DNA from: Candidatus Omnitrophota bacterium | GTDB taxonomy: Bacteria; Omnitrophota; Gorgyraeia; Gygaellales; Profunditerraquicolaceae | Length of the DNA stretch: 39,101 bases | Reading direction: 5' to 3' | NCBI GenBank assembly: GCA_016214325.1 | Contig: JACROS010000080.1 | Location: 1 to 39,101 of the forward strand | In this document: in pieces, positions 1 to 39,101 of the stretch | Layout: each line of letters begins with the position of its first letter | Numbering within the stretch: position 1 is the stretch's first letter | The notes under the pieces: model-generated | The model's input: only the letters and a program-made list of their open reading frames with translations | Told to the model about the DNA's origin: nothing | Database searches by the model: none | Program-made: the position numbers and the translations under genes

Positions 1-1599
1 GAGGCTGGAGTAGGAAAGACTGCTATTGTAGAGGGGTTGGCGCAGTCAATTGTTACCGGTAATGTTCCGGAAATATTAAGGGGTAAGCGTATTGTGGTTT
101 TAGATTTGGCATTAATGGTGGCTGGTACAAAATACCGCGGACAGTTTGAAGAACGTATCAAGGCGGTAATGGAAGAAATAAAGCGTTCGCAGGATGTGAT
201 TATTTTTATTGACGAATTGCATACGCTTGTGGGAGCTGGTGCGGCTGAGGGAGCAATTGATGCTTCAAATATTTTAAAGCCGTCATTATCTCGTGGAGAG
301 ATGCAGTGTATTGGTGCTACCACTATGGATGAATACAGAAAGTATATTGAAAAAGATGCTGCTCTTGAGCGCAGGTTCCAGACAATCATGGTTGACCCTC
401 CGTCGGTGGAGCAGACCGTTGAAATATTAAAGGGCCTGCGTGATAAATATGAGGCTCATCATAGGGTAAGTTTCAGGGATGATGCCTTAGAAGCCGCAGC
501 TAAGTTATCGGACCGTTATATTTCAGGAAGGTTTCTACCCGATAAGGCAATTGATATTATTGATGAGGCTGGCTCCAGGGCAAGGCTGAATGTTTTAATT
601 GTTCCTCCTGATATTAAAAATCTCGAGGAGAAAGTGGAAGCGTTGCGTAAAGAAAAAGAGTCTTTTATTAAGTCGCAGGATTTTGAAAAGGCAGCTTCTT
701 TGCGTGATCAGGAAAGGCTCGCGCGGCAAGAATTGGAACAGCTTACTCGCGAATGGAATCAGGCCAAGGATAAAATGCGGCCTGAAGTAGGAGAGGAAGA
801 AGTTGCTAAAATTGTTGCACAGTGGACAGGGATTCCAATTTTCCGTCTTGAAGAAAAAGAGAGCGAGAAGTTGTTAAAAATTGAAGAAGATTTGCACGGG
901 CGTGTAGTTGGGCAGAATGAGGCTATTAATACGATTGCTCATGCAGTGAGGCGTTCTCGCGCAGGCATGAAAGATCCTAGGCGGCCGATTGGTTCATTTG
1001 TTTTCTTAGGGCCGACTGGTGTGGGCAAAACTTTGTTGGCGCGCGCTTTAGCTGAGTTTATGTTTGGCGATGAAGATGCATTGGTGCAGTTAGATATGTC
1101 TGAGTATATGGAGAAATTTAATGTTTCTCGTTTAGTAGGTGCACCTCCGGGTTATGTTGGATATGAAGAGGGTGGGCAGTTAACTGAAAAAGTACGCCGT
1201 CGCCCATATTCAGTAATTCTTTTAGACGAAATTGAAAAGGCGCACCCTGATGTATTTAATTTACTTTTACAAGTTTTTGAAGAGGGCCGTTTGACAGACA
1301 GCTTTGGCAGGAAAGTTGATTTTCGTAACACAATTATTATTATGACTTCTAATGTGGGAGCTGACCTTATCCGTAAAACCGGATCGCTTGGTTTTAAGAC
1401 CCAAAAAGAAGAAGTTACTTATCAGGAGATGAAAGATAAGTTGTTAGAAGAAGTTAAGCGGACGTTTAAGCCGGAGTTTATAAATCGTATTGATGATATT
1501 ATTGTCTTTAGGCCATTGTTAAAAGAAGACTTAGAGAGGATTATTAATATTGAGATTAGTTTTGTAATTGAGCGTTTGCGCGACCAGAAAATTTACTGA
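1..1599 (+). CDS. clpC: ATP-dependent Clp protease ATPase ClpC, 5'-partial; C-terminal small domain disrupted (true tail in another frame, 1589-1657)
   Basis: Frame is open from base 1 (EAGVGKT, Walker A1). Also [11 protein letters not shown]-type coiled coil (FEKAASLRD), [19 protein letters not shown]. Ends at DQKIY*; [22 protein letters not shown] follows in a shifted frame and stops in ATGA overlap with mlaE. Confidence 0.95.
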
Positions 1600-1653
1600 A
1601 GGATGTAAAATAAAAATTGTTCGTAAAAATGAGGAGCTAGTTTTTGAAAAACT

Positions 1654-2439
1654 ATGATTAGCGGTTTCTTGTCTCATATCGGAAGAATGACGCTTTCTTT
1701 TTTGTTTTTTGCCGGCGGCTTGGCGAATTTGAGCGGCCAGGCGATTTATCTAAGTTTTGTTCCTCCTTTTCATAAGGGGCGTTTTTTTGAGCAGATAAAA
1801 AAAGCCGGTTGTGACAGCTTGCCGATAGTTTCTTTGGTGGCGTTATTTATCGGTTTTATTTTTGCCTTGCAGACTGCTTATTTTATGCAGCGTATCGGCT
1901 CAGAGATGTATATAGCAAGCCTTGTGGCTCTTTCAATTGTCAGGGAACTCGGCCCAGTGATTACTGCGCTTGTTGTTGCCGGACGAGTAGGTGCTTCAAT
2001 CACCGCAGAACTTGGTTCAATGCAGGTCACCGAGCAGATTGACGCTTTAGAGACTTTGGCGAGCAATCCAATTAAATATCTGGTGGTTCCGCGCTTCTTG
2101 GCATTAAGCATAGTGCTTCCTTTGTTGACGCTTTATGCTGATATTATCGGCATTATGGGAAGCTATATTATTTGTGTTTTTAAACTGGGGATTTCTTCAA
2201 GCCTGTATTTACATGTTACCTTTGATGCTCTTTTGTATAAAGATTTATTTACAGGGCTCGTTAAGACGATTTTCTTTGGGATGTTGATTGCACTTGTTAG
2301 CTGTTACGAAGGTTTTAATGTTGAGGGAGGCGCAGAGGGAGTTGGCCGGGCAACTACACGTTCTGTAGTTTTTACATTTATTATGATTATCGCCGCGGAC
2401 TGTTTCTTTACTGCTATATTTTATTTTATATTCCCATGA
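1654..2439 (+). CDS. mlaE: MlaE-family ABC transporter permease
   Basis: RELGPVITALVVAGRVGASITAELGSMQVTEQIDAL and GGAEGVGRATT signatures; multi-TM. Confidence 0.93.
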   Translation: MISGFLSHIGRMTLSFLFFAGGLANLSGQAIYLSFVPPFHKGRFFEQIKKAGCDSLPIVSLVALFIGFIFALQTAYFMQRIGSEMYIASLVALSIVRELGPVITALVVAGRVGASITAELGSMQVTEQIDALETLASNPIKYLVVPRFLALSIVLPLLTLYADIIGIMGSYIICVFKLGISSSLYLHVTFDALLYKDLFTGLVKTIFFGMLIALVSCYEGFNVEGGAEGVGRATTRSVVFTFIMIIAADCFFTAIFYFIFP

Positions 2440-3188
2440 TTGAGATTAAGGAACTATATAAATCTTTTAATTCGCATCAGGTTTTAAGTGGATTAAATCT
2501 TAAGATTCAAAAAGGCTCAACTTGTGTAATTATTGGGCGTTCTGGCTGCGGGAAGAGTGTTTTACTTAAGCATATCGTCGGAATTCTTAGGCCTGATAGC
2601 GGAAAAGTATTTGTTGATGGTAAAGATGTTACTAGCTTAAAAGATAAAGAATTAAATGCTTTAAGGCTTAAAATTAGTATTGTGTTTCAAGGCGGGGCTC
2701 TTTTCGATTCTCTTAATGTCGCAGAAAATGTTGGTTTTGGTTTAATTGAGCACCAGCATATCGGCCACAAAGAACTTATGGAAAGAGTAAGAGAGTCTTT
2801 GGCTCTGGTGGATCTTAGGGGAGTTGAAGAAATGATGCCTTCTTCATTAAGCGGTGGAATGAAAAAACGCGTGGCTCTTGCGCGGGCAATTTGTATTAAG
2901 CCGGATATTATTCTTTATGATGAGCCGACGACCGGAGTTGATCCGATTACGGCAGACAGCATTAACGAATTAATTAAGAGCCTGCATGACAAATTAAAAG
3001 TAACTGCAGTGGTGGTTACCCATGATATGAAAAGCGCTTATCGGGTTGCTGACCGGATTGCCATGATGTATCAGGGAAAGATTATTGCAGAGGGCTCTCC
3101 TCAGGAAATTCAACAAACTCAAAATCCTGTTGTGCACCAGTTTATTAATGGCCTTTCTCAGGGGCCGATTACTGAGAGCTTAGGATAA
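2436..3188 (+). CDS. mlaF: MlaF-family ABC ATPase
   Basis: GRSGCGKS, LSGGMKKRVALARA, YDEPTTG, VTHD; lies between mlaE and mlaD. Confidence 0.92.
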   Translation: MIEIKELYKSFNSHQVLSGLNLKIQKGSTCVIIGRSGCGKSVLLKHIVGILRPDSGKVFVDGKDVTSLKDKELNALRLKISIVFQGGALFDSLNVAENVGFGLIEHQHIGHKELMERVRESLALVDLRGVEEMMPSSLSGGMKKRVALARAICIKPDIILYDEPTTGVDPITADSINELIKSLHDKLKVTAVVVTHDMKSAYRVADRIAMMYQGKIIAEGSPQEIQQTQNPVVHQFINGLSQGPITESLG

Positions 3189-3205
3189 TTAATGGAGGAA
3201 TTAAA

Positions 3206-3823
3206 ATGGTATTCGGAAAGACAAAGCTAGAATTAAAGGTTGGGATTTTTGTTATTATTGGTTTAGCGATCTTGGTGACCTTTGTTTTGTCTATCGGTAA
3301 ATTTAAAACCTGGACCGCAGGGTATAAGGTGGGTTTTATTTTTAATTTCTCAAACGGGGTTAAGGTGGGAGCTCCAGTTAGATTTGCCGGTATGGATGTT
3401 GGTGAGGTTAAGCATATTGGTATAATTATGCCAAAGAATCCCGGCGAGAAGGCTCAAGTTAATGTTGTTTGTTGGGTGAGAAAACAAGTAAATATTCCGC
3501 AGGACTCAACAATTTGGGTTAATACTTTGGGGCTTTTGGGTGAGAAATATATTGAGATTATGCCTGGCTCTGATTATGAGCATTGCCTTGTGGCTAATCA
3601 GACATTGGTTGGCGTTGATCCGTTGGCTATGCATGAGGTTGTGCGTACGGCAAAGAATATTGTAGATAATCTTGATGATAGTATTGAAAGAATAAATAGG
3701 AAAGAAGGGACTATTGGAAAACTTCTTTTTGATGATTCAGTTTATAATGAGCTGGATGCTTTTATGAAAGATATCCGCAAGAATCCCTGGAAATTATTCT
3801 TTAAAACAAAAGAGAAGAAGTAG
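3206..3823 (+). CDS. mlaD: MlaD/MCE-domain lipid-binding protein
   Basis: N-terminal TM, GVKVGAPVRFAGMDVGEV, GLLGEKYIEIMPG; GGAGG RBS. Confidence 0.9.
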   Translation: MVFGKTKLELKVGIFVIIGLAILVTFVLSIGKFKTWTAGYKVGFIFNFSNGVKVGAPVRFAGMDVGEVKHIGIIMPKNPGEKAQVNVVCWVRKQVNIPQDSTIWVNTLGLLGEKYIEIMPGSDYEHCLVANQTLVGVDPLAMHEVVRTAKNIVDNLDDSIERINRKEGTIGKLLFDDSVYNELDAFMKDIRKNPWKLFFKTKEKK

Positions 3824-3824
3824 A

Positions 3825-5195
3825 GTGAAAATTAAAACTGTTTTTAGTTGTCAAAATTGTGGGTTTCAATCGCCGAAATGGTTGGGTAAGTGCCCGGATT
3901 GTAATAGTTGGAACTCTTTTGCTGAGGAAGACTTTAGTTCTTCTGATAATAAAGCTAAAGAGAGGGTGTCTTTGTATACAGATGGGCCAGTTTTATTAAA
4001 AGACGTTCAAATAAAAGAAGAGAATCGTTTAAAGACACATATTAAGGAATTGGACCGGGTTTTAGGAGGAGGGATAGTTCCGGGTTCTGTGGTTTTGATT
4101 GGAGGAGACCCTGGAGTAGGAAAGTCAACTATTTCTCTTCAGGTTTCAAGCCAGCTTACTAAACAAAATGTAACCGTGCTTTATGTAAGCGGAGAAGAAT
4201 CTGTTGCGCAAACCAAATTAAGAGCCGAGCGTTTAGGAAATATTGATTCTGAGAAATTATTTATTGTTAATCAGACGGACCTTTCTTTAATTTGTGAATA
4301 TATAAAAAAAATCAAGCCGCAGGTAGTGATTATTGATTCTATTCAGGTGGTTTTTAATCCGCAGATTAGTTCATCTCCGGGAAGTGTTAGTCAGGTTAGA
4401 GAATGTGCCGGGTTATTAACGCAATTGGCAAAAAGCTCTGGTATATCTCTTTTTATTATTGGCCATGTAACAAAAGAGGGTGCTCTTGCAGGGCCCAGGG
4501 TTTTAGAGCATATTGTAGATACTGTGCTTTATTTTGAAGGGGACAGGTTTTCAATTTACCGGATGCTTCGGGCGGTAAAAAACAGGTTTGGTTCTACAAA
4601 TGAAATTGGTGTTTTTGAAATGACTGCAGGCGGGTTGGCAGAGGTGGCTAATCCGTCGGAGATATTTTTATCTGAAAGGCCCAAAGATGTTTCTGGATCA
4701 GTTGTAGTTTCTGTTTTAGAGGGCACTCGCCCGCTTCTTGTGGAAATTCAGGCTCTTGTTGCTAGGTCTAGTTTTGGTTATGCCAGTAGGCGCGCGCAAG
4801 GGTTTGATTTCAACCGGCTTTCTTTATTAATTGCTGTGCTTGAAAAACGCATGGGGCTTGCGCTTGAGGCCGAGGATATTTTTATCAACGTTGCTGGAGG
4901 AATTAAGATTGAGGACCCAAGCGCTGATTTGGCAGTGGCTTCGGCAATTGCTTCGGCATTTGGAGATAAGATGGTTTTGCCGGAGACAGTAGTGGTAGGA
5001 GAAGTGGGCTTAGCAGGTGAAATTAGAAGTGTTGCACAGGTAAGCCTGCGGATTAGCGAAGCACAAAGACTTGGTTTTAAAAGGTGTATTTTGCCAAAGA
5101 ATAATTTTAAGAATTTGCGTCTTGAGAATTCAAATATTGAATTAGTTCCAGTTTCAACACTTAAAGAAGCATTAGATATTTTACTGGGGAGGTAG
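3825..5195 (+). CDS. radA: DNA repair protein RadA/Sms
   Basis: C4 zinc finger (CQNCG..WLGKCPDC), GGDPGVGKST, KNRFG motif, Lon-like C-terminus. Confidence 0.97.
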   Translation: MKIKTVFSCQNCGFQSPKWLGKCPDCNSWNSFAEEDFSSSDNKAKERVSLYTDGPVLLKDVQIKEENRLKTHIKELDRVLGGGIVPGSVVLIGGDPGVGKSTISLQVSSQLTKQNVTVLYVSGEESVAQTKLRAERLGNIDSEKLFIVNQTDLSLICEYIKKIKPQVVIIDSIQVVFNPQISSSPGSVSQVRECAGLLTQLAKSSGISLFIIGHVTKEGALAGPRVLEHIVDTVLYFEGDRFSIYRMLRAVKNRFGSTNEIGVFEMTAGGLAEVANPSEIFLSERPKDVSGSVVVSVLEGTRPLLVEIQALVARSSFGYASRRAQGFDFNRLSLLIAVLEKRMGLALEAEDIFINVAGGIKIEDPSADLAVASAIASAFGDKMVLPETVVVGEVGLAGEIRSVAQVSLRISEAQRLGFKRCILPKNNFKNLRLENSNIELVPVSTLKEALDILLGR

Positions 5196-5199
5196 GTAG

Positions 5200-6180
5200 A
5201 TGAATATTTTATTGGTTAGGATTTTATTTGTAGTGGGAAGTTTTATTATTGGGTATCAGACTTTATCTGTGGGTGGATCAGGTTTAATTGGTGCAGGGAT
5301 TGGCGCAGGGGCAGCTCTTTTGATGATTCTTTTAGAAATTGGCCTGCGTAAAGTTTCAGTTACTGGATTATCTAGTGCAGTTTTTGGATTAATTTTGGGT
5401 TTAATTATGGCAAAGCTTGTTGGAGATGCTTTTAGCCTTGCTCAGATTGATGTAGAATCCTTGGGCACTATTCGAGTTACTCTCACTTTGGTTTTTTGCT
5501 ATTTAGGCATGGTAATAGCGCTGCGCGGTAAAGACGAATTTAACATTATAATTCCTTATGTACGCCTGCGCCGGCAGGATAGCCCTGAAGAGATTACCTT
5601 GTTTGATACTAGCGTTATTATTGACGGCAGGATTGTGGATATTTGTAAGAGTAAGTTTCTCGGCGGGAAAATGATTATTCCTAAGTTTGTTTTAAGAGAA
5701 TTGCAACAGATTGCTGATTCAACAGATCCGATTAAGCGCCAAAGAGGAAGACGCGGCCTTGAGATGCTGCATACAGTGCAAAAAGAGGCAGGTGTTGATA
5801 TTACTATTCATGAGGAGGATTTTGCAGAAACTAATGAGGTGGATGCAAAGTTAGTAAAATTAGCTAAATTGCTTGGGGCAAGTATTTTGACGGTGGATTA
5901 TAATCTTAATCGGGTGGCTACTATTCAGGGGGTAAAGGTTTTAAATATAAATGAACTTGCAAATGCCTTAAAGCCAATGGTTTTTCCCGGCGAGAACATG
6001 CAGATTAAACTGATTAAAGAAGGAAAAGAGCATAATCAGGCAATTGGTTATCTTGATGATGGGACAATGGTGGTTGTTGAAGATGCTCGCCGGTTGATTG
6101 GGCAGGAAGTCAAAGTGGCAGTTACTTCGGTTTTGCAGACTCAGGCAGGAAGGATGATCTTTACCAAGATCGAGAAATAA
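5200..6180 (+). CDS. Membrane PIN/TRAM-domain protein (YacL-like)
   Basis: N-terminal TMs, [13 protein letters not shown] motif, [35 protein letters not shown]; radA-ispD context. Confidence 0.93.
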
Positions 6181-6182
6181 GA

Positions 6183-6863
6183 ATGAATGTATCTGCGATA
6201 GTGCTTGCAGCAGGTGCCGGAAAAAGATTCAAGTCAAAAGAATCAAAGGCGCTGGTAAGGGTTCTTGGCAAGCCACTTTTTATTTATAGCCTTGAAATAT
6301 TAAGCAAGTTATTTTTTGTTAAAGAAATTGTCGTTGTAGTTAATGATGATAATGCTTGTGATGTTGCCCGCGAAATTAAGCGTTACCGGATAAATAAAGT
6401 TAAGTGTTTGGTTAAAGGCGGCAGGCGCAGGCAGGATTCAGTGTTTTGTGGTTTGACTGCGGTTAGCGATAAAGCTGATTTCGTTTTGATCCACGATTCT
6501 GCACGGCCATTTATTAACAGTAAAATAGTTTCTGCTGTTGTGAAAGAAGCCTGTAAAATAGGCGCAGCGATTTTGGGGGTACCGGTGAAGGCTACTCTAA
6601 AGGAAATTGTCACCTGTGAAAAGATTGTAAAGAAGACGTTAGATAGAAGTAGGTTTTGGGAAATTCAGACTCCGCAGGTGTTTAAAAAAGATGTTATTCT
6701 TCAGGCTTATGATAAATTTAGCAGAGAAGATGTCACAGATGATGCATCTTTGGTGGAAAAACTTGGGAAAAAGGTGGCTGTTGTACAGGGAGCGTATTCA
6801 AATATTAAGATTACGACTCCGGAAGATTTGTGTATAGCAGAAGCGTTGCTGAAGAAAATATGA
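6183..6863 (+). CDS. ispD: 2-C-methyl-D-erythritol 4-phosphate cytidylyltransferase
   Basis: LAAGAGKRF, GGRRRQDSV, IHDSARP, QTPQVF, TDDASL, NIKITTPED. Confidence 0.96.
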   Translation: MNVSAIVLAAGAGKRFKSKESKALVRVLGKPLFIYSLEILSKLFFVKEIVVVVNDDNACDVAREIKRYRINKVKCLVKGGRRRQDSVFCGLTAVSDKADFVLIHDSARPFINSKIVSAVVKEACKIGAAILGVPVKATLKEIVTCEKIVKKTLDRSRFWEIQTPQVFKKDVILQAYDKFSREDVTDDASLVEKLGKKVAVVQGAYSNIKITTPEDLCIAEALLKKI

Positions 6864-7342
6864 AATCTCGGATTGGTATTGGTTATGATATTCATCGTTT
6901 GGTAGAGGGGCGCAAATTATTCCTAGGGGGTGTCGATATTCCCTATATCAAGGGTTTGCTTGGTCATTCCGACGGGGATGCGCTTCTGCATGCTATTTGC
7001 GATGCACTTTTGGGGGCATTGTCAGCCGGAGATATAGGGAGTCATTTTCCGGATACTGATCCAAAATACCAAGGAGTTTCAAGTAAGGTATTGTTGGAGG
7101 ATGTTGTTGAGTTGGTGAAGCTACGTAAATTTAGCATAAATAATATTGATACGGTGGTTATTGCGCAAGAACCGGTATTGGCTCCATTTAAAGAGAAAAT
7201 ATCCCAAAATATTGCACAGATTTTAAATATTAGTAAAGATTGTGTGAGTGTTAAGGCAAAGACTAATGAAGGACTGGGAGAGCTTGGCGAAAAGCTTGCT
7301 ATCGCCTGCTATGCCGTAGTGAGTTTAGAAGCGGAGGAGTAA
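6860..7342 (+). CDS. ispF: 2-C-methyl-D-erythritol 2,4-cyclodiphosphate synthase
   Basis: [32 protein letters not shown]. Start moved to ATG 6860 (ATGA overlap with the ispD stop). Confidence 0.96.
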
Positions 7343-7343
7343 A

Positions 7344-8027
7344 ATGGAACTTTTTATTAAGATTCTATTGGTAGTATTTATTTTATTCGTAACTAAAATT
7401 GTTTTAATAATCTTGTTTTTTTATAGTGAAATCAGAGCAGCTCAAAAAAGAGACCCTGCGGCAAAGAATTTCTTTGAAGTGCTTTTTCTTTATCCGGGGT
7501 TGCATGCGCTTATTTATTATCGTATTGCTAATCTATTACATAGAATGAGCATGACATTTTCTGCGCGTTTTGTTTCTCAGTTTGCTCGTTTTGTTACCGG
7601 TATTGAAATACATCCGGGGGCTAAAATCGGGAAAAGATTTTTTATCGATCATGGTTTAGGTGTCGTTATAGGAGAGACTACGATTATTGGAGATGGCGTG
7701 CTTTTGTATCAAGGAGTAACATTGGGTGGAACCGGGCTTCAACAAGGCAAACGTCATCCGACTATTGGTAATAATGTAGTTGTTGGAGCTGGAGCTAAGG
7801 TTCTTGGTAATATTGTTATCGGAGATAATTCTTATATCGGTGCAAACGCAGTGGTAATTAAAGATGTGCCTCCAAATTCAACTGTTGTGGGGGTGCCGGG
7901 AAGAATTACTAAGCAGGATGGCAAGAAAATCGATGTTAGTTTGGACCATATTCATGTATTGGATCCTATTATGCAGTCTGTTGAAGAGCTAGAGAAGAGA
8001 ATAGAAGAGTTAGAAAAACGCAAATAA
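7344..8027 (+). CDS. cysE: Serine O-acetyltransferase with a hydrophobic N-terminal extension
   Basis: [34 protein letters not shown], hexapeptide repeats; GGAGG RBS before 7344. Confidence 0.95.
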
Positions 8028-8035
8028 CCTGTTTT

Positions 8036-9412
8036 ATGTCTATATATATCCAGAATTCCCTTTCAAGAAAAAAAGAATCTTTTGAGCCAGCTGTTTCTGC
8101 GCAGGTAAACATGTATACTTGCGGCGTAACTGTTTATGATGATTGCCATATTGGCCATGCGCGAAGTCTATATATTTTTGATGTTATCAGAAGGTATCTT
8201 GTTTATCGCGGGTTTAAAGTTAATTTTGTGCGTAATATTACTGATATTGATGACAAGATTATTAATCGTGCCAATGAATTAAAAGTTAGTTGGAAAGATT
8301 TGGTTGCAAAATATATCCAACGATATTATGAGGATATAGAAGCTTTGGGAATTTGCCGTGCTGATTTTGAGCCGCGGGCAACGGATAATATCGCGGAGAT
8401 GATTAAATATATTCAGGTTCTAATTGAAAAGGGTTTTGCTTATGCCTCAGGAGGAGATGTATATTTTAATGTGCGCAAGTTTTCTGGTTATGGAAAACTT
8501 TCCGGGCAGAGTATAGATGCAATGGAGTCTGGGGTGCGGATTGAACCGGCTGAGCATAAAAAAGATCCTTTGGATTTTGCACTTTGGAAAAAGTCAAAAG
8601 AAAATGAGCCGTTTTGGGAGAGCCCGTGGGGAAATGGCAGGCCGGGTTGGCATATTGAGTGTTCGGTGATGAGCCAAAAATTCTTAAAGGTCGACACTCT
8701 TGATATTCATGCCGGAGGCAGGGATTTAATCTTTCCGCATCATGAAAATGAAATTGCACAGGCAGAGGCATTAACTGGAAAACCATTTGCCAAATATTGG
8801 ATCCATCACGGGTTATTGACTATTAATTCCCAGAAGATGTCTAAGTCGCTTGGTAATTTTGTAACGATAAAGGATTTTTTATTAAAACATCGGTATGCTG
8901 ATATTCTAAAGCTTTTCTTTTTGTCTGCTCATTATTCACATCCTATAGATTATAGTGAAGAAAAGATAGTTGAAATTAAACAGGCTTTAGAAAGAATATT
9001 GATTTTTCTTGATAAAACGCAAAATTTATCAGCTTCTAGAAAAGCAGGGCAATTTTCAGATCTTGAAGACCTTCGTCAGGAATTTATTAAGGTGATGGAT
9101 GATGATTTTAATCTTCCGAAGGGGATTTCTGTAATATTTGAATTGGTCAATGCCGGTAATAAAAAACTAGATGATGTTGATTATATTGTTTGTACGAGGG
9201 AAATTATATTAGAATTAGCTGGTATTCTTGGTTTGGAATTACGTAGAGAAGAAGCGCAAGAAGATGTGAATGATTTAATTGATAAACGTAATGAAGCCAG
9301 GAAAAATAAGGATTTTAAAGAATCAGACCGGATAAGAAAAGAGCTGGAGTTAAAGGGAATAATTTTAGAAGATACAAAAGACGGAAAGACTACTTGGAGA
9401 AAAAAGCTTTAA
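8036..9412 (+). CDS. cysS: Cysteine--tRNA ligase
   Basis: CGVTVYD, HIGH, GRPGWHIECS, FPHHENE, KMSKS. Confidence 0.98.
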   Translation: MSIYIQNSLSRKKESFEPAVSAQVNMYTCGVTVYDDCHIGHARSLYIFDVIRRYLVYRGFKVNFVRNITDIDDKIINRANELKVSWKDLVAKYIQRYYEDIEALGICRADFEPRATDNIAEMIKYIQVLIEKGFAYASGGDVYFNVRKFSGYGKLSGQSIDAMESGVRIEPAEHKKDPLDFALWKKSKENEPFWESPWGNGRPGWHIECSVMSQKFLKVDTLDIHAGGRDLIFPHHENEIAQAEALTGKPFAKYWIHHGLLTINSQKMSKSLGNFVTIKDFLLKHRYADILKLFFLSAHYSHPIDYSEEKIVEIKQALERILIFLDKTQNLSASRKAGQFSDLEDLRQEFIKVMDDDFNLPKGISVIFELVNAGNKKLDDVDYIVCTREIILELAGILGLELRREEAQEDVNDLIDKRNEARKNKDFKESDRIRKELELKGIILEDTKDGKTTWRKKL

Positions 9413-9448
9413 ATTAATTTTCTGTTTTTCATATTTGTTTTTGAAATG

Positions 9449-9613
9449 TAGCGAATGGCAAGTCTTGTGTTTTTCGGGGACGTTTGGCGCGCCCAGCGTG
9501 CGCGCCTGCACTCTCTCGGATGCCTCGCTCTCGCAGGCTCTGAGATAGCAGGCGAACCGTGCCCGCTCGGCATCCTCAAAGCCCCTCGAAATCACAAGAC
9601 TTGCCATCCGCTA
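9449..9613. mobile_element. 165-bp GC-rich MITE/ERIC-like palindromic element
   Basis: 21-bp terminal inverted repeats 9449-9469 (TAGCGAATGGCAAGTCTTGTG) and 9593-9613 (CACAAGACTTGCCATCCGCTA), one mismatch, TA at both ends. Inner stems GGCGCGC/GCGCGCC (9486-9506) and GGATGCC/GGCATCC (9518-9575). Confidence 0.65.
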
Positions 9614-9675
9614 GCAAATAAAATTGAAACTCGCTTAAAAAACCATCAGATTCATTTATTTGATATAGGACTAGC

Positions 9676-10296
9676 ATGAAAGGTAAATTTATTACTTTTG
9701 AGGGTTCGGAGGGATGTGGCAAGAGCACACAGTCTAAAATGCTCGCCCAGTTTCTGGAAAATAAGGGCTTTTCAGTAGTATATTTGCGTGAACCTGGAGG
9801 TGTAAAGGTTAGCGAGAAGATACGTGAGCTTTTGCTTGATGCTAAGAATAAAATCAGCCCGGAAGCAGAGACGCTTCTTTATATGGCTGCGCGTTCTGAA
9901 GTGGTGAATGAAATTATTAAGCCGGCATTAGCTCAAGGAAAGATTATCGTTTGCGACCGTTTTTTAGATTCAACTATTTCCTATCAAGGTTATGGTTTGG
10001 GTATTGATTTAAAAGCAATAAAATTTATTGGCTTATTTGCCACCTGCGGGATTAAGCCGGATCTAACTATTCTTTTAGATCTTCCTCTAAAGAAAGGCCT
10101 GGCGCATCGTAAATTCTGCGAGGATCGTATTGAGCAAAGGCCGATAAGTTATCATCAGAAAGTAAGAAACGGTTATCTTAAATTAGCTTCTCAAGAACCA
10201 AAAAGAATAAAAGTGGTTAAGGTTGAGAAAGAAAAGCTAGCGACTCAAGGAGCAATAAGAAATTTAGTAATTAAGTCAGGGATTTGTAAACTATAA
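9676..10296 (+). CDS. tmk: Thymidylate kinase
   Basis: FITFEGSEGCGKSTQ, REPGG, CDRFLDSTISYQG, PDLT. Confidence 0.97.
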   Translation: MKGKFITFEGSEGCGKSTQSKMLAQFLENKGFSVVYLREPGGVKVSEKIRELLLDAKNKISPEAETLLYMAARSEVVNEIIKPALAQGKIIVCDRFLDSTISYQGYGLGIDLKAIKFIGLFATCGIKPDLTILLDLPLKKGLAHRKFCEDRIEQRPISYHQKVRNGYLKLASQEPKRIKVVKVEKEKLATQGAIRNLVIKSGICKL

Positions 10297-10299
10297 AAA

Positions 10300-11210
10300 A
10301 TGTCATTTGAGAAAATTTTAGGACAAGAAAAAGCAATTGGCATGCTTAAGGGTTACCTAGAGAGTACACGTCTTAGCGGTGGGTATCTTTTTCTTGGCCC
10401 TGAGGGAGTTGGGAAAAAACTTGCTAGTTTAGAATTGGCAAAGGCGTTAAATTGCCAGCAGGATTTACCTAATGCCTGTGATAAATGTGTTTCTTGCAGA
10501 AAGATTGATAATAATCAGCACCCGGATATTCATTTTATTACTAAAGAAGATGATGAAATAAAAATTGAAGATATCCGTAACCTGCAAAAAGAAATAAGTT
10601 TTCGGCCATATGAAGGCAGGAAGACGCACTTTTGAAAGTCTTGGAAGAGCCTCCGGAGAGCAGTTTGATTATTTTAATTAGTAACAAGTCTTCGTTGTTA
10701 CTTAAGACTATTGTTTCACGATGTAAGGCGCTTAAGTTTTCTTCTTTAATGCGGGAAGAAGTGAAGAATATTCTGCAGAGTGATTATAAACTGGAAATTG
10801 ATAAGGCTCATTTCTTGGCTTATTTTTCTGAAGGACAGCTTGGCAGGGCGCTAAAATTAAAAGATACTGATATTTTTACTGAGAAAAATGTTGTTATTGA
10901 TAAATTTATTCTTGCAGAAAAGCCCTGTGTGGATAGTTTGTCTTCAAAGAATAAAACAGAAATTGTTTCGTGGCTCAATATTGCAGTTACTTGGTTTAGG
11001 GATATTTATTTAAAAAAAGCAGGCATGGAAGAAACAGAGCTTATTCATTATGATCGCCGTAAGGAGGTTGAAAGATTTGCTGATATTTATTCTTTTACAT
11101 ATTTAAATCAGGTTTTTGAGTCTCTTTCTAAATCGGTTTTGTATTTAGGGCAGAATATTAACGCGCGTTTACTTCTTTATGAGTTAGCCAGTGGGTTTAC
11201 TTCGAGGTGA
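10300..11210 (+). pseudogene. holB: DNA polymerase III delta' subunit, split by an internal deletion/frameshift near 10624 (possibly artefact)
   Basis: YLFLGPEGVGK, C-C-C-C zinc site, HPD in ORF 10300-10635. ALLKVLEEPP and TIVSRC resume in another frame at 10626; the intervening Walker-B-like segment is absent. Confidence 0.88.
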
Positions 11211-11214
11211 ATTT

Positions 11215-12006
11215 ATGAAAGAAAAAATATGGGTTAGGCTTCGTGATTCCGGGCAGGCATATGGTTATGACCCTGGGAATTTAGAAATAAAAGAGGGAGA
11301 TTGTGTAATTGTTGAACATGACCGCGGGCTTGATTATGGAATGATTGTTAAGCCTCATGAGTGTCCTGCGGCTAAACAAGAGGATGCTAAAGAAGAAATT
11401 AAGAAAATAGTCCGTAAGGCTAGCGAATCTGATTTAAAACAGATTGAAGATAATCGCTCAAAGGCTAAAGAAGCATTTAATACTTGTGGAAAGAAAATTG
11501 CCGAGCATAAATTAGATATGAAGTTGGTTAAAGCGGAGTATTCTTTTGATCGCAGTAAGATTGTTTTTTATTTTACTGCCGAAGGGCGGGTTGATTTCAG
11601 GCATCTTGTTAAGGATTTGGCAAAGATTTTTAAGGCACGTATTGAGTTGCGCCAGATTGGAGTTAGAGATGAGGCGCGTCTTTTTGGCGGCTTTGGCCCA
11701 TGCGGAAGAGAGCTTTGCTGTGCAAGGTTTCTAAGAGATTTTGAGCCGGTTACCATTAAAATGGCAAAGGAAGAGGGCTTGTCTTTAAATCCTCCGAAGA
11801 TTTCCGGCCTTTGTGGAAGGCTGATGTGCTGTTTATCTTTTGAGTATGAAACTTATAAGTTGCTTGCTAAGGGCCTTCCTCATGAAGGAGAACATGTAAC
11901 TACGCCGCAGGGTAAAGGTAAGGTTTTAAGTGTAAATGTGTTTAAACGCAGCGCCCAGGTTCAGCTTGATGAGGGCGGGGTCATCGAAGTAGTTTATAAA
12001 CAATAA
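11215..12006 (+). CDS. PSP1/RicT (YaaT) family Fe-S protein
   Basis: FYFTAEGRVDFR, RIELRQIGVRDEA, GPCGRELCC, KISGLCGRLMCCL. ATG 11215 follows GAGGTG. Confidence 0.93.
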   Translation: MKEKIWVRLRDSGQAYGYDPGNLEIKEGDCVIVEHDRGLDYGMIVKPHECPAAKQEDAKEEIKKIVRKASESDLKQIEDNRSKAKEAFNTCGKKIAEHKLDMKLVKAEYSFDRSKIVFYFTAEGRVDFRHLVKDLAKIFKARIELRQIGVRDEARLFGGFGPCGRELCCARFLRDFEPVTIKMAKEEGLSLNPPKISGLCGRLMCCLSFEYETYKLLAKGLPHEGEHVTTPQGKGKVLSVNVFKRSAQVQLDEGGVIEVVYKQ

Positions 12007-12008
12007 AA

Positions 12009-13502
12009 ATGGCTGATAAATTTTATATAACAACTCCATTGTATTATGTTAATGCCAGCCCTCATATCGGGCATTCCTATACTTGTATAGCTGCGGATAC
12101 TTTAGCAAGGCATATGCGCCATGTTATTGGAGAGAAAAATGTCTGGTTTCTTACCGGCACCGACGAGCATGGCCAGAAGATTCAAAAGGCAGCTGATGCA
12201 CAAGGCTTAAGCCCGCTTGTTTTTGCGGATAATACGGTTGGGCAGTTTAAAAAGCTCTGGGAAGTTTTAAATATTTCTTACAATGATTTTATTCGCACAA
12301 CCGAAGACCGGCACAAAAGAGTGGTAGCTCGAGTTTTGGATATTTTGTATAAAAAGGGCGATATCTATCAGGATACTTATCAAGGATGGTATTGCACGCC
12401 TTGTGAAACGTTTTGGATTGAATCTCAGTTATCAGAAGGCAAATGTCCTGATTGCAAGCGCCCGGTTGAAAAGATATCAGAAACAAACTACTTTTTTAAG
12501 TTATCAAAATACCAAGATTGGCTGGTTGAGCATATTAAAAATAATCCCGATTTTATAAAGCCTGCTAGCCGCTATGAGGAGGTATCGCGTTTTCTTGAGT
12601 TAAACAAGTTAAGCGATTTATGTATTTCCCGGCCAAGAGAGCGTTTAGGCTGGGGTATACCTTTGCCGTTTAGCCCTGAACATGTAACTTATGTCTGGTT
12701 TGATGCCTTGATAAATTATATTAGTGCAGTGGGGGATTTTAATGATGAAGGTAAATATATTTCTCGTTGGTGGCCAGCTGATATCCAGCTTATGGGAAAA
12801 GATATTCTAAGGCAGCATGCAGTTTACTGGCCAATAATGTTAAGAGCCCTTGATATTGCGCCTCCAAAATTAATCTTTGCTCATGGATGGTGGATGATGG
12901 GAGAGAGCAAAATGTCAAAATCATTGGGTAATGTAGTTTCTCCGATAGAAATGGCCCATAAATATGGGACAGATCCTTATCGTTATTTTCTTCTTCGCGA
13001 TGTGCCATTTGGGCTAGATGGTAACTTTTCAGAAGAATCAATTATTAAAAGATATAATAGCGACTTGGCCAATGATTTGGGCAATCTTGTTTTTCGTACT
13101 TTAACTATGATTGAAAAATATTTTTCCGGCAATGTCCCGGTAATGCAGGATCAGCATTTGAGCGCTCAGGGGAAGCTTATTAAAGAGAAGCTTTTAAATA
13201 TAGAACAAATGGTTATTTCAAGTTTAAATGTTTGTGGGTTTTCTCAGGCATTAGAAGAGGTTTGGAGCCTGATTAATATGGCCAATAAATATGTAGAAGA
13301 TACAAAGCCATGGAATTTGGCAAAAGAAAATAAAACCGAAGAATTAAAAACATTTATTGCGCTATTAGCTAAGGTGATTAGGCAGGTGGGCAAGACTTCA
13401 GCTTGTTTTATGCCTAAGACAGCAGAAGCTATATTTGGGCAAATTGGGGAAGCAACTATTAATAAGTCCGGCCCTTTATTTCCGCGCATTGATACAAAGT
13501 GA
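12009..13502 (+). CDS. metG: Methionine--tRNA ligase (short form)
   Basis: YITTPLYYVN, HIGH, GTDEHGQK, YVWFDAL, KMSKS; no C-terminal tRNA-binding domain. Confidence 0.97.
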   Translation: MADKFYITTPLYYVNASPHIGHSYTCIAADTLARHMRHVIGEKNVWFLTGTDEHGQKIQKAADAQGLSPLVFADNTVGQFKKLWEVLNISYNDFIRTTEDRHKRVVARVLDILYKKGDIYQDTYQGWYCTPCETFWIESQLSEGKCPDCKRPVEKISETNYFFKLSKYQDWLVEHIKNNPDFIKPASRYEEVSRFLELNKLSDLCISRPRERLGWGIPLPFSPEHVTYVWFDALINYISAVGDFNDEGKYISRWWPADIQLMGKDILRQHAVYWPIMLRALDIAPPKLIFAHGWWMMGESKMSKSLGNVVSPIEMAHKYGTDPYRYFLLRDVPFGLDGNFSEESIIKRYNSDLANDLGNLVFRTLTMIEKYFSGNVPVMQDQHLSAQGKLIKEKLLNIEQMVISSLNVCGFSQALEEVWSLINMANKYVEDTKPWNLAKENKTEELKTFIALLAKVIRQVGKTSACFMPKTAEAIFGQIGEATINKSGPLFPRIDTK

Positions 13503-14263
13503 TGCTTATAGATACGCACTGTCATTTAGACTTTCCGGAGTTTGATTCTGACCGAGATGAAATTATTCAAAATAGTAAGTCTCAGGGAGTAGATTATATT
13601 ATTAATGTCGGCTCAAGCCTGGAGGGTTCAGAGCGTTCAGTTGAGCTGGCAAATAAATATGATTGTGTTTACGCTGTCGTCGGAGTTCATCCGCACGAAG
13701 CTGATGCATTTAATAATAAAATATTTGATAGGATAAAACAGCTTGCCAAGTTACAGAAAATTGTTGCAATTGGAGAGATTGGCTTGGATTATTTTAGAAA
13801 TTTCTCTTTAGTAGAAAACCAGCGCAGAGTTTTTACTTCTTTTTTGAGCCTTGCCAAAGAATTAAATCTTCCATTAGTTTTACATTCCCGCGACGCCCAG
13901 CCAGATACGTTAGAAATTGTACAGGATTTTTTGCCTTTAAAAGCAGTTGTTCATTGTTTTTCTGGCGGTGAAGATTTTCTTAAGTCTTGCCTTGAGTTGG
14001 GATTTTATATTTCTTATACCTGTAATATTACTTATAAAAAAGCTCAAGTATTAAGAGATTTGGTTAAGATTACTCCTCTTGAAAGAATTTTTCTAGAAAC
14101 AGATGCTCCTTATTTATCTCCTGAGGGTATGCGCGGCAAACGTAATTATCCGGCTAATGTGCGTGTTGTAGCTGAGGAGATTGCTCTGGTTAAGGAGACT
14201 ACTTTTGAAAATATAGCAAATATAACTACTAAAAATGCAGTGCAATTTTTTGGGTTAAAATGA
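13499..14263 (+). CDS. tatD: TatD family deoxyribonuclease
   Basis: DTHCHLD, GVHPH, GEIGLDY, HSRDA, HCFSG, ETDAPYL. Confidence 0.95.
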   Translation: MMLIDTHCHLDFPEFDSDRDEIIQNSKSQGVDYIINVGSSLEGSERSVELANKYDCVYAVVGVHPHEADAFNNKIFDRIKQLAKLQKIVAIGEIGLDYFRNFSLVENQRRVFTSFLSLAKELNLPLVLHSRDAQPDTLEIVQDFLPLKAVVHCFSGGEDFLKSCLELGFYISYTCNITYKKAQVLRDLVKITPLERIFLETDAPYLSPEGMRGKRNYPANVRVVAEEIALVKETTFENIANITTKNAVQFFGLK

Positions 14264-15381
14264 AATCTAGTGTATCTATAATTAAATGCGCAAGTTACGA
14301 GCAAAGGTTAGTAGAAACATCTGTGCGAAGGGCAGTTGATTCACTCGGAGGCATAGCTGTTTTTATAAGGCCAGGCTCAAGGGTTTTGGTTAAGCCGAAT
14401 TTATTAATGGCAAAAGAGCCTGAGTTTGGTATTGATACTCATCCTGAGGTTATTCGTGCTGTGATTAGGATTTTAAAAGAAATAAAATGCAACATATTAG
14501 TTGGCGACGGGCCGAGTGTTTGGGGGAAACAAATTGAGAATGTTGATGAGGTTTACCGCAGGTCTGGAGCCAAACGAATATGTGATGAAGAAAATGTTGA
14601 AATGGTTAAGTTTGATAAGCGAAAATGGCATGGACAATTTCCCTTAACAAGCTATTTGAATGAATGTGACCATCTAATAAATATTCCAAAATTTAAAACC
14701 CACGAGTTAACTTTGTTGACTGGTGCAATCAAGAACTTATTTGGCTTGGTTTGTGGCACATATAAAACAGAGCTGCATAAAAATCATTTTGAAATTAATG
14801 ATTTCTCAAGAGTGCTTGTTGATATCTATGAGAAGTCAAAACCTGCTTTAACTGTTGTTGATGGGATTGTTGCTATGGAAGGCGATGGCCCGGCAACAAG
14901 CGGAAAATTGCGCAATCTTAATTTGCTATTAGCCGGCAGTGATTGCGTGGCAATAGATACGCTTATGTCTAAAATTATCGGTGTTGAGCCGATGGACGTT
15001 ATTACTATAAAAGAAGCAGTTAGTAGAAAACTGGGTAATGCAAATATGGAGGAGATAGAGGTCTTAGGAGAGCGGTTTGAAGATTGTTTGGGCAGGCCGT
15101 TTTTATTGCCTTCAACTTCTTTTGCCCGAAAAAAGATTCCTTTACCGATAGTTAACATTATCCGCAGGTTAGTTAAATATTATCCATTTGTTTATGAGAA
15201 AAATTGTATTCGTTGCCAGGCTTGCATGGATGCTTGTCCTAAAAATGTGATTAGCATGCGTCCGTATGGTATGCATTTTGATTATAAGAAATGTATTGCT
15301 TGTTTTTGTTGCCAGGAGGCCTGTCCTGCCTCGGCAATTAAGGTTAAGAAAAGCTTAGTGGCAAAACTTATCGGCCTATAA
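14260..15381 (+). CDS. DUF362-domain protein with C-terminal 2x[4Fe-4S] ferredoxin
   Basis: VLVKPNLL, THPEV, PKFKTH, GAIKNLFG, DGIVAMEGDGP; CIRCQACMDACP and CIACFCCQEACP. Confidence 0.9.
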   Translation: MKSSVSIIKCASYEQRLVETSVRRAVDSLGGIAVFIRPGSRVLVKPNLLMAKEPEFGIDTHPEVIRAVIRILKEIKCNILVGDGPSVWGKQIENVDEVYRRSGAKRICDEENVEMVKFDKRKWHGQFPLTSYLNECDHLINIPKFKTHELTLLTGAIKNLFGLVCGTYKTELHKNHFEINDFSRVLVDIYEKSKPALTVVDGIVAMEGDGPATSGKLRNLNLLLAGSDCVAIDTLMSKIIGVEPMDVITIKEAVSRKLGNANMEEIEVLGERFEDCLGRPFLLPSTSFARKKIPLPIVNIIRRLVKYYPFVYEKNCIRCQACMDACPKNVISMRPYGMHFDYKKCIACFCCQEACPASAIKVKKSLVAKLIGL

Positions 15382-15383
15382 AA

Positions 15384-15992
15384 ATGAGTAAGAATAGCGA
15401 ATTTAGCAAATTAAGAATTGATTTAGACAATGCCATTACTTATGGCACAAAGCTTACTGCAAAAACAATGGCCAGAAAAGGATTAAAGGAGGCAAAAGAG
15501 AGTGGTTTAAAAGGAGAGATTGAGTATTTCTTGGGCCAGATTGATTTGTTGAACAATAAATTTACTAGCGCCATAGAGCATTTTGATGCGGCAATAAAAT
15601 ATAACCCAAAAGACGGCGCTTCTTATAATGATCGTGCTTTATGCATGATAGAGCTGGGAATTATGGATGAAGCAATTTTATATTTTGATAAGGGGATTGA
15701 GGTTGAGCCGGATTATGCGACGATTTATCATAACAAGGGCTGGCTTTTAAATAACCTAGGAGAGCATACAAAAGCAATAAAGTATTTTCATAAAGCCCTT
15801 GAGCTAGAACCAAAAAGAGCAGTGACCTACGATAACTTGGCTGATGCATTATATAATTTGAATGATTTTTCTGGAGCACGGGAGTCTTATCGGAAAGTTT
15901 TGGATTTGCTTAAACCGGGAGAGTGCCGTCAGATTAGAATACAGATTAAAAAGAAAATAAAAGAATTGGAAAACATAGAGGTCAAAAAATGA
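15384..15992 (+). CDS. Tetratricopeptide repeat protein
   Basis: About four 34-aa TPR units (AIEHFDAAIKYNP, AILYFDKGIEVEP, AIKYFHKALELEP). Confidence 0.9.
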   Translation: MSKNSEFSKLRIDLDNAITYGTKLTAKTMARKGLKEAKESGLKGEIEYFLGQIDLLNNKFTSAIEHFDAAIKYNPKDGASYNDRALCMIELGIMDEAILYFDKGIEVEPDYATIYHNKGWLLNNLGEHTKAIKYFHKALELEPKRAVTYDNLADALYNLNDFSGARESYRKVLDLLKPGECRQIRIQIKKKIKELENIEVKK

Positions 15993-17029
15993 GTATTCGC
16001 ACTATAGAGTGGAAAAATAATTATATTAGAATGATTGATCAGACAAAGTTGCCGCAAAAGCTGGTGTATTTAAATATTAAGGATATTGAAAGCCTTTGGC
16101 AGGCAATTAAGCTTTTAAAGGTTCGCGGAGCTCCTGCGTTAGGAGGGGCTGCTGGGTTAGGCGCTTATTTGGGAATACGAAATTCCCGCGCTGTAAATTA
16201 TTTGCAATTTGAAAAAGAATTGGGCAGAGTTTGTGATTATTTGGCATCAAGCCGGCCGACAGCAATAAATCTTTTCTGGGGGCTGGAACGGATGATGCGG
16301 GTTTCTCAGGCTAATAAAAATAAAAGTATTCTTGAGATTAAGAAAATGCTTTTTAAAGAAGCTCAAATGATTATTGAAGAAGACAGGGCTTCTTGCCGAC
16401 AGATTGGGAATTTTGGCGAGAAGTTATTCTGCGATAATGATTCTGTTTTAACAATTTGTAATACTGGCATATTGGCTACTATTGATTATGGTACTGCTCT
16501 GGGGGTAATTTATCGTGCGCAGGAAGTTGGGAAGCGCTTAAAGATTTATGCTTGTGAAACGCGCCCGTTATTGCAAGGTGCGCGCTTAACTACGTGGGAA
16601 TTAAAAAGAAAAAATATGGATGTTACTTTGATTTGTGACAGTATGGCCGCAAGCTTAATGCAGCAGGGTAAAATTAAAAAAGTTATAGCCGGGGCAGACA
16701 GGATTGCTGCTAATGGAGATACGGCAAACAAGATTGGTACATCCAGCCTTGCGATTTTAGCCAAGTATCATAAAATACCTTTCTATATTGCAGCACCTGT
16801 TTCAACATTTGACTTAAATATTAAAAGCGGGAAAGAAATCCCTATTGAGCAAAGAAATCCAGCAGAAATAACAGAGCTTTTCTTTAAGAATCGCGTTGCT
16901 CCTCGAGGGATCAAAGTGTTTAATCCGGCTTTTGATGTTACCCCAAATGCTTTGATTAGCGCGATTATTACAGATAAGGGAGTTATTCGTCCGCCATATT
17001 TAAAGAACATATGCTCATATCTAAAATAG
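15989..17029 (+). CDS. mtnA: S-methyl-5-thioribose-1-phosphate isomerase
   Basis: DQTKLP, VRGAPA, RPTAINL, ETRPLLQGARLT, ANKIGT, NPAFDVTP. Confidence 0.95.
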   Translation: MSIRTIEWKNNYIRMIDQTKLPQKLVYLNIKDIESLWQAIKLLKVRGAPALGGAAGLGAYLGIRNSRAVNYLQFEKELGRVCDYLASSRPTAINLFWGLERMMRVSQANKNKSILEIKKMLFKEAQMIIEEDRASCRQIGNFGEKLFCDNDSVLTICNTGILATIDYGTALGVIYRAQEVGKRLKIYACETRPLLQGARLTTWELKRKNMDVTLICDSMAASLMQQGKIKKVIAGADRIAANGDTANKIGTSSLAILAKYHKIPFYIAAPVSTFDLNIKSGKEIPIEQRNPAEITELFFKNRVAPRGIKVFNPAFDVTPNALISAIITDKGVIRPPYLKNICSYLK

Positions 17030-17907
17030 GTGAATTTGGTTTGATTGAAAGATTCCGCCGAAAGATTGCAACTGATTTTTCGGTTGTTGTTGGTTCTGGC
17101 GATGATTGCGCTGTTTTAAAATTCGATAAAAAATATTACCAGCTTTTTACTTGTGACATGCTGGTAGAGGGTGTTGATTTTACCGAAAAAACAGACCCTT
17201 ATTTAATCGGCATGAAATCTATGGCAGTTTCTGTAAGTGATATTGCTTCTTGCTGCGGCCTGCCAAAACATTGCGTTGTTTCTTTAGGTGTTCCTAAGAA
17301 AATTAGTTTAAGAAAAGTAGACGGGATTTTTAAAGGAATGAATGACCTTTGCAGGAAATATAAAATTAATCTTGTTGGCGGAGATTTAAGCAGGTCAGAC
17401 AAAATTATTATAGATGTGAGCATGCTTGGTTTGGTTGAGAAAAGTAAATTAGCTTTACGAAGCGGTGCAAAGAAAGGTGATATAATCTTTGTTACTGGGC
17501 CGCTTGGAGGTTCAATTTTAGGAAAGCATCTTTGTTTTGAGCCACGGGTAAAAGAGGCGAGGTTTTTAGCACAAAGATATAAAATTAATTCTATGTTAGA
17601 CATTTCTGATGGTTTGGCCCAAGACCTATGGCACATTCTTAAGAATAGTAAGGTTGGCGGGGTAATTTATGAAGATTTACTGCCGTTAACTAAAGAGGCA
17701 AAAGGCCTTGATGATGCACTTTACATGGGTGAAGATTTTGAGTTACTTTTTACCTTGCCAAATCAGGAAGCAAAAAAACTCTTAAAGAACAATTCTGGAA
17801 GTTTTTATCCTATTGGAGAAATAATTGATAATAATTGCTCTCTAGTGTTGATTGACAAGAATAATAAAGAAAAGGTTTTAAAATCAGACGGATTCCGCCA
17901 TTTTTAA
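17011..17907 (+). CDS. thiL: Thiamine-monophosphate kinase
   Basis: GEFGLIE, GDDCAV, DMLVEGVDF, SDIA, VGGD, DISDGL, GEDFELLFT. Confidence 0.95.
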   Translation: MLISKIGEFGLIERFRRKIATDFSVVVGSGDDCAVLKFDKKYYQLFTCDMLVEGVDFTEKTDPYLIGMKSMAVSVSDIASCCGLPKHCVVSLGVPKKISLRKVDGIFKGMNDLCRKYKINLVGGDLSRSDKIIIDVSMLGLVEKSKLALRSGAKKGDIIFVTGPLGGSILGKHLCFEPRVKEARFLAQRYKINSMLDISDGLAQDLWHILKNSKVGGVIYEDLLPLTKEAKGLDDALYMGEDFELLFTLPNQEAKKLLKNNSGSFYPIGEIIDNNCSLVLIDKNNKEKVLKSDGFRHF

Positions 17908-17908
17908 T

Positions 17909-18379
17909 ATGGAAATAATTTCAAATTCAGCGGCAGAAACAAGAAATATTGGAAGGGCAATTGCAAAGAATGTTCTTCCCGGTGATATACTTTGTCTTGT
18001 GGGCCAGCTTGGCTCAGGAAAAACCATGCTTACTAAAGGTATTGCTTCTGGTCTAAGATTGAATGCCGAGAAAGTGATCAGTCCGTCGTTCGTATTGATT
18101 CGCGAGCATTGGCAAGGCAGGCGTGCTTTGTATCATTTTGACCTTTACAGATTAAATGATCCTGAAGATATTCTGGCCTTAGGTTATGAAGATTATTTAT
18201 ATGGGAATGGAGTATCGGTGATTGAATGGGCAGAGCGTTTGGAATATCTTTTACCAAGAGAATTCTTGAAGATTGAATTAACATTCAAGGATAAATCAAA
18301 AAGAGTGTTAAAATTTAGCGCCCAGGGTAAACATTATAAAGATTTATTAGGGAGAATTCATGAAGATATTAGGAATTGA
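17909..18379 (+). CDS. tsaE: t6A biosynthesis ATPase TsaE
   Basis: GQLGSGKT, SPSF, HFDLYRL, IEWAE. Confidence 0.95.
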   Translation: MEIISNSAAETRNIGRAIAKNVLPGDILCLVGQLGSGKTMLTKGIASGLRLNAEKVISPSFVLIREHWQGRRALYHFDLYRLNDPEDILALGYEDYLYGNGVSVIEWAERLEYLLPREFLKIELTFKDKSKRVLKFSAQGKHYKDLLGRIHEDIRN

Positions 18380-19034
18380 TACTTCAACAAAATATTTGTG
18401 TATTGGTGTATTCTCAGACGGTAAAGTATATGAATATAATTTAGAAGCAGGAAGGCTGATGTCTGGCTTAATTACAGCTACTATAAAGAGAGTGTTGGAT
18501 GCTATCGGTGTAGATATTTCTGACATTGATTATTTTTCCTGCGCTCTGGGGCCGGGCTCATTTACTGGTATGCGAGTGGGGGTTTCTTGTATTAAAGGCT
18601 TAGCTTGGGCAAATAGAAAGAAAGTAATTGGAATTTCTACTTTGGATATCTTGGCACAGGGCATAAAAAGCGAAAAAAAAGATATTGTGCCAATTGTTGA
18701 TGCAAAAAGAAACCTTTTTTATAGCGGTATTTTTAGCAAGGCCAGTGGTGAGTTAAAAAGAAAATCTCCATATTTACTGCTTGGCCAGCAGGAGTTATTA
18801 AAGAAGATTAAGCCGCAAAGCGTGATATTTGGCGACGCAGTGCCTTTATTAGGCAGTCAGATTTTTGGGGTTGTTAAGGGAGTAGAAATTTTGGATAAGG
18901 ATTACTGGTATCCTAAGGCCCATAATATTATTGAACTTGCTTTAGAGAAAATTAAGAATAAAAGTTTTAGCAGCACGTTTGATGTAAAGCCGATTTATTT
19001 GTATCCAAAAGAGTGTCAAATAAGAAATTTATAA
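18360..19034 (+). CDS. tsaB: t6A biosynthesis protein TsaB
   Basis: ILGIDTST, GPGSFTGMRVG, DAKR, C-terminal PIYL. Confidence 0.94.
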   Translation: MKILGIDTSTKYLCIGVFSDGKVYEYNLEAGRLMSGLITATIKRVLDAIGVDISDIDYFSCALGPGSFTGMRVGVSCIKGLAWANRKKVIGISTLDILAQGIKSEKKDIVPIVDAKRNLFYSGIFSKASGELKRKSPYLLLGQQELLKKIKPQSVIFGDAVPLLGSQIFGVVKGVEILDKDYWYPKAHNIIELALEKIKNKSFSSTFDVKPIYLYPKECQIRNL

Positions 19035-19038
19035 AACC

Positions 19039-20154
19039 ATGAATACTCGTTATTATCGCCCCACATGGGCAGAAGTTAATTTGGGAAACTTGGGTTATAA
19101 TTTCAGGCAGATAAAAAAGCATCTTAGCCCTGAGACGTTAGTCATGGTAACAGTTAAGGCAGATGCCTATGGGCATGGTTTACTGCCGGTGGCGAAGCGG
19201 CTTGTCAGAGAAGGGGTGGATTTCCTCGGAGTTGCATCTATTGATGAAGGAATCAAGCTTAGGGAGTCTGGGGTAATTAAGCCAATATTAATTCTTGGAA
19301 TAATTCTCAAAGAAGATATTGCGCCTGTCTTTAAATACAATCTTACTCCTACAGTTTGCGATCTTGATTTGGCGCGTGCCTTAAACAACAAAGCAAAGTC
19401 TTTAGGAAGAAGTATAAATATTCATATAAAAGTTGACACTGGTATGGGCCGTATCGGGGTTTTGCACCAGGATGCTTTTGTTTTGGTAAGAAAGGTTAGT
19501 GAATTTAAGCATCTTAATGTAGAAGGCCTTTTTACCCATTTTGCTTTTGCTGACGTGGATCAAGATTTTACTTTGCATCAGGCGCGATTGTTGGAGGGGT
19601 TGGTAAATAAGCTAAAGCAAGAAGGGGTACATATTGCATTAATTCACGCTGCAAACAGCATGGGAGTTATTGATTGTAAAAATGCACATTTTAATATGGT
19701 TAGGCCCGGGTTGGTTATTTATGGGCTTTATCCTAAGCAAAACTTAAAGATTCATTTGAAGCCAGTGTTGAGTTTAAAGACAAGAGTTGTTTATGCTAAA
19801 AATGTCCCTGCTGGATACGGCGTAAGTTACGGGCATGCCTATATAACAAAGAAGTCTTCTAGGATTGTTACTTTACCGATTGGTTATGGCGATGGATATC
19901 CTCGGAATTTATCTAATATTGCTCCTGTTTTAATTAGGGGCAGGCGGTTTAAGGTTAGCGGAAGAATTTGCATGGATCAGATTATGGTTGATGTGGGCCG
20001 TGTCCCGGTTGGTGTTGGAGAGGAAGTAGTTTTGATTGGTAAGCAACTAAGAAATACTGTTTCTGCCGAAGAGTTAGCCAGTAAGAGCGGCACTATCCCT
20101 TATGAAATAGCCTGCGGTTTGGGGAGCCGTATTCCCAGAGTTTATATTGATTAA
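19039..20154 (+). CDS. alr: Alanine racemase
   Basis: VKADAYGHG PLP lysine, KVDTGMGRIG, VSYG, GYGDG, GRICMDQ, TIPYE. Confidence 0.97.
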   Translation: MNTRYYRPTWAEVNLGNLGYNFRQIKKHLSPETLVMVTVKADAYGHGLLPVAKRLVREGVDFLGVASIDEGIKLRESGVIKPILILGIILKEDIAPVFKYNLTPTVCDLDLARALNNKAKSLGRSINIHIKVDTGMGRIGVLHQDAFVLVRKVSEFKHLNVEGLFTHFAFADVDQDFTLHQARLLEGLVNKLKQEGVHIALIHAANSMGVIDCKNAHFNMVRPGLVIYGLYPKQNLKIHLKPVLSLKTRVVYAKNVPAGYGVSYGHAYITKKSSRIVTLPIGYGDGYPRNLSNIAPVLIRGRRFKVSGRICMDQIMVDVGRVPVGVGEEVVLIGKQLRNTVSAEELASKSGTIPYEIACGLGSRIPRVYID

Positions 20155-21251
20155 GGAAGTGTTTTTATAAAATAGATTCCTGCAGAAAGCCCGATAATAT
20201 GGCTGAGGGATGCAGAGAGCATGGGAGGTAGAATTCCTCCTTTTCCAAGAGCGATGCTAACGGCATCAAGAATATAGTAGAGAAATCCCACCAAGATTGA
20301 TACCCCGATAGAAAATAATCCAGTTGCTTTTCTACGCATTATCAAAGAAAAAGGAATCCCTAAAAGAATGATAATCAAATTTGTAAACGGGGAAGCGAAT
20401 CTTTGATAAAGGTCAACTTTTAAATTGCGGATTACGCTTGAGGCCCCGCTTTTTGACAGCCGCCAGATGTAATCTTCAAGCTGTGGAATGGTCATAAAAT
20501 CCGGGCGCTGTCTTTGGTTTTGGAAATCCGCAGGTTTCTCCGGAATAGACATAAGTTCTTCTTCAAAATATGTGGGTTCTTGAATAACCTGCCCGTTCTT
20601 GTCAAAATTATAAGTTATACACTGATAGAATTTCCACAATCCATCCGAAAAGATTCCTTTTTGGGCGACGATTTTCTTGGTTATATTTTGATGTTCGTCA
20701 TGCTCTAAAATGGTAATTCCTTCCAGGGTGTTGTCGGCAACAGCAAACTTGTTGATGAAGAATAAGCGGTTTTTGATTCCATACATAGAAAGATTATTGA
20801 TTACTTCTTGGCGTTTTTCTTTTGATTTTCCTACACCGTAATCCATTTGTTCCCGGATATTTACCAGCCGGGCTTGTGAGCGGGCTATTACAGAGTTATT
20901 TACATAGAAGACAAAAATACTGATTATTAATCCAAATACAATTGTGTTTCTTGTAATTTGAAAAACGCTTTGGCCAGATGAACGCATGGCGATAATTTCA
21001 TTATCTTGATTTAGTTTTCCGAATGAATAAAGCGTGCTTAAGAGGCAGGCAAACGGGGAGACTTGCACAAACATAACAGGAAGGTTTAGTAAATAGTATT
21101 GAGCAAGGATATAAATCGGGACTTTTTTTTTTTTTTTTTCTTCAAGGCGGGTAAGTACGACTATGATGACATAAAGGAAAAGAAAAATAAAAATGCAGGA
21201 TAAAAATATTTTTACAACTGGTTTTAGCGTGTAGCGGTCTAAGATGCGCAT
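20151..21251 (-). CDS. lptG: LPS export permease, LptG-like
   Basis: ILDRY start, NEIIAMRSSG, 3+3 TM with periplasmic beta region; second of the LptF/G pair. Contains a 17-nt homopolymer at 21123-21139. Confidence 0.82.
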   Translation of the reverse strand: MRILDRYTLKPVVKIFLSCIFIFLFLYVIIVVLTRLEEKKKKKVPIYILAQYYLLNLPVMFVQVSPFACLLSTLYSFGKLNQDNEIIAMRSSGQSVFQITRNTIVFGLIISIFVFYVNNSVIARSQARLVNIREQMDYGVGKSKEKRQEVINNLSMYGIKNRLFFINKFAVADNTLEGITILEHDEHQNITKKIVAQKGIFSDGLWKFYQCITYNFDKNGQVIQEPTYFEEELMSIPEKPADFQNQRQRPDFMTIPQLEDYIWRLSKSGASSVIRNLKVDLYQRFASPFTNLIIILLGIPFSLIMRRKATGLFSIGVSILVGFLYYILDAVSIALGKGGILPPMLSASLSHIIGLSAGIYFIKTLP

Positions 21252-22339
21252 ATTTTAATGGTTAAAAATGTCCCAATTGCGGCAAAAATAGCGTTTGGTA
21301 TCCACATGGAAATATAGGGATTAATTTTTCCTTCCATGCCCAGGGCCGCAGCTCCAATAATAAGCGGGTAGTAGATAAGAATAATTAATACGGCAATACC
21401 TATATTAATTGATTTTTCTCTGCGCCGTGTGATTAAAGCAAGTGGAGCACCAATAAGTATAAATACAAAACATGATAATGCCAGGTTAATTTTTTCATTT
21501 ATTTGAGTGATAAGGGGAGCAGGGTCAATTCCTTCTTTTTTAAGTTTGTTAATTTCCTGCTGGAGTTCTTTGATGGTCATGTCTTTTGGTTTTTTATCCA
21601 GTTTTCCTTTGTTCCCCTGAGAAAGATTCAGATTCATAAAATATGTTTTGAAATTTAGTTTATAAAAATTTGTGGGGTTTTCTAAATCAGGCTCATCAGA
21701 TGTTCCGTCAACGAGTTTGAGTTTTATTATTTTCTTCTCGGGGATAGCAATAAATTCTCCGCTTTTAGCGATAATGGTGCGGGTAGGTTTTCCTTCCTGT
21801 GGTTCATAAATGCGCACATTATAGATTTTATTCTTTTTTTGGTCCACGCGGTAAATGAAGAGAATATATTTTTGAAAAGAATTAATAAACACGCCTTCTT
21901 CAAAGGCAGCGGTTGGGTTTTTGAGCCCAACCTGAGTCAGGGTTTGACGGTAAGCATAATGCGCATAGGCAGAGGCGCGGTCATTAAAAATTATAAGTGC
22001 TAAGCTCAAGATTGCTCCGACTACAATAAAAGGTAAAACAAGTTTAATAATATTCACTCCGCTTGAGCGTATAGCTATAACTTCGTTGTCACCGGCAAGC
22101 CTTCCTAATGATAAAAGTACTGCGATTAATACGGAGATGGGCAGGGCATAGGTGACTATATAGGGCATCATAAATAAGAAAAGTTTTGAAACACTGATAA
22201 TATCCACGCCTTTGTTAATAACTAAGTCAGCAATTCTTTTAAGATTTCCGACAAGCACCATTACAAAGCTTAATACGCCTAAGGTAAAGAATAGAGGCGT
22301 AAGAAATTCCCTAAGAAAGTAGTTGCGTAAAGTTTTCAT
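21239..22339 (-). CDS. lptF: LPS export permease, LptF-like
   Basis: LRNYFLREF, GRLAGDNEVIAIRSSG, IGAPL, MWIPN; first of the pair. Confidence 0.85.
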   Translation of the reverse strand: MKTLRNYFLREFLTPLFFTLGVLSFVMVLVGNLKRIADLVINKGVDIISVSKLFLFMMPYIVTYALPISVLIAVLLSLGRLAGDNEVIAIRSSGVNIIKLVLPFIVVGAILSLALIIFNDRASAYAHYAYRQTLTQVGLKNPTAAFEEGVFINSFQKYILFIYRVDQKKNKIYNVRIYEPQEGKPTRTIIAKSGEFIAIPEKKIIKLKLVDGTSDEPDLENPTNFYKLNFKTYFMNLNLSQGNKGKLDKKPKDMTIKELQQEINKLKKEGIDPAPLITQINEKINLALSCFVFILIGAPLALITRRREKSINIGIAVLIILIYYPLIIGAAALGMEGKINPYISMWIPNAIFAAIGTFLTIKICAS

Positions 22340-22342
22340 TGG

Positions 22343-23083
22343 TTAGTTGGCCAGGGTAAGGACAAAAACAACATTGGCACCTGCTTCTTTTAGGCAGCGG
22401 CTTGCTTCAGATGATGTTGCTCCTGAAGTTAAAACATCATCTATCAACATTATGTTTCTGCCTTTAAGATTCCTTTTTCCTGTCAGAGAAAAGCATCCTT
22501 TTACATTGTTAATTCTTTTGTCGTGGTCTAGCTCTGTTTGCGTGTTTGTGAATCGTGCGCGGTAAATAGCGTCGGGCAAAATGTCTTTATTAAACTCAGT
22601 AGCTATATGTTTACTTAAAAGATCTGCCTGGTTAAATTCTCTTTCGCGTAGTCTTGTTTGGTGAAGAGGGATAGGGATGATAAAATCAATGTATTCAATT
22701 GGAAGCCGGTATTCTTTAATAAAATTAATCATTAGTTTACTAAGTTCTCCGGCAAGGTATTCTTTGTTTTTATATTTGAACTCATGAATTAATTCTTTAA
22801 TCGTGCCGGTGTAAGTGCACGGGCTAAGTGCACGGTCAAAATGAAATATTTTTCTCTGGCACTGGCTGCAAGTATTCTTGGAGAACCCCCTTTTATCTAA
22901 TTGCCTTCCGCAGCTAAGACAAAAAGGAGGGAGATTAACCTTAATGTCGTTGCGGCAATTACTGCAAATAAAATCACTCATTGCCTTGGCTTTTGTTTCT
23001 TTGGTTGTAATCTTTGTTTTGCAGGCAAGGCAGGTTTTAGGATAGATTAAATCCGTTAAACCAGTGATAATATTGCGCAGCAT
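22343..23083 (-). CDS. comF: ComF family protein (double zinc ribbon + phosphoribosyltransferase fold)
   Basis: Four CxxC pairs, PIPLH..R..EREFNQ, LIDDVLTSGAT. Confidence 0.92.
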   Translation of the reverse strand: MLRNIITGLTDLIYPKTCLACKTKITTKETKAKAMSDFICSNCRNDIKVNLPPFCLSCGRQLDKRGFSKNTCSQCQRKIFHFDRALSPCTYTGTIKELIHEFKYKNKEYLAGELSKLMINFIKEYRLPIEYIDFIIPIPLHQTRLREREFNQADLLSKHIATEFNKDILPDAIYRARFTNTQTELDHDKRINNVKGCFSLTGKRNLKGRNIMLIDDVLTSGATSSEASRCLKEAGANVVFVLTLAN

Positions 23084-23089
23084 AGAGAT

Positions 23090-23118
23090 ATAATAACAAC
23101 GAATTTTCTATTTGTCAA
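23090..23118 (-). promoter_or_regulatory. Sigma70-type promoter for comF-lptF-lptG, probably leaderless
   Basis: Minus strand TTGACA (23118-23113), 17 bp, TG-extended TATTAT (23095-23090); ATG begins 7 nt later at 23083. Confidence 0.65.
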
Positions 23119-23152
23119 AATAAATAGAAAAGAAATTATTTTCTGCCTGCTC

Positions 23153-23181
23153 TTGACATCTGTAAGTAAATATGTTAATCT
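23153..23181 (+). promoter_or_regulatory. Sigma70-type promoter for the HTH_17 gene/island
   Basis: TTGACA 23153-23158, 17 bp, TG-extended TAATCT 23176-23181. Confidence 0.6.
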
Positions 23182-23198
23182 TAATGGCAGCTTATAGT

Positions 23199-23218
23199 TA
23201 TTTATAAGTATTTATAAG
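23199..23218 (+). repeat. Tandem 10-bp direct repeat TATTTATAAG x2 (third copy at 23646-23655)
   Basis: Read directly; lies between the promoter and the HTH_17 start. Confidence 0.6.
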
Positions 23219-23260
23219 AAACAATTAATTATTAATTTGCATAGAACCGGGGTGGAAACT

Positions 23261-23470
23261 ATGGAAAAAGATAAGTTTCTTACGGTTGACGAGCTTTGTA
23301 AATACATCAAGATTCCCAAACCGACAATTTATATGTTACTTGGCAAAGGGCACGTCCCTGCGGCCAAAATCGGCAGGCAATGGAGGTTTAATAAAGACTC
23401 AATAGATGAGTGGATGAAAAAAAAGGAAGAGTATTACACCACAAGAAAAGAGCGTAGAAAGCGGCTTTAA
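23261..23470 (+). CDS. Small excisionase-like (HTH_17, MerR/BldC-like) DNA-binding protein
   Basis: FLTVDELCKYIKIPKPTIY..G.VPAAKIGRQWRF..IDEW. ATG 23261 after GGGGTGGA preferred to TTG 23237. Confidence 0.9.
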   Translation: MEKDKFLTVDELCKYIKIPKPTIYMLLGKGHVPAAKIGRQWRFNKDSIDEWMKKKEEYYTTRKERRKRL

Positions 23471-23622
23471 ACCCAAATTGTTCATTAAAAAACGTTATCG
23501 TTGATTTATATTGTAAGAAAGAAATACAGGTAAAATTTGGGTTTACCCCGCCATTCTTGATTAAATCTCTTTGAGATTTAATCAGGCGGCCCTACGGGCA
23601 GATTTTGCTGTTGCAAAATCTG
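23468..23622. repeat. Cluster of palindromes in the leader of the KS operon
   Basis: TAAACCCAAATT/AATTTGGGTTTA (23468-23479/23534-23545); 12-bp stem 23558-23584; GCCC-TAC-GGGC 23589-23599; 10-bp stem 23599-23622. Confidence 0.7.
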
Positions 23623-23706
23623 GGTTAAAAGCTTAAATGCAGGTATATTTATAAGTTCTTAAAAAGTGTAGTAGCATAGCCTAAGTAATGGCTCAACGGT
23701 GAGTAA

Positions 23707-24948
23707 ATGCATAAAAAAAGACTCGTCATTACCGGCGTAGGCGTGGTGTCTCCGATTGGAATTGGAAAGGATCAGTTCTGGCACAGTCTTTGGGAAGGCC
23801 AGGCTGGATTTAGGCCAATCAGCCTTTTTGATGCCTCAGATTTAAAGGTAGGAGTTGCGGGAGAGATTTCTGATTTTAATCCGCAAGAGATTCTGGGTAA
23901 AAAAGGCTTAATTGATCTTGACCGCGCCACAACGCTTCTGTTATCTTCTGCAAAATTCTGTCTACAAGATAGTCAAATAGAATTAACTAATATAAATTCT
24001 GTAATAACTGGTATCTGCGTCGGAACTACCTTTGGAAGCCTCAATAGCCTTTCTGAATTTGACGAGCAGTCTCTTCAGGAAGGCCCGAATTTTGTTAATG
24101 CCTCCAGATTTCCTAATACAGTAATTAATTCTCCGGCAAGCCGTTTGGCCATTCGTTATGGCGTTAAAGGGCCGAATGCTACTGTTTCTACTGGTTTTTG
24201 CGCTAGCCTTGATGCTTTGGAGTATGCAGTGGATACGATTAATTCCGGCAGGGCAGAAAGAATAATTGTCGGCGGGCTTGAAGAAATGTGCGTTCAGACC
24301 TTTCTTGGTTTTTACAGGTTGGGTTATTTGTCCGGCCTGAAGAATAATTATGAGCCGGTAAGCTGTCCTTTTGACAAGAGAAGAGATGGCATAGTTTTTT
24401 CCGAGGGTTGTGGAATTTTTATGGTTGAGGAACTTGACGCAGCGCTTGATCGTAACGCTCATATTTATGCAGAAATTCTCGGTATTGGTTCTGATTTTGA
24501 TCCATTTCGTTTACATAAGTTTAATCCTAAGGCAAGCGGCATGATTGAGGCTATGTTTTCTGCTTTAGAAGATGCCAGTATTGAGGCAGGCGAAGTGGAT
24601 TGTATTTATGCCAATGCTAATTCAACGCCAGATGGTGATTGTGTTGAGTCAAGAGCAATTAAAGAAGTTTTTCAGAAACAGGCGGATAAAATTCCAGTAA
24701 CAGCAATAAAATCAATGACAGGTGAGTCGTTTAGTGCTGGCGGAAGTTTTTCTCTTGCTGGGGCTTTGGGGACTCTTGAGACTGGGTTAATTCCTCCGAT
24801 AGTTAATCTTGAAGAGGCAGATGTAAAGTGCAGGCTTAATTTTGTATATGATTCAGCTAGAATGGATAATGTTGATAAAATAATGATTAATGCTTTTGGG
24901 CCCAACGGAGCAAATAGTGCGTTGGTTATAGGGAGATATTCTGAATAA
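23707..24948 (+). CDS. FabF-fold ketosynthase lacking the catalytic triad (chain-length-factor-like)
   Basis: VITGVGVVSPIG, PFDKRRDG..EG, FGPNGAN. TGFCAS replaces TACAS (Cys position is Phe), ANANST replaces AHGTST, GES replaces GHx. Confidence 0.85.
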   Translation: MHKKRLVITGVGVVSPIGIGKDQFWHSLWEGQAGFRPISLFDASDLKVGVAGEISDFNPQEILGKKGLIDLDRATTLLLSSAKFCLQDSQIELTNINSVITGICVGTTFGSLNSLSEFDEQSLQEGPNFVNASRFPNTVINSPASRLAIRYGVKGPNATVSTGFCASLDALEYAVDTINSGRAERIIVGGLEEMCVQTFLGFYRLGYLSGLKNNYEPVSCPFDKRRDGIVFSEGCGIFMVEELDAALDRNAHIYAEILGIGSDFDPFRLHKFNPKASGMIEAMFSALEDASIEAGEVDCIYANANSTPDGDCVESRAIKEVFQKQADKIPVTAIKSMTGESFSAGGSFSLAGALGTLETGLIPPIVNLEEADVKCRLNFVYDSARMDNVDKIMINAFGPNGANSALVIGRYSE

Positions 24949-25385
24949 TGATTCAGCTTGATATACAGCAAATAATGGAAAGTATTTCGCAGAGATTTCC
25001 GATGCTGTTTGTTGACAGGATTCTTGAGCTTGATCCGGGGAAGCAGGTTGTAGCGATTAAAAATGTAACTATGAATGAGCAGTTTTTTTCGGGGCATTTT
25101 CCGGATGCGCCAATTATGCCCGGAGCTTTAATTGTTGAGGCAATGGCGCAGGCATCAACATTTCTTTTTTATGATCCGAATAAGCCGCAGCAAAAACTAG
25201 ATTTTTTTCTGGGAGTAATTAAAGATGCTCGTTTCTTTAGGTCTGTTGTTCCTGGAGAACAAATAAAAATAGTTGCGCAGAGTATTAGGCTTGCTGAGGA
25301 CAGCGCTTATGTTAAGACGAGTGCTACTGTTGATGATGCCAAGGTTTGTGATGCAGAATTGGTTTTTGTGCGGAGAAAGAAATGA
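24948..25385 (+). CDS. fabZ: 3-hydroxyacyl-ACP dehydratase, FabZ family
   Basis: RFPMLFVDRI, KNVTMNEQFFSGHFPDAPIMPGALIVEAMAQ. Confidence 0.88.
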   Translation: MIQLDIQQIMESISQRFPMLFVDRILELDPGKQVVAIKNVTMNEQFFSGHFPDAPIMPGALIVEAMAQASTFLFYDPNKPQQKLDFFLGVIKDARFFRSVVPGEQIKIVAQSIRLAEDSAYVKTSATVDDAKVCDAELVFVRRKK

Positions 25386-26481
25386 AGAGAATTGTTGTCA
25401 CTGGGCTCGGGGCAGTTACTTCTATTGGTTTGGGGTGGAAAGATTTCTGGGTTAATCTTTTAGAGGGAAGATCGGGTATTTCTAAGGTTACAGTTTTTGA
25501 TACTTCAAAACATGTAACGCATGTTGGAGGAGAAGTTAAGAACTTTCGTCCCGAAGATTTTATCCCAAGGACTAAGATTAAATATGTGGGCAGGGCCTCG
25601 CAATTGGCGATTGCTGCGACAAGAATGGCGTTATCAGACGCAAAGCTTGAAAAAGAATTCTATACTAGGGTAAGGACATCAGTTTGTTTGGGCACAACTA
25701 TGGGTGAAATCAGGTCTGTTGAAAATGCAGATCACTCTTGGATTAATTCTAGTAAAGATAAGCACCAGATTGATCCTTTTGAAGTGTATCGTTCTGCGGT
25801 AAATAATATTCCTTCAAATGTAGCGATTGAGTTTCACTTAAAAGGAAGGAATCGTATTTTTACTACCGCTTGTGCTTCAGGAAATTATGCTATAGGTTAT
25901 GGATATGATCTTTTGTGCTCTGATAAAACGGACCTTGTTGTTGCCGGCGGCTCTGATGCTTTTTCCTGGATAGCTTTTACGGGTTTTAATAAGGTAAGCG
26001 CAACTGCTCCAGAAAGGTGCCAGCCTTTTGACAAAAATAGAAAAGGCATGATTCCTGGAGAAGGCTCGGGTGTTTTAGTGCTTGAGAGCTTGGATTCTGC
26101 GCTTTTGCGGGGTGCGCCTATTTATGCAGAAATTTTAGGTTATGGTTTAAGCTGTGACGCTAATCATATGACCAATCCAAATCCCGACGGAGTAGCTGCT
26201 TGTATGCGCAATGCCATGCTTAATGCCGGGATAGTTCAATTAAATCTATGCTGGGCCATACCATGGGAGCAGCTTCGGCAATTGAGGCAATTACCTGTTG
26301 CCTTGCTTTAAAGGACCAGGTGCTTCCTCCGACGATAAATTACGAAACTCCGGATCCTGATTGTGATATAGACTGTATTCCTAATGCCGCTAGAAAGCAA
26401 AAAGTTGAGGTTATTTTAAATAATGGTTTTGCTTTTGGCGGGAATAATGCTTGTCTTGTATTAAAAAAGTTTGTCAACTAA
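25382..26481 (+). pseudogene. fabF: Beta-ketoacyl-ACP synthase II, split by an internal deletion/frameshift near 26233 (possibly artefact)
   Basis: TTACASG (catalytic Cys), GYGLSCDANHMT in ORF 25382-26311. [13 protein letters not shown]...FAFGGNN resumes in another frame at 26233; the AHGTxT segment is absent. Confidence 0.82.
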
Positions 26482-26496
26482 GAAAAGGAGGAAGCA

Positions 26497-26748
26497 ATGT
26501 TAGAGAATTTAGAAATGGAATTTAAGGAGATGTTATCAAAATTGACCGGCCTTGAGCCAACTGAAATTGGCGATGAGGATGATTTGTTTAAAGATCTAGG
26601 GATTGATTCTTTAAAGGTTATTGAGATTGCCACTCAGATTGAACGTAATTATAAGGTAGTGGTAAAAGATAGCCAGTTGGCGCGCCTGCGCACGGTAAAA
26701 GATGCGGTAACTTTTTTAAGGGACCTTTTGGAGAAAAAGAATGCCTAA
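26497..26748 (+). CDS. Acyl carrier protein
   Basis: 83 aa, acidic, DLGIDSL phosphopantetheine site, TVKD helix; AAGGAGG RBS. Confidence 0.93.
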   Translation: MLENLEMEFKEMLSKLTGLEPTEIGDEDDLFKDLGIDSLKVIEIATQIERNYKVVVKDSQLARLRTVKDAVTFLRDLLEKKNA

Positions 26749-28042
26749 AGAAAAAAGAATTGCCATCACAGGTATAGGCCCGCTTGCTTCCATTGGCACG
26801 GGCCGAAGAGAGTTGTGGCAGAATTTGCTCGCCGGTAAAACCAATATTAAACTGGATGAAGCCTATATTGATGATGAGCTTTGGGATAAATATCATTTTC
26901 ATAAGGTTGATAATTTTGATATTTCCCGCTTTGGCCTTGATAGAGGAGCTTTGGATTGGATTAAAGACTGGAAGCAGGGCGATGAAATAAAAGATTTATT
27001 GTATCTGCTGGCTGTGATTAAGCTTGCTATTGATGATAGCGGCTTGGTGTATAATCCAGATGCTGAAAGTGATTTTGGTTTGGTTTTAGCTCATGAAAAT
27101 ATGGCGCTGATTCCGTTTTTGTTTAAGGTCAGCGAAACCGCCTATAACATTATGAGTGATAAATCAAAACAGCTTACTAAAAAGAAGTTTTACGACGAGG
27201 TTTACCGGCTTTGCCTTAAGGCAGGTTATGACGTTCAGCCGTTTATGACTTTGTTTCATGTGGCAAAAGTTTTTAATGTCAGGCAGCATTCATTATTTAT
27301 TTGTAATGCTTGTGCTTCTGGGTTGTATGCTTTAGAAACTGCTAGTGAAATGATTCATAGTAACCAGAATTCTTCGGTTATTGTTGCGGCTTCTGATTTT
27401 CCGGATATTTATAAGTATTTATGGTTTAGGGATCTGGGAATTTATTCTAAGGATGGAATCTGCAGGCCGTTTTCCAAAGACAGTAACGGCCTTGTTTTTG
27501 GCGACGGCGGCGTTGCAATTGTGATGGAAGATATGGAACACGCAAAAAAGCGCAATGCTACGATATATGCGGAATATTTAGGTGGTGGTTTTGCGTTAGA
27601 GGGGTGGCAGGTTACCGTGCCAAAAGTAGGAAGTGATTCTTATCAGAACGCGATGTTAAAGGCGTTGGAACAAAGCAAGGTAAAGAAAGAAGAAATAGAT
27701 TTACTTTGCCCGCATGGAGTGGGTTCGCATGTTATTGATTATTATGAATCAAAGGCATTTACTGAAATTTTTGGTGATAATCCTAAAAAACCGCTTATCA
27801 CTGCATTTAAGCCTTATGTTGGGCATAATTTAGGAGGCAGTGCTCTGCTTGAAGTGGCGATTTTGTTGTTATGTCTTAGTAATGATACAATTTTACCTAC
27901 CCTTAATTCCAGCAATTCTAATCCCGCCTATAAAATCCAACTGGTGCAGAAAGTAAAAAAAGCCAAACTTAAAACGGTAATGAAGGCCTGTGCTGCCTTT
28001 GCCGGTTTCAATTCCGCGGTGGTATTTGGGAAAGCGTGGTAA
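26741..28042 (+). CDS. Divergent FabF/FabB-like ketosynthase with intact triad
   Basis: IAITGIG, NACASG (Cys), PHGVGS (His), KPYVGHNLGG (His), AFAGFN; unusual N-terminal half. Confidence 0.85.
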   Translation: MPKEKRIAITGIGPLASIGTGRRELWQNLLAGKTNIKLDEAYIDDELWDKYHFHKVDNFDISRFGLDRGALDWIKDWKQGDEIKDLLYLLAVIKLAIDDSGLVYNPDAESDFGLVLAHENMALIPFLFKVSETAYNIMSDKSKQLTKKKFYDEVYRLCLKAGYDVQPFMTLFHVAKVFNVRQHSLFICNACASGLYALETASEMIHSNQNSSVIVAASDFPDIYKYLWFRDLGIYSKDGICRPFSKDSNGLVFGDGGVAIVMEDMEHAKKRNATIYAEYLGGGFALEGWQVTVPKVGSDSYQNAMLKALEQSKVKKEEIDLLCPHGVGSHVIDYYESKAFTEIFGDNPKKPLITAFKPYVGHNLGGSALLEVAILLLCLSNDTILPTLNSSNSNPAYKIQLVQKVKKAKLKTVMKACAAFAGFNSAVVFGKAW

Positions 28043-28086
28043 ATGAAGAACAATTTATTTTCCTTATAATTCTAGTGGAAATTAAA

Positions 28087-28143
28087 TTGACAATAATTGA
28101 TTTATAGGTTATAGTTTATATGTGGTATAAATTATAACCTATA
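28087..28143 (+). promoter_or_regulatory. Sigma70 promoter overlapped by an 18-bp inverted-repeat operator
   Basis: TTGACA 28087-28092, 17 bp, TATAGT 28110-28115. IR arms 28103-28120 and 28126-28143, one mismatch, 5-bp spacer. Confidence 0.75.
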
Positions 28144-28150
28144 TTAAAAT

Positions 28151-28864
28151 ATGGATAAGAAATTACGCAATATTCAATTAGAAGTTTTGAAATTATTCTC
28201 AAATAAAGCAAAGAAGTTTGCTCTTTGCGGTGGCACTGCGCTTGAGTTATGTTATTTAGATCATCGTTTTTCTGTGGATCTGGATTTTTTTTCTCCTGAA
28301 TATGATGTTAAAGAAGTAGAAAAGTTGATTGCTTTTTTTGAGGAAAGGCTTAAAGTAAAGGTTAGGTTAGAGGCTGATTTTGTCAGGGCAGGAAGAGCCA
28401 GGATTAGGTTTTATACTATTCAATTGAGAGGGCAAAAGAGGCCGTTAAAACTTGATTTTGTTGAAGACGTCTTGATAAAAAGCCCTAAAATAAAAAAAAC
28501 CAATGGCATAAGGGCTTATTGCGCCAAGAATATTTATTTCCAAAAGATTGCTGCAGTAACAGGAACACAGTTTGAATTTGACCATATAGGAAGGCGAATT
28601 GCGCAGGGCAGGCAGGCAGCAAGAGATGTTTATGATATCTACATGCTTTCAAAGAAAATAATGCCTTTGCATTTATTCTTATCTATTGTGCCCGAGCAGT
28701 TTCGCCGAGGCATGGTTCATTGGTATAGATCTTTCTCTCGCAATGCGCTGAAGCTAGAGTTACTGGACCTTGATATTTACGATAAGAATTTTGATTCGCA
28801 AGAAATGATTCAATCCGTGGAAGATGAAATAAAATTGTTTGTGAGAAAAGGAATCCTTAAATGA
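28151..28864 (+). CDS. AbiEii/AbiGii-family nucleotidyltransferase toxin
   Basis: LCGGTAL..YLDHRFSVDLDFF, LKLDF, K..A, RDVYDIY. Confidence 0.88.
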   Translation: MDKKLRNIQLEVLKLFSNKAKKFALCGGTALELCYLDHRFSVDLDFFSPEYDVKEVEKLIAFFEERLKVKVRLEADFVRAGRARIRFYTIQLRGQKRPLKLDFVEDVLIKSPKIKKTNGIRAYCAKNIYFQKIAAVTGTQFEFDHIGRRIAQGRQAARDVYDIYMLSKKIMPLHLFLSIVPEQFRRGMVHWYRSFSRNALKLELLDLDIYDKNFDSQEMIQSVEDEIKLFVRKGILK

Positions 28865-29388
28865 AGATTGAAAAGTACTTTTGGAATTTGAGCGAAGCTG
28901 CATTAAATGAAACAAAAAAGATTATTAGAAAGCCAGCTCATCCTAGATTTGCCTCGGTTATGGTTAATTTTCTTTCAAGGTGCGATAAGCCGAAGGAATT
29001 ATTTTCTATTCTTTCCAGAGAAGAATTTGTTGCAAATTGGCCTCAGATTAGAAGGTATTGGGTCAAGGTGGAGCAGCAATCCGAGCTTAGAGATTGGTGG
29101 GAAACTATCTTTGAGCAGTTGTTGGAAGAACGAATGCAAAAACAGCTTAGGCCAAAAGGCGCGGCGCCGATTTTTTTAAAGGCAATCGGAATTCAAATTA
29201 GGCAAGCAAGGTTGGATAAAAAATTGAGCCAAAAAGATTTGTCTCTTATCGTTGGTATAAAGCAACCGGAGATATCTAAAATAGAAGACGGGAAGAAGAA
29301 TATTACGATTCTTACTTTGGCCAAGTTTTGCAAGGTATTAAAAATTGATAAAATTGATTTAACGAGTAGCCTTGGTGCCGGAAGATAG
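28861..29388 (+). CDS. XRE-family HTH protein with an N-terminal extra domain (probable antitoxin/regulator)
   Basis: C-terminal IRQARLDKKLSQKDLS..VGIKQPEISKIEDGKKN.T..TL; N-terminal YFWN/Trp-rich helical region. Confidence 0.82.
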   Translation: MKIEKYFWNLSEAALNETKKIIRKPAHPRFASVMVNFLSRCDKPKELFSILSREEFVANWPQIRRYWVKVEQQSELRDWWETIFEQLLEERMQKQLRPKGAAPIFLKAIGIQIRQARLDKKLSQKDLSLIVGIKQPEISKIEDGKKNITILTLAKFCKVLKIDKIDLTSSLGAGR

Positions 29389-29415
29389 AAGTCAATTTAG
29401 AATTAGGCTATTTTC

Positions 29416-29443
29416 TTGACAAAGGTTCAGGAAAGTGTAAACT
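29416..29443 (+). promoter_or_regulatory. Putative sigma70 promoter of the second TA operon
   Basis: TTGACA 29416-29421, 16 bp, TAAACT 29438-29443. Confidence 0.5.
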
Positions 29444-29464
29444 TATATTGTATGTGAATTCACG

Positions 29465-30286
29465 ATGTTTCCGAGAGATGGAAAAATGATAAAAGAAAAT
29501 ACAAGACAATATTTGAGCCCCAGGGAAAAAGAAATCATAGCAAGGCTTGCTTATGAAAAGGTTTCGCTTGTAACAATAGAGCAGTTTGACAGGTATTTCA
29601 GGCTTCCTGGAAGAGCGAGGGAAAAGATACTTTTTAGGCTTAACAAACAGGGTATATTAAAAAAGATAAAGAAAGGCGTTTATTTTTATTCTTCTCTTGA
29701 ATCAGGGCCGGCAGGAAGCAATATAAATGAATTTCTGATCCCGCAGGTTTTTTTCCCGGAAGGCAATTATTATGTTGGTTATGCAACTATGTATAATTAT
29801 TATGGTTTTACTGACCAACTTTTTCAGGTTATGTATATTCTTAACACTTCGTTGCAAAGGGAAAGGGCTATGGGTAGGCTGCGTTTTAAAATGGTTAAAA
29901 TTTCCCCAAAGCGGATGTACGGGCTTGAAAAGATCAAGGTTAGAGATGTGGATGTTATTGTTAGTGACAAAGAGAGAACTCTTGTTGACTTAATTTATTT
30001 TCCAGAGCCCGTCGGTGGCATGGGAAAGGCGTTTGAGATATTAAGAGAACAGGTAGATAACGATAAGATAAATATTAAGAAATTGATAAAATATTCTTTG
30101 AAATTTCCGGATAGCTCGACAATTAAAAGAATCGGATATATTCTTGAGAAAGCAGGCCTGAATGATAAAGTTCTTATGCCTTTGTTGAAGGTGGCTAAAA
30201 AGACATCGTTAATTAATCTCTATCCTTCAAAATCGCGTAAGGGTAAGATAAATGGGAGATGGATGGTAATTGAAAATGCTGCATAA
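29465..30286 (+). CDS. AbiEi-family type IV antitoxin/transcriptional regulator
   Basis: wHTH-like RLNKQGILKKIKKGVY, YYGFTDQ, VSDKERTLVD, KRIGYIL, W-x-V end; alternative ATG at 29486. Confidence 0.85.
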   Translation: MFPRDGKMIKENTRQYLSPREKEIIARLAYEKVSLVTIEQFDRYFRLPGRAREKILFRLNKQGILKKIKKGVYFYSSLESGPAGSNINEFLIPQVFFPEGNYYVGYATMYNYYGFTDQLFQVMYILNTSLQRERAMGRLRFKMVKISPKRMYGLEKIKVRDVDVIVSDKERTLVDLIYFPEPVGGMGKAFEILREQVDNDKINIKKLIKYSLKFPDSSTIKRIGYILEKAGLNDKVLMPLLKVAKKTSLINLYPSKSRKGKINGRWMVIENAA

Positions 30287-31148
30287 CGATAAAGGTGAAT
30301 TTATAAAAATTCTTGAAAGGACTTCAGCGCAGACGGGGTTCCCTCTGAGGCTTCTTGAGAAGGATTACTACATTACTGTGGTACTCTCAAAAATAAATAA
30401 GTTGAGCGGAGATCTTATTTTTAAAGGCGGAACGTGTTTAAGCAAAATTTATTATTCTTATTATCGTTTAAGTGAGGATATGGATTTTACCCTTAAACTG
30501 CCTGGTAATGCAACGAGGACAATCCGCAGCAATGCCATGAGGCCTATAAAGGAATTAATGAAATCTTTTCTTAAAGAATTTGGCATGAGCATAGAAGGTT
30601 TGGAGAGGGCGGGGCACAGGGAATCAACACAGTATATATTTTTCCTGGATTATAATTCAGTTGTGCTTAGCAAAAAGGAGTCAATAAAACTTGAAATAGG
30701 CTTGAGGTTTAATCCCGTTCTTTCGTCTGTAACAAAAAAAGTGAACCATAAGTTTTTGCATCCATTTACAAAAGAACCGCTTTTTGATGCTGGTTCTGTA
30801 AGTTGCCTTGCGGCAAAAGAGCTTGTCGCAGAGAAGTTGAGGGCTGCTGCGACGAGAGAAACAATTGCAGCCAGGGATTTCTATGATTTGGGTTATTTAT
30901 TAAAAGAAAAATTTGATTTTAAGGATAAAGTGTTTCTTTCGCTTTTTAAGAAAAAACTGGAAGAAGACAACTTTTCTCCTGATTTGGCAAAATACAAGGT
31001 TAATCTAGGCAGGACTGATAAGGAAATAGATGAAATGAAATCAAGGGTTGGGGATGAGTTGCTTTCTGTGCTGACCACTGATGAGCAGAAATCATTTGAT
31101 ATGCAGAAGATTTTGGATAAATTGAACAATGCGTTTGGCAACAAATAA
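30276..31148 (+). CDS. AbiEii-family nucleotidyltransferase toxin
   Basis: LLEKDYY, FKGGTCLSK.Y..YYRLSEDMDF, IKLEI, EKLRAA, RDFYDL; overlaps the antitoxin stop. Confidence 0.9.
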   Translation: MLHNDKGEFIKILERTSAQTGFPLRLLEKDYYITVVLSKINKLSGDLIFKGGTCLSKIYYSYYRLSEDMDFTLKLPGNATRTIRSNAMRPIKELMKSFLKEFGMSIEGLERAGHRESTQYIFFLDYNSVVLSKKESIKLEIGLRFNPVLSSVTKKVNHKFLHPFTKEPLFDAGSVSCLAAKELVAEKLRAAATRETIAARDFYDLGYLLKEKFDFKDKVFLSLFKKKLEEDNFSPDLAKYKVNLGRTDKEIDEMKSRVGDELLSVLTTDEQKSFDMQKILDKLNNAFGNK

Positions 31149-31172
31149 CAGTTTTGACTTATTTCTTATAAA

Positions 31173-32579
31173 ATGGAAAAATACGATTACGACGCGATAA
31201 TTATTGGAGCAGGGATTGGAGGGCTTGTCTGCGGATGTTATTTGGCCAAGGCCGGCCTTAAGACGCTGATTGTGGAAAAAAACGCTCAGCCCGGCGGCTA
31301 CTGCACCTCTTTTACTCGCAACGGTTTTAAGTTTGATGCTTGTGTGCATTTTATTGGAAGTATGAGAGAGGGTGGAATAATAAAGAAGATTATAGGTAAT
31401 TTGGGTTTACAAAACGACATTTCAATTTTGAGAAATGATCCTTCTGATACAGTTTTTACCAAAGATTACAAGTTTTCGTTTTGGGAAAATATAGAAAAAA
31501 CAGTCAGCGAGCTTCAGTCCTGTTTTCCTTCTGAGAAAAAGTCTATTAAAGAATTTTTTAATTATATTTTAAAGATAGAAGGCTATGATTTTCTAGGTTT
31601 ACGTTGTAAAACGCTTCAGGATGTTTTTAGCAGTTTTTTTGTTGATAGACGATTGATGGCATTATTAGGATTTCCAATTCTAGGAAACTCTGGTCTTCCT
31701 CCTAGCCGAGTGTCTGCTATAAAGGCAATGACTTTATATAAAGAATTTATGGTTGATGGTGGTTATTATATGCCTAATGGTGTTCAGGTTCTACCGGAGG
31801 CGTTGGTGAAGAAAATCGTTGGATACGGTGGCACTGTTTTGTTTAATTCTCCAGTTAAGAAAATAATTGTTCGTAACGACAAAGCTGAAGGGGTAATTAC
31901 AAAACAAGGCACACAGTTTAGTTCTCGCTATGTTGTTTCAAATGCTGATACCCGACATACATTTTTTGACTTAATTGATCCTGATAATGCTCCAAAATTG
32001 TTGCAGAAGGCTTTGGTTGATTTGGAGCCATCTTTATCAATGTTCGCTTTGTATTTGGGAGTAAATGGCGAATTAACTAATTTCCCGCCTCATACAAATA
32101 TTTGGTATCTTAATGGCTATGATTTAGAAGATTATTATCGCTATAATCTTAAGGGTGATATAGAGGATATTAAATGGCTTTTAGCGTATTATAATCCTCA
32201 AGGTAAAACGATTCTTTGTTTTTTGAATGTCCCCTATGTTAATAAAAATTATTGGAAGGTTAATAGGATGAGAATTGAAGAACTTTTACTTAAGAAGATT
32301 GAAGAAGTTGTGCCTGGGACATTAAAGCATATTTGTTTCAAGAATAACGCAACTCCAGATACAATGTTGCGCTGGACTTCTAATTATCAAGGAGCTGCTT
32401 ATGGCTGGGCTGGGACTGTTGATCAATTCTCGGTCAGTGGCCTTTCTCAAATTACGCCAATAAAGAATTTATTTCTTACTGGTCATTGGACAACTTTGGT
32501 TCAGGGTGTTTCTGGTGTTATCTATTTAGGAGAGGTTACAGCAAAAACTATTTTGCGAGTAAAAGAGAAAAGACAATGA
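31173..32579 (+). CDS. Phytoene desaturase (CrtI)/RetSat-like FAD-dependent oxidoreductase
   Basis: IIGAGIGGL, EKN..PGGYCTSF.R.GF.FD, TP.T..R.T.N..GA.YGW, TPIKNLFLTGHW. Confidence 0.88.
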   Translation: MEKYDYDAIIIGAGIGGLVCGCYLAKAGLKTLIVEKNAQPGGYCTSFTRNGFKFDACVHFIGSMREGGIIKKIIGNLGLQNDISILRNDPSDTVFTKDYKFSFWENIEKTVSELQSCFPSEKKSIKEFFNYILKIEGYDFLGLRCKTLQDVFSSFFVDRRLMALLGFPILGNSGLPPSRVSAIKAMTLYKEFMVDGGYYMPNGVQVLPEALVKKIVGYGGTVLFNSPVKKIIVRNDKAEGVITKQGTQFSSRYVVSNADTRHTFFDLIDPDNAPKLLQKALVDLEPSLSMFALYLGVNGELTNFPPHTNIWYLNGYDLEDYYRYNLKGDIEDIKWLLAYYNPQGKTILCFLNVPYVNKNYWKVNRMRIEELLLKKIEEVVPGTLKHICFKNNATPDTMLRWTSNYQGAAYGWAGTVDQFSVSGLSQITPIKNLFLTGHWTTLVQGVSGVIYLGEVTAKTILRVKEKRQ

Positions 32580-34681
32580 ATATAGTAATATTGATTTCCG
32601 GTATTTTTATATCTTCTACTTCCATTGTTCTTATGGCATTGTTAAGAATTTATGGTAGAAATAAGTTACATACAATTTGGTTTATGACTAATCTCGTTAT
32701 ATTTGTTTGGGGATTAGGCTGTTTTTTTATTGGGAAGTCATCGTCTATAGAAGAGGCTCGTTTTTGGTGGGGAGTAGCAGTTGCTGCAGGTGTATTTATT
32801 GCTCCTTGTTTTTATCAAACTACTTATATTTTTGCTGGAGTTAAACAGCCAAAACGCTTAATAATCTCCTATCTGCAGGCTTCTTTGTTCGCGATATTGG
32901 CACTCTTTACAGAAGTAACTTTAAATAAATATAGGATTTTGTTTGGGAATGTTTATTATCCTACGGGTAATCTAATGTTTTTCTTAATGATTATTTGTTG
33001 GGTTATTGTTATATTCTTAGGCACTAAAGTACTCTTTGATTTGTTAAAAAGATCAACTGGAAAACAACATTTGCAGACGTGGTATTTACTAATTGCTTTT
33101 CTTAGTGGATTTGTTGGTGGTGGAGCTACGTTGCTTCCAGCTTTTGACCTTCCGTATTCTTTTGTTTATCCCTTCGGCAACTTCGGCGTTGCAATATATG
33201 CGATTATCGGTACTTATGCTGTTTTAAGATATCAACTTCTAGACCTAAATGTCGCCTTTACGCGAGCTGGGATATTTGGGGTTGTTTATGCTTTAGTTTT
33301 GGGAGTACCTTTCTGGCTTGGTTATAAATATAATAAGTGGCAGTATTCGACGTGGTTTATGTTGGTTTTGGCTACCTCTGGCCCGTTCATCTATAGCTAC
33401 TTGCGCAGGCATGCAGAGAATATAATCCTTAGAGATCAGCGAAGATACCAGAAGGCATTGCGCGAGCTTGCTGAGACCATGACTCATATTCGCTCCTTGG
33501 ATGCATTAATCCAGATTATCACCACTACTATGGTTAATGCAGTTAAAGTGAATTTTGCCGCAATGTATGTTAAGGAAGAGGAGAGCAATTCTTATGTTTT
33601 AAAAAGTTGTAATCCTCAATCTGTGCAGGATAAATTTCCGGAAAATTTAGCTTTTGATTCTTCGGTTGTAAAATTTATTTTAGCTGAACAGCGCCTGATA
33701 ACTTGTGATGAGATAAAGAATAAGCCGGAAATTCCCTTAGAATGCGGTTTAGTGATTCCTTGTTTTATGGAAAATGACCTTTTGGCATTTATTGCCTTAG
33801 GGACAAAACCAAACAGCCAGATGTTTACCACCGACGATATCTTGGTTTTTGAAACCGTGTCTTATTCAGCGAGTATTGCTATTGAGAATTGCCGTTTTTG
33901 GCGCGAGATTGAAGATAAGCAAAGAAAGGCTCGTCTTCAGGAGATGGATACGTATTCATATTCTCTGGCGCATGAAATTGATAATCCAGTGCATATAATT
34001 CTTAACGAAACCACTTTAATTAAAGACTATCTTTTGAAAAATATCACTAATCCTCAGGAATACAAAGAAGCAGAGAGTGCTTGTGGTTTTACTATTGAAG
34101 CTGCTCGAAGAGTAGCGGGAATGGTTAAGGCAATCCGCGATTTTGGCTCGCCGGTAACCGGCAAGGCTTTGGCTTTAAAAATTGAAGATGTGGTAGAGAG
34201 TTTTTTTAAACTTTATTATCCGCAATTTAAGGATAAGGCGATTGTATTTGAGAAAATCTTTTTTGGAGATCTAGGTTTTATTCGAGGGATAAAGCCTGAA
34301 TTAATGCAGGTGTTGGTTATCTTGGCGAATAATTCAATTCACGCTATGCGCGAGTCTGAAATAAAGAAAATTACACTTAAGGTTGAGCCGGTTAACCATG
34401 ACAGGATAAGAATTGTTTTCTCAGATACAGGATACGGAATTAAAAAAGAAAATCTAGAAATTATATTCTTGCCTTTTACTACTACCAAAGCTTCAAGTGA
34501 AGGCACAGGTATGGGCCTTTATAATGCCAAGAAGATTATTGAGCGCCATAACGGAAAAATATTTGCTCAATCAGAAGGAAAAGGCCAGGGCGCTTGTTTT
34601 GTAATTGAGCTTCCCAAAGCTCTGGATGTTACTGAGGATGAGTTTTTAAAAGAGGGCCAGAAAGAAAAGCGGTTAATTTAA
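32576..34681 (+). CDS. Sensor histidine kinase: multi-TM (HisKA_7TM-like) + GAF-like + HisKA + HATPase_c
   Basis: Hydrophobic N-terminal ~270 aa, H-box LAHEIDNP, N-box LANNSIHA, DTGYGI, PFTTTK, GTGMGL. Start moved to ATG 32576 (ATGA overlap). Confidence 0.92.
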   Translation: MNIVILISGIFISSTSIVLMALLRIYGRNKLHTIWFMTNLVIFVWGLGCFFIGKSSSIEEARFWWGVAVAAGVFIAPCFYQTTYIFAGVKQPKRLIISYLQASLFAILALFTEVTLNKYRILFGNVYYPTGNLMFFLMIICWVIVIFLGTKVLFDLLKRSTGKQHLQTWYLLIAFLSGFVGGGATLLPAFDLPYSFVYPFGNFGVAIYAIIGTYAVLRYQLLDLNVAFTRAGIFGVVYALVLGVPFWLGYKYNKWQYSTWFMLVLATSGPFIYSYLRRHAENIILRDQRRYQKALRELAETMTHIRSLDALIQIITTTMVNAVKVNFAAMYVKEEESNSYVLKSCNPQSVQDKFPENLAFDSSVVKFILAEQRLITCDEIKNKPEIPLECGLVIPCFMENDLLAFIALGTKPNSQMFTTDDILVFETVSYSASIAIENCRFWREIEDKQRKARLQEMDTYSYSLAHEIDNPVHIILNETTLIKDYLLKNITNPQEYKEAESACGFTIEAARRVAGMVKAIRDFGSPVTGKALALKIEDVVESFFKLYYPQFKDKAIVFEKIFFGDLGFIRGIKPELMQVLVILANNSIHAMRESEIKKITLKVEPVNHDRIRIVFSDTGYGIKKENLEIIFLPFTTTKASSEGTGMGLYNAKKIIERHNGKIFAQSEGKGQGACFVIELPKALDVTEDEFLKEGQKEKRLI

Positions 34682-34695
34682 TCGGAGGTAACAAG

Positions 34696-35088
34696 ATGAG
34701 TGATGCACCTTTAAAATTACTAGTGGTCGATGATGAAGAAGGTATAGTTGATTTTACTACAAGGATATATACTCGTAAGGGTTTTATTACATTTGGCGCT
34801 ACCGACGGGATAAAGGCAGTGGAAATATTTGAGAAAGAAAGACCTGGCATCAGCTTAATTGATGTGCACATGCCTTATTCGCCGATTGATGGCATTGAAA
34901 CTTTAAAGCGGATTAAGAATATTGATAAGAACGCCATTTGTATTATGGTTACGCGTATTACCGAGCAGGATACAGTGGCGGTTGCAAAAGAATTTGGCGC
35001 CAATGCTTATGTGCTCAAGCCTCTTGAGATGGAAGATTTGGATAAAGTAATCGCTGATGTTTTGAAAAAGGCCGAGGAGGCCAAATAA
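34696..35088 (+). CDS. Single-domain response regulator receiver
   Basis: LLVVDDE, phosphoacceptor LIDVHMP, MVT, YVLKP; no output domain; GGAGGT RBS. Confidence 0.93.
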   Translation: MSDAPLKLLVVDDEEGIVDFTTRIYTRKGFITFGATDGIKAVEIFEKERPGISLIDVHMPYSPIDGIETLKRIKNIDKNAICIMVTRITEQDTVAVAKEFGANAYVLKPLEMEDLDKVIADVLKKAEEAK

Positions 35089-35883
35089 ATGGCCAATCCT
35101 CTTCCTAATGAAAAAGAGCTTTATAAGAAAATCTATAGAGAGCGTATTTCTATGGATCCGCAAGTATGGGATCTTTTGTATAATCGGGTTGGTGATGACA
35201 TTACTACAATTAATTTATTGTGCCAACTGCATCTTTGTGATTGCCAGCCGATTCCGGTGCAGGAGGCAAGAAAGATTCTTACCTACACTCGGCATATAAA
35301 AGAATTATTGTCGCATATTACTAATATCTCCGACGATAATCAAAAAACTTTTCCTGTATTTGTAGGAACGGTGCCTTTGCATTCAATTTTGCGGGAGATG
35401 TTTACCCATTATATAGGAAATGATATTTATATGATTAATCTAATAGTAGAAGATGCCACTGATCCTATGCAGCCTGAGCCGCTTTCTGTTGCCTCAACCC
35501 AGAAAATTCTCAATCATACTCGTAGTATACGTGATTTTATGGATAAGCTCAGGCAGGCTACAATGCCCGGAGGAGTCCGGGTTACTGAAGATGATGAGCA
35601 GGAAACAAAAGATAAACCTAGCCTTGAGCTGGAGCTAACAAAGGAATCTGTTTTTGCGCGGGTTCGTAAGCTTTTGGCGCATGAATTTAATATGTCTGAA
35701 GAAAATATTCAGCTAGAGACACATTTTGCAAATGATTTGCAGCTTGATTCAGTTGATGCTATCCGTGTTGTAATGCTTCTTGAAGAAGGTTTTGGTTTTG
35801 AAATCCCCGACGATGATTATGAAGGAGTTGTGACAGTTGGCCAAGCTGTGGATTATGTATTAAAAAGATTAAAGGGTAACTAA
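35089..35883 (+). CDS. Fusion of two helical DHp-like repeats with a C-terminal acyl carrier domain
   Basis: Repeats at aa 22-77 and 97-154, acidic linker, then ACP fold (DLQLDSVD..VM.LEE.FGFEIPD...TVGQAVDY, Ser221). Confidence 0.8.
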   Translation: MANPLPNEKELYKKIYRERISMDPQVWDLLYNRVGDDITTINLLCQLHLCDCQPIPVQEARKILTYTRHIKELLSHITNISDDNQKTFPVFVGTVPLHSILREMFTHYIGNDIYMINLIVEDATDPMQPEPLSVASTQKILNHTRSIRDFMDKLRQATMPGGVRVTEDDEQETKDKPSLELELTKESVFARVRKLLAHEFNMSEENIQLETHFANDLQLDSVDAIRVVMLLEEGFGFEIPDDDYEGVVTVGQAVDYVLKRLKGN

Positions 35884-35907
35884 AATTAAAGAAAAAGGAA
35901 GAATAAA

Positions 35908-36549
35908 ATGGAAAAAGAAAATTTAGCCAGCTTAAAACAAAAGTTGCACGCGCTTTTAAATAAAGAAGCGCTAAAAAGAGGAAAATTTATTTTATCAAGC
36001 GGTAAAGAGAGTAATTATTATCTTGATGGAAGAGTGATTACTTTAACTCCGGAAGGCGCGTATTTGGTTGGGAGTATTATTTTAGAAATGACTAATCAGG
36101 ATAAGCTGGATGCAATTGGCGGCCCGACATTAGGAGCAGATCCGATTGTAGGAGCAGTTGCTTGTTTGGCTCATCTTAAAAATATTCCCATTAAAACATT
36201 TATCGTGCGTAAAGCTGCCAAGGAGCATGGTACTCAGCGCCAAGTTGAAGGGCCGGCATTAAAAGAAAAAGCCCGCGTAGTTTTGGTTGATGATGTGGCA
36301 ACGACGGGTAAAGCGCTTATCGAGGCTAAGCAGGCGCTTGATAAAATTGGGGTTATTGCTGAGAAAGCAATTGTAATTGTTGACTGCAATGAGGGCGGGG
36401 CAGAAAATTTAGCCAAAGTCGGCCTTAAATTAGAATCAATCTCTCGTCATTGTCAGGATCGTGATAAGCCAAGTTCGTCATTGCGAGGAGCGCGAAGCGC
36501 GACGAAGCAATCTCTTTTATGTCTGAACATCAAAGTTACGTCTACTTAA
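35908..36549 (+). CDS. pyrE: Orotate phosphoribosyltransferase; native C-terminus replaced by read-through into REP-like DNA
   Basis: G.FILSSGKESNYYLD, GGPTLGADP, VRK..KEHG, VDDVATTG; family-like sequence ends at LESI (~36441). Confidence 0.92.
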   Translation: MEKENLASLKQKLHALLNKEALKRGKFILSSGKESNYYLDGRVITLTPEGAYLVGSIILEMTNQDKLDAIGGPTLGADPIVGAVACLAHLKNIPIKTFIVRKAAKEHGTQRQVEGPALKEKARVVLVDDVATTGKALIEAKQALDKIGVIAEKAIVIVDCNEGGAENLAKVGLKLESISRHCQDRDKPSSSLRGARSATKQSLLCLNIKVTST

Positions 36550-36840
36550 TGATGAATAAAGCAAATACCGTAATATATACAGGCGTAACGAGTGATTTAA
36601 AAAAGAGAATTTATCAACATAAAGAGAATTTCGTTGATGGTTTCACTAAAAGATACAAAGTTCATAAGTTAGTTTATTATGAACAGTTTAATGATGTAGA
36701 AAATGCGATTTTAAGGGAAAAACAAATTAAGGGTGGTTCAAGGAATAAGAAATTAGCTTTGATTAGTTTAAATAATCCTAATTTTGAGGATTTATTTGAT
36801 AAGATTTGAGATTGCTTCGCCCTGCGGGCTCGCAATGACG
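36476..36840. mobile_element. GIY-YIG gene cassette bounded by bipartite CGTC-type inverted repeats
   Basis: Left CGTCATTGCGAG (36476-36487) + CGAAGCAATCTC (36503-36514); right GAGATTGCTTCG (36808-36819) + CTCGCAATGACG (36829-36840); both 12-mers are perfect inverses. Confidence 0.7.
36519..36809 (+). CDS. Small GIY-YIG nuclease (YhbQ/UPF0213-like)
   Basis: YVYLM...IYTGVTSDL..R..QH, FTKRY.V.KLVYYE, A..REKQIK. Confidence 0.92.
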   Translation: MSEHQSYVYLMMNKANTVIYTGVTSDLKKRIYQHKENFVDGFTKRYKVHKLVYYEQFNDVENAILREKQIKGGSRNKKLALISLNNPNFEDLFDKI

Positions 36841-36877
36841 TAGAGAATTGCAGTAAGCGTGATTATAATATAAGATA

Positions 36878-38038
36878 ATGACTATTGTTAAAAAGATTAT
36901 TGTTATTGGAGGTGGGCCGGCAGGGATGATGGCTGCAATTCGCGCCGGCCAACTGCACCAGCAAGTTGTTCTTCTTGAGAAAAATGCTGGTTTAGGAAAG
37001 AAGCTTCTTTTAAGCGGAAAGGGTAGATGCAATTTAACTAATGCCTGTAGTCTTGAGGAGTTTTTGGCGCGTTTTTCTAAAAACGGGCAGTTTTTAAGGG
37101 ATGCTTTTAAGAAATTCTTCAACCAGGACTTGATGAATTTCTTTGAAGAAAGAGGCTTGCCTGTAAAAGTAGAAAGGCAAATGCGGGTGTTTCCCGTATC
37201 GGACAGATCAGCTAGTGTTCTTGAGGTTCTGGAAAAAGAATTAATTAAGAATAAAGTGGAGATAATTTTTAAGGCTAAAATAAAGAACTTATCTATTGTA
37301 GACAATAAGGTTAGGGGTTTGTATTTGGCTGGGGATGAGTTTATCTTGGCTGATAGAATAATTATTGCTACCGGAGGGATTTCTTTTGCGATTACCGGGT
37401 CTACGGGTGATGGTTTTGAATTTGCGCGTAAACTTGGGCATGCGGTTACAGCGCTTGCTCCGGGAAATAGAGAGATTGTTTCTGAAATCGGAGAATTGTT
37501 GTTTACTTTTTTTGGGATTTCCGGCCCGTTGGTTTTAACTTTAAGCGGCAAGATAGTTAATTGGTTAAATGAAAATAAAAAAGTTTATGCCCAGATAGAT
37601 TTAAAGCCTGGATTATCAAAAGAGCAATTGAATAATCGTTTATTGCGTGAATTTAGCGCGAATCCGAGGAAAAATATAAAGAATGTGTTAAAAGGATTGC
37701 TGCCCTTAAGGCTTGTGGATGTTTTTCTTGAAATTGCAAAGATTAATCCTGAGATCAGGGTAAATCAAATTAGCCGGCAGGCGCGCGAAGGAATAGTTGA
37801 TCTTTTAAAAGCTTTTCGGCTTGATATTGCAGGTTCGCTTCCTCTTGAGGAGGCAATGGTTACGCAAGGAGGAGTTTCTTTAAAAGAAATAAATCCGCGC
37901 ACCATGGAATCTCGCAAAATAAAAGGATTATATTTTGCCGGCGAGATGATTGATGTGGATGCTGATACTGGCGGGTTTAATTTGCAGGCGGCATTTTCTA
38001 CTGGTTATTTAGCAGGAGAAAGTGCTGCATTATCATGA
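36878..38038 (+). CDS. HI0933/BaiN/YhiN-family flavoprotein with an apparent in-frame internal deletion near 37465
   Basis: GGGPAGMMAA, GKKLLLSGKGRCNLTN, ATGG, GELLFT..GISGP, VTQGGV, GEMIDVDADTGGFNLQAAFSTG. Confidence 0.92.
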   Translation: MTIVKKIIVIGGGPAGMMAAIRAGQLHQQVVLLEKNAGLGKKLLLSGKGRCNLTNACSLEEFLARFSKNGQFLRDAFKKFFNQDLMNFFEERGLPVKVERQMRVFPVSDRSASVLEVLEKELIKNKVEIIFKAKIKNLSIVDNKVRGLYLAGDEFILADRIIIATGGISFAITGSTGDGFEFARKLGHAVTALAPGNREIVSEIGELLFTFFGISGPLVLTLSGKIVNWLNENKKVYAQIDLKPGLSKEQLNNRLLREFSANPRKNIKNVLKGLLPLRLVDVFLEIAKINPEIRVNQISRQAREGIVDLLKAFRLDIAGSLPLEEAMVTQGGVSLKEINPRTMESRKIKGLYFAGEMIDVDADTGGFNLQAAFSTGYLAGESAALS

Positions 38039-39101
38039 GAAAAATATATTTGGCAAGTGATTCAAAGGCACGCAGGAAACTATTTCGGATTTTTGGTTTA
38101 AAGTTTCAGGTGATTCCGAGTAAAGTTGAAGAGAAGATGCATCCGGAGAAAATGTCTTATGCCGCATTAGCCAAGCACAACGCGCTTTTAAAGGCTAAGG
38201 CAGTTAGCCAAAAAATAAGAACTGGTGTTGTTGTTGCTGCAGATACAATTATTGTGCAGGATGGTAAAGTATTCGGGAAACCGAGTTCAATAAAGAATGC
38301 CAATTCCATGCTTAAGAATCTTTCACAAAAGCCACAGCATCTTTATACGGGTTTGGCAGTAATTGACACGGATAATCAGAAAATAAAAGTTGCAGTTGAA
38401 AAGACTAAAATTTATATGGATAAATTAAGCAGCTCCGAAATAAAAAATTATTTTAAAAATGTTTCTCCTCTGGATAAGGCGGGAAGTTTTGATATCCAAG
38501 GTCAGGGAGCGTTTTTTATCCGTCGGATTGAAGGTTGTTTTTATAATGTGGTGGGTTTACCGCTACGCCGGTTGTATCTTATGTTTAAGGAATTGGGGAT
38601 AAAAGTGTTTATGTTGTTGGTTTGCGGGTTGTGGTTTACGACATGTGTGTTTATTTCTGGATGCTCTACTGAATATAATATTGTTACTGGCCAGGAAGAA
38701 ACCTATTATTATTCTACTGATAGCGAGGAGAAAATGGGCCAGGCAATTGCCAAGCAGGTTGAAAAAGAATACAAAATGACTAATGACCCTTTGGTGCAAA
38801 AGCGGGTTGAAGATATTGGCAAGAAAATTGCTGCAGTTTGTGACAGAAAAGAAATTGATTATAAATTTAATGTGATAGAAGACGAAGAAGTAAATGCTGT
38901 TTCGCTTCCCGGCGGGTATGTTTATGTGAATAAGGGGCTGGTTGATAAAGTTGCCAATGACGACGAGCTGGCTGCGGTTTTAGCTCATGAAATTGGTCAC
39001 GTAGTTGCCCGCCACAGCATAAAGAAACTCCAGGCAATGCAGGCATATTCTGTATTAAGGATATTAATTGCCGCGGCGCCCGGTTCAGGTAATGCAGGCA
39101 A
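38035..39101 (+). CDS. maf: Maf-family nucleotide pyrophosphatase fused in frame to an M48 metallopeptidase; 3'-partial
   Basis: Hand translation from ATG 38035 (ATGA overlap): IYLASDSKARR, AADT, GKP, DKAGSFDIQG, NVVGLP; no stop; hydrophobic segment ending ISGC; NAVSLPGG, LAAVLAHEIGH (38986-39000). Absent from the ORF track because it runs off the window. Confidence 0.88.
   Translation, partial: MRKIYLASDSKARRKLFRIFGLKFQVIPSKVEEKMHPEKMSYAALAKHNALLKAKAVSQKIRTGVVVAADTIIVQDGKVFGKPSSIKNANSMLKNLSQKPQHLYTGLAVIDTDNQKIKVAVEKTKIYMDKLSSSEIKNYFKNVSPLDKAGSFDIQGQGAFFIRRIEGCFYNVVGLPLRRLYLMFKELGIKVFMLLVCGLWFTTCVFISGCSTEYNIVTGQEETYYYSTDSEEKMGQAIAKQVEKEYKMTNDPLVQKRVEDIGKKIAAVCDRKEIDYKFNVIEDEEVNAVSLPGGYVYVNKGLVDKVANDDELAAVLAHEIGHVVARHSIKKLQAMQAYSVLRILIAAAPGSGNAG

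Follow-up and report, generated by a model that had tools for sequence, protein, structure and literature searches.

A conserved operon that joins type II lipid synthesis to a membrane sensor kinase in Omnitrophota and looks like a self-made lipid signal with its receptor

Gene content of the island

The window, a 39,101-nt stretch of DNA from a Candidatus Omnitrophota genome of 1.48 Mb (G000), contains an island of biosynthetic and signalling genes. The sister genome G001 was used for close comparison. The features of the island are as follows.

23237-23470, + strand: HTH_17 small DNA-binding protein (excisionase/MerR-like), the unit's first gene; Pfam HTH_17 E 3.5e-16; TIGR01764
23707-24948, + strand: KS1, dead chain-length-factor-like ketosynthase (amxFabF-mut type), from its triad columns; best structure 9s5h_C
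24948-25385, + strand: FabZ-like 3-hydroxyacyl-ACP dehydratase (DH); Pfam FabA E 7.8e-27; TIGR01750 153.2 bits (cut-off 155.15)
25382-26481, + strand: KS2, active-type ketosynthase (amxFabF2 type); two ORFs, 25382-26311 and 26248-26481
26497-26748, + strand: dedicated acyl carrier protein (ACP); Pfam PP-binding E 4.1e-15; under the NCBIfam AcpP cut-offs
26741-28042, + strand: KS3, divergent ketosynthase with Cys-His-His intact; the gene most tightly linked to the kinase
28151-29388, + strand: AbiEii-like nucleotidyltransferase and a partner with a C-terminal HTH_3; Pfam AbiEii E 2.5e-19, HTH_3 E 1.4e-11
29465-31148, + strand: AbiEi antitoxin and AbiEii toxin (type IV toxin-antitoxin, TA); Pfam AbiEi_1 E 2.5e-9, AbiEii E 4.7e-27
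31173-32579, + strand: CrtI-family FAD oxidoreductase; Pfam Amino_oxidase, NAD_binding_8; PDB 4dgk E 1.2e-20; TIGR02734 134.7 bits (below cut-off)
31385-33197, + strand: replaced (hypervariable) cassette, from comparison with G001; most of CrtI and the first ~200 kinase residues (membrane half)
32576-34681 (ORF 32486-34681), + strand: polytopic membrane histidine kinase, 7TM-GAF; Pfam HATPase_c, HisKA_7TM, GAF_3
34696-35088, + strand: lone single-domain CheY-like receiver; Pfam Response_reg E 3e-21
35089-35883, + strand: xN-ACP, 264 aa; xN at residues 1-160 and an AcpP-like ACP at residues 183-260, with PP-binding at the C terminus only

All of these genes are co-oriented and tightly packed. 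The gene list of the original prediction was confirmed, with every gene present on the same strand at close spacing. A domain scan of the island ORFs also bore out its statement that FabG, an acyltransferase, a thioesterase and an exporter are missing from the island. Another contig of the same genome (C97) carries fabD, fabG, acpP, and fabF. Of 42 related loci with at least 6 kb of upstream sequence, 17 have an HTH_17 homologue in that region on the same strand.

The break in KS2 is probably an assembly gap, because contigs from public sequencing runs carry 112 extra bases at 26233 that restore the frame. These bases were found in three of the four runs compared (X1, X2, and X4, from two studies; X1 may be the window's own source sample). 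Their addition gives a single KS2 frame of 403 codons, like that of G001, in which these 112 bases are also present.

The AbiE modules are insertions. Both of the predicted TA modules are present, and the AbiEii/HTH_3 pair recurs inside the cluster in other genomes: it is missing from most related loci and lies at the same junction between KS3 and CrtI in G001 and at two further loci (L033 and L084). The second pair is specific to the window, with no nucleotide match to G001 over 29354-31168. It has the type IV order of AbiEi followed by AbiEii, whereas in the first pair AbiEii precedes the HTH_3 protein. In relatives, mostly no TA genes lie between the ketosynthase block and the signalling block.

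The ketosynthase core and the operon family

In KS1, Phe replaces the catalytic Cys, and Asn and Glu replace the two His, so that it is fully dead, as had been predicted. KS3 and the G001 copy of KS2 retain Cys/His/His. The gene order KS1-DH-KS2 places the inactive ketosynthase upstream of the active one. The best solved match of KS1 was 9s5h_C at 350 bits, and the next were FabF structures at 242 bits or less. The intact 403-aa KS2 orthologue of G001 matched 9s5h_B at 481 bits, followed by 6kxd_A ("Ketosynthase") at 360 bits. By sequence, the KS1/KS2 pair therefore appears closest to the anammox "Cluster I" heterodimer of a ketosynthase and a chain-length factor (KS/CLF), if 9s5h is, as we infer, the anammox heterodimer. 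The main text of a preprint describing that heterodimer (10.64898/2026.05.19.726425) does not give the PDB code of 9s5h/9s5i. His-to-Asn and His-to-Glu changes like those in KS1 are reported for Kuste3606 and Kuste2805 (PMC2649909).

Anammox Cluster I (Kuenenia KustE3603-3608) comprises amxACP, amxFabZ, amxFabF2, amxFabF-mut, a phytoene-dehydrogenase homologue, and a B12 radical SAM protein. It shares with the island a dead ketosynthase just upstream of an active one, a FabZ-like dehydratase, an ACP, and a CrtI-like gene. The island differs in its additional KS3, kinase, receiver, and xN-ACP and in its Omnitrophota host, and the domain scan of its ORFs found no radical SAM domain, unlike Cluster I with its cobalamin-dependent radical SAM enzyme. 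For the island dehydratase and ACP, the likely anammox entries gave no better match than ordinary FabZ and AcpM did: the dehydratase scored 112 bits against canonical FabZ and about 100 bits against 8ayb/7qv0_A, and the ACP scored 54 bits against AcpM and 39 bits against 7qv0_D. The original prediction had placed the layout in no described cluster class. Instead, the ketosynthase core falls in the anammox Cluster I type, a described type to which no product has yet been assigned. Aryl-polyene and highly reducing type II polyketide synthase (PKS) clusters (e.g., Iga11/Iga12; we take 6kxd to be Iga11) also share a KS/CLF heterodimer, a dehydratase, an ACP, and a further ketosynthase. However, the domain scan of the island found no ketoreductase, second dehydratase, acyl- or glycosyltransferase, LolA-like protein, or MMPL exporter, all features of those clusters.

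To follow the gene neighbourhood, we fetched 80 loci, 68 of which had KS3 at 41% identity or more. KS3 was followed by a kinase homologue on the same strand within 6 kb in 37 of the 44 loci with at least 3.5 kb of downstream sequence. Because kinase homologues occur at only about seven places in the 1.48-Mb genome, this linkage is far beyond chance. The kinase comes directly after KS3 or after an intervening CrtI-like gene; among 47 gaps between KS3 and the kinase, 22 were 250 nt or less, 19 spanned one gene, and 6 were longer. Upstream of KS3, we found KS2 in 36, KS1 in 35, the dehydratase in 33, and the ACP in 30 of 42 loci. A CrtI homologue adjoined KS3 in 42 of 68 loci, and a receiver followed the kinase in 22 of 32. 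None of 12 distant KS3 homologues (Paenibacillus and others) had a kinase or CrtI nearby. The ketosynthase and signalling blocks are thus adjacent across Omnitrophota, Nitrospirota, and other metagenome-assembled genomes, and the concern that they might be unlinked in relatives was not borne out.

An HD-GYP enzyme follows the kinase in 23 of 33 related loci; Pfam identified GAF-HD_5 proteins among the relatives and REC-HD_5 fusions at two loci (L028 and L026). The window itself has no HD-GYP enzyme, and its place after the lone receiver is taken by xN-ACP.

The window's genome has three kinase-linked lipid modules (on contigs C57, C64, and C23), and only 7 of 41 related genomes have a KS3 orthologue. 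This is the behaviour of accessory genes, not of core lipid genes. We consider the window to carry one member of a conserved operon family that is horizontally mobile and combines a specialized type II fatty acid synthase/PKS-like pathway with its own membrane sensor pathway, and we put the probability of this reading, together with the synthesis, sensing, and output steps proposed below, at roughly 0.55. We found no publication on this operon family.

The replaced cassette, the kinase, and the proposed xN relay

The kinase probably starts at the ATG at 32576, overlapping the CrtI stop codon. Its sequence reads as about eight to nine transmembrane helices, a GAF domain, the H-box SLAHEIDNP, and HATPase_c, with no periplasmic domain. 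It matched TIGR02916 (PrsK-like) with an E value of 3.9e-21, under the cut-off. The CrtI-like flavoprotein is a candidate desaturase or isomerase that may tailor the acyl chain.

By blastn, positions 31385-33197 had no match in G001 except one 108-base piece, and the flanks were 80 to 89% identical. The first 200 residues of the kinase are 27 to 32% identical between the two genomes, and residues 201 to 701 are 88 to 100% identical. Past about residue 80, CrtI is 9 to 58% identical; the proteins of the neighbouring genes are 85 to 100% identical. The CrtI of G001 reads as frameshifted. Among 27 kinases, all 11 pairs with a C-terminal part at least 70% identical have a membrane part only 22 to 60% identical. 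These pairs are weaker evidence than the single sharp case of the two sister genomes, because membrane domains generally evolve fast. In how it would work, though in that respect only, the block of CrtI and the kinase membrane half may be compared to an agr-like specificity cassette. Since only this block is replaced between the sister genomes, the idea that an acyl chain is redox-tailored and sensed appears to gain indirect support.

The receiver residues D12, D13, D56, and K108 are invariant in five orthologues. The following protein starts with xN, a four-helix N-domain that has a conserved HxxGND motif and no family name, and in the window protein an ACP is fused to its C terminus. We found 115 xN homologues, and xN was represented by 139 representative clusters. 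Among 45 members scanned with Pfam at E values up to 1, there was no consistent family match, and xN was not placed by sequence in the Hpt, HisKA, or Spo0B families. One Atlas cluster, with HisKA in 39% of its members, gave the only hint of a family. Two models of xN had pLDDT values of 86.5 and 88.6, the latter with a pTM of 0.83 and helices at residues 24-50, 57-78, 99-123, and 134-158. The top structural matches were CheA P1 domains, led by 1tqg_A (Z 12.0, rmsd 2.5, 105/105 residues) and 3kyj_A (Z 10.8); Z values of these matches ranged from 9.8 to 12.0, and four-helix bundles often reach about 13 by chance. A Foldseek search with xN returned nothing significant. The His of HxxGND (His107) is kept in 31 of 33 diverse members. 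On these models, xN resembles a His-bearing DHp or Hpt domain with a putative role in phosphotransfer.

The order kinase-receiver-xN is conserved in five loci, and in one genome (G031) xN follows the receiver without an ACP. Ten long xN proteins were scanned: five were xN-PAS-GGDEF-HD_5, one was xN-PAS-GGDEF-PilZ, one was xN-REC, and three were xN-PAS. The fused ACP of the window passes two NCBIfam ACP subfamily cut-offs (73 versus 66 and 72.1 versus 71). Of 44 fused members, 38 retain the attachment Ser of the ACP; the 6 that have lost it include the second copy in the window's genome. Therefore, the fused ACP is not always a carrier.

We also predicted a complex of the receiver with xN. It scored 0.53, and the best of three controls scored 0.02; contact agreement between runs was at least 95%, and partner pLDDT was at least 78. 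Of 80 solved complexes, 58 reached the mark used for calling a complex, as did 2 of 110 mismatched pairs; these counts apply only approximately here, because our own alignments were used. Among predictions that reached the mark with a score of 0.60 or less were only 7 of the 80 solved complexes and both of the passing mismatches. The prediction thus lends weak support. The original prediction had an ACP wired into the phosphorelay. The conserved gene order in five loci, the fusions of xN to signalling domains, and the complex prediction speak for this wiring, and the loss of Ser in some members speaks against a carrier role throughout.

Proposed pathway, alternatives, and known systems

We infer a product, a ligand, phosphotransfer, and feedback for the operon as follows. 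The KS2/KS1 heterodimer, the FabZ-like dehydratase, the dedicated ACP, and KS3 would act together, drawing on housekeeping FabD and FabG, to assemble an acyl chain of an unusual and probably unsaturated kind, which the CrtI-like flavoenzyme would then tailor. The polytopic N-terminal half of the kinase would sense the tailored lipid, or a membrane state that it creates, from within the membrane, and the kinase would phosphorylate the CheY-like receiver. In most relatives, the receiver would then act on an HD-GYP c-di-GMP phosphodiesterase. In the window's sub-lineage it would act on xN, and the fused ACP-like domain would couple the relay to ACP-dependent enzymes. The operon as a whole looks like a self-made lipid signal with its receptor. 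One tentative extension is lipid cell-cell signalling that forms pherotypes in uncultivated phyla. The swappable tailoring enzyme would set the identity of the chain made by the KS/CLF pair, the co-swapped kinase half would recognize it, and the receiver would pass the state to xN, with the ACP feeding back on acyl-ACP enzymes and xN driving c-di-GMP enzymes elsewhere.

Several points weigh against a signal and receptor. Three ketosynthases plus tailoring would be much machinery next to the single enzymes that synthesize known signals, and anammox Cluster I, the nearest relative studied so far, presumably makes a bulk membrane lipid. The xN motif differs from the HxxKG of Hpt domains, the window has no terminal regulator after xN-ACP, the support for the complex is weak, and CrtI reads as frameshifted in G001. 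The domain scan also found no thioesterase, acyltransferase, or transporter, so that nothing in the island would release or export a product. This last point bears equally on strict quorum sensing, a possible but doubtful reading, in which a diffusible lipid autoinducer would owe its specificity to the variable CrtI-like enzyme (or to KS3 in other lineages) and would be read by the co-varying kinase half, giving agr-like pherotypes. A cassette that spans enzyme and sensor half between conserved flanks fits such a system, as do several paralogous modules per small genome and an output that is global (HD-GYP, PilZ, GGDEF) instead of a DNA-binding regulator of the operon. The layout is also like rpfF/rpfC/rpfG, cqsA/cqsS, lqsA/lqsR/lqsS, and phcBSRQ. 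However, the sharp breakpoint is seen in only one sister pair of the lineage, and Omnitrophota cells are small and may live attached to a host.

Some kinases, such as DesK, sense a physical property of the bilayer. The operon might likewise make a specialized membrane lipid, with the kinase tuning lipid synthesis and c-di-GMP to the state of the bilayer and binding no specific ligand. The polytopic kinase without a periplasmic domain, the kinship of KS1/KS2 to presumed ladderane membrane-lipid enzymes, and the ACP-like domain in the relay, which suggests feedback on acyl-ACP enzymes, would all suit this. We nevertheless regard it as rather unlikely, given the patchy distribution (7 of 41 relatives) and the three modules in one 1.48-Mb genome; a sharp joint replacement of enzyme and sensor half is also unexpected for a sensor of a bulk property. 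It is improbable that xN-ACP merely serves the biosynthetic enzymes as a second carrier that docks through its helical domain, its place after the receiver being incidental. Its ACP does score above two subfamily cut-offs and most fused members keep the Ser, but xN also follows a receiver on its own, is fused to PAS-GGDEF-HD-GYP or receivers, and occurs in fused members without the Ser. Least probable is a light or redox receptor, in which the 7TM/GAF kinase would carry a polyene-type product as its bound cofactor or chromophore and the product would not be a free ligand. With a KS/CLF pair and a dehydratase but no enoyl reductase, the island could produce conjugated chains, and 7TM and GAF domains do meet in one protein. 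However, the runs that contain the window's DNA are labelled groundwater and subsurface metagenomes, and Pfam and NCBIfam scans gave no homology to rhodopsins or bilin-binding GAF domains.

If a signal and receptor are indeed encoded here, lipid circuits of the DSF or agr kind would be present in two phyla that have hardly any cultured members, Omnitrophota and Nitrospirota, and would be built from polyketide-like enzymes instead of the single-enzyme synthases known so far. The core of enzymes linked to ladderane synthesis in anammox research is widespread beyond anammox bacteria in a signalling context, which bears on what the core actually makes. The xN domain, which has no Pfam model, would be a new signalling domain family.

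Rpf/DSF (RpfF, RpfC, RpfG), Cqs, Lqs, and Phc are lipid-signal systems. Like them, the island combines lipid-synthesis genes with genes for a multi-pass membrane kinase and a receiver in a single operon, and in relatives the REC-HD-GYP or GAF-HD-GYP output resembles that of Rpf/DSF. It differs in that the synthase is a KS/CLF set and not a crotonase, a PLP enzyme, or a methyltransferase, and in that the kinase is not a hybrid; the domain scan of the island found no enoyl-CoA hydratase (RpfF-type crotonase), and the synthesis genes are of the KS type. The agr hypervariable region of staphylococci covers the AgrB C terminus, AgrD, and the sensor half of AgrC. Here, too, a block of a putative signal-modifying enzyme and the kinase membrane half is replaced between close relatives, and the kinase core and flanks are conserved. 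However, the chemistry would be that of a lipid and not of a peptide, and the case consists of one sister pair and 11 looser pairs. The xN domain is like Hpt, Spo0B, and DHp domains in its four long modelled helices, its top matches to CheA P1, and its nearly invariant His, and it differs from Hpt in its HxxGND motif, its tandem hairpin repeat, and its lack of a sequence-family match. Its place after a kinase and a lone receiver is like that of Spo0B, which acts after Spo0F.

Gene order and genomic setting

The island lies on C57, the contig that forms the window, in a 1.48-Mb metagenome-assembled genome (MAG) that is 84% complete, and the island's fourteen + strand genes (23237-35883) are separated by small gaps or overlap. 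The ORF map and domain searches recovered every gene listed in the original prediction, on one strand and close-packed. The flanks are housekeeping genes.

Island genes and flanks
Upstream flank: TatD, TsaE/TsaB, alanine racemase, LptF/LptG, ComF-like gene
From 23237, +: HTH_17, ketosynthase KS1, FabZ-like dehydratase (DH), ketosynthase KS2, ACP, ketosynthase KS3
Middle, +: AbiEii and an HTH_3 protein, then AbiEi and AbiEii
To 35883, +: CrtI-family flavoprotein (CrtI), HisKA_7TM-GAF-HATPase kinase, lone receiver, 264-aa protein
Downstream flank: PRTase, GIY-YIG, HI0933, Maf

The kinase likely starts at ATG 32576, overlapping the CrtI stop. Its sequence reads as about eight to nine hydrophobic helices joined by short loops, together with a GAF domain and an H-box, SLAHEIDNP. 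All four canonical residues, Asp/Asp/Asp/Lys, are present in the receiver. The last 80 residues of the 264-aa protein are an AcpP-like ACP; we call its residues 1-160 xN and the whole protein xN-ACP. FabD and FabG functions are absent from the island; contig C97 encodes both, alongside acpP and fabF. Promoter and terminator scans were at chance level (41 found versus 37.7 expected, and 11 versus 11.3, respectively).

Phosphoribosyltransferase-domain genes bracket the island at 22343-23083 (-) and 35908-36549 (+), and the flanks are the same in the sister genome, G001. A double zinc ribbon is present in the left gene, which is ComF-like. A single open frame at 38035-39099 encodes Maf (residues 3-186) followed by Peptidase_M48 (residues 253-347) and runs past the window end. 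Across contigs C97, C64, C62, C106, C23, and C57, the genome yields seven ACP-like matches and, besides the housekeeping fabD-fabG-acpP-fabF, no fewer than four ketosynthase clusters; three of its lipid modules have their own 7TM kinase. The second module, on C64, has FabG, KS1', ACP, DH, KS2', kinase, receiver, and GAF-HD-GYP.

The AbiE modules are insertions, because most related loci have no toxin-antitoxin genes; the second pair (29354-31168) is absent even from G001. The operon family repeatedly contains an AbiEii-like nucleotidyltransferase paired with a small HTH protein. In G001, L033, and L084, where KS3 is 96%, 60%, and 44% identical to that of the window, the pair occupies the same KS3/CrtI junction; in L059 and a further related genome, G005, it lies elsewhere in the operon. 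A near-consensus promoter-like site (28087-28115, 11/12 positions) lies directly upstream of the window's pair. Giant ORFs of 2285, 2557, 1793, and 1854 codons (L011, L012, L071, and L086) stand beside or within the operon in a few genomes, and in G001 a 10-kb insertion with such an ORF splits KS3 from the rest of the operon. We rejected the giant ORF as a cluster partner: among 80 loci, just 4 show an ORF of 1200 codons or more close to the cluster (the L012 ORF is outside those 80), so the two are not consistently linked.

AbiEii/HTH pairs and giant-ORF regions
Window 28151-29388: AbiEii/HTH pair
L033 1512-2722: AbiEii/HTH pair
L084 11381-12590: AbiEii/HTH pair
L059 14388-15583: AbiEii/HTH pair
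L014 1705-2995: AbiEii/HTH pair
L011 7398-17400 (G001): giant ORF
L012 1558-9231 (related genome G031): giant ORF
L071: giant ORF
L086: giant ORF

Ketosynthase core and its anammox relatives

A multiple alignment bore out the earlier view of KS1 as a dead ketosynthase, with no Cys, His, or His at the triad columns. At the catalytic Cys column the window has Phe, where orthologues have Met or Tyr; Asn and Glu stand at the two His columns. A retained catalytic Cys was ruled out, as the Cys of KS1 aligns one column past the catalytic position. KS1 is thus predicted to be completely dead. KS3 retains the Cys-His-His triad.

KS2 is in two frames in the window. Contigs from three public metagenome runs (X1, X2, and X4, spanning two studies; X1 is possibly the sample from which the window came) have 112 additional bases at 26233, and their flanks match without differences. 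The identical 112 bases are found in G001, where KS2 is intact at 403 aa. Because these contigs and G001 carry the 112 bases, a gap in the assembly or a minority variant is the most likely cause of the break. We therefore rejected a pseudogene as the organism's likely state.

We ranked ketosynthase relationships by bit score against solved structures, in place of a phylogeny. The best solved relative of KS2 (G001 copy) was chain B of 9s5h/9s5i (481 bits), and that of KS1 was chain C (350 bits). FabF structures scored 328 bits against KS2 and 242 bits against KS1, and 6kxd_A scored 360 bits against KS2. For the anammox amxFabF2/amxFabF-mut heterodimer, which functions as a ketosynthase/chain-length-factor pair from "Cluster I", a 2026 preprint describes two crystal structures (10.64898/2026.05.19.726425). 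That cluster, KustE3603-3608, encodes an ACP, FabZ, and two FabFs, along with a B12 radical SAM enzyme and a homologue of phytoene dehydrogenase (10.64898/2026.05.19.726425). We infer that 9s5h/9s5i are these structures; the PDB code is absent from the preprint's main text, and a literature search for 9S5H found no relevant paper. Asn/Glu replacements like those of KS1 are tabulated for Kuste3606 and Kuste2805 (PMC2649909), and the two Kuenenia CrtI homologues produced no lycopene in the E. coli experiments of PMC4790861.

The island had been thought to match no described cluster class. This holds in part: by bit score, its ketosynthase core is of the anammox Cluster I type and is common to both, but the island adds KS3 and has no radical SAM enzyme. 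Membership of the cispentacin (Amc) class was rejected, with AmcF, AmcE, and AmcB far under their cut-offs and also under the FabF/FabZ scores. Paenibacillus and Brevibacillus have KS2-KS1-KS3 clusters with FabG and ACP, without kinase and CrtI.

Linkage to the kinase and the replaced cassette

A profile from seven KS3 orthologues retrieved 80 loci, 68 of them with a KS3 of at least 41% identity. The record titles place these 68 in Omnitrophota, Nitrospirota/Thermodesulfovibrionia, and Acidobacteria, in MAGs with a Planctomycetes label, and in a single-cell genome of Elusimicrobiota. The usual order is HTH_17, KS1, ACP/DH, KS2, (CrtI), KS3, (CrtI), kinase, and receiver, with both CrtI positions optional. 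The predicted co-occurrence of ketosynthase and signalling blocks was found in relatives. Of the 44 KS3 loci whose downstream sequence spans 3.5 kb or more, 37 have a kinase homologue within 6 kb on that side and on the same strand; the seven exceptions include G001, where the 10-kb insertion moves the kinase farther off. The KS3-kinase gap (n = 47) is at most 250 nt in 22 cases, one gene long in 19, and longer in 6. CrtI adjoins KS3 in 42/68 loci, and the receiver comes next in 22/32. Neither kinase nor CrtI was found near any of 12 distant KS3 homologues. At L031 1244-9693, the KS1-ACP-DH-KS2 block is tandem-duplicated upstream of one KS3-CrtI-kinase unit.

The window and G001 loci are collinear, with 80-89% nucleotide identity. 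However, 31385-33197 has no nucleotide match in G001 except one 108-base piece. At the protein level, the first 40 residues of CrtI are fully conserved (100% identity), and identity in the remainder is 9-68%. In the kinase, residues 1-200 show 27-32% identity and residues 201-701 show 88-100%. KS1, DH, KS2, ACP, KS3, receiver, and xN-ACP have 85-100% protein identity. The G001 CrtI-like gene (L016 711-2053) is in two frames, with a stop after 211 codons and resumption in another frame, as the result of a frameshift or of a sequencing error. Among 27 full-length kinases from the 80 loci, we took pairs with C-terminal parts at least 70% identical. In all 11 such pairs, the membrane part was far more divergent (22-60%), and KS3 was likewise divergent (42-73%).

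The xN-ACP output and known systems

Of the 33 related loci with enough sequence, 23 encode an HD-GYP protein after the kinase and receiver; in the window, xN-ACP occupies this place. Pfam searches identified GAF-HD_5 proteins in L013 and L038 and REC-HD_5 fusions in L028 (two) and L026 (one). The order CrtI, kinase, receiver, xN was found in four further places: G001, contig C23 of the window's genome, a second module of G031, and L073. In the G031 module, xN has no ACP fusion and is followed by two PilZ proteins. No ketosynthase genes lie beside that run, and the module has an ACP-dehydratase fusion (PP-binding plus FabA; L102 14568-15254).

We found 115 xN homologues in a word-indexed search, with or without ACP and all Omnitrophota where named, and 139 representative clusters at E ≤0.001. 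None of 45 members had a Pfam family. The 10 long proteins scanned include xN-PAS-GGDEF-HD_5 (5), xN-PAS-GGDEF-PilZ (1), xN-REC (1), and xN-PAS (3). xN was rejected as a general component of the operon family, because it occurs in only 3/201 phylum genomes sampled.

Models of xN (pLDDT 86.5 and 88.6) have two helical hairpins from a tandem repeat. The best-conserved motif is His107-x-x-Gly-Asn-Asp (His 31/33, Gly 27/33, Asn 28/33, and Asp 29/33 members), which resembles the H-box of the kinase itself. Structural comparison ranked CheA P1 (Hpt) domains highest, 1tqg_A (Z 12.0, rmsd 2.5, 105 residues) and 3kyj_A (Z 10.8), at scores that helical bundles often reach by chance. Foldseek found no PDB match at E ≤0.001 (best E 0.1). 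A predicted receiver-xN complex scored 0.53, against 0.02 for the best of three controls, with calibration rough because we used our own alignments. The mark for such predictions was reached by 58/80 solved complexes and 2/110 mismatched pairs; among those that reached it, a score of 0.60 or less, like this one, was seen for just 7 of the 80 solved complexes and for the two mismatched pairs. Contact agreement between runs was at least 95% and partner pLDDT at least 78. These values weakly support a receiver-xN complex.

The ACP attachment Ser is present in 38/44 fused members. Because it is lost in the other six, including the C23 copy, the ACP-like part of some fusions can presumably act without a prosthetic group. 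Many proteins of 50 to 120 residues (in P0172-P0255) match xN over one hairpin only, either the first or the second, which suggests as its ancestor a dimerising protein with a single hairpin.

The component parts are of known kinds. We suggest, at a probability of about 0.55, that the island is a putative unit making a specialised acyl lipid that is monitored through its own kinase pathway. The strongest rival refinement, a strict version in which the lipid is a diffusible signal, is less likely; no release or export step is encoded in the island. A membrane-homeostasis sensor ranks after it and seems unlikely. Literature searches, including those on Omnitrophota ketosynthases, found no paper describing the operon arrangement or the xN domain. 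What the window itself adds is a clean replaced cassette and xN-ACP as a variant output.

In the Rpf/DSF layout, a membrane kinase comes after the lipid-synthesis genes, and then a REC/HD-GYP output; the related loci have the same succession. In the agr hypervariable region, a modifying enzyme and the sensor half are replaced as one block. The island's candidate tailoring enzyme and kinase sensor half are likewise replaced as a single block, and their joint replacement argues that the product of the CrtI enzyme and the kinase sensor domain may be matched.

What the first reader, a model, noticed from the sequence alone, without database searches (positions are those of the whole stretch)
35089..35883. 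Tandem DHp-like repeats fused to an acyl carrier domain, directly after a kinase-receiver pair
Seen: an internal duplication, MDPQVWDLLYNRVGDDITTINL..P.PV.EARKILTYTRHIKELL versus LHSILREMFTHYIGNDIYMINL..PLSV.STQKILNHTRSIRDFM. Repeat 2 has H107-x-I-x-N, resembling the kinase H-box HEIxNP; repeat 1 has Asn at that position. An ACP domain with intact DS221V follows an acidic linker. Inference: a single-chain pseudo-dimeric four-helix phosphotransferase (Spo0B/ChpT-like logic) with one live His, giving kinase -> receiver -> His107 and coupling phosphorylation to a phosphopantetheinylated carrier. This could supply the output the receiver lacks.
Basis: partly seen in the sequence, partly recalled or inferred. 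Interest (0 to 1): 0.85.

Follow-up and report, generated by a model that had tools for sequence, protein, structure and literature searches.

The report
Tandem-hairpin His domain fused to ACP
This gene encodes an undescribed Omnitrophota signalling domain, a duplicated helical hairpin with a conserved histidine that almost always follows a kinase and a receiver gene and probably passes phosphate onward, here fused to an acyl carrier domain whose role in signalling is unknown.

Summary
ORF 35089-35883 (264 aa) has an internal duplication: BLASTP E 3e-7, and profile-profile Prob 98.4%, E 9e-15. An acidic, disordered linker and an ACP domain with Ser221 follow. The gene starts one base after the receiver gene's stop codon.

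The N-terminal 160 aa ("X") belong to a family with no Pfam or PDB sequence match. Every named source record is an Omnitrophota MAG or one binned as Planctomycetes. AF2 predicts a compact bundle of four long helices (pLDDT 88.9).

His107 is kept in 114 of 116 close homologues and 88 of 98 50%-identity representatives. Asn111 is kept in 116 of 116 and 92 of 98.

A single-domain receiver gene lies directly upstream of X in 30 of 32 assessable loci. Further intact receivers lie directly downstream in 11 of 31. X-REC-REC and X-PAS-GGDEF-HD-GYP fusions exist, as do single-hairpin forms of 84-94 aa.

The ACP link recurs but is optional: 73 of 116 are fused, three single-hairpin loci have a separate ACP gene next door, and the Ser is lost in 8 of 73.

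Best reading: a single-chain, DHp/HPt-like phosphotransfer module in a relay (about 0.5). A receiver phosphatase or a receiver~P adaptor are rivals. Homology to HisKA or Hpt is not shown. No chemistry was tested.

The parts
31173..32579 (+). CrtI-family FAD-dependent oxidoreductase, first gene of the operon
   Evidence: Pfam Amino_oxidase and NAD_binding_8. NCBIfam crtI_fam 134.7 bits, below its cut-off of 238. Its TGA overlaps the kinase ATG as ATGA at 32576-32579. A homologue lies upstream of the kinase in L037 (two copies), L039, L044, L050, L051 and L062.
32576..34681 (+). Sensor histidine kinase (7TM, GAF, DHp with H-box AHEIDNP, HATPase_c). The ORF is open from TTG 32486; the likely start is ATG 32576.
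   Evidence: Pfam HisKA_7TM, GAF_3 and HATPase_c. A 701-aa form is listed as the window's own protein. Many orthologues carry PF00512.
34696..35088 (+). Stand-alone receiver (REC) with an intact acceptor site
   Evidence: Pfam Response_reg 3e-21. D12, D13, D56, T89 and K108 are invariant in 8 orthologues. GGAGG lies 7 nt upstream of the start.
35089..35883 (+). The whole X-ACP gene (264 aa plus stop)
35089..35139 (+). Conserved N-terminal peptide MANPLPNE plus a short helix (aa 1-17)
   Evidence: M1, A2, N3, P4, L5 and E8 are at least 90% conserved in 116 homologues. The same N-terminus is kept in the single-hairpin forms. Helix 8-17 in the model.
35155..35322 (+). Hairpin 1 (aa 23-78; helices 24-50 and 57-78), motif N32-R-V-G-D-D
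   Evidence: AF2 model. Repeat alignments.
35383..35562 (+). Hairpin 2 (aa 99-158; helices 99-123 and 134-158), motif H107-Y-I-G-N111-D112
   Evidence: AF2 model. Conservation counts.
35407..35409 (+). His107 codon (CAT), the candidate phospho-acceptor
35419..35424 (+). Asn111-Asp112 codons, invariant in 116 of 116 close homologues
35563..35634 (+). Acidic linker, disordered in the model (aa 159-182)
   Evidence: pLDDT below 50 for 163-182. Composition.
35635..35880 (+). ACP domain (aa 183-264) with Ser221 at 35749-35751
   Evidence: Pfam and NCBIfam. Foldseek. Tree placement. Codon check.

Best explanation
X (aa 1-160) is an undescribed signalling domain. It is a tandem duplication of a helical hairpin folded into one bundle of four long helices, in effect a covalently linked DHp-like pseudo-dimer that also resembles a monomeric HPt. 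It partners the stand-alone receiver encoded immediately upstream. The most likely mechanism is histidine phosphotransfer. The 7TM-GAF kinase would phosphorylate the receiver on Asp56, and the receiver would pass the phosphoryl group to His107 of X. His107 is inferred to be solvent-exposed and sits in an H-box-like H-x-I-x-N motif. From there the phosphate would go on to further receivers. These are encoded directly downstream in many relatives but elsewhere, or lost, in this genome. The ACP domain is a recurrent but dispensable appendage of this node. It is a paralogue distinct from the housekeeping AcpP. It may tie the relay to a lipid or polyene pathway: a CrtI-like oxidoreductase is in the operon, and KAS, FabA-like and ACP genes lie nearby. 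Shown here: the repeat, the predicted fold, residue conservation, gene order and domain architectures. Inferred: binding to the receiver, phosphotransfer, and any role of the ACP.
For: 1. Duplication and fold: BLASTP E 3e-7; hhalign Prob 98.4%; AF2 on the N-domain gives pLDDT 88.9, pTM 0.83 and four long helices. 2. Single-hairpin relatives of 84-94 aa keep the same N-terminus and an H-H-I-G-N-D motif. This is the expected dimeric precursor of a pseudo-dimer. 3. In 62 diverse two-hairpin members (19-48% identical to the window's protein), the only columns at 90% or more are M1, W27, H107 and N111. H107 is kept in 114 of 116 and 88 of 98, and in all 11 multidomain forms. 4. Helical periodicity places H107 and N111 opposite the I109/I113/I116/V120 stripe, so they should be exposed. 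This is inference from the sequence. 5. Gene order over 33 distinct loci: a REC gene lies within 120 bp upstream on the same strand in 30 of 32 assessable loci. REC-REC or REC,REC genes lie directly downstream (after the ACP gene where it is separate) in 11 of 31 assessable loci. All 20 downstream receiver domains examined keep the DD, D and T/S positions; K-P or K-G is present in the 18 rows that reach that position. An X-REC-REC fusion exists, P0142. 6. The kinase is not hybrid. No canonical Hpt (PF01627) was found in this genome (84% complete) or in G155 (96% complete). 7. In the fold search that does not rely on Foldseek, CheA P1 HPt domains rank 3, 14, 19, 26 and 30 of 48,161 chains. The best is 1tqg: Z 11.3, rmsd 2.5 A, 105 of 105 residues aligned. 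8. Protein-language-model look-alikes: 23 of the 30 best named clusters are small proteins whose family set is HisKA, carried by 10-39% of members in the clusters shown, score 0.96. 9. The best local hhalign match between X and the cognate kinase's DHp profile puts His107 on the kinase His.
Against: There is no significant sequence or profile similarity to HisKA. Pfam HisKA hits 1 of 62 members at E 0.028. hhalign gives Prob 3% and E 0.015 over 13 columns. There is no Pfam Hpt hit on the protein. PDB profile searches gave nothing below E 0.03. Foldseek against the PDB found only generic four-helix bundles with E above 0.06. VIA Z values of 9-12 fall in the range the tool itself calls common for helical bundles. 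The conserved His is on the third long helix, not the second as in HPt (position recalled). Ten of 98 representatives lack the His (Y, N, D, Q or P), while Asn111 is more constant. This window and its closest relative L044 have no receiver downstream of X-ACP. The X-PAS-GGDEF-HD-GYP fusions have no obvious phospho-acceptor after X. The kinase could also phosphorylate all neighbouring receivers directly, with no HPt needed.
Confidence: 0.5

Rival explanations
1. X is a receiver-specific phosphatase. It would be a DHp-like or CheZ-like helical bundle that inserts the invariant Asn111, with His107 or Asp one turn earlier, into the active site of the receiver~P and speeds hydrolysis. This would set the lifetime of the signal.
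For: Asn111 is the most constant residue: 116 of 116 and 92 of 98. It lies at His+4, the position of the N/T needed for phosphatase activity in HisKA kinases (recalled). Three of the 10 rows without His have Asp there, giving D-x-x-x-N, which is like the CheZ D-x-x-x-Q pattern (CheZ motif recalled). The cognate kinase itself has H-E-I-D-N. Adjacency to a stand-alone receiver fits a CheY/CheZ-type pair.
Against: The acidic residue at His+1 of the HisKA phosphatase motif is Tyr or His here. A phosphatase does not explain the near-invariant His, the X-REC-REC fusion, or the position of X between receivers. Fusion of a phosphatase to PAS-GGDEF or ACP has no evident logic.
Confidence: 0.2
2. X is a non-catalytic docking or adaptor domain that reads the phosphorylation state of the stand-alone receiver. 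It would pass that state allosterically to whatever is fused or bound to it (ACP, PAS-GGDEF-HD-GYP, REC-REC), as the DivL pseudokinase reads DivK~P.
For: X is always N-terminal to variable output-like modules and always next to a receiver with no output. The N-terminal peptide MANPLPNE is extremely conserved, as a docking peptide would be. Ten of 98 members lack the His. The DivL precedent was seen only as a search listing and abstract (PMC4211667).
Against: A pure docking surface would not be expected to hold one exposed His and one Asn as the most conserved residues across 19-48% identity. The receivers placed downstream with intact acceptor sites suggest phosphate flow.
Confidence: 0.2
3. 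The N-terminal region is an accessory domain of a specialised ACP. It would be a docking or chaperone module for a lipid or polyene pathway. Its adjacency to the two-component genes would reflect only co-regulation.
For: A CrtI-like oxidoreductase is translationally coupled in the same operon. KAS, FabA-like, ACP and KAS genes lie 7-11 kb upstream. In G155, an ACP gene and an ACP-FabA fusion lie directly upstream of the oxidoreductase-kinase-REC-X genes.
Against: X occurs without any ACP in about 43 of 116 homologues, and with signalling domains instead. The link to the receiver (30 of 32 loci) is far tighter than the link to an ACP (12 of 33 loci) or to the oxidoreductase. Eight of 73 fused ACPs have lost the Ser.
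Confidence: 0.07

Closest known systems
Spo0B (Bacillus sporulation relay) and ChpT (Caulobacter) DHp-type histidine phosphotransferases
   Same: The His lies on the first helix of a helical hairpin that forms a four-helix bundle. The protein is placed between two receivers in a relay (gene order). There is no ATP-binding kinase activity of its own. The ChpT description was seen as an abstract in the search listing (PMC3433190). Spo0B is recalled.
   Different: Spo0B and ChpT are homodimers of one hairpin plus a C-terminal CA-like alpha/beta domain. X is a single chain with two hairpins and one conserved His, has no CA-like domain, and shows no detectable sequence similarity.
HisKA DHp domain (PF00512) of the neighbouring kinase
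   Same: Both have an H-x-I-x-N core motif (kinase H-E-I-D-N-P, X H-Y-I-G-N-D). In both, about 20 residues separate the His from a Pro-containing loop, and the second helix has the pattern I-L...I..F...L. Language-model look-alikes are small HisKA-bearing proteins.
   Different: There is no acidic residue at His+1 and no Pro at His+5. Profile comparison is not significant (Prob 3%). Pfam HisKA hits 1 of 62 members. X is not followed by a catalytic domain. It is a pseudo-dimer in one chain.
HPt domains (PF01627: CheA P1, Ypd1, ArcB-C)
   Same: Both are monomeric up-down-up-down four-helix bundles of similar size. CheA P1 structures are among the best whole-target structural matches (Z 9.0-11.3, rmsd 2.2-4.0 A). 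Both would shuttle phosphate between receivers.
   Different: The conserved His is on the third long helix, not the second, and the H-x-x-K-G type motif is absent (motif recalled; the glycine at H+4 in Ypd1 was seen in an abstract, PMC6341664). There is no Pfam Hpt hit. X shows a clear internal duplication, and I know of none in HPt domains (recalled).
AcpP and type II acyl carrier proteins
   Same: The C-terminal 80 aa match PP-binding and the AcpP subfamily models. They fold like AcpP and keep D-S-V.
   Different: The score is below the AcpP equivalog cut-off (TIGR00517: 68.7 against 70.45). In the tree this ACP lies outside the housekeeping clade, which holds this genome's C97 ACP. It is fused to a signalling domain. 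The Ser is lost in 8 of 73 homologues.

Membership tests
HisKA / DHp (PF00512) | Significant match to the family profile | tested here: not met
   No HisKA hit on P0001 at E up to 0.1. One of 62 diverse members hits at E 0.028. hhalign against the cognate kinases' DHp profile gives Prob 3%.
HisKA / DHp (PF00512) | Helical hairpin with the His on helix 1, packing into a four-helix bundle | tested here: met
   This is a prediction only. The AF2 model has helices 24-50/57-78 and 99-123/134-158, with pTM 0.83. His107 is on the first helix of hairpin 2. The bundle forms within one chain, not between two chains.
HisKA / DHp (PF00512) | H-box H-[ED]-x-x-[NT]-P (recalled consensus) | tested here: inconclusive
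   His and Asn at +4 are conserved. Position +1 is Tyr or His rather than acidic, and +5 is Asp rather than Pro.
Hpt (PF01627) | Match to the Hpt profile | tested here: not met
   No Hpt hit on P0001 at E up to 0.1. Hpt is not among the 25 families listed of 65 for the 62 members; the other 40 were not shown.
Hpt (PF01627) | Monomeric four-helix bundle fold | tested here: inconclusive
   CheA P1 chains score Z 11.3, 10.2, 9.7, 9.2 and 9.0. The tool warns that Z under about 13 is common for helical bundles. Foldseek found no HPt at E up to 0.001.
Hpt (PF01627) | Phospho-His on the second bundle helix (recalled) | tested here: not met
   The conserved His107 is on the third long helix. His69 on the second is His in 84 of 116 close homologues and is not a conserved column in the diverse set.
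Spo0B/ChpT-type phosphotransferase | C-terminal CA-like alpha/beta domain (recalled) | tested here: not met
   The C-terminus is an ACP domain or is absent.
Spo0B/ChpT-type phosphotransferase | Acts between two receivers | not testable with these tools
   Only gene order is available: REC upstream in 30 of 32 loci and REC(s) downstream in 11 of 31.
Acyl carrier protein (PF00550) | Profile match above the cut-off and a D-S-x attachment motif | tested here: met
   42.3 bits against 20.8. D220-S221-V222. Foldseek TMt 0.81-0.92 to AcpP structures.
Acyl carrier protein (PF00550) | 4'-phosphopantetheinylation of the Ser | not testable with these tools
   Needs AcpS or Sfp loading and mass spectrometry.
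Housekeeping AcpP (TIGR00517 equivalog) | Score above the equivalog cut-off and placement with fab-linked AcpP | tested here: not met
   68.7 against 70.45 bits. The 9 fused ACP domains form their own group (92/82 support) outside the 25-row clade that holds this genome's C97 ACP. The genome has four other stand-alone ACP genes.
CheZ/CheX/Spo0E-type receiver phosphatases | Helical protein presenting an amide (Q/N), with an acidic residue one turn away, to the receiver active site (recalled) | tested here: inconclusive
   Asn111 is invariant and His107 (Asp in 3 of 98 rows) lies one turn before it. No sequence match to these families appeared in the Pfam scans.

The most novel reading that the evidence does not exclude
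An acyl carrier protein is a built-in component of a His-Asp phosphorelay. The loading or acylation state of the ACP tethered to (or encoded beside) the X phosphotransfer node would gate phosphate flow from the 7TM kinase and receiver to downstream receivers. Conversely, phosphorylation of X could control access of the carrier to the co-transcribed CrtI-like oxidoreductase. That would directly couple membrane-lipid or polyene chemistry to two-component signalling through a previously unrecognised single-chain HPt family.
Probability: 0.2. Interest if true: 0.85.

Novelty: new variant of a known kind. Interest (0 to 1): 0.72.

Why it matters
Histidine phosphotransfer proteins are the hardest relay components to find by sequence, and many genomes with orphan receivers appear to lack them. 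This family has 146 clusters at 50% identity and no Pfam, NCBIfam or PDB relative. Every named source record is annotated only as 'hypothetical protein' or 'acyl carrier protein'. If it is a phosphotransferase, it shows a third structural solution beside the HPt monomer and the Spo0B/ChpT dimer: a DHp-like hairpin duplicated into one chain with one active face. Its repeated fusion or adjacency to a dedicated ACP has no precedent that I could find. Full-text searches for ACP with phosphorelay, HPt or response regulator, and for Omnitrophota with two-component terms, found nothing relevant among the listed hits. This would give a concrete, testable link between carrier-protein chemistry and two-component signalling in an uncultivated phylum.

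Tried and rejected
Housekeeping AcpP with a spurious 5' extension: rejected. The 160-aa N-region is conserved as protein in 115 database homologues and exists on its own. The genome has a separate AcpP-like gene on C97.

Assembly-specific fusion: rejected. 73 of 116 rows are fused, and they come from many sources.

AhpD/CMD-like relationship, suggested by the N-terminus matching PDB 2pfx (E 1.1 and 0.81): treated as chance. The family has no CxxC motif, and the match does not extend beyond the N-terminal region.

Direct BLASTP of X against the kinase's DHp region: not significant. E was 0.078 and the aligned segments were not the H-box.

Foldseek on the full-length model returned only ACP hits, so the N-domain was modelled alone. 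Foldseek on that model gave only weak generic bundles such as FAT and HEPN, with E above 0.06. Chain-based libraries cannot show a match to a two-chain DHp dimer, so likeness to a DHp dimer could not be tested by fold search.

Phylum scan with the full-length alignment A2: the ACP half matched ACP genes in 300 of 301 genomes, so that tally is uninformative. Among the listed matches, those covering the N-domain lie in 6 of 301 genomes: G000 twice, G297, G155, G296 twice, G221 and G241. A further 487 lower-scoring matches were not listed, and single-hairpin forms may have been missed.

Complex prediction of the receiver (A4, 8 rows) with X (A3): verdict 'weak support'. The median score was 0.40 (runs 0.36, 0.56, 0.40) and the best of 3 controls was 0.01. 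The partner's pLDDT was at least 78 and the runs agreed in at least 91% of their contacts. In the tool's calibration the mark was reached by 58 of 80 solved complexes and 2 of 110 mismatched pairs, but at 0.60 or under by only 7 of those 80 solved complexes and by both mismatches that passed. No interface was returned, so His107-Asp56 proximity could not be examined. I do not count this as evidence either way.

A search for a receiver pair in the window's own genome that matches the downstream receivers of relatives found only 41-47% identical receivers on C1 and C17, next to other kinases. No clear orthologue was found. The genome is 84% complete.

The literature searches were read as listings and abstract starts only. 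No paper was opened. Supplementary files were not consulted.

Full report
THE OBSERVATION

The ORF 35089-35883 (+) encodes 264 aa. Residues 28-74 and 103-151 align at 16 of 49 identities, E 3e-7. With profiles built from 62 diverse family members, the first hairpin matches the second at hhalign Prob 98.4%, E 9.3e-15 over 64 columns. The internal duplication is therefore real.

Pfam finds only PP-binding, at 191-257 (42.3 bits, cut-off 20.8). NCBIfam places the C-terminus at the edge of the AcpP models: two subfamily models are passed, and the TIGR00517 equivalog is just missed at 68.7 against 70.45 bits. D220-S221-V222 is intact. The linker is acidic and has pLDDT below 50 over residues 163-182.

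The operon is tightly packed. The TGA of a CrtI-family FAD oxidoreductase overlaps the kinase ATG as ATGA at 32576-32579. GGAGG precedes the receiver gene. The receiver's TAA abuts the ATG of this gene, with GAGGAG 9 nt upstream. No terminator-like site beyond chance expectation lies inside the operon.

THE FAMILY

A word-indexed search with residues 1-180 returned 115 proteins. All that carry a source name are Candidatus Omnitrophota/Omnitrophica MAG proteins, called 'acyl carrier protein' or 'hypothetical protein'. They come in two sizes: 158-172 aa (X alone) and 253-275 aa (X-ACP).

An exhaustive profile search of 1.84 billion representatives found 146 clusters at E up to 0.001. These add further architectures:
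- X-PAS(n)-GGDEF-HD_5: P0126, P0133, P0140, P0166, P0176
- X-PAS-GGDEF-PilZ: P0141
- X-PAS: P0150, P0157, P0186
- X-REC-REC: P0142

The same search also found 84-94 aa proteins with the same MANPL N-terminus followed by a single hairpin carrying H-H-I-G-N-D. Two distant members with names are again Omnitrophota.

A pattern scan of one genome per species found 28 loci. Twenty-three titles say Omnitrophota or Omnitrophica, four say 'uncultured Planctomycetales' or 'Planctomycetia', and one says only 'bacterium'.

In a sample of 301 genomes of the phylum, listed matches covering the N-domain lie in 6 genomes. Divergent forms may have been missed.

No Pfam family fits the N-domain. No PDB sequence relative appears.

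CONSERVATION

In the 116-row alignment:
- His107 is His in 114 rows. The other two have Tyr107-His108.
- Asn111 and Asp112 are invariant (116 of 116).
- The repeat-1 counterpart, position 32, is Asn in 58, His in 30 and Gln in 11.

Across 62 two-hairpin members that are 19-48% identical to the window's protein, the only columns at 90% or more are M1, W27, H107 and N111.

Among the representatives, 98 of 147 rows cover the motif. Of these, His is kept in 88, Asn111 in 92 and Asp112 in 83. All 11 multidomain forms keep the His. The 10 rows without it have Y, N, D, Q or P.

The spacing of I109, I113, I116 and V120 marks the core stripe of the helix. H107 and N111 then fall on the opposite, exposed face.

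FOLD

AF2 with the family alignment gives pLDDT 81.7 for the full protein, with two independent domains. For the N-domain alone it gives pLDDT 88.9 and pTM 0.83, with helices at 8-17, 24-50, 57-78, 82-86, 99-123 and 134-158. That is two long hairpins in one compact domain.

Foldseek on the full model sees only ACPs. On the N-domain it sees only weak generic bundles.

The search that does not rely on Foldseek gives Z 8-12 to many helical bundles. CheA P1 HPt domains are among the best whole-target matches: 1tqg (Z 11.3, rmsd 2.5 A, 105 of 105 residues), 3kyj (10.2), 2ld6 (9.7), 1i5n (9.2) and 2lp4 (9.0). The tool warns that such Z values are common for helical bundles. I read this as 'compatible with an HPt-like bundle', not as homology.

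A two-chain DHp dimer cannot be matched by a chain-based library, so the pseudo-dimer idea rests on three things: the duplication, the existence of single-hairpin relatives, and the motif.

COMPARISON WITH DHp

The kinase H-box is A-H-E-I-D-N-P and X has T-H-Y-I-G-N-D. His, Ile at +2 and Asn at +4 are shared. In both, a Pro-containing loop follows about 20 residues after the His, and the second helix has the pattern I-L...I..F...L.

The best local hhalign alignment between the X profile and a profile of 120 cognate-type kinase DHp regions puts His on His. It covers only 13 columns, at Prob 3% and E 0.015.

Pfam HisKA hits 1 of 62 members at E 0.028.

The protein-language-model search lists small HisKA-bearing clusters as the family set for 23 of the 30 best named hits. 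The clusters shown score 0.96, and HisKA is on 10-39% of their members. This is a lead only. Homology to HisKA is therefore not shown. The likeness lies in motif and architecture.

GENE NEIGHBOURHOOD

I fetched 7 loci from the phylum sample and 28 from the species collection. I scored their ORFs with HMMs built here and removed duplicates, which left 33 distinct X genes including the window's. Related genomes are not independent samples.
- A single-domain receiver gene lies within 120 bp upstream on the same strand in 30 of 32 assessable loci. L059 and L061 are the exceptions, and L056 starts at a contig end.
- Where the contig reaches far enough, a 7TM-type kinase precedes the receiver.
- REC-REC or two REC genes lie directly downstream in 11 of 31 assessable loci: L042, L045, L049, L051, L054, L058, L062, L063, L066, L068 and L070. 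L056 has one after a 645-bp gap.
- All 20 downstream receiver domains examined keep the acidic pair, the acceptor Asp and the T/S position. K-P or K-G is present in the 18 rows that reach that position.
- The upstream receiver also keeps D12, D13, D56, T89 and K108.

The kinase is not hybrid. No PF01627 Hpt was found in this genome (84% complete) or in G155 (96% complete). Four other X-bearing genomes do have an Hpt elsewhere.

The order kinase-REC-X-REC-REC, together with the X-REC-REC fusion, is what a four-step relay with X as the His carrier would look like.

In this window and in its 94%-identical relative L044, nothing of the kind follows X-ACP. The next gene is pyrE. The best own-genome matches to the downstream receivers are only 41-47% identical and sit beside other kinases.

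THE ACP

The genome has six PP-binding matches. A maximum-likelihood tree of 45 ACP domains has few columns and many unresolved forks. In it:
- The 9 X-fused ACPs form one group (support 92/82).
- The three ACPs encoded directly after single-hairpin X genes (L063, L066, L067) form another group (94/91).
- Both groups lie outside the 25-row short-branched clade that holds this genome's C97 ACP.

The association of X with an ACP thus recurs in two forms: fused to the tandem-hairpin form, or as a separate downstream gene with the single-hairpin form. Together these make 12 of 33 loci.

The association is also dispensable. About 43 of 116 close homologues lack the ACP. Eight of 73 fused domains have lost the Ser, replaced by A three times, L twice, and P, T and K once each.

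One of the Ser-less forms is a second copy in this same genome. On contig C23 (L037), a 266-aa protein has D-L-P in place of D-S-V. It lies in a paralogous module of two oxidoreductases, kinase, REC and X-ACP, next to a secretin-TonB_C gene.

Lipid-type genes recur nearby. The CrtI-like oxidoreductase is present in 7 loci. An ACP gene and an ACP-FabA fusion lie upstream in G155. In the window, KAS, FabA-like, KAS, ACP and KAS genes occupy 23707-28042, separated from the operon by two AbiE pairs. What the ACP does in this setting is unknown.

VERDICT

X is a single-chain, pseudo-dimeric, DHp/HPt-like module that partners the upstream receiver and most likely accepts its phosphate on His107.

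I put this at about 0.5. No chemistry was tested and homology to known phosphotransfer domains is not shown. Ten of 98 representatives lack the His. Asn111 is even more constant than the His, which leaves a phosphatase (0.2) and a non-catalytic receiver~P adaptor (0.2) open.

The idea that the ACP is the output of the system is only partly supported. In the family as a whole, the downstream partners are mostly further receivers or c-di-GMP enzymes, and the ACP is an optional, sometimes Ser-less, companion.

The family itself has no name, no Pfam or PDB relative, and is close to phylum-restricted among the named records. I found no paper on it among the hits listed by searches.

The complex prediction gave only weak support and is reported under Tried and rejected.

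Noticed in passing
window 25382-26481: A fabF-like ketosynthase appears split. A 309-aa ORF holds only the N-terminal KAS domain, and a 77-aa ORF in another frame (26248-26481) holds the end of Ketoacyl-synt_C. This could be a frameshift, a pseudogene or an assembly error. It lies inside a KAS, FabA-like, KAS, ACP, KAS cluster at 23707-28042.
   Followed up: partly
window 28151-31148: Two AbiE-type toxin-antitoxin pairs lie side by side: AbiEii (28151-28864) with an HTH protein (28861-29388), and AbiEi (29465-30286) with AbiEii (30270-31148). They separate the lipid-type cluster from the oxidoreductase-kinase operon.
   Followed up: partly
G000 contig C23 (L037:3414-12112): The same genome holds a paralogous module: a T2SS-C-like gene, two CrtI-like oxidoreductases, a 7TM kinase, REC, and X-ACP whose ACP has D-L-P instead of D-S-V. 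A secretin fused to a TonB C-terminal domain follows it.
   Followed up: partly
L039 (G155:C1) 7639-13592: Where X is not fused to an ACP, an ACP gene and an ACP-FabA-like fusion sit directly upstream of the oxidoreductase-kinase-REC-X genes. A PilZ protein lies just downstream of X.
   Followed up: partly
window 38035-39099: One ORF joins a Maf domain (aa 3-186) to an M48 peptidase domain (aa 253-347). It runs off the end of the window.
   Followed up: no
L013 (G083:C3) and L018 (G255): The stand-alone 90-aa ACPs that group next to the X-fused ACPs in the tree (91/89 support). The L013 one lies between an AcrB/MMPL-type transporter ORF and a STAS-MGDG-synthase ORF; the L018 flanking genes were not examined. 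This is another ACP outside a fab context.
   Followed up: partly
window 35908-36549: The pyrE ORF (213 aa) has about 35 residues beyond the pyrE model's end. This tail overlaps the start of the GIY-YIG gene at 36519.
   Followed up: no
window 35089-35210 (aa 1-41): The conserved N-terminus MANPLPNE... weakly matches the N-terminus of PDB 2pfx, an AhpD-like 'peroxidase-related protein' (E 1.1 and 0.81). This is probably chance.
   Followed up: partly
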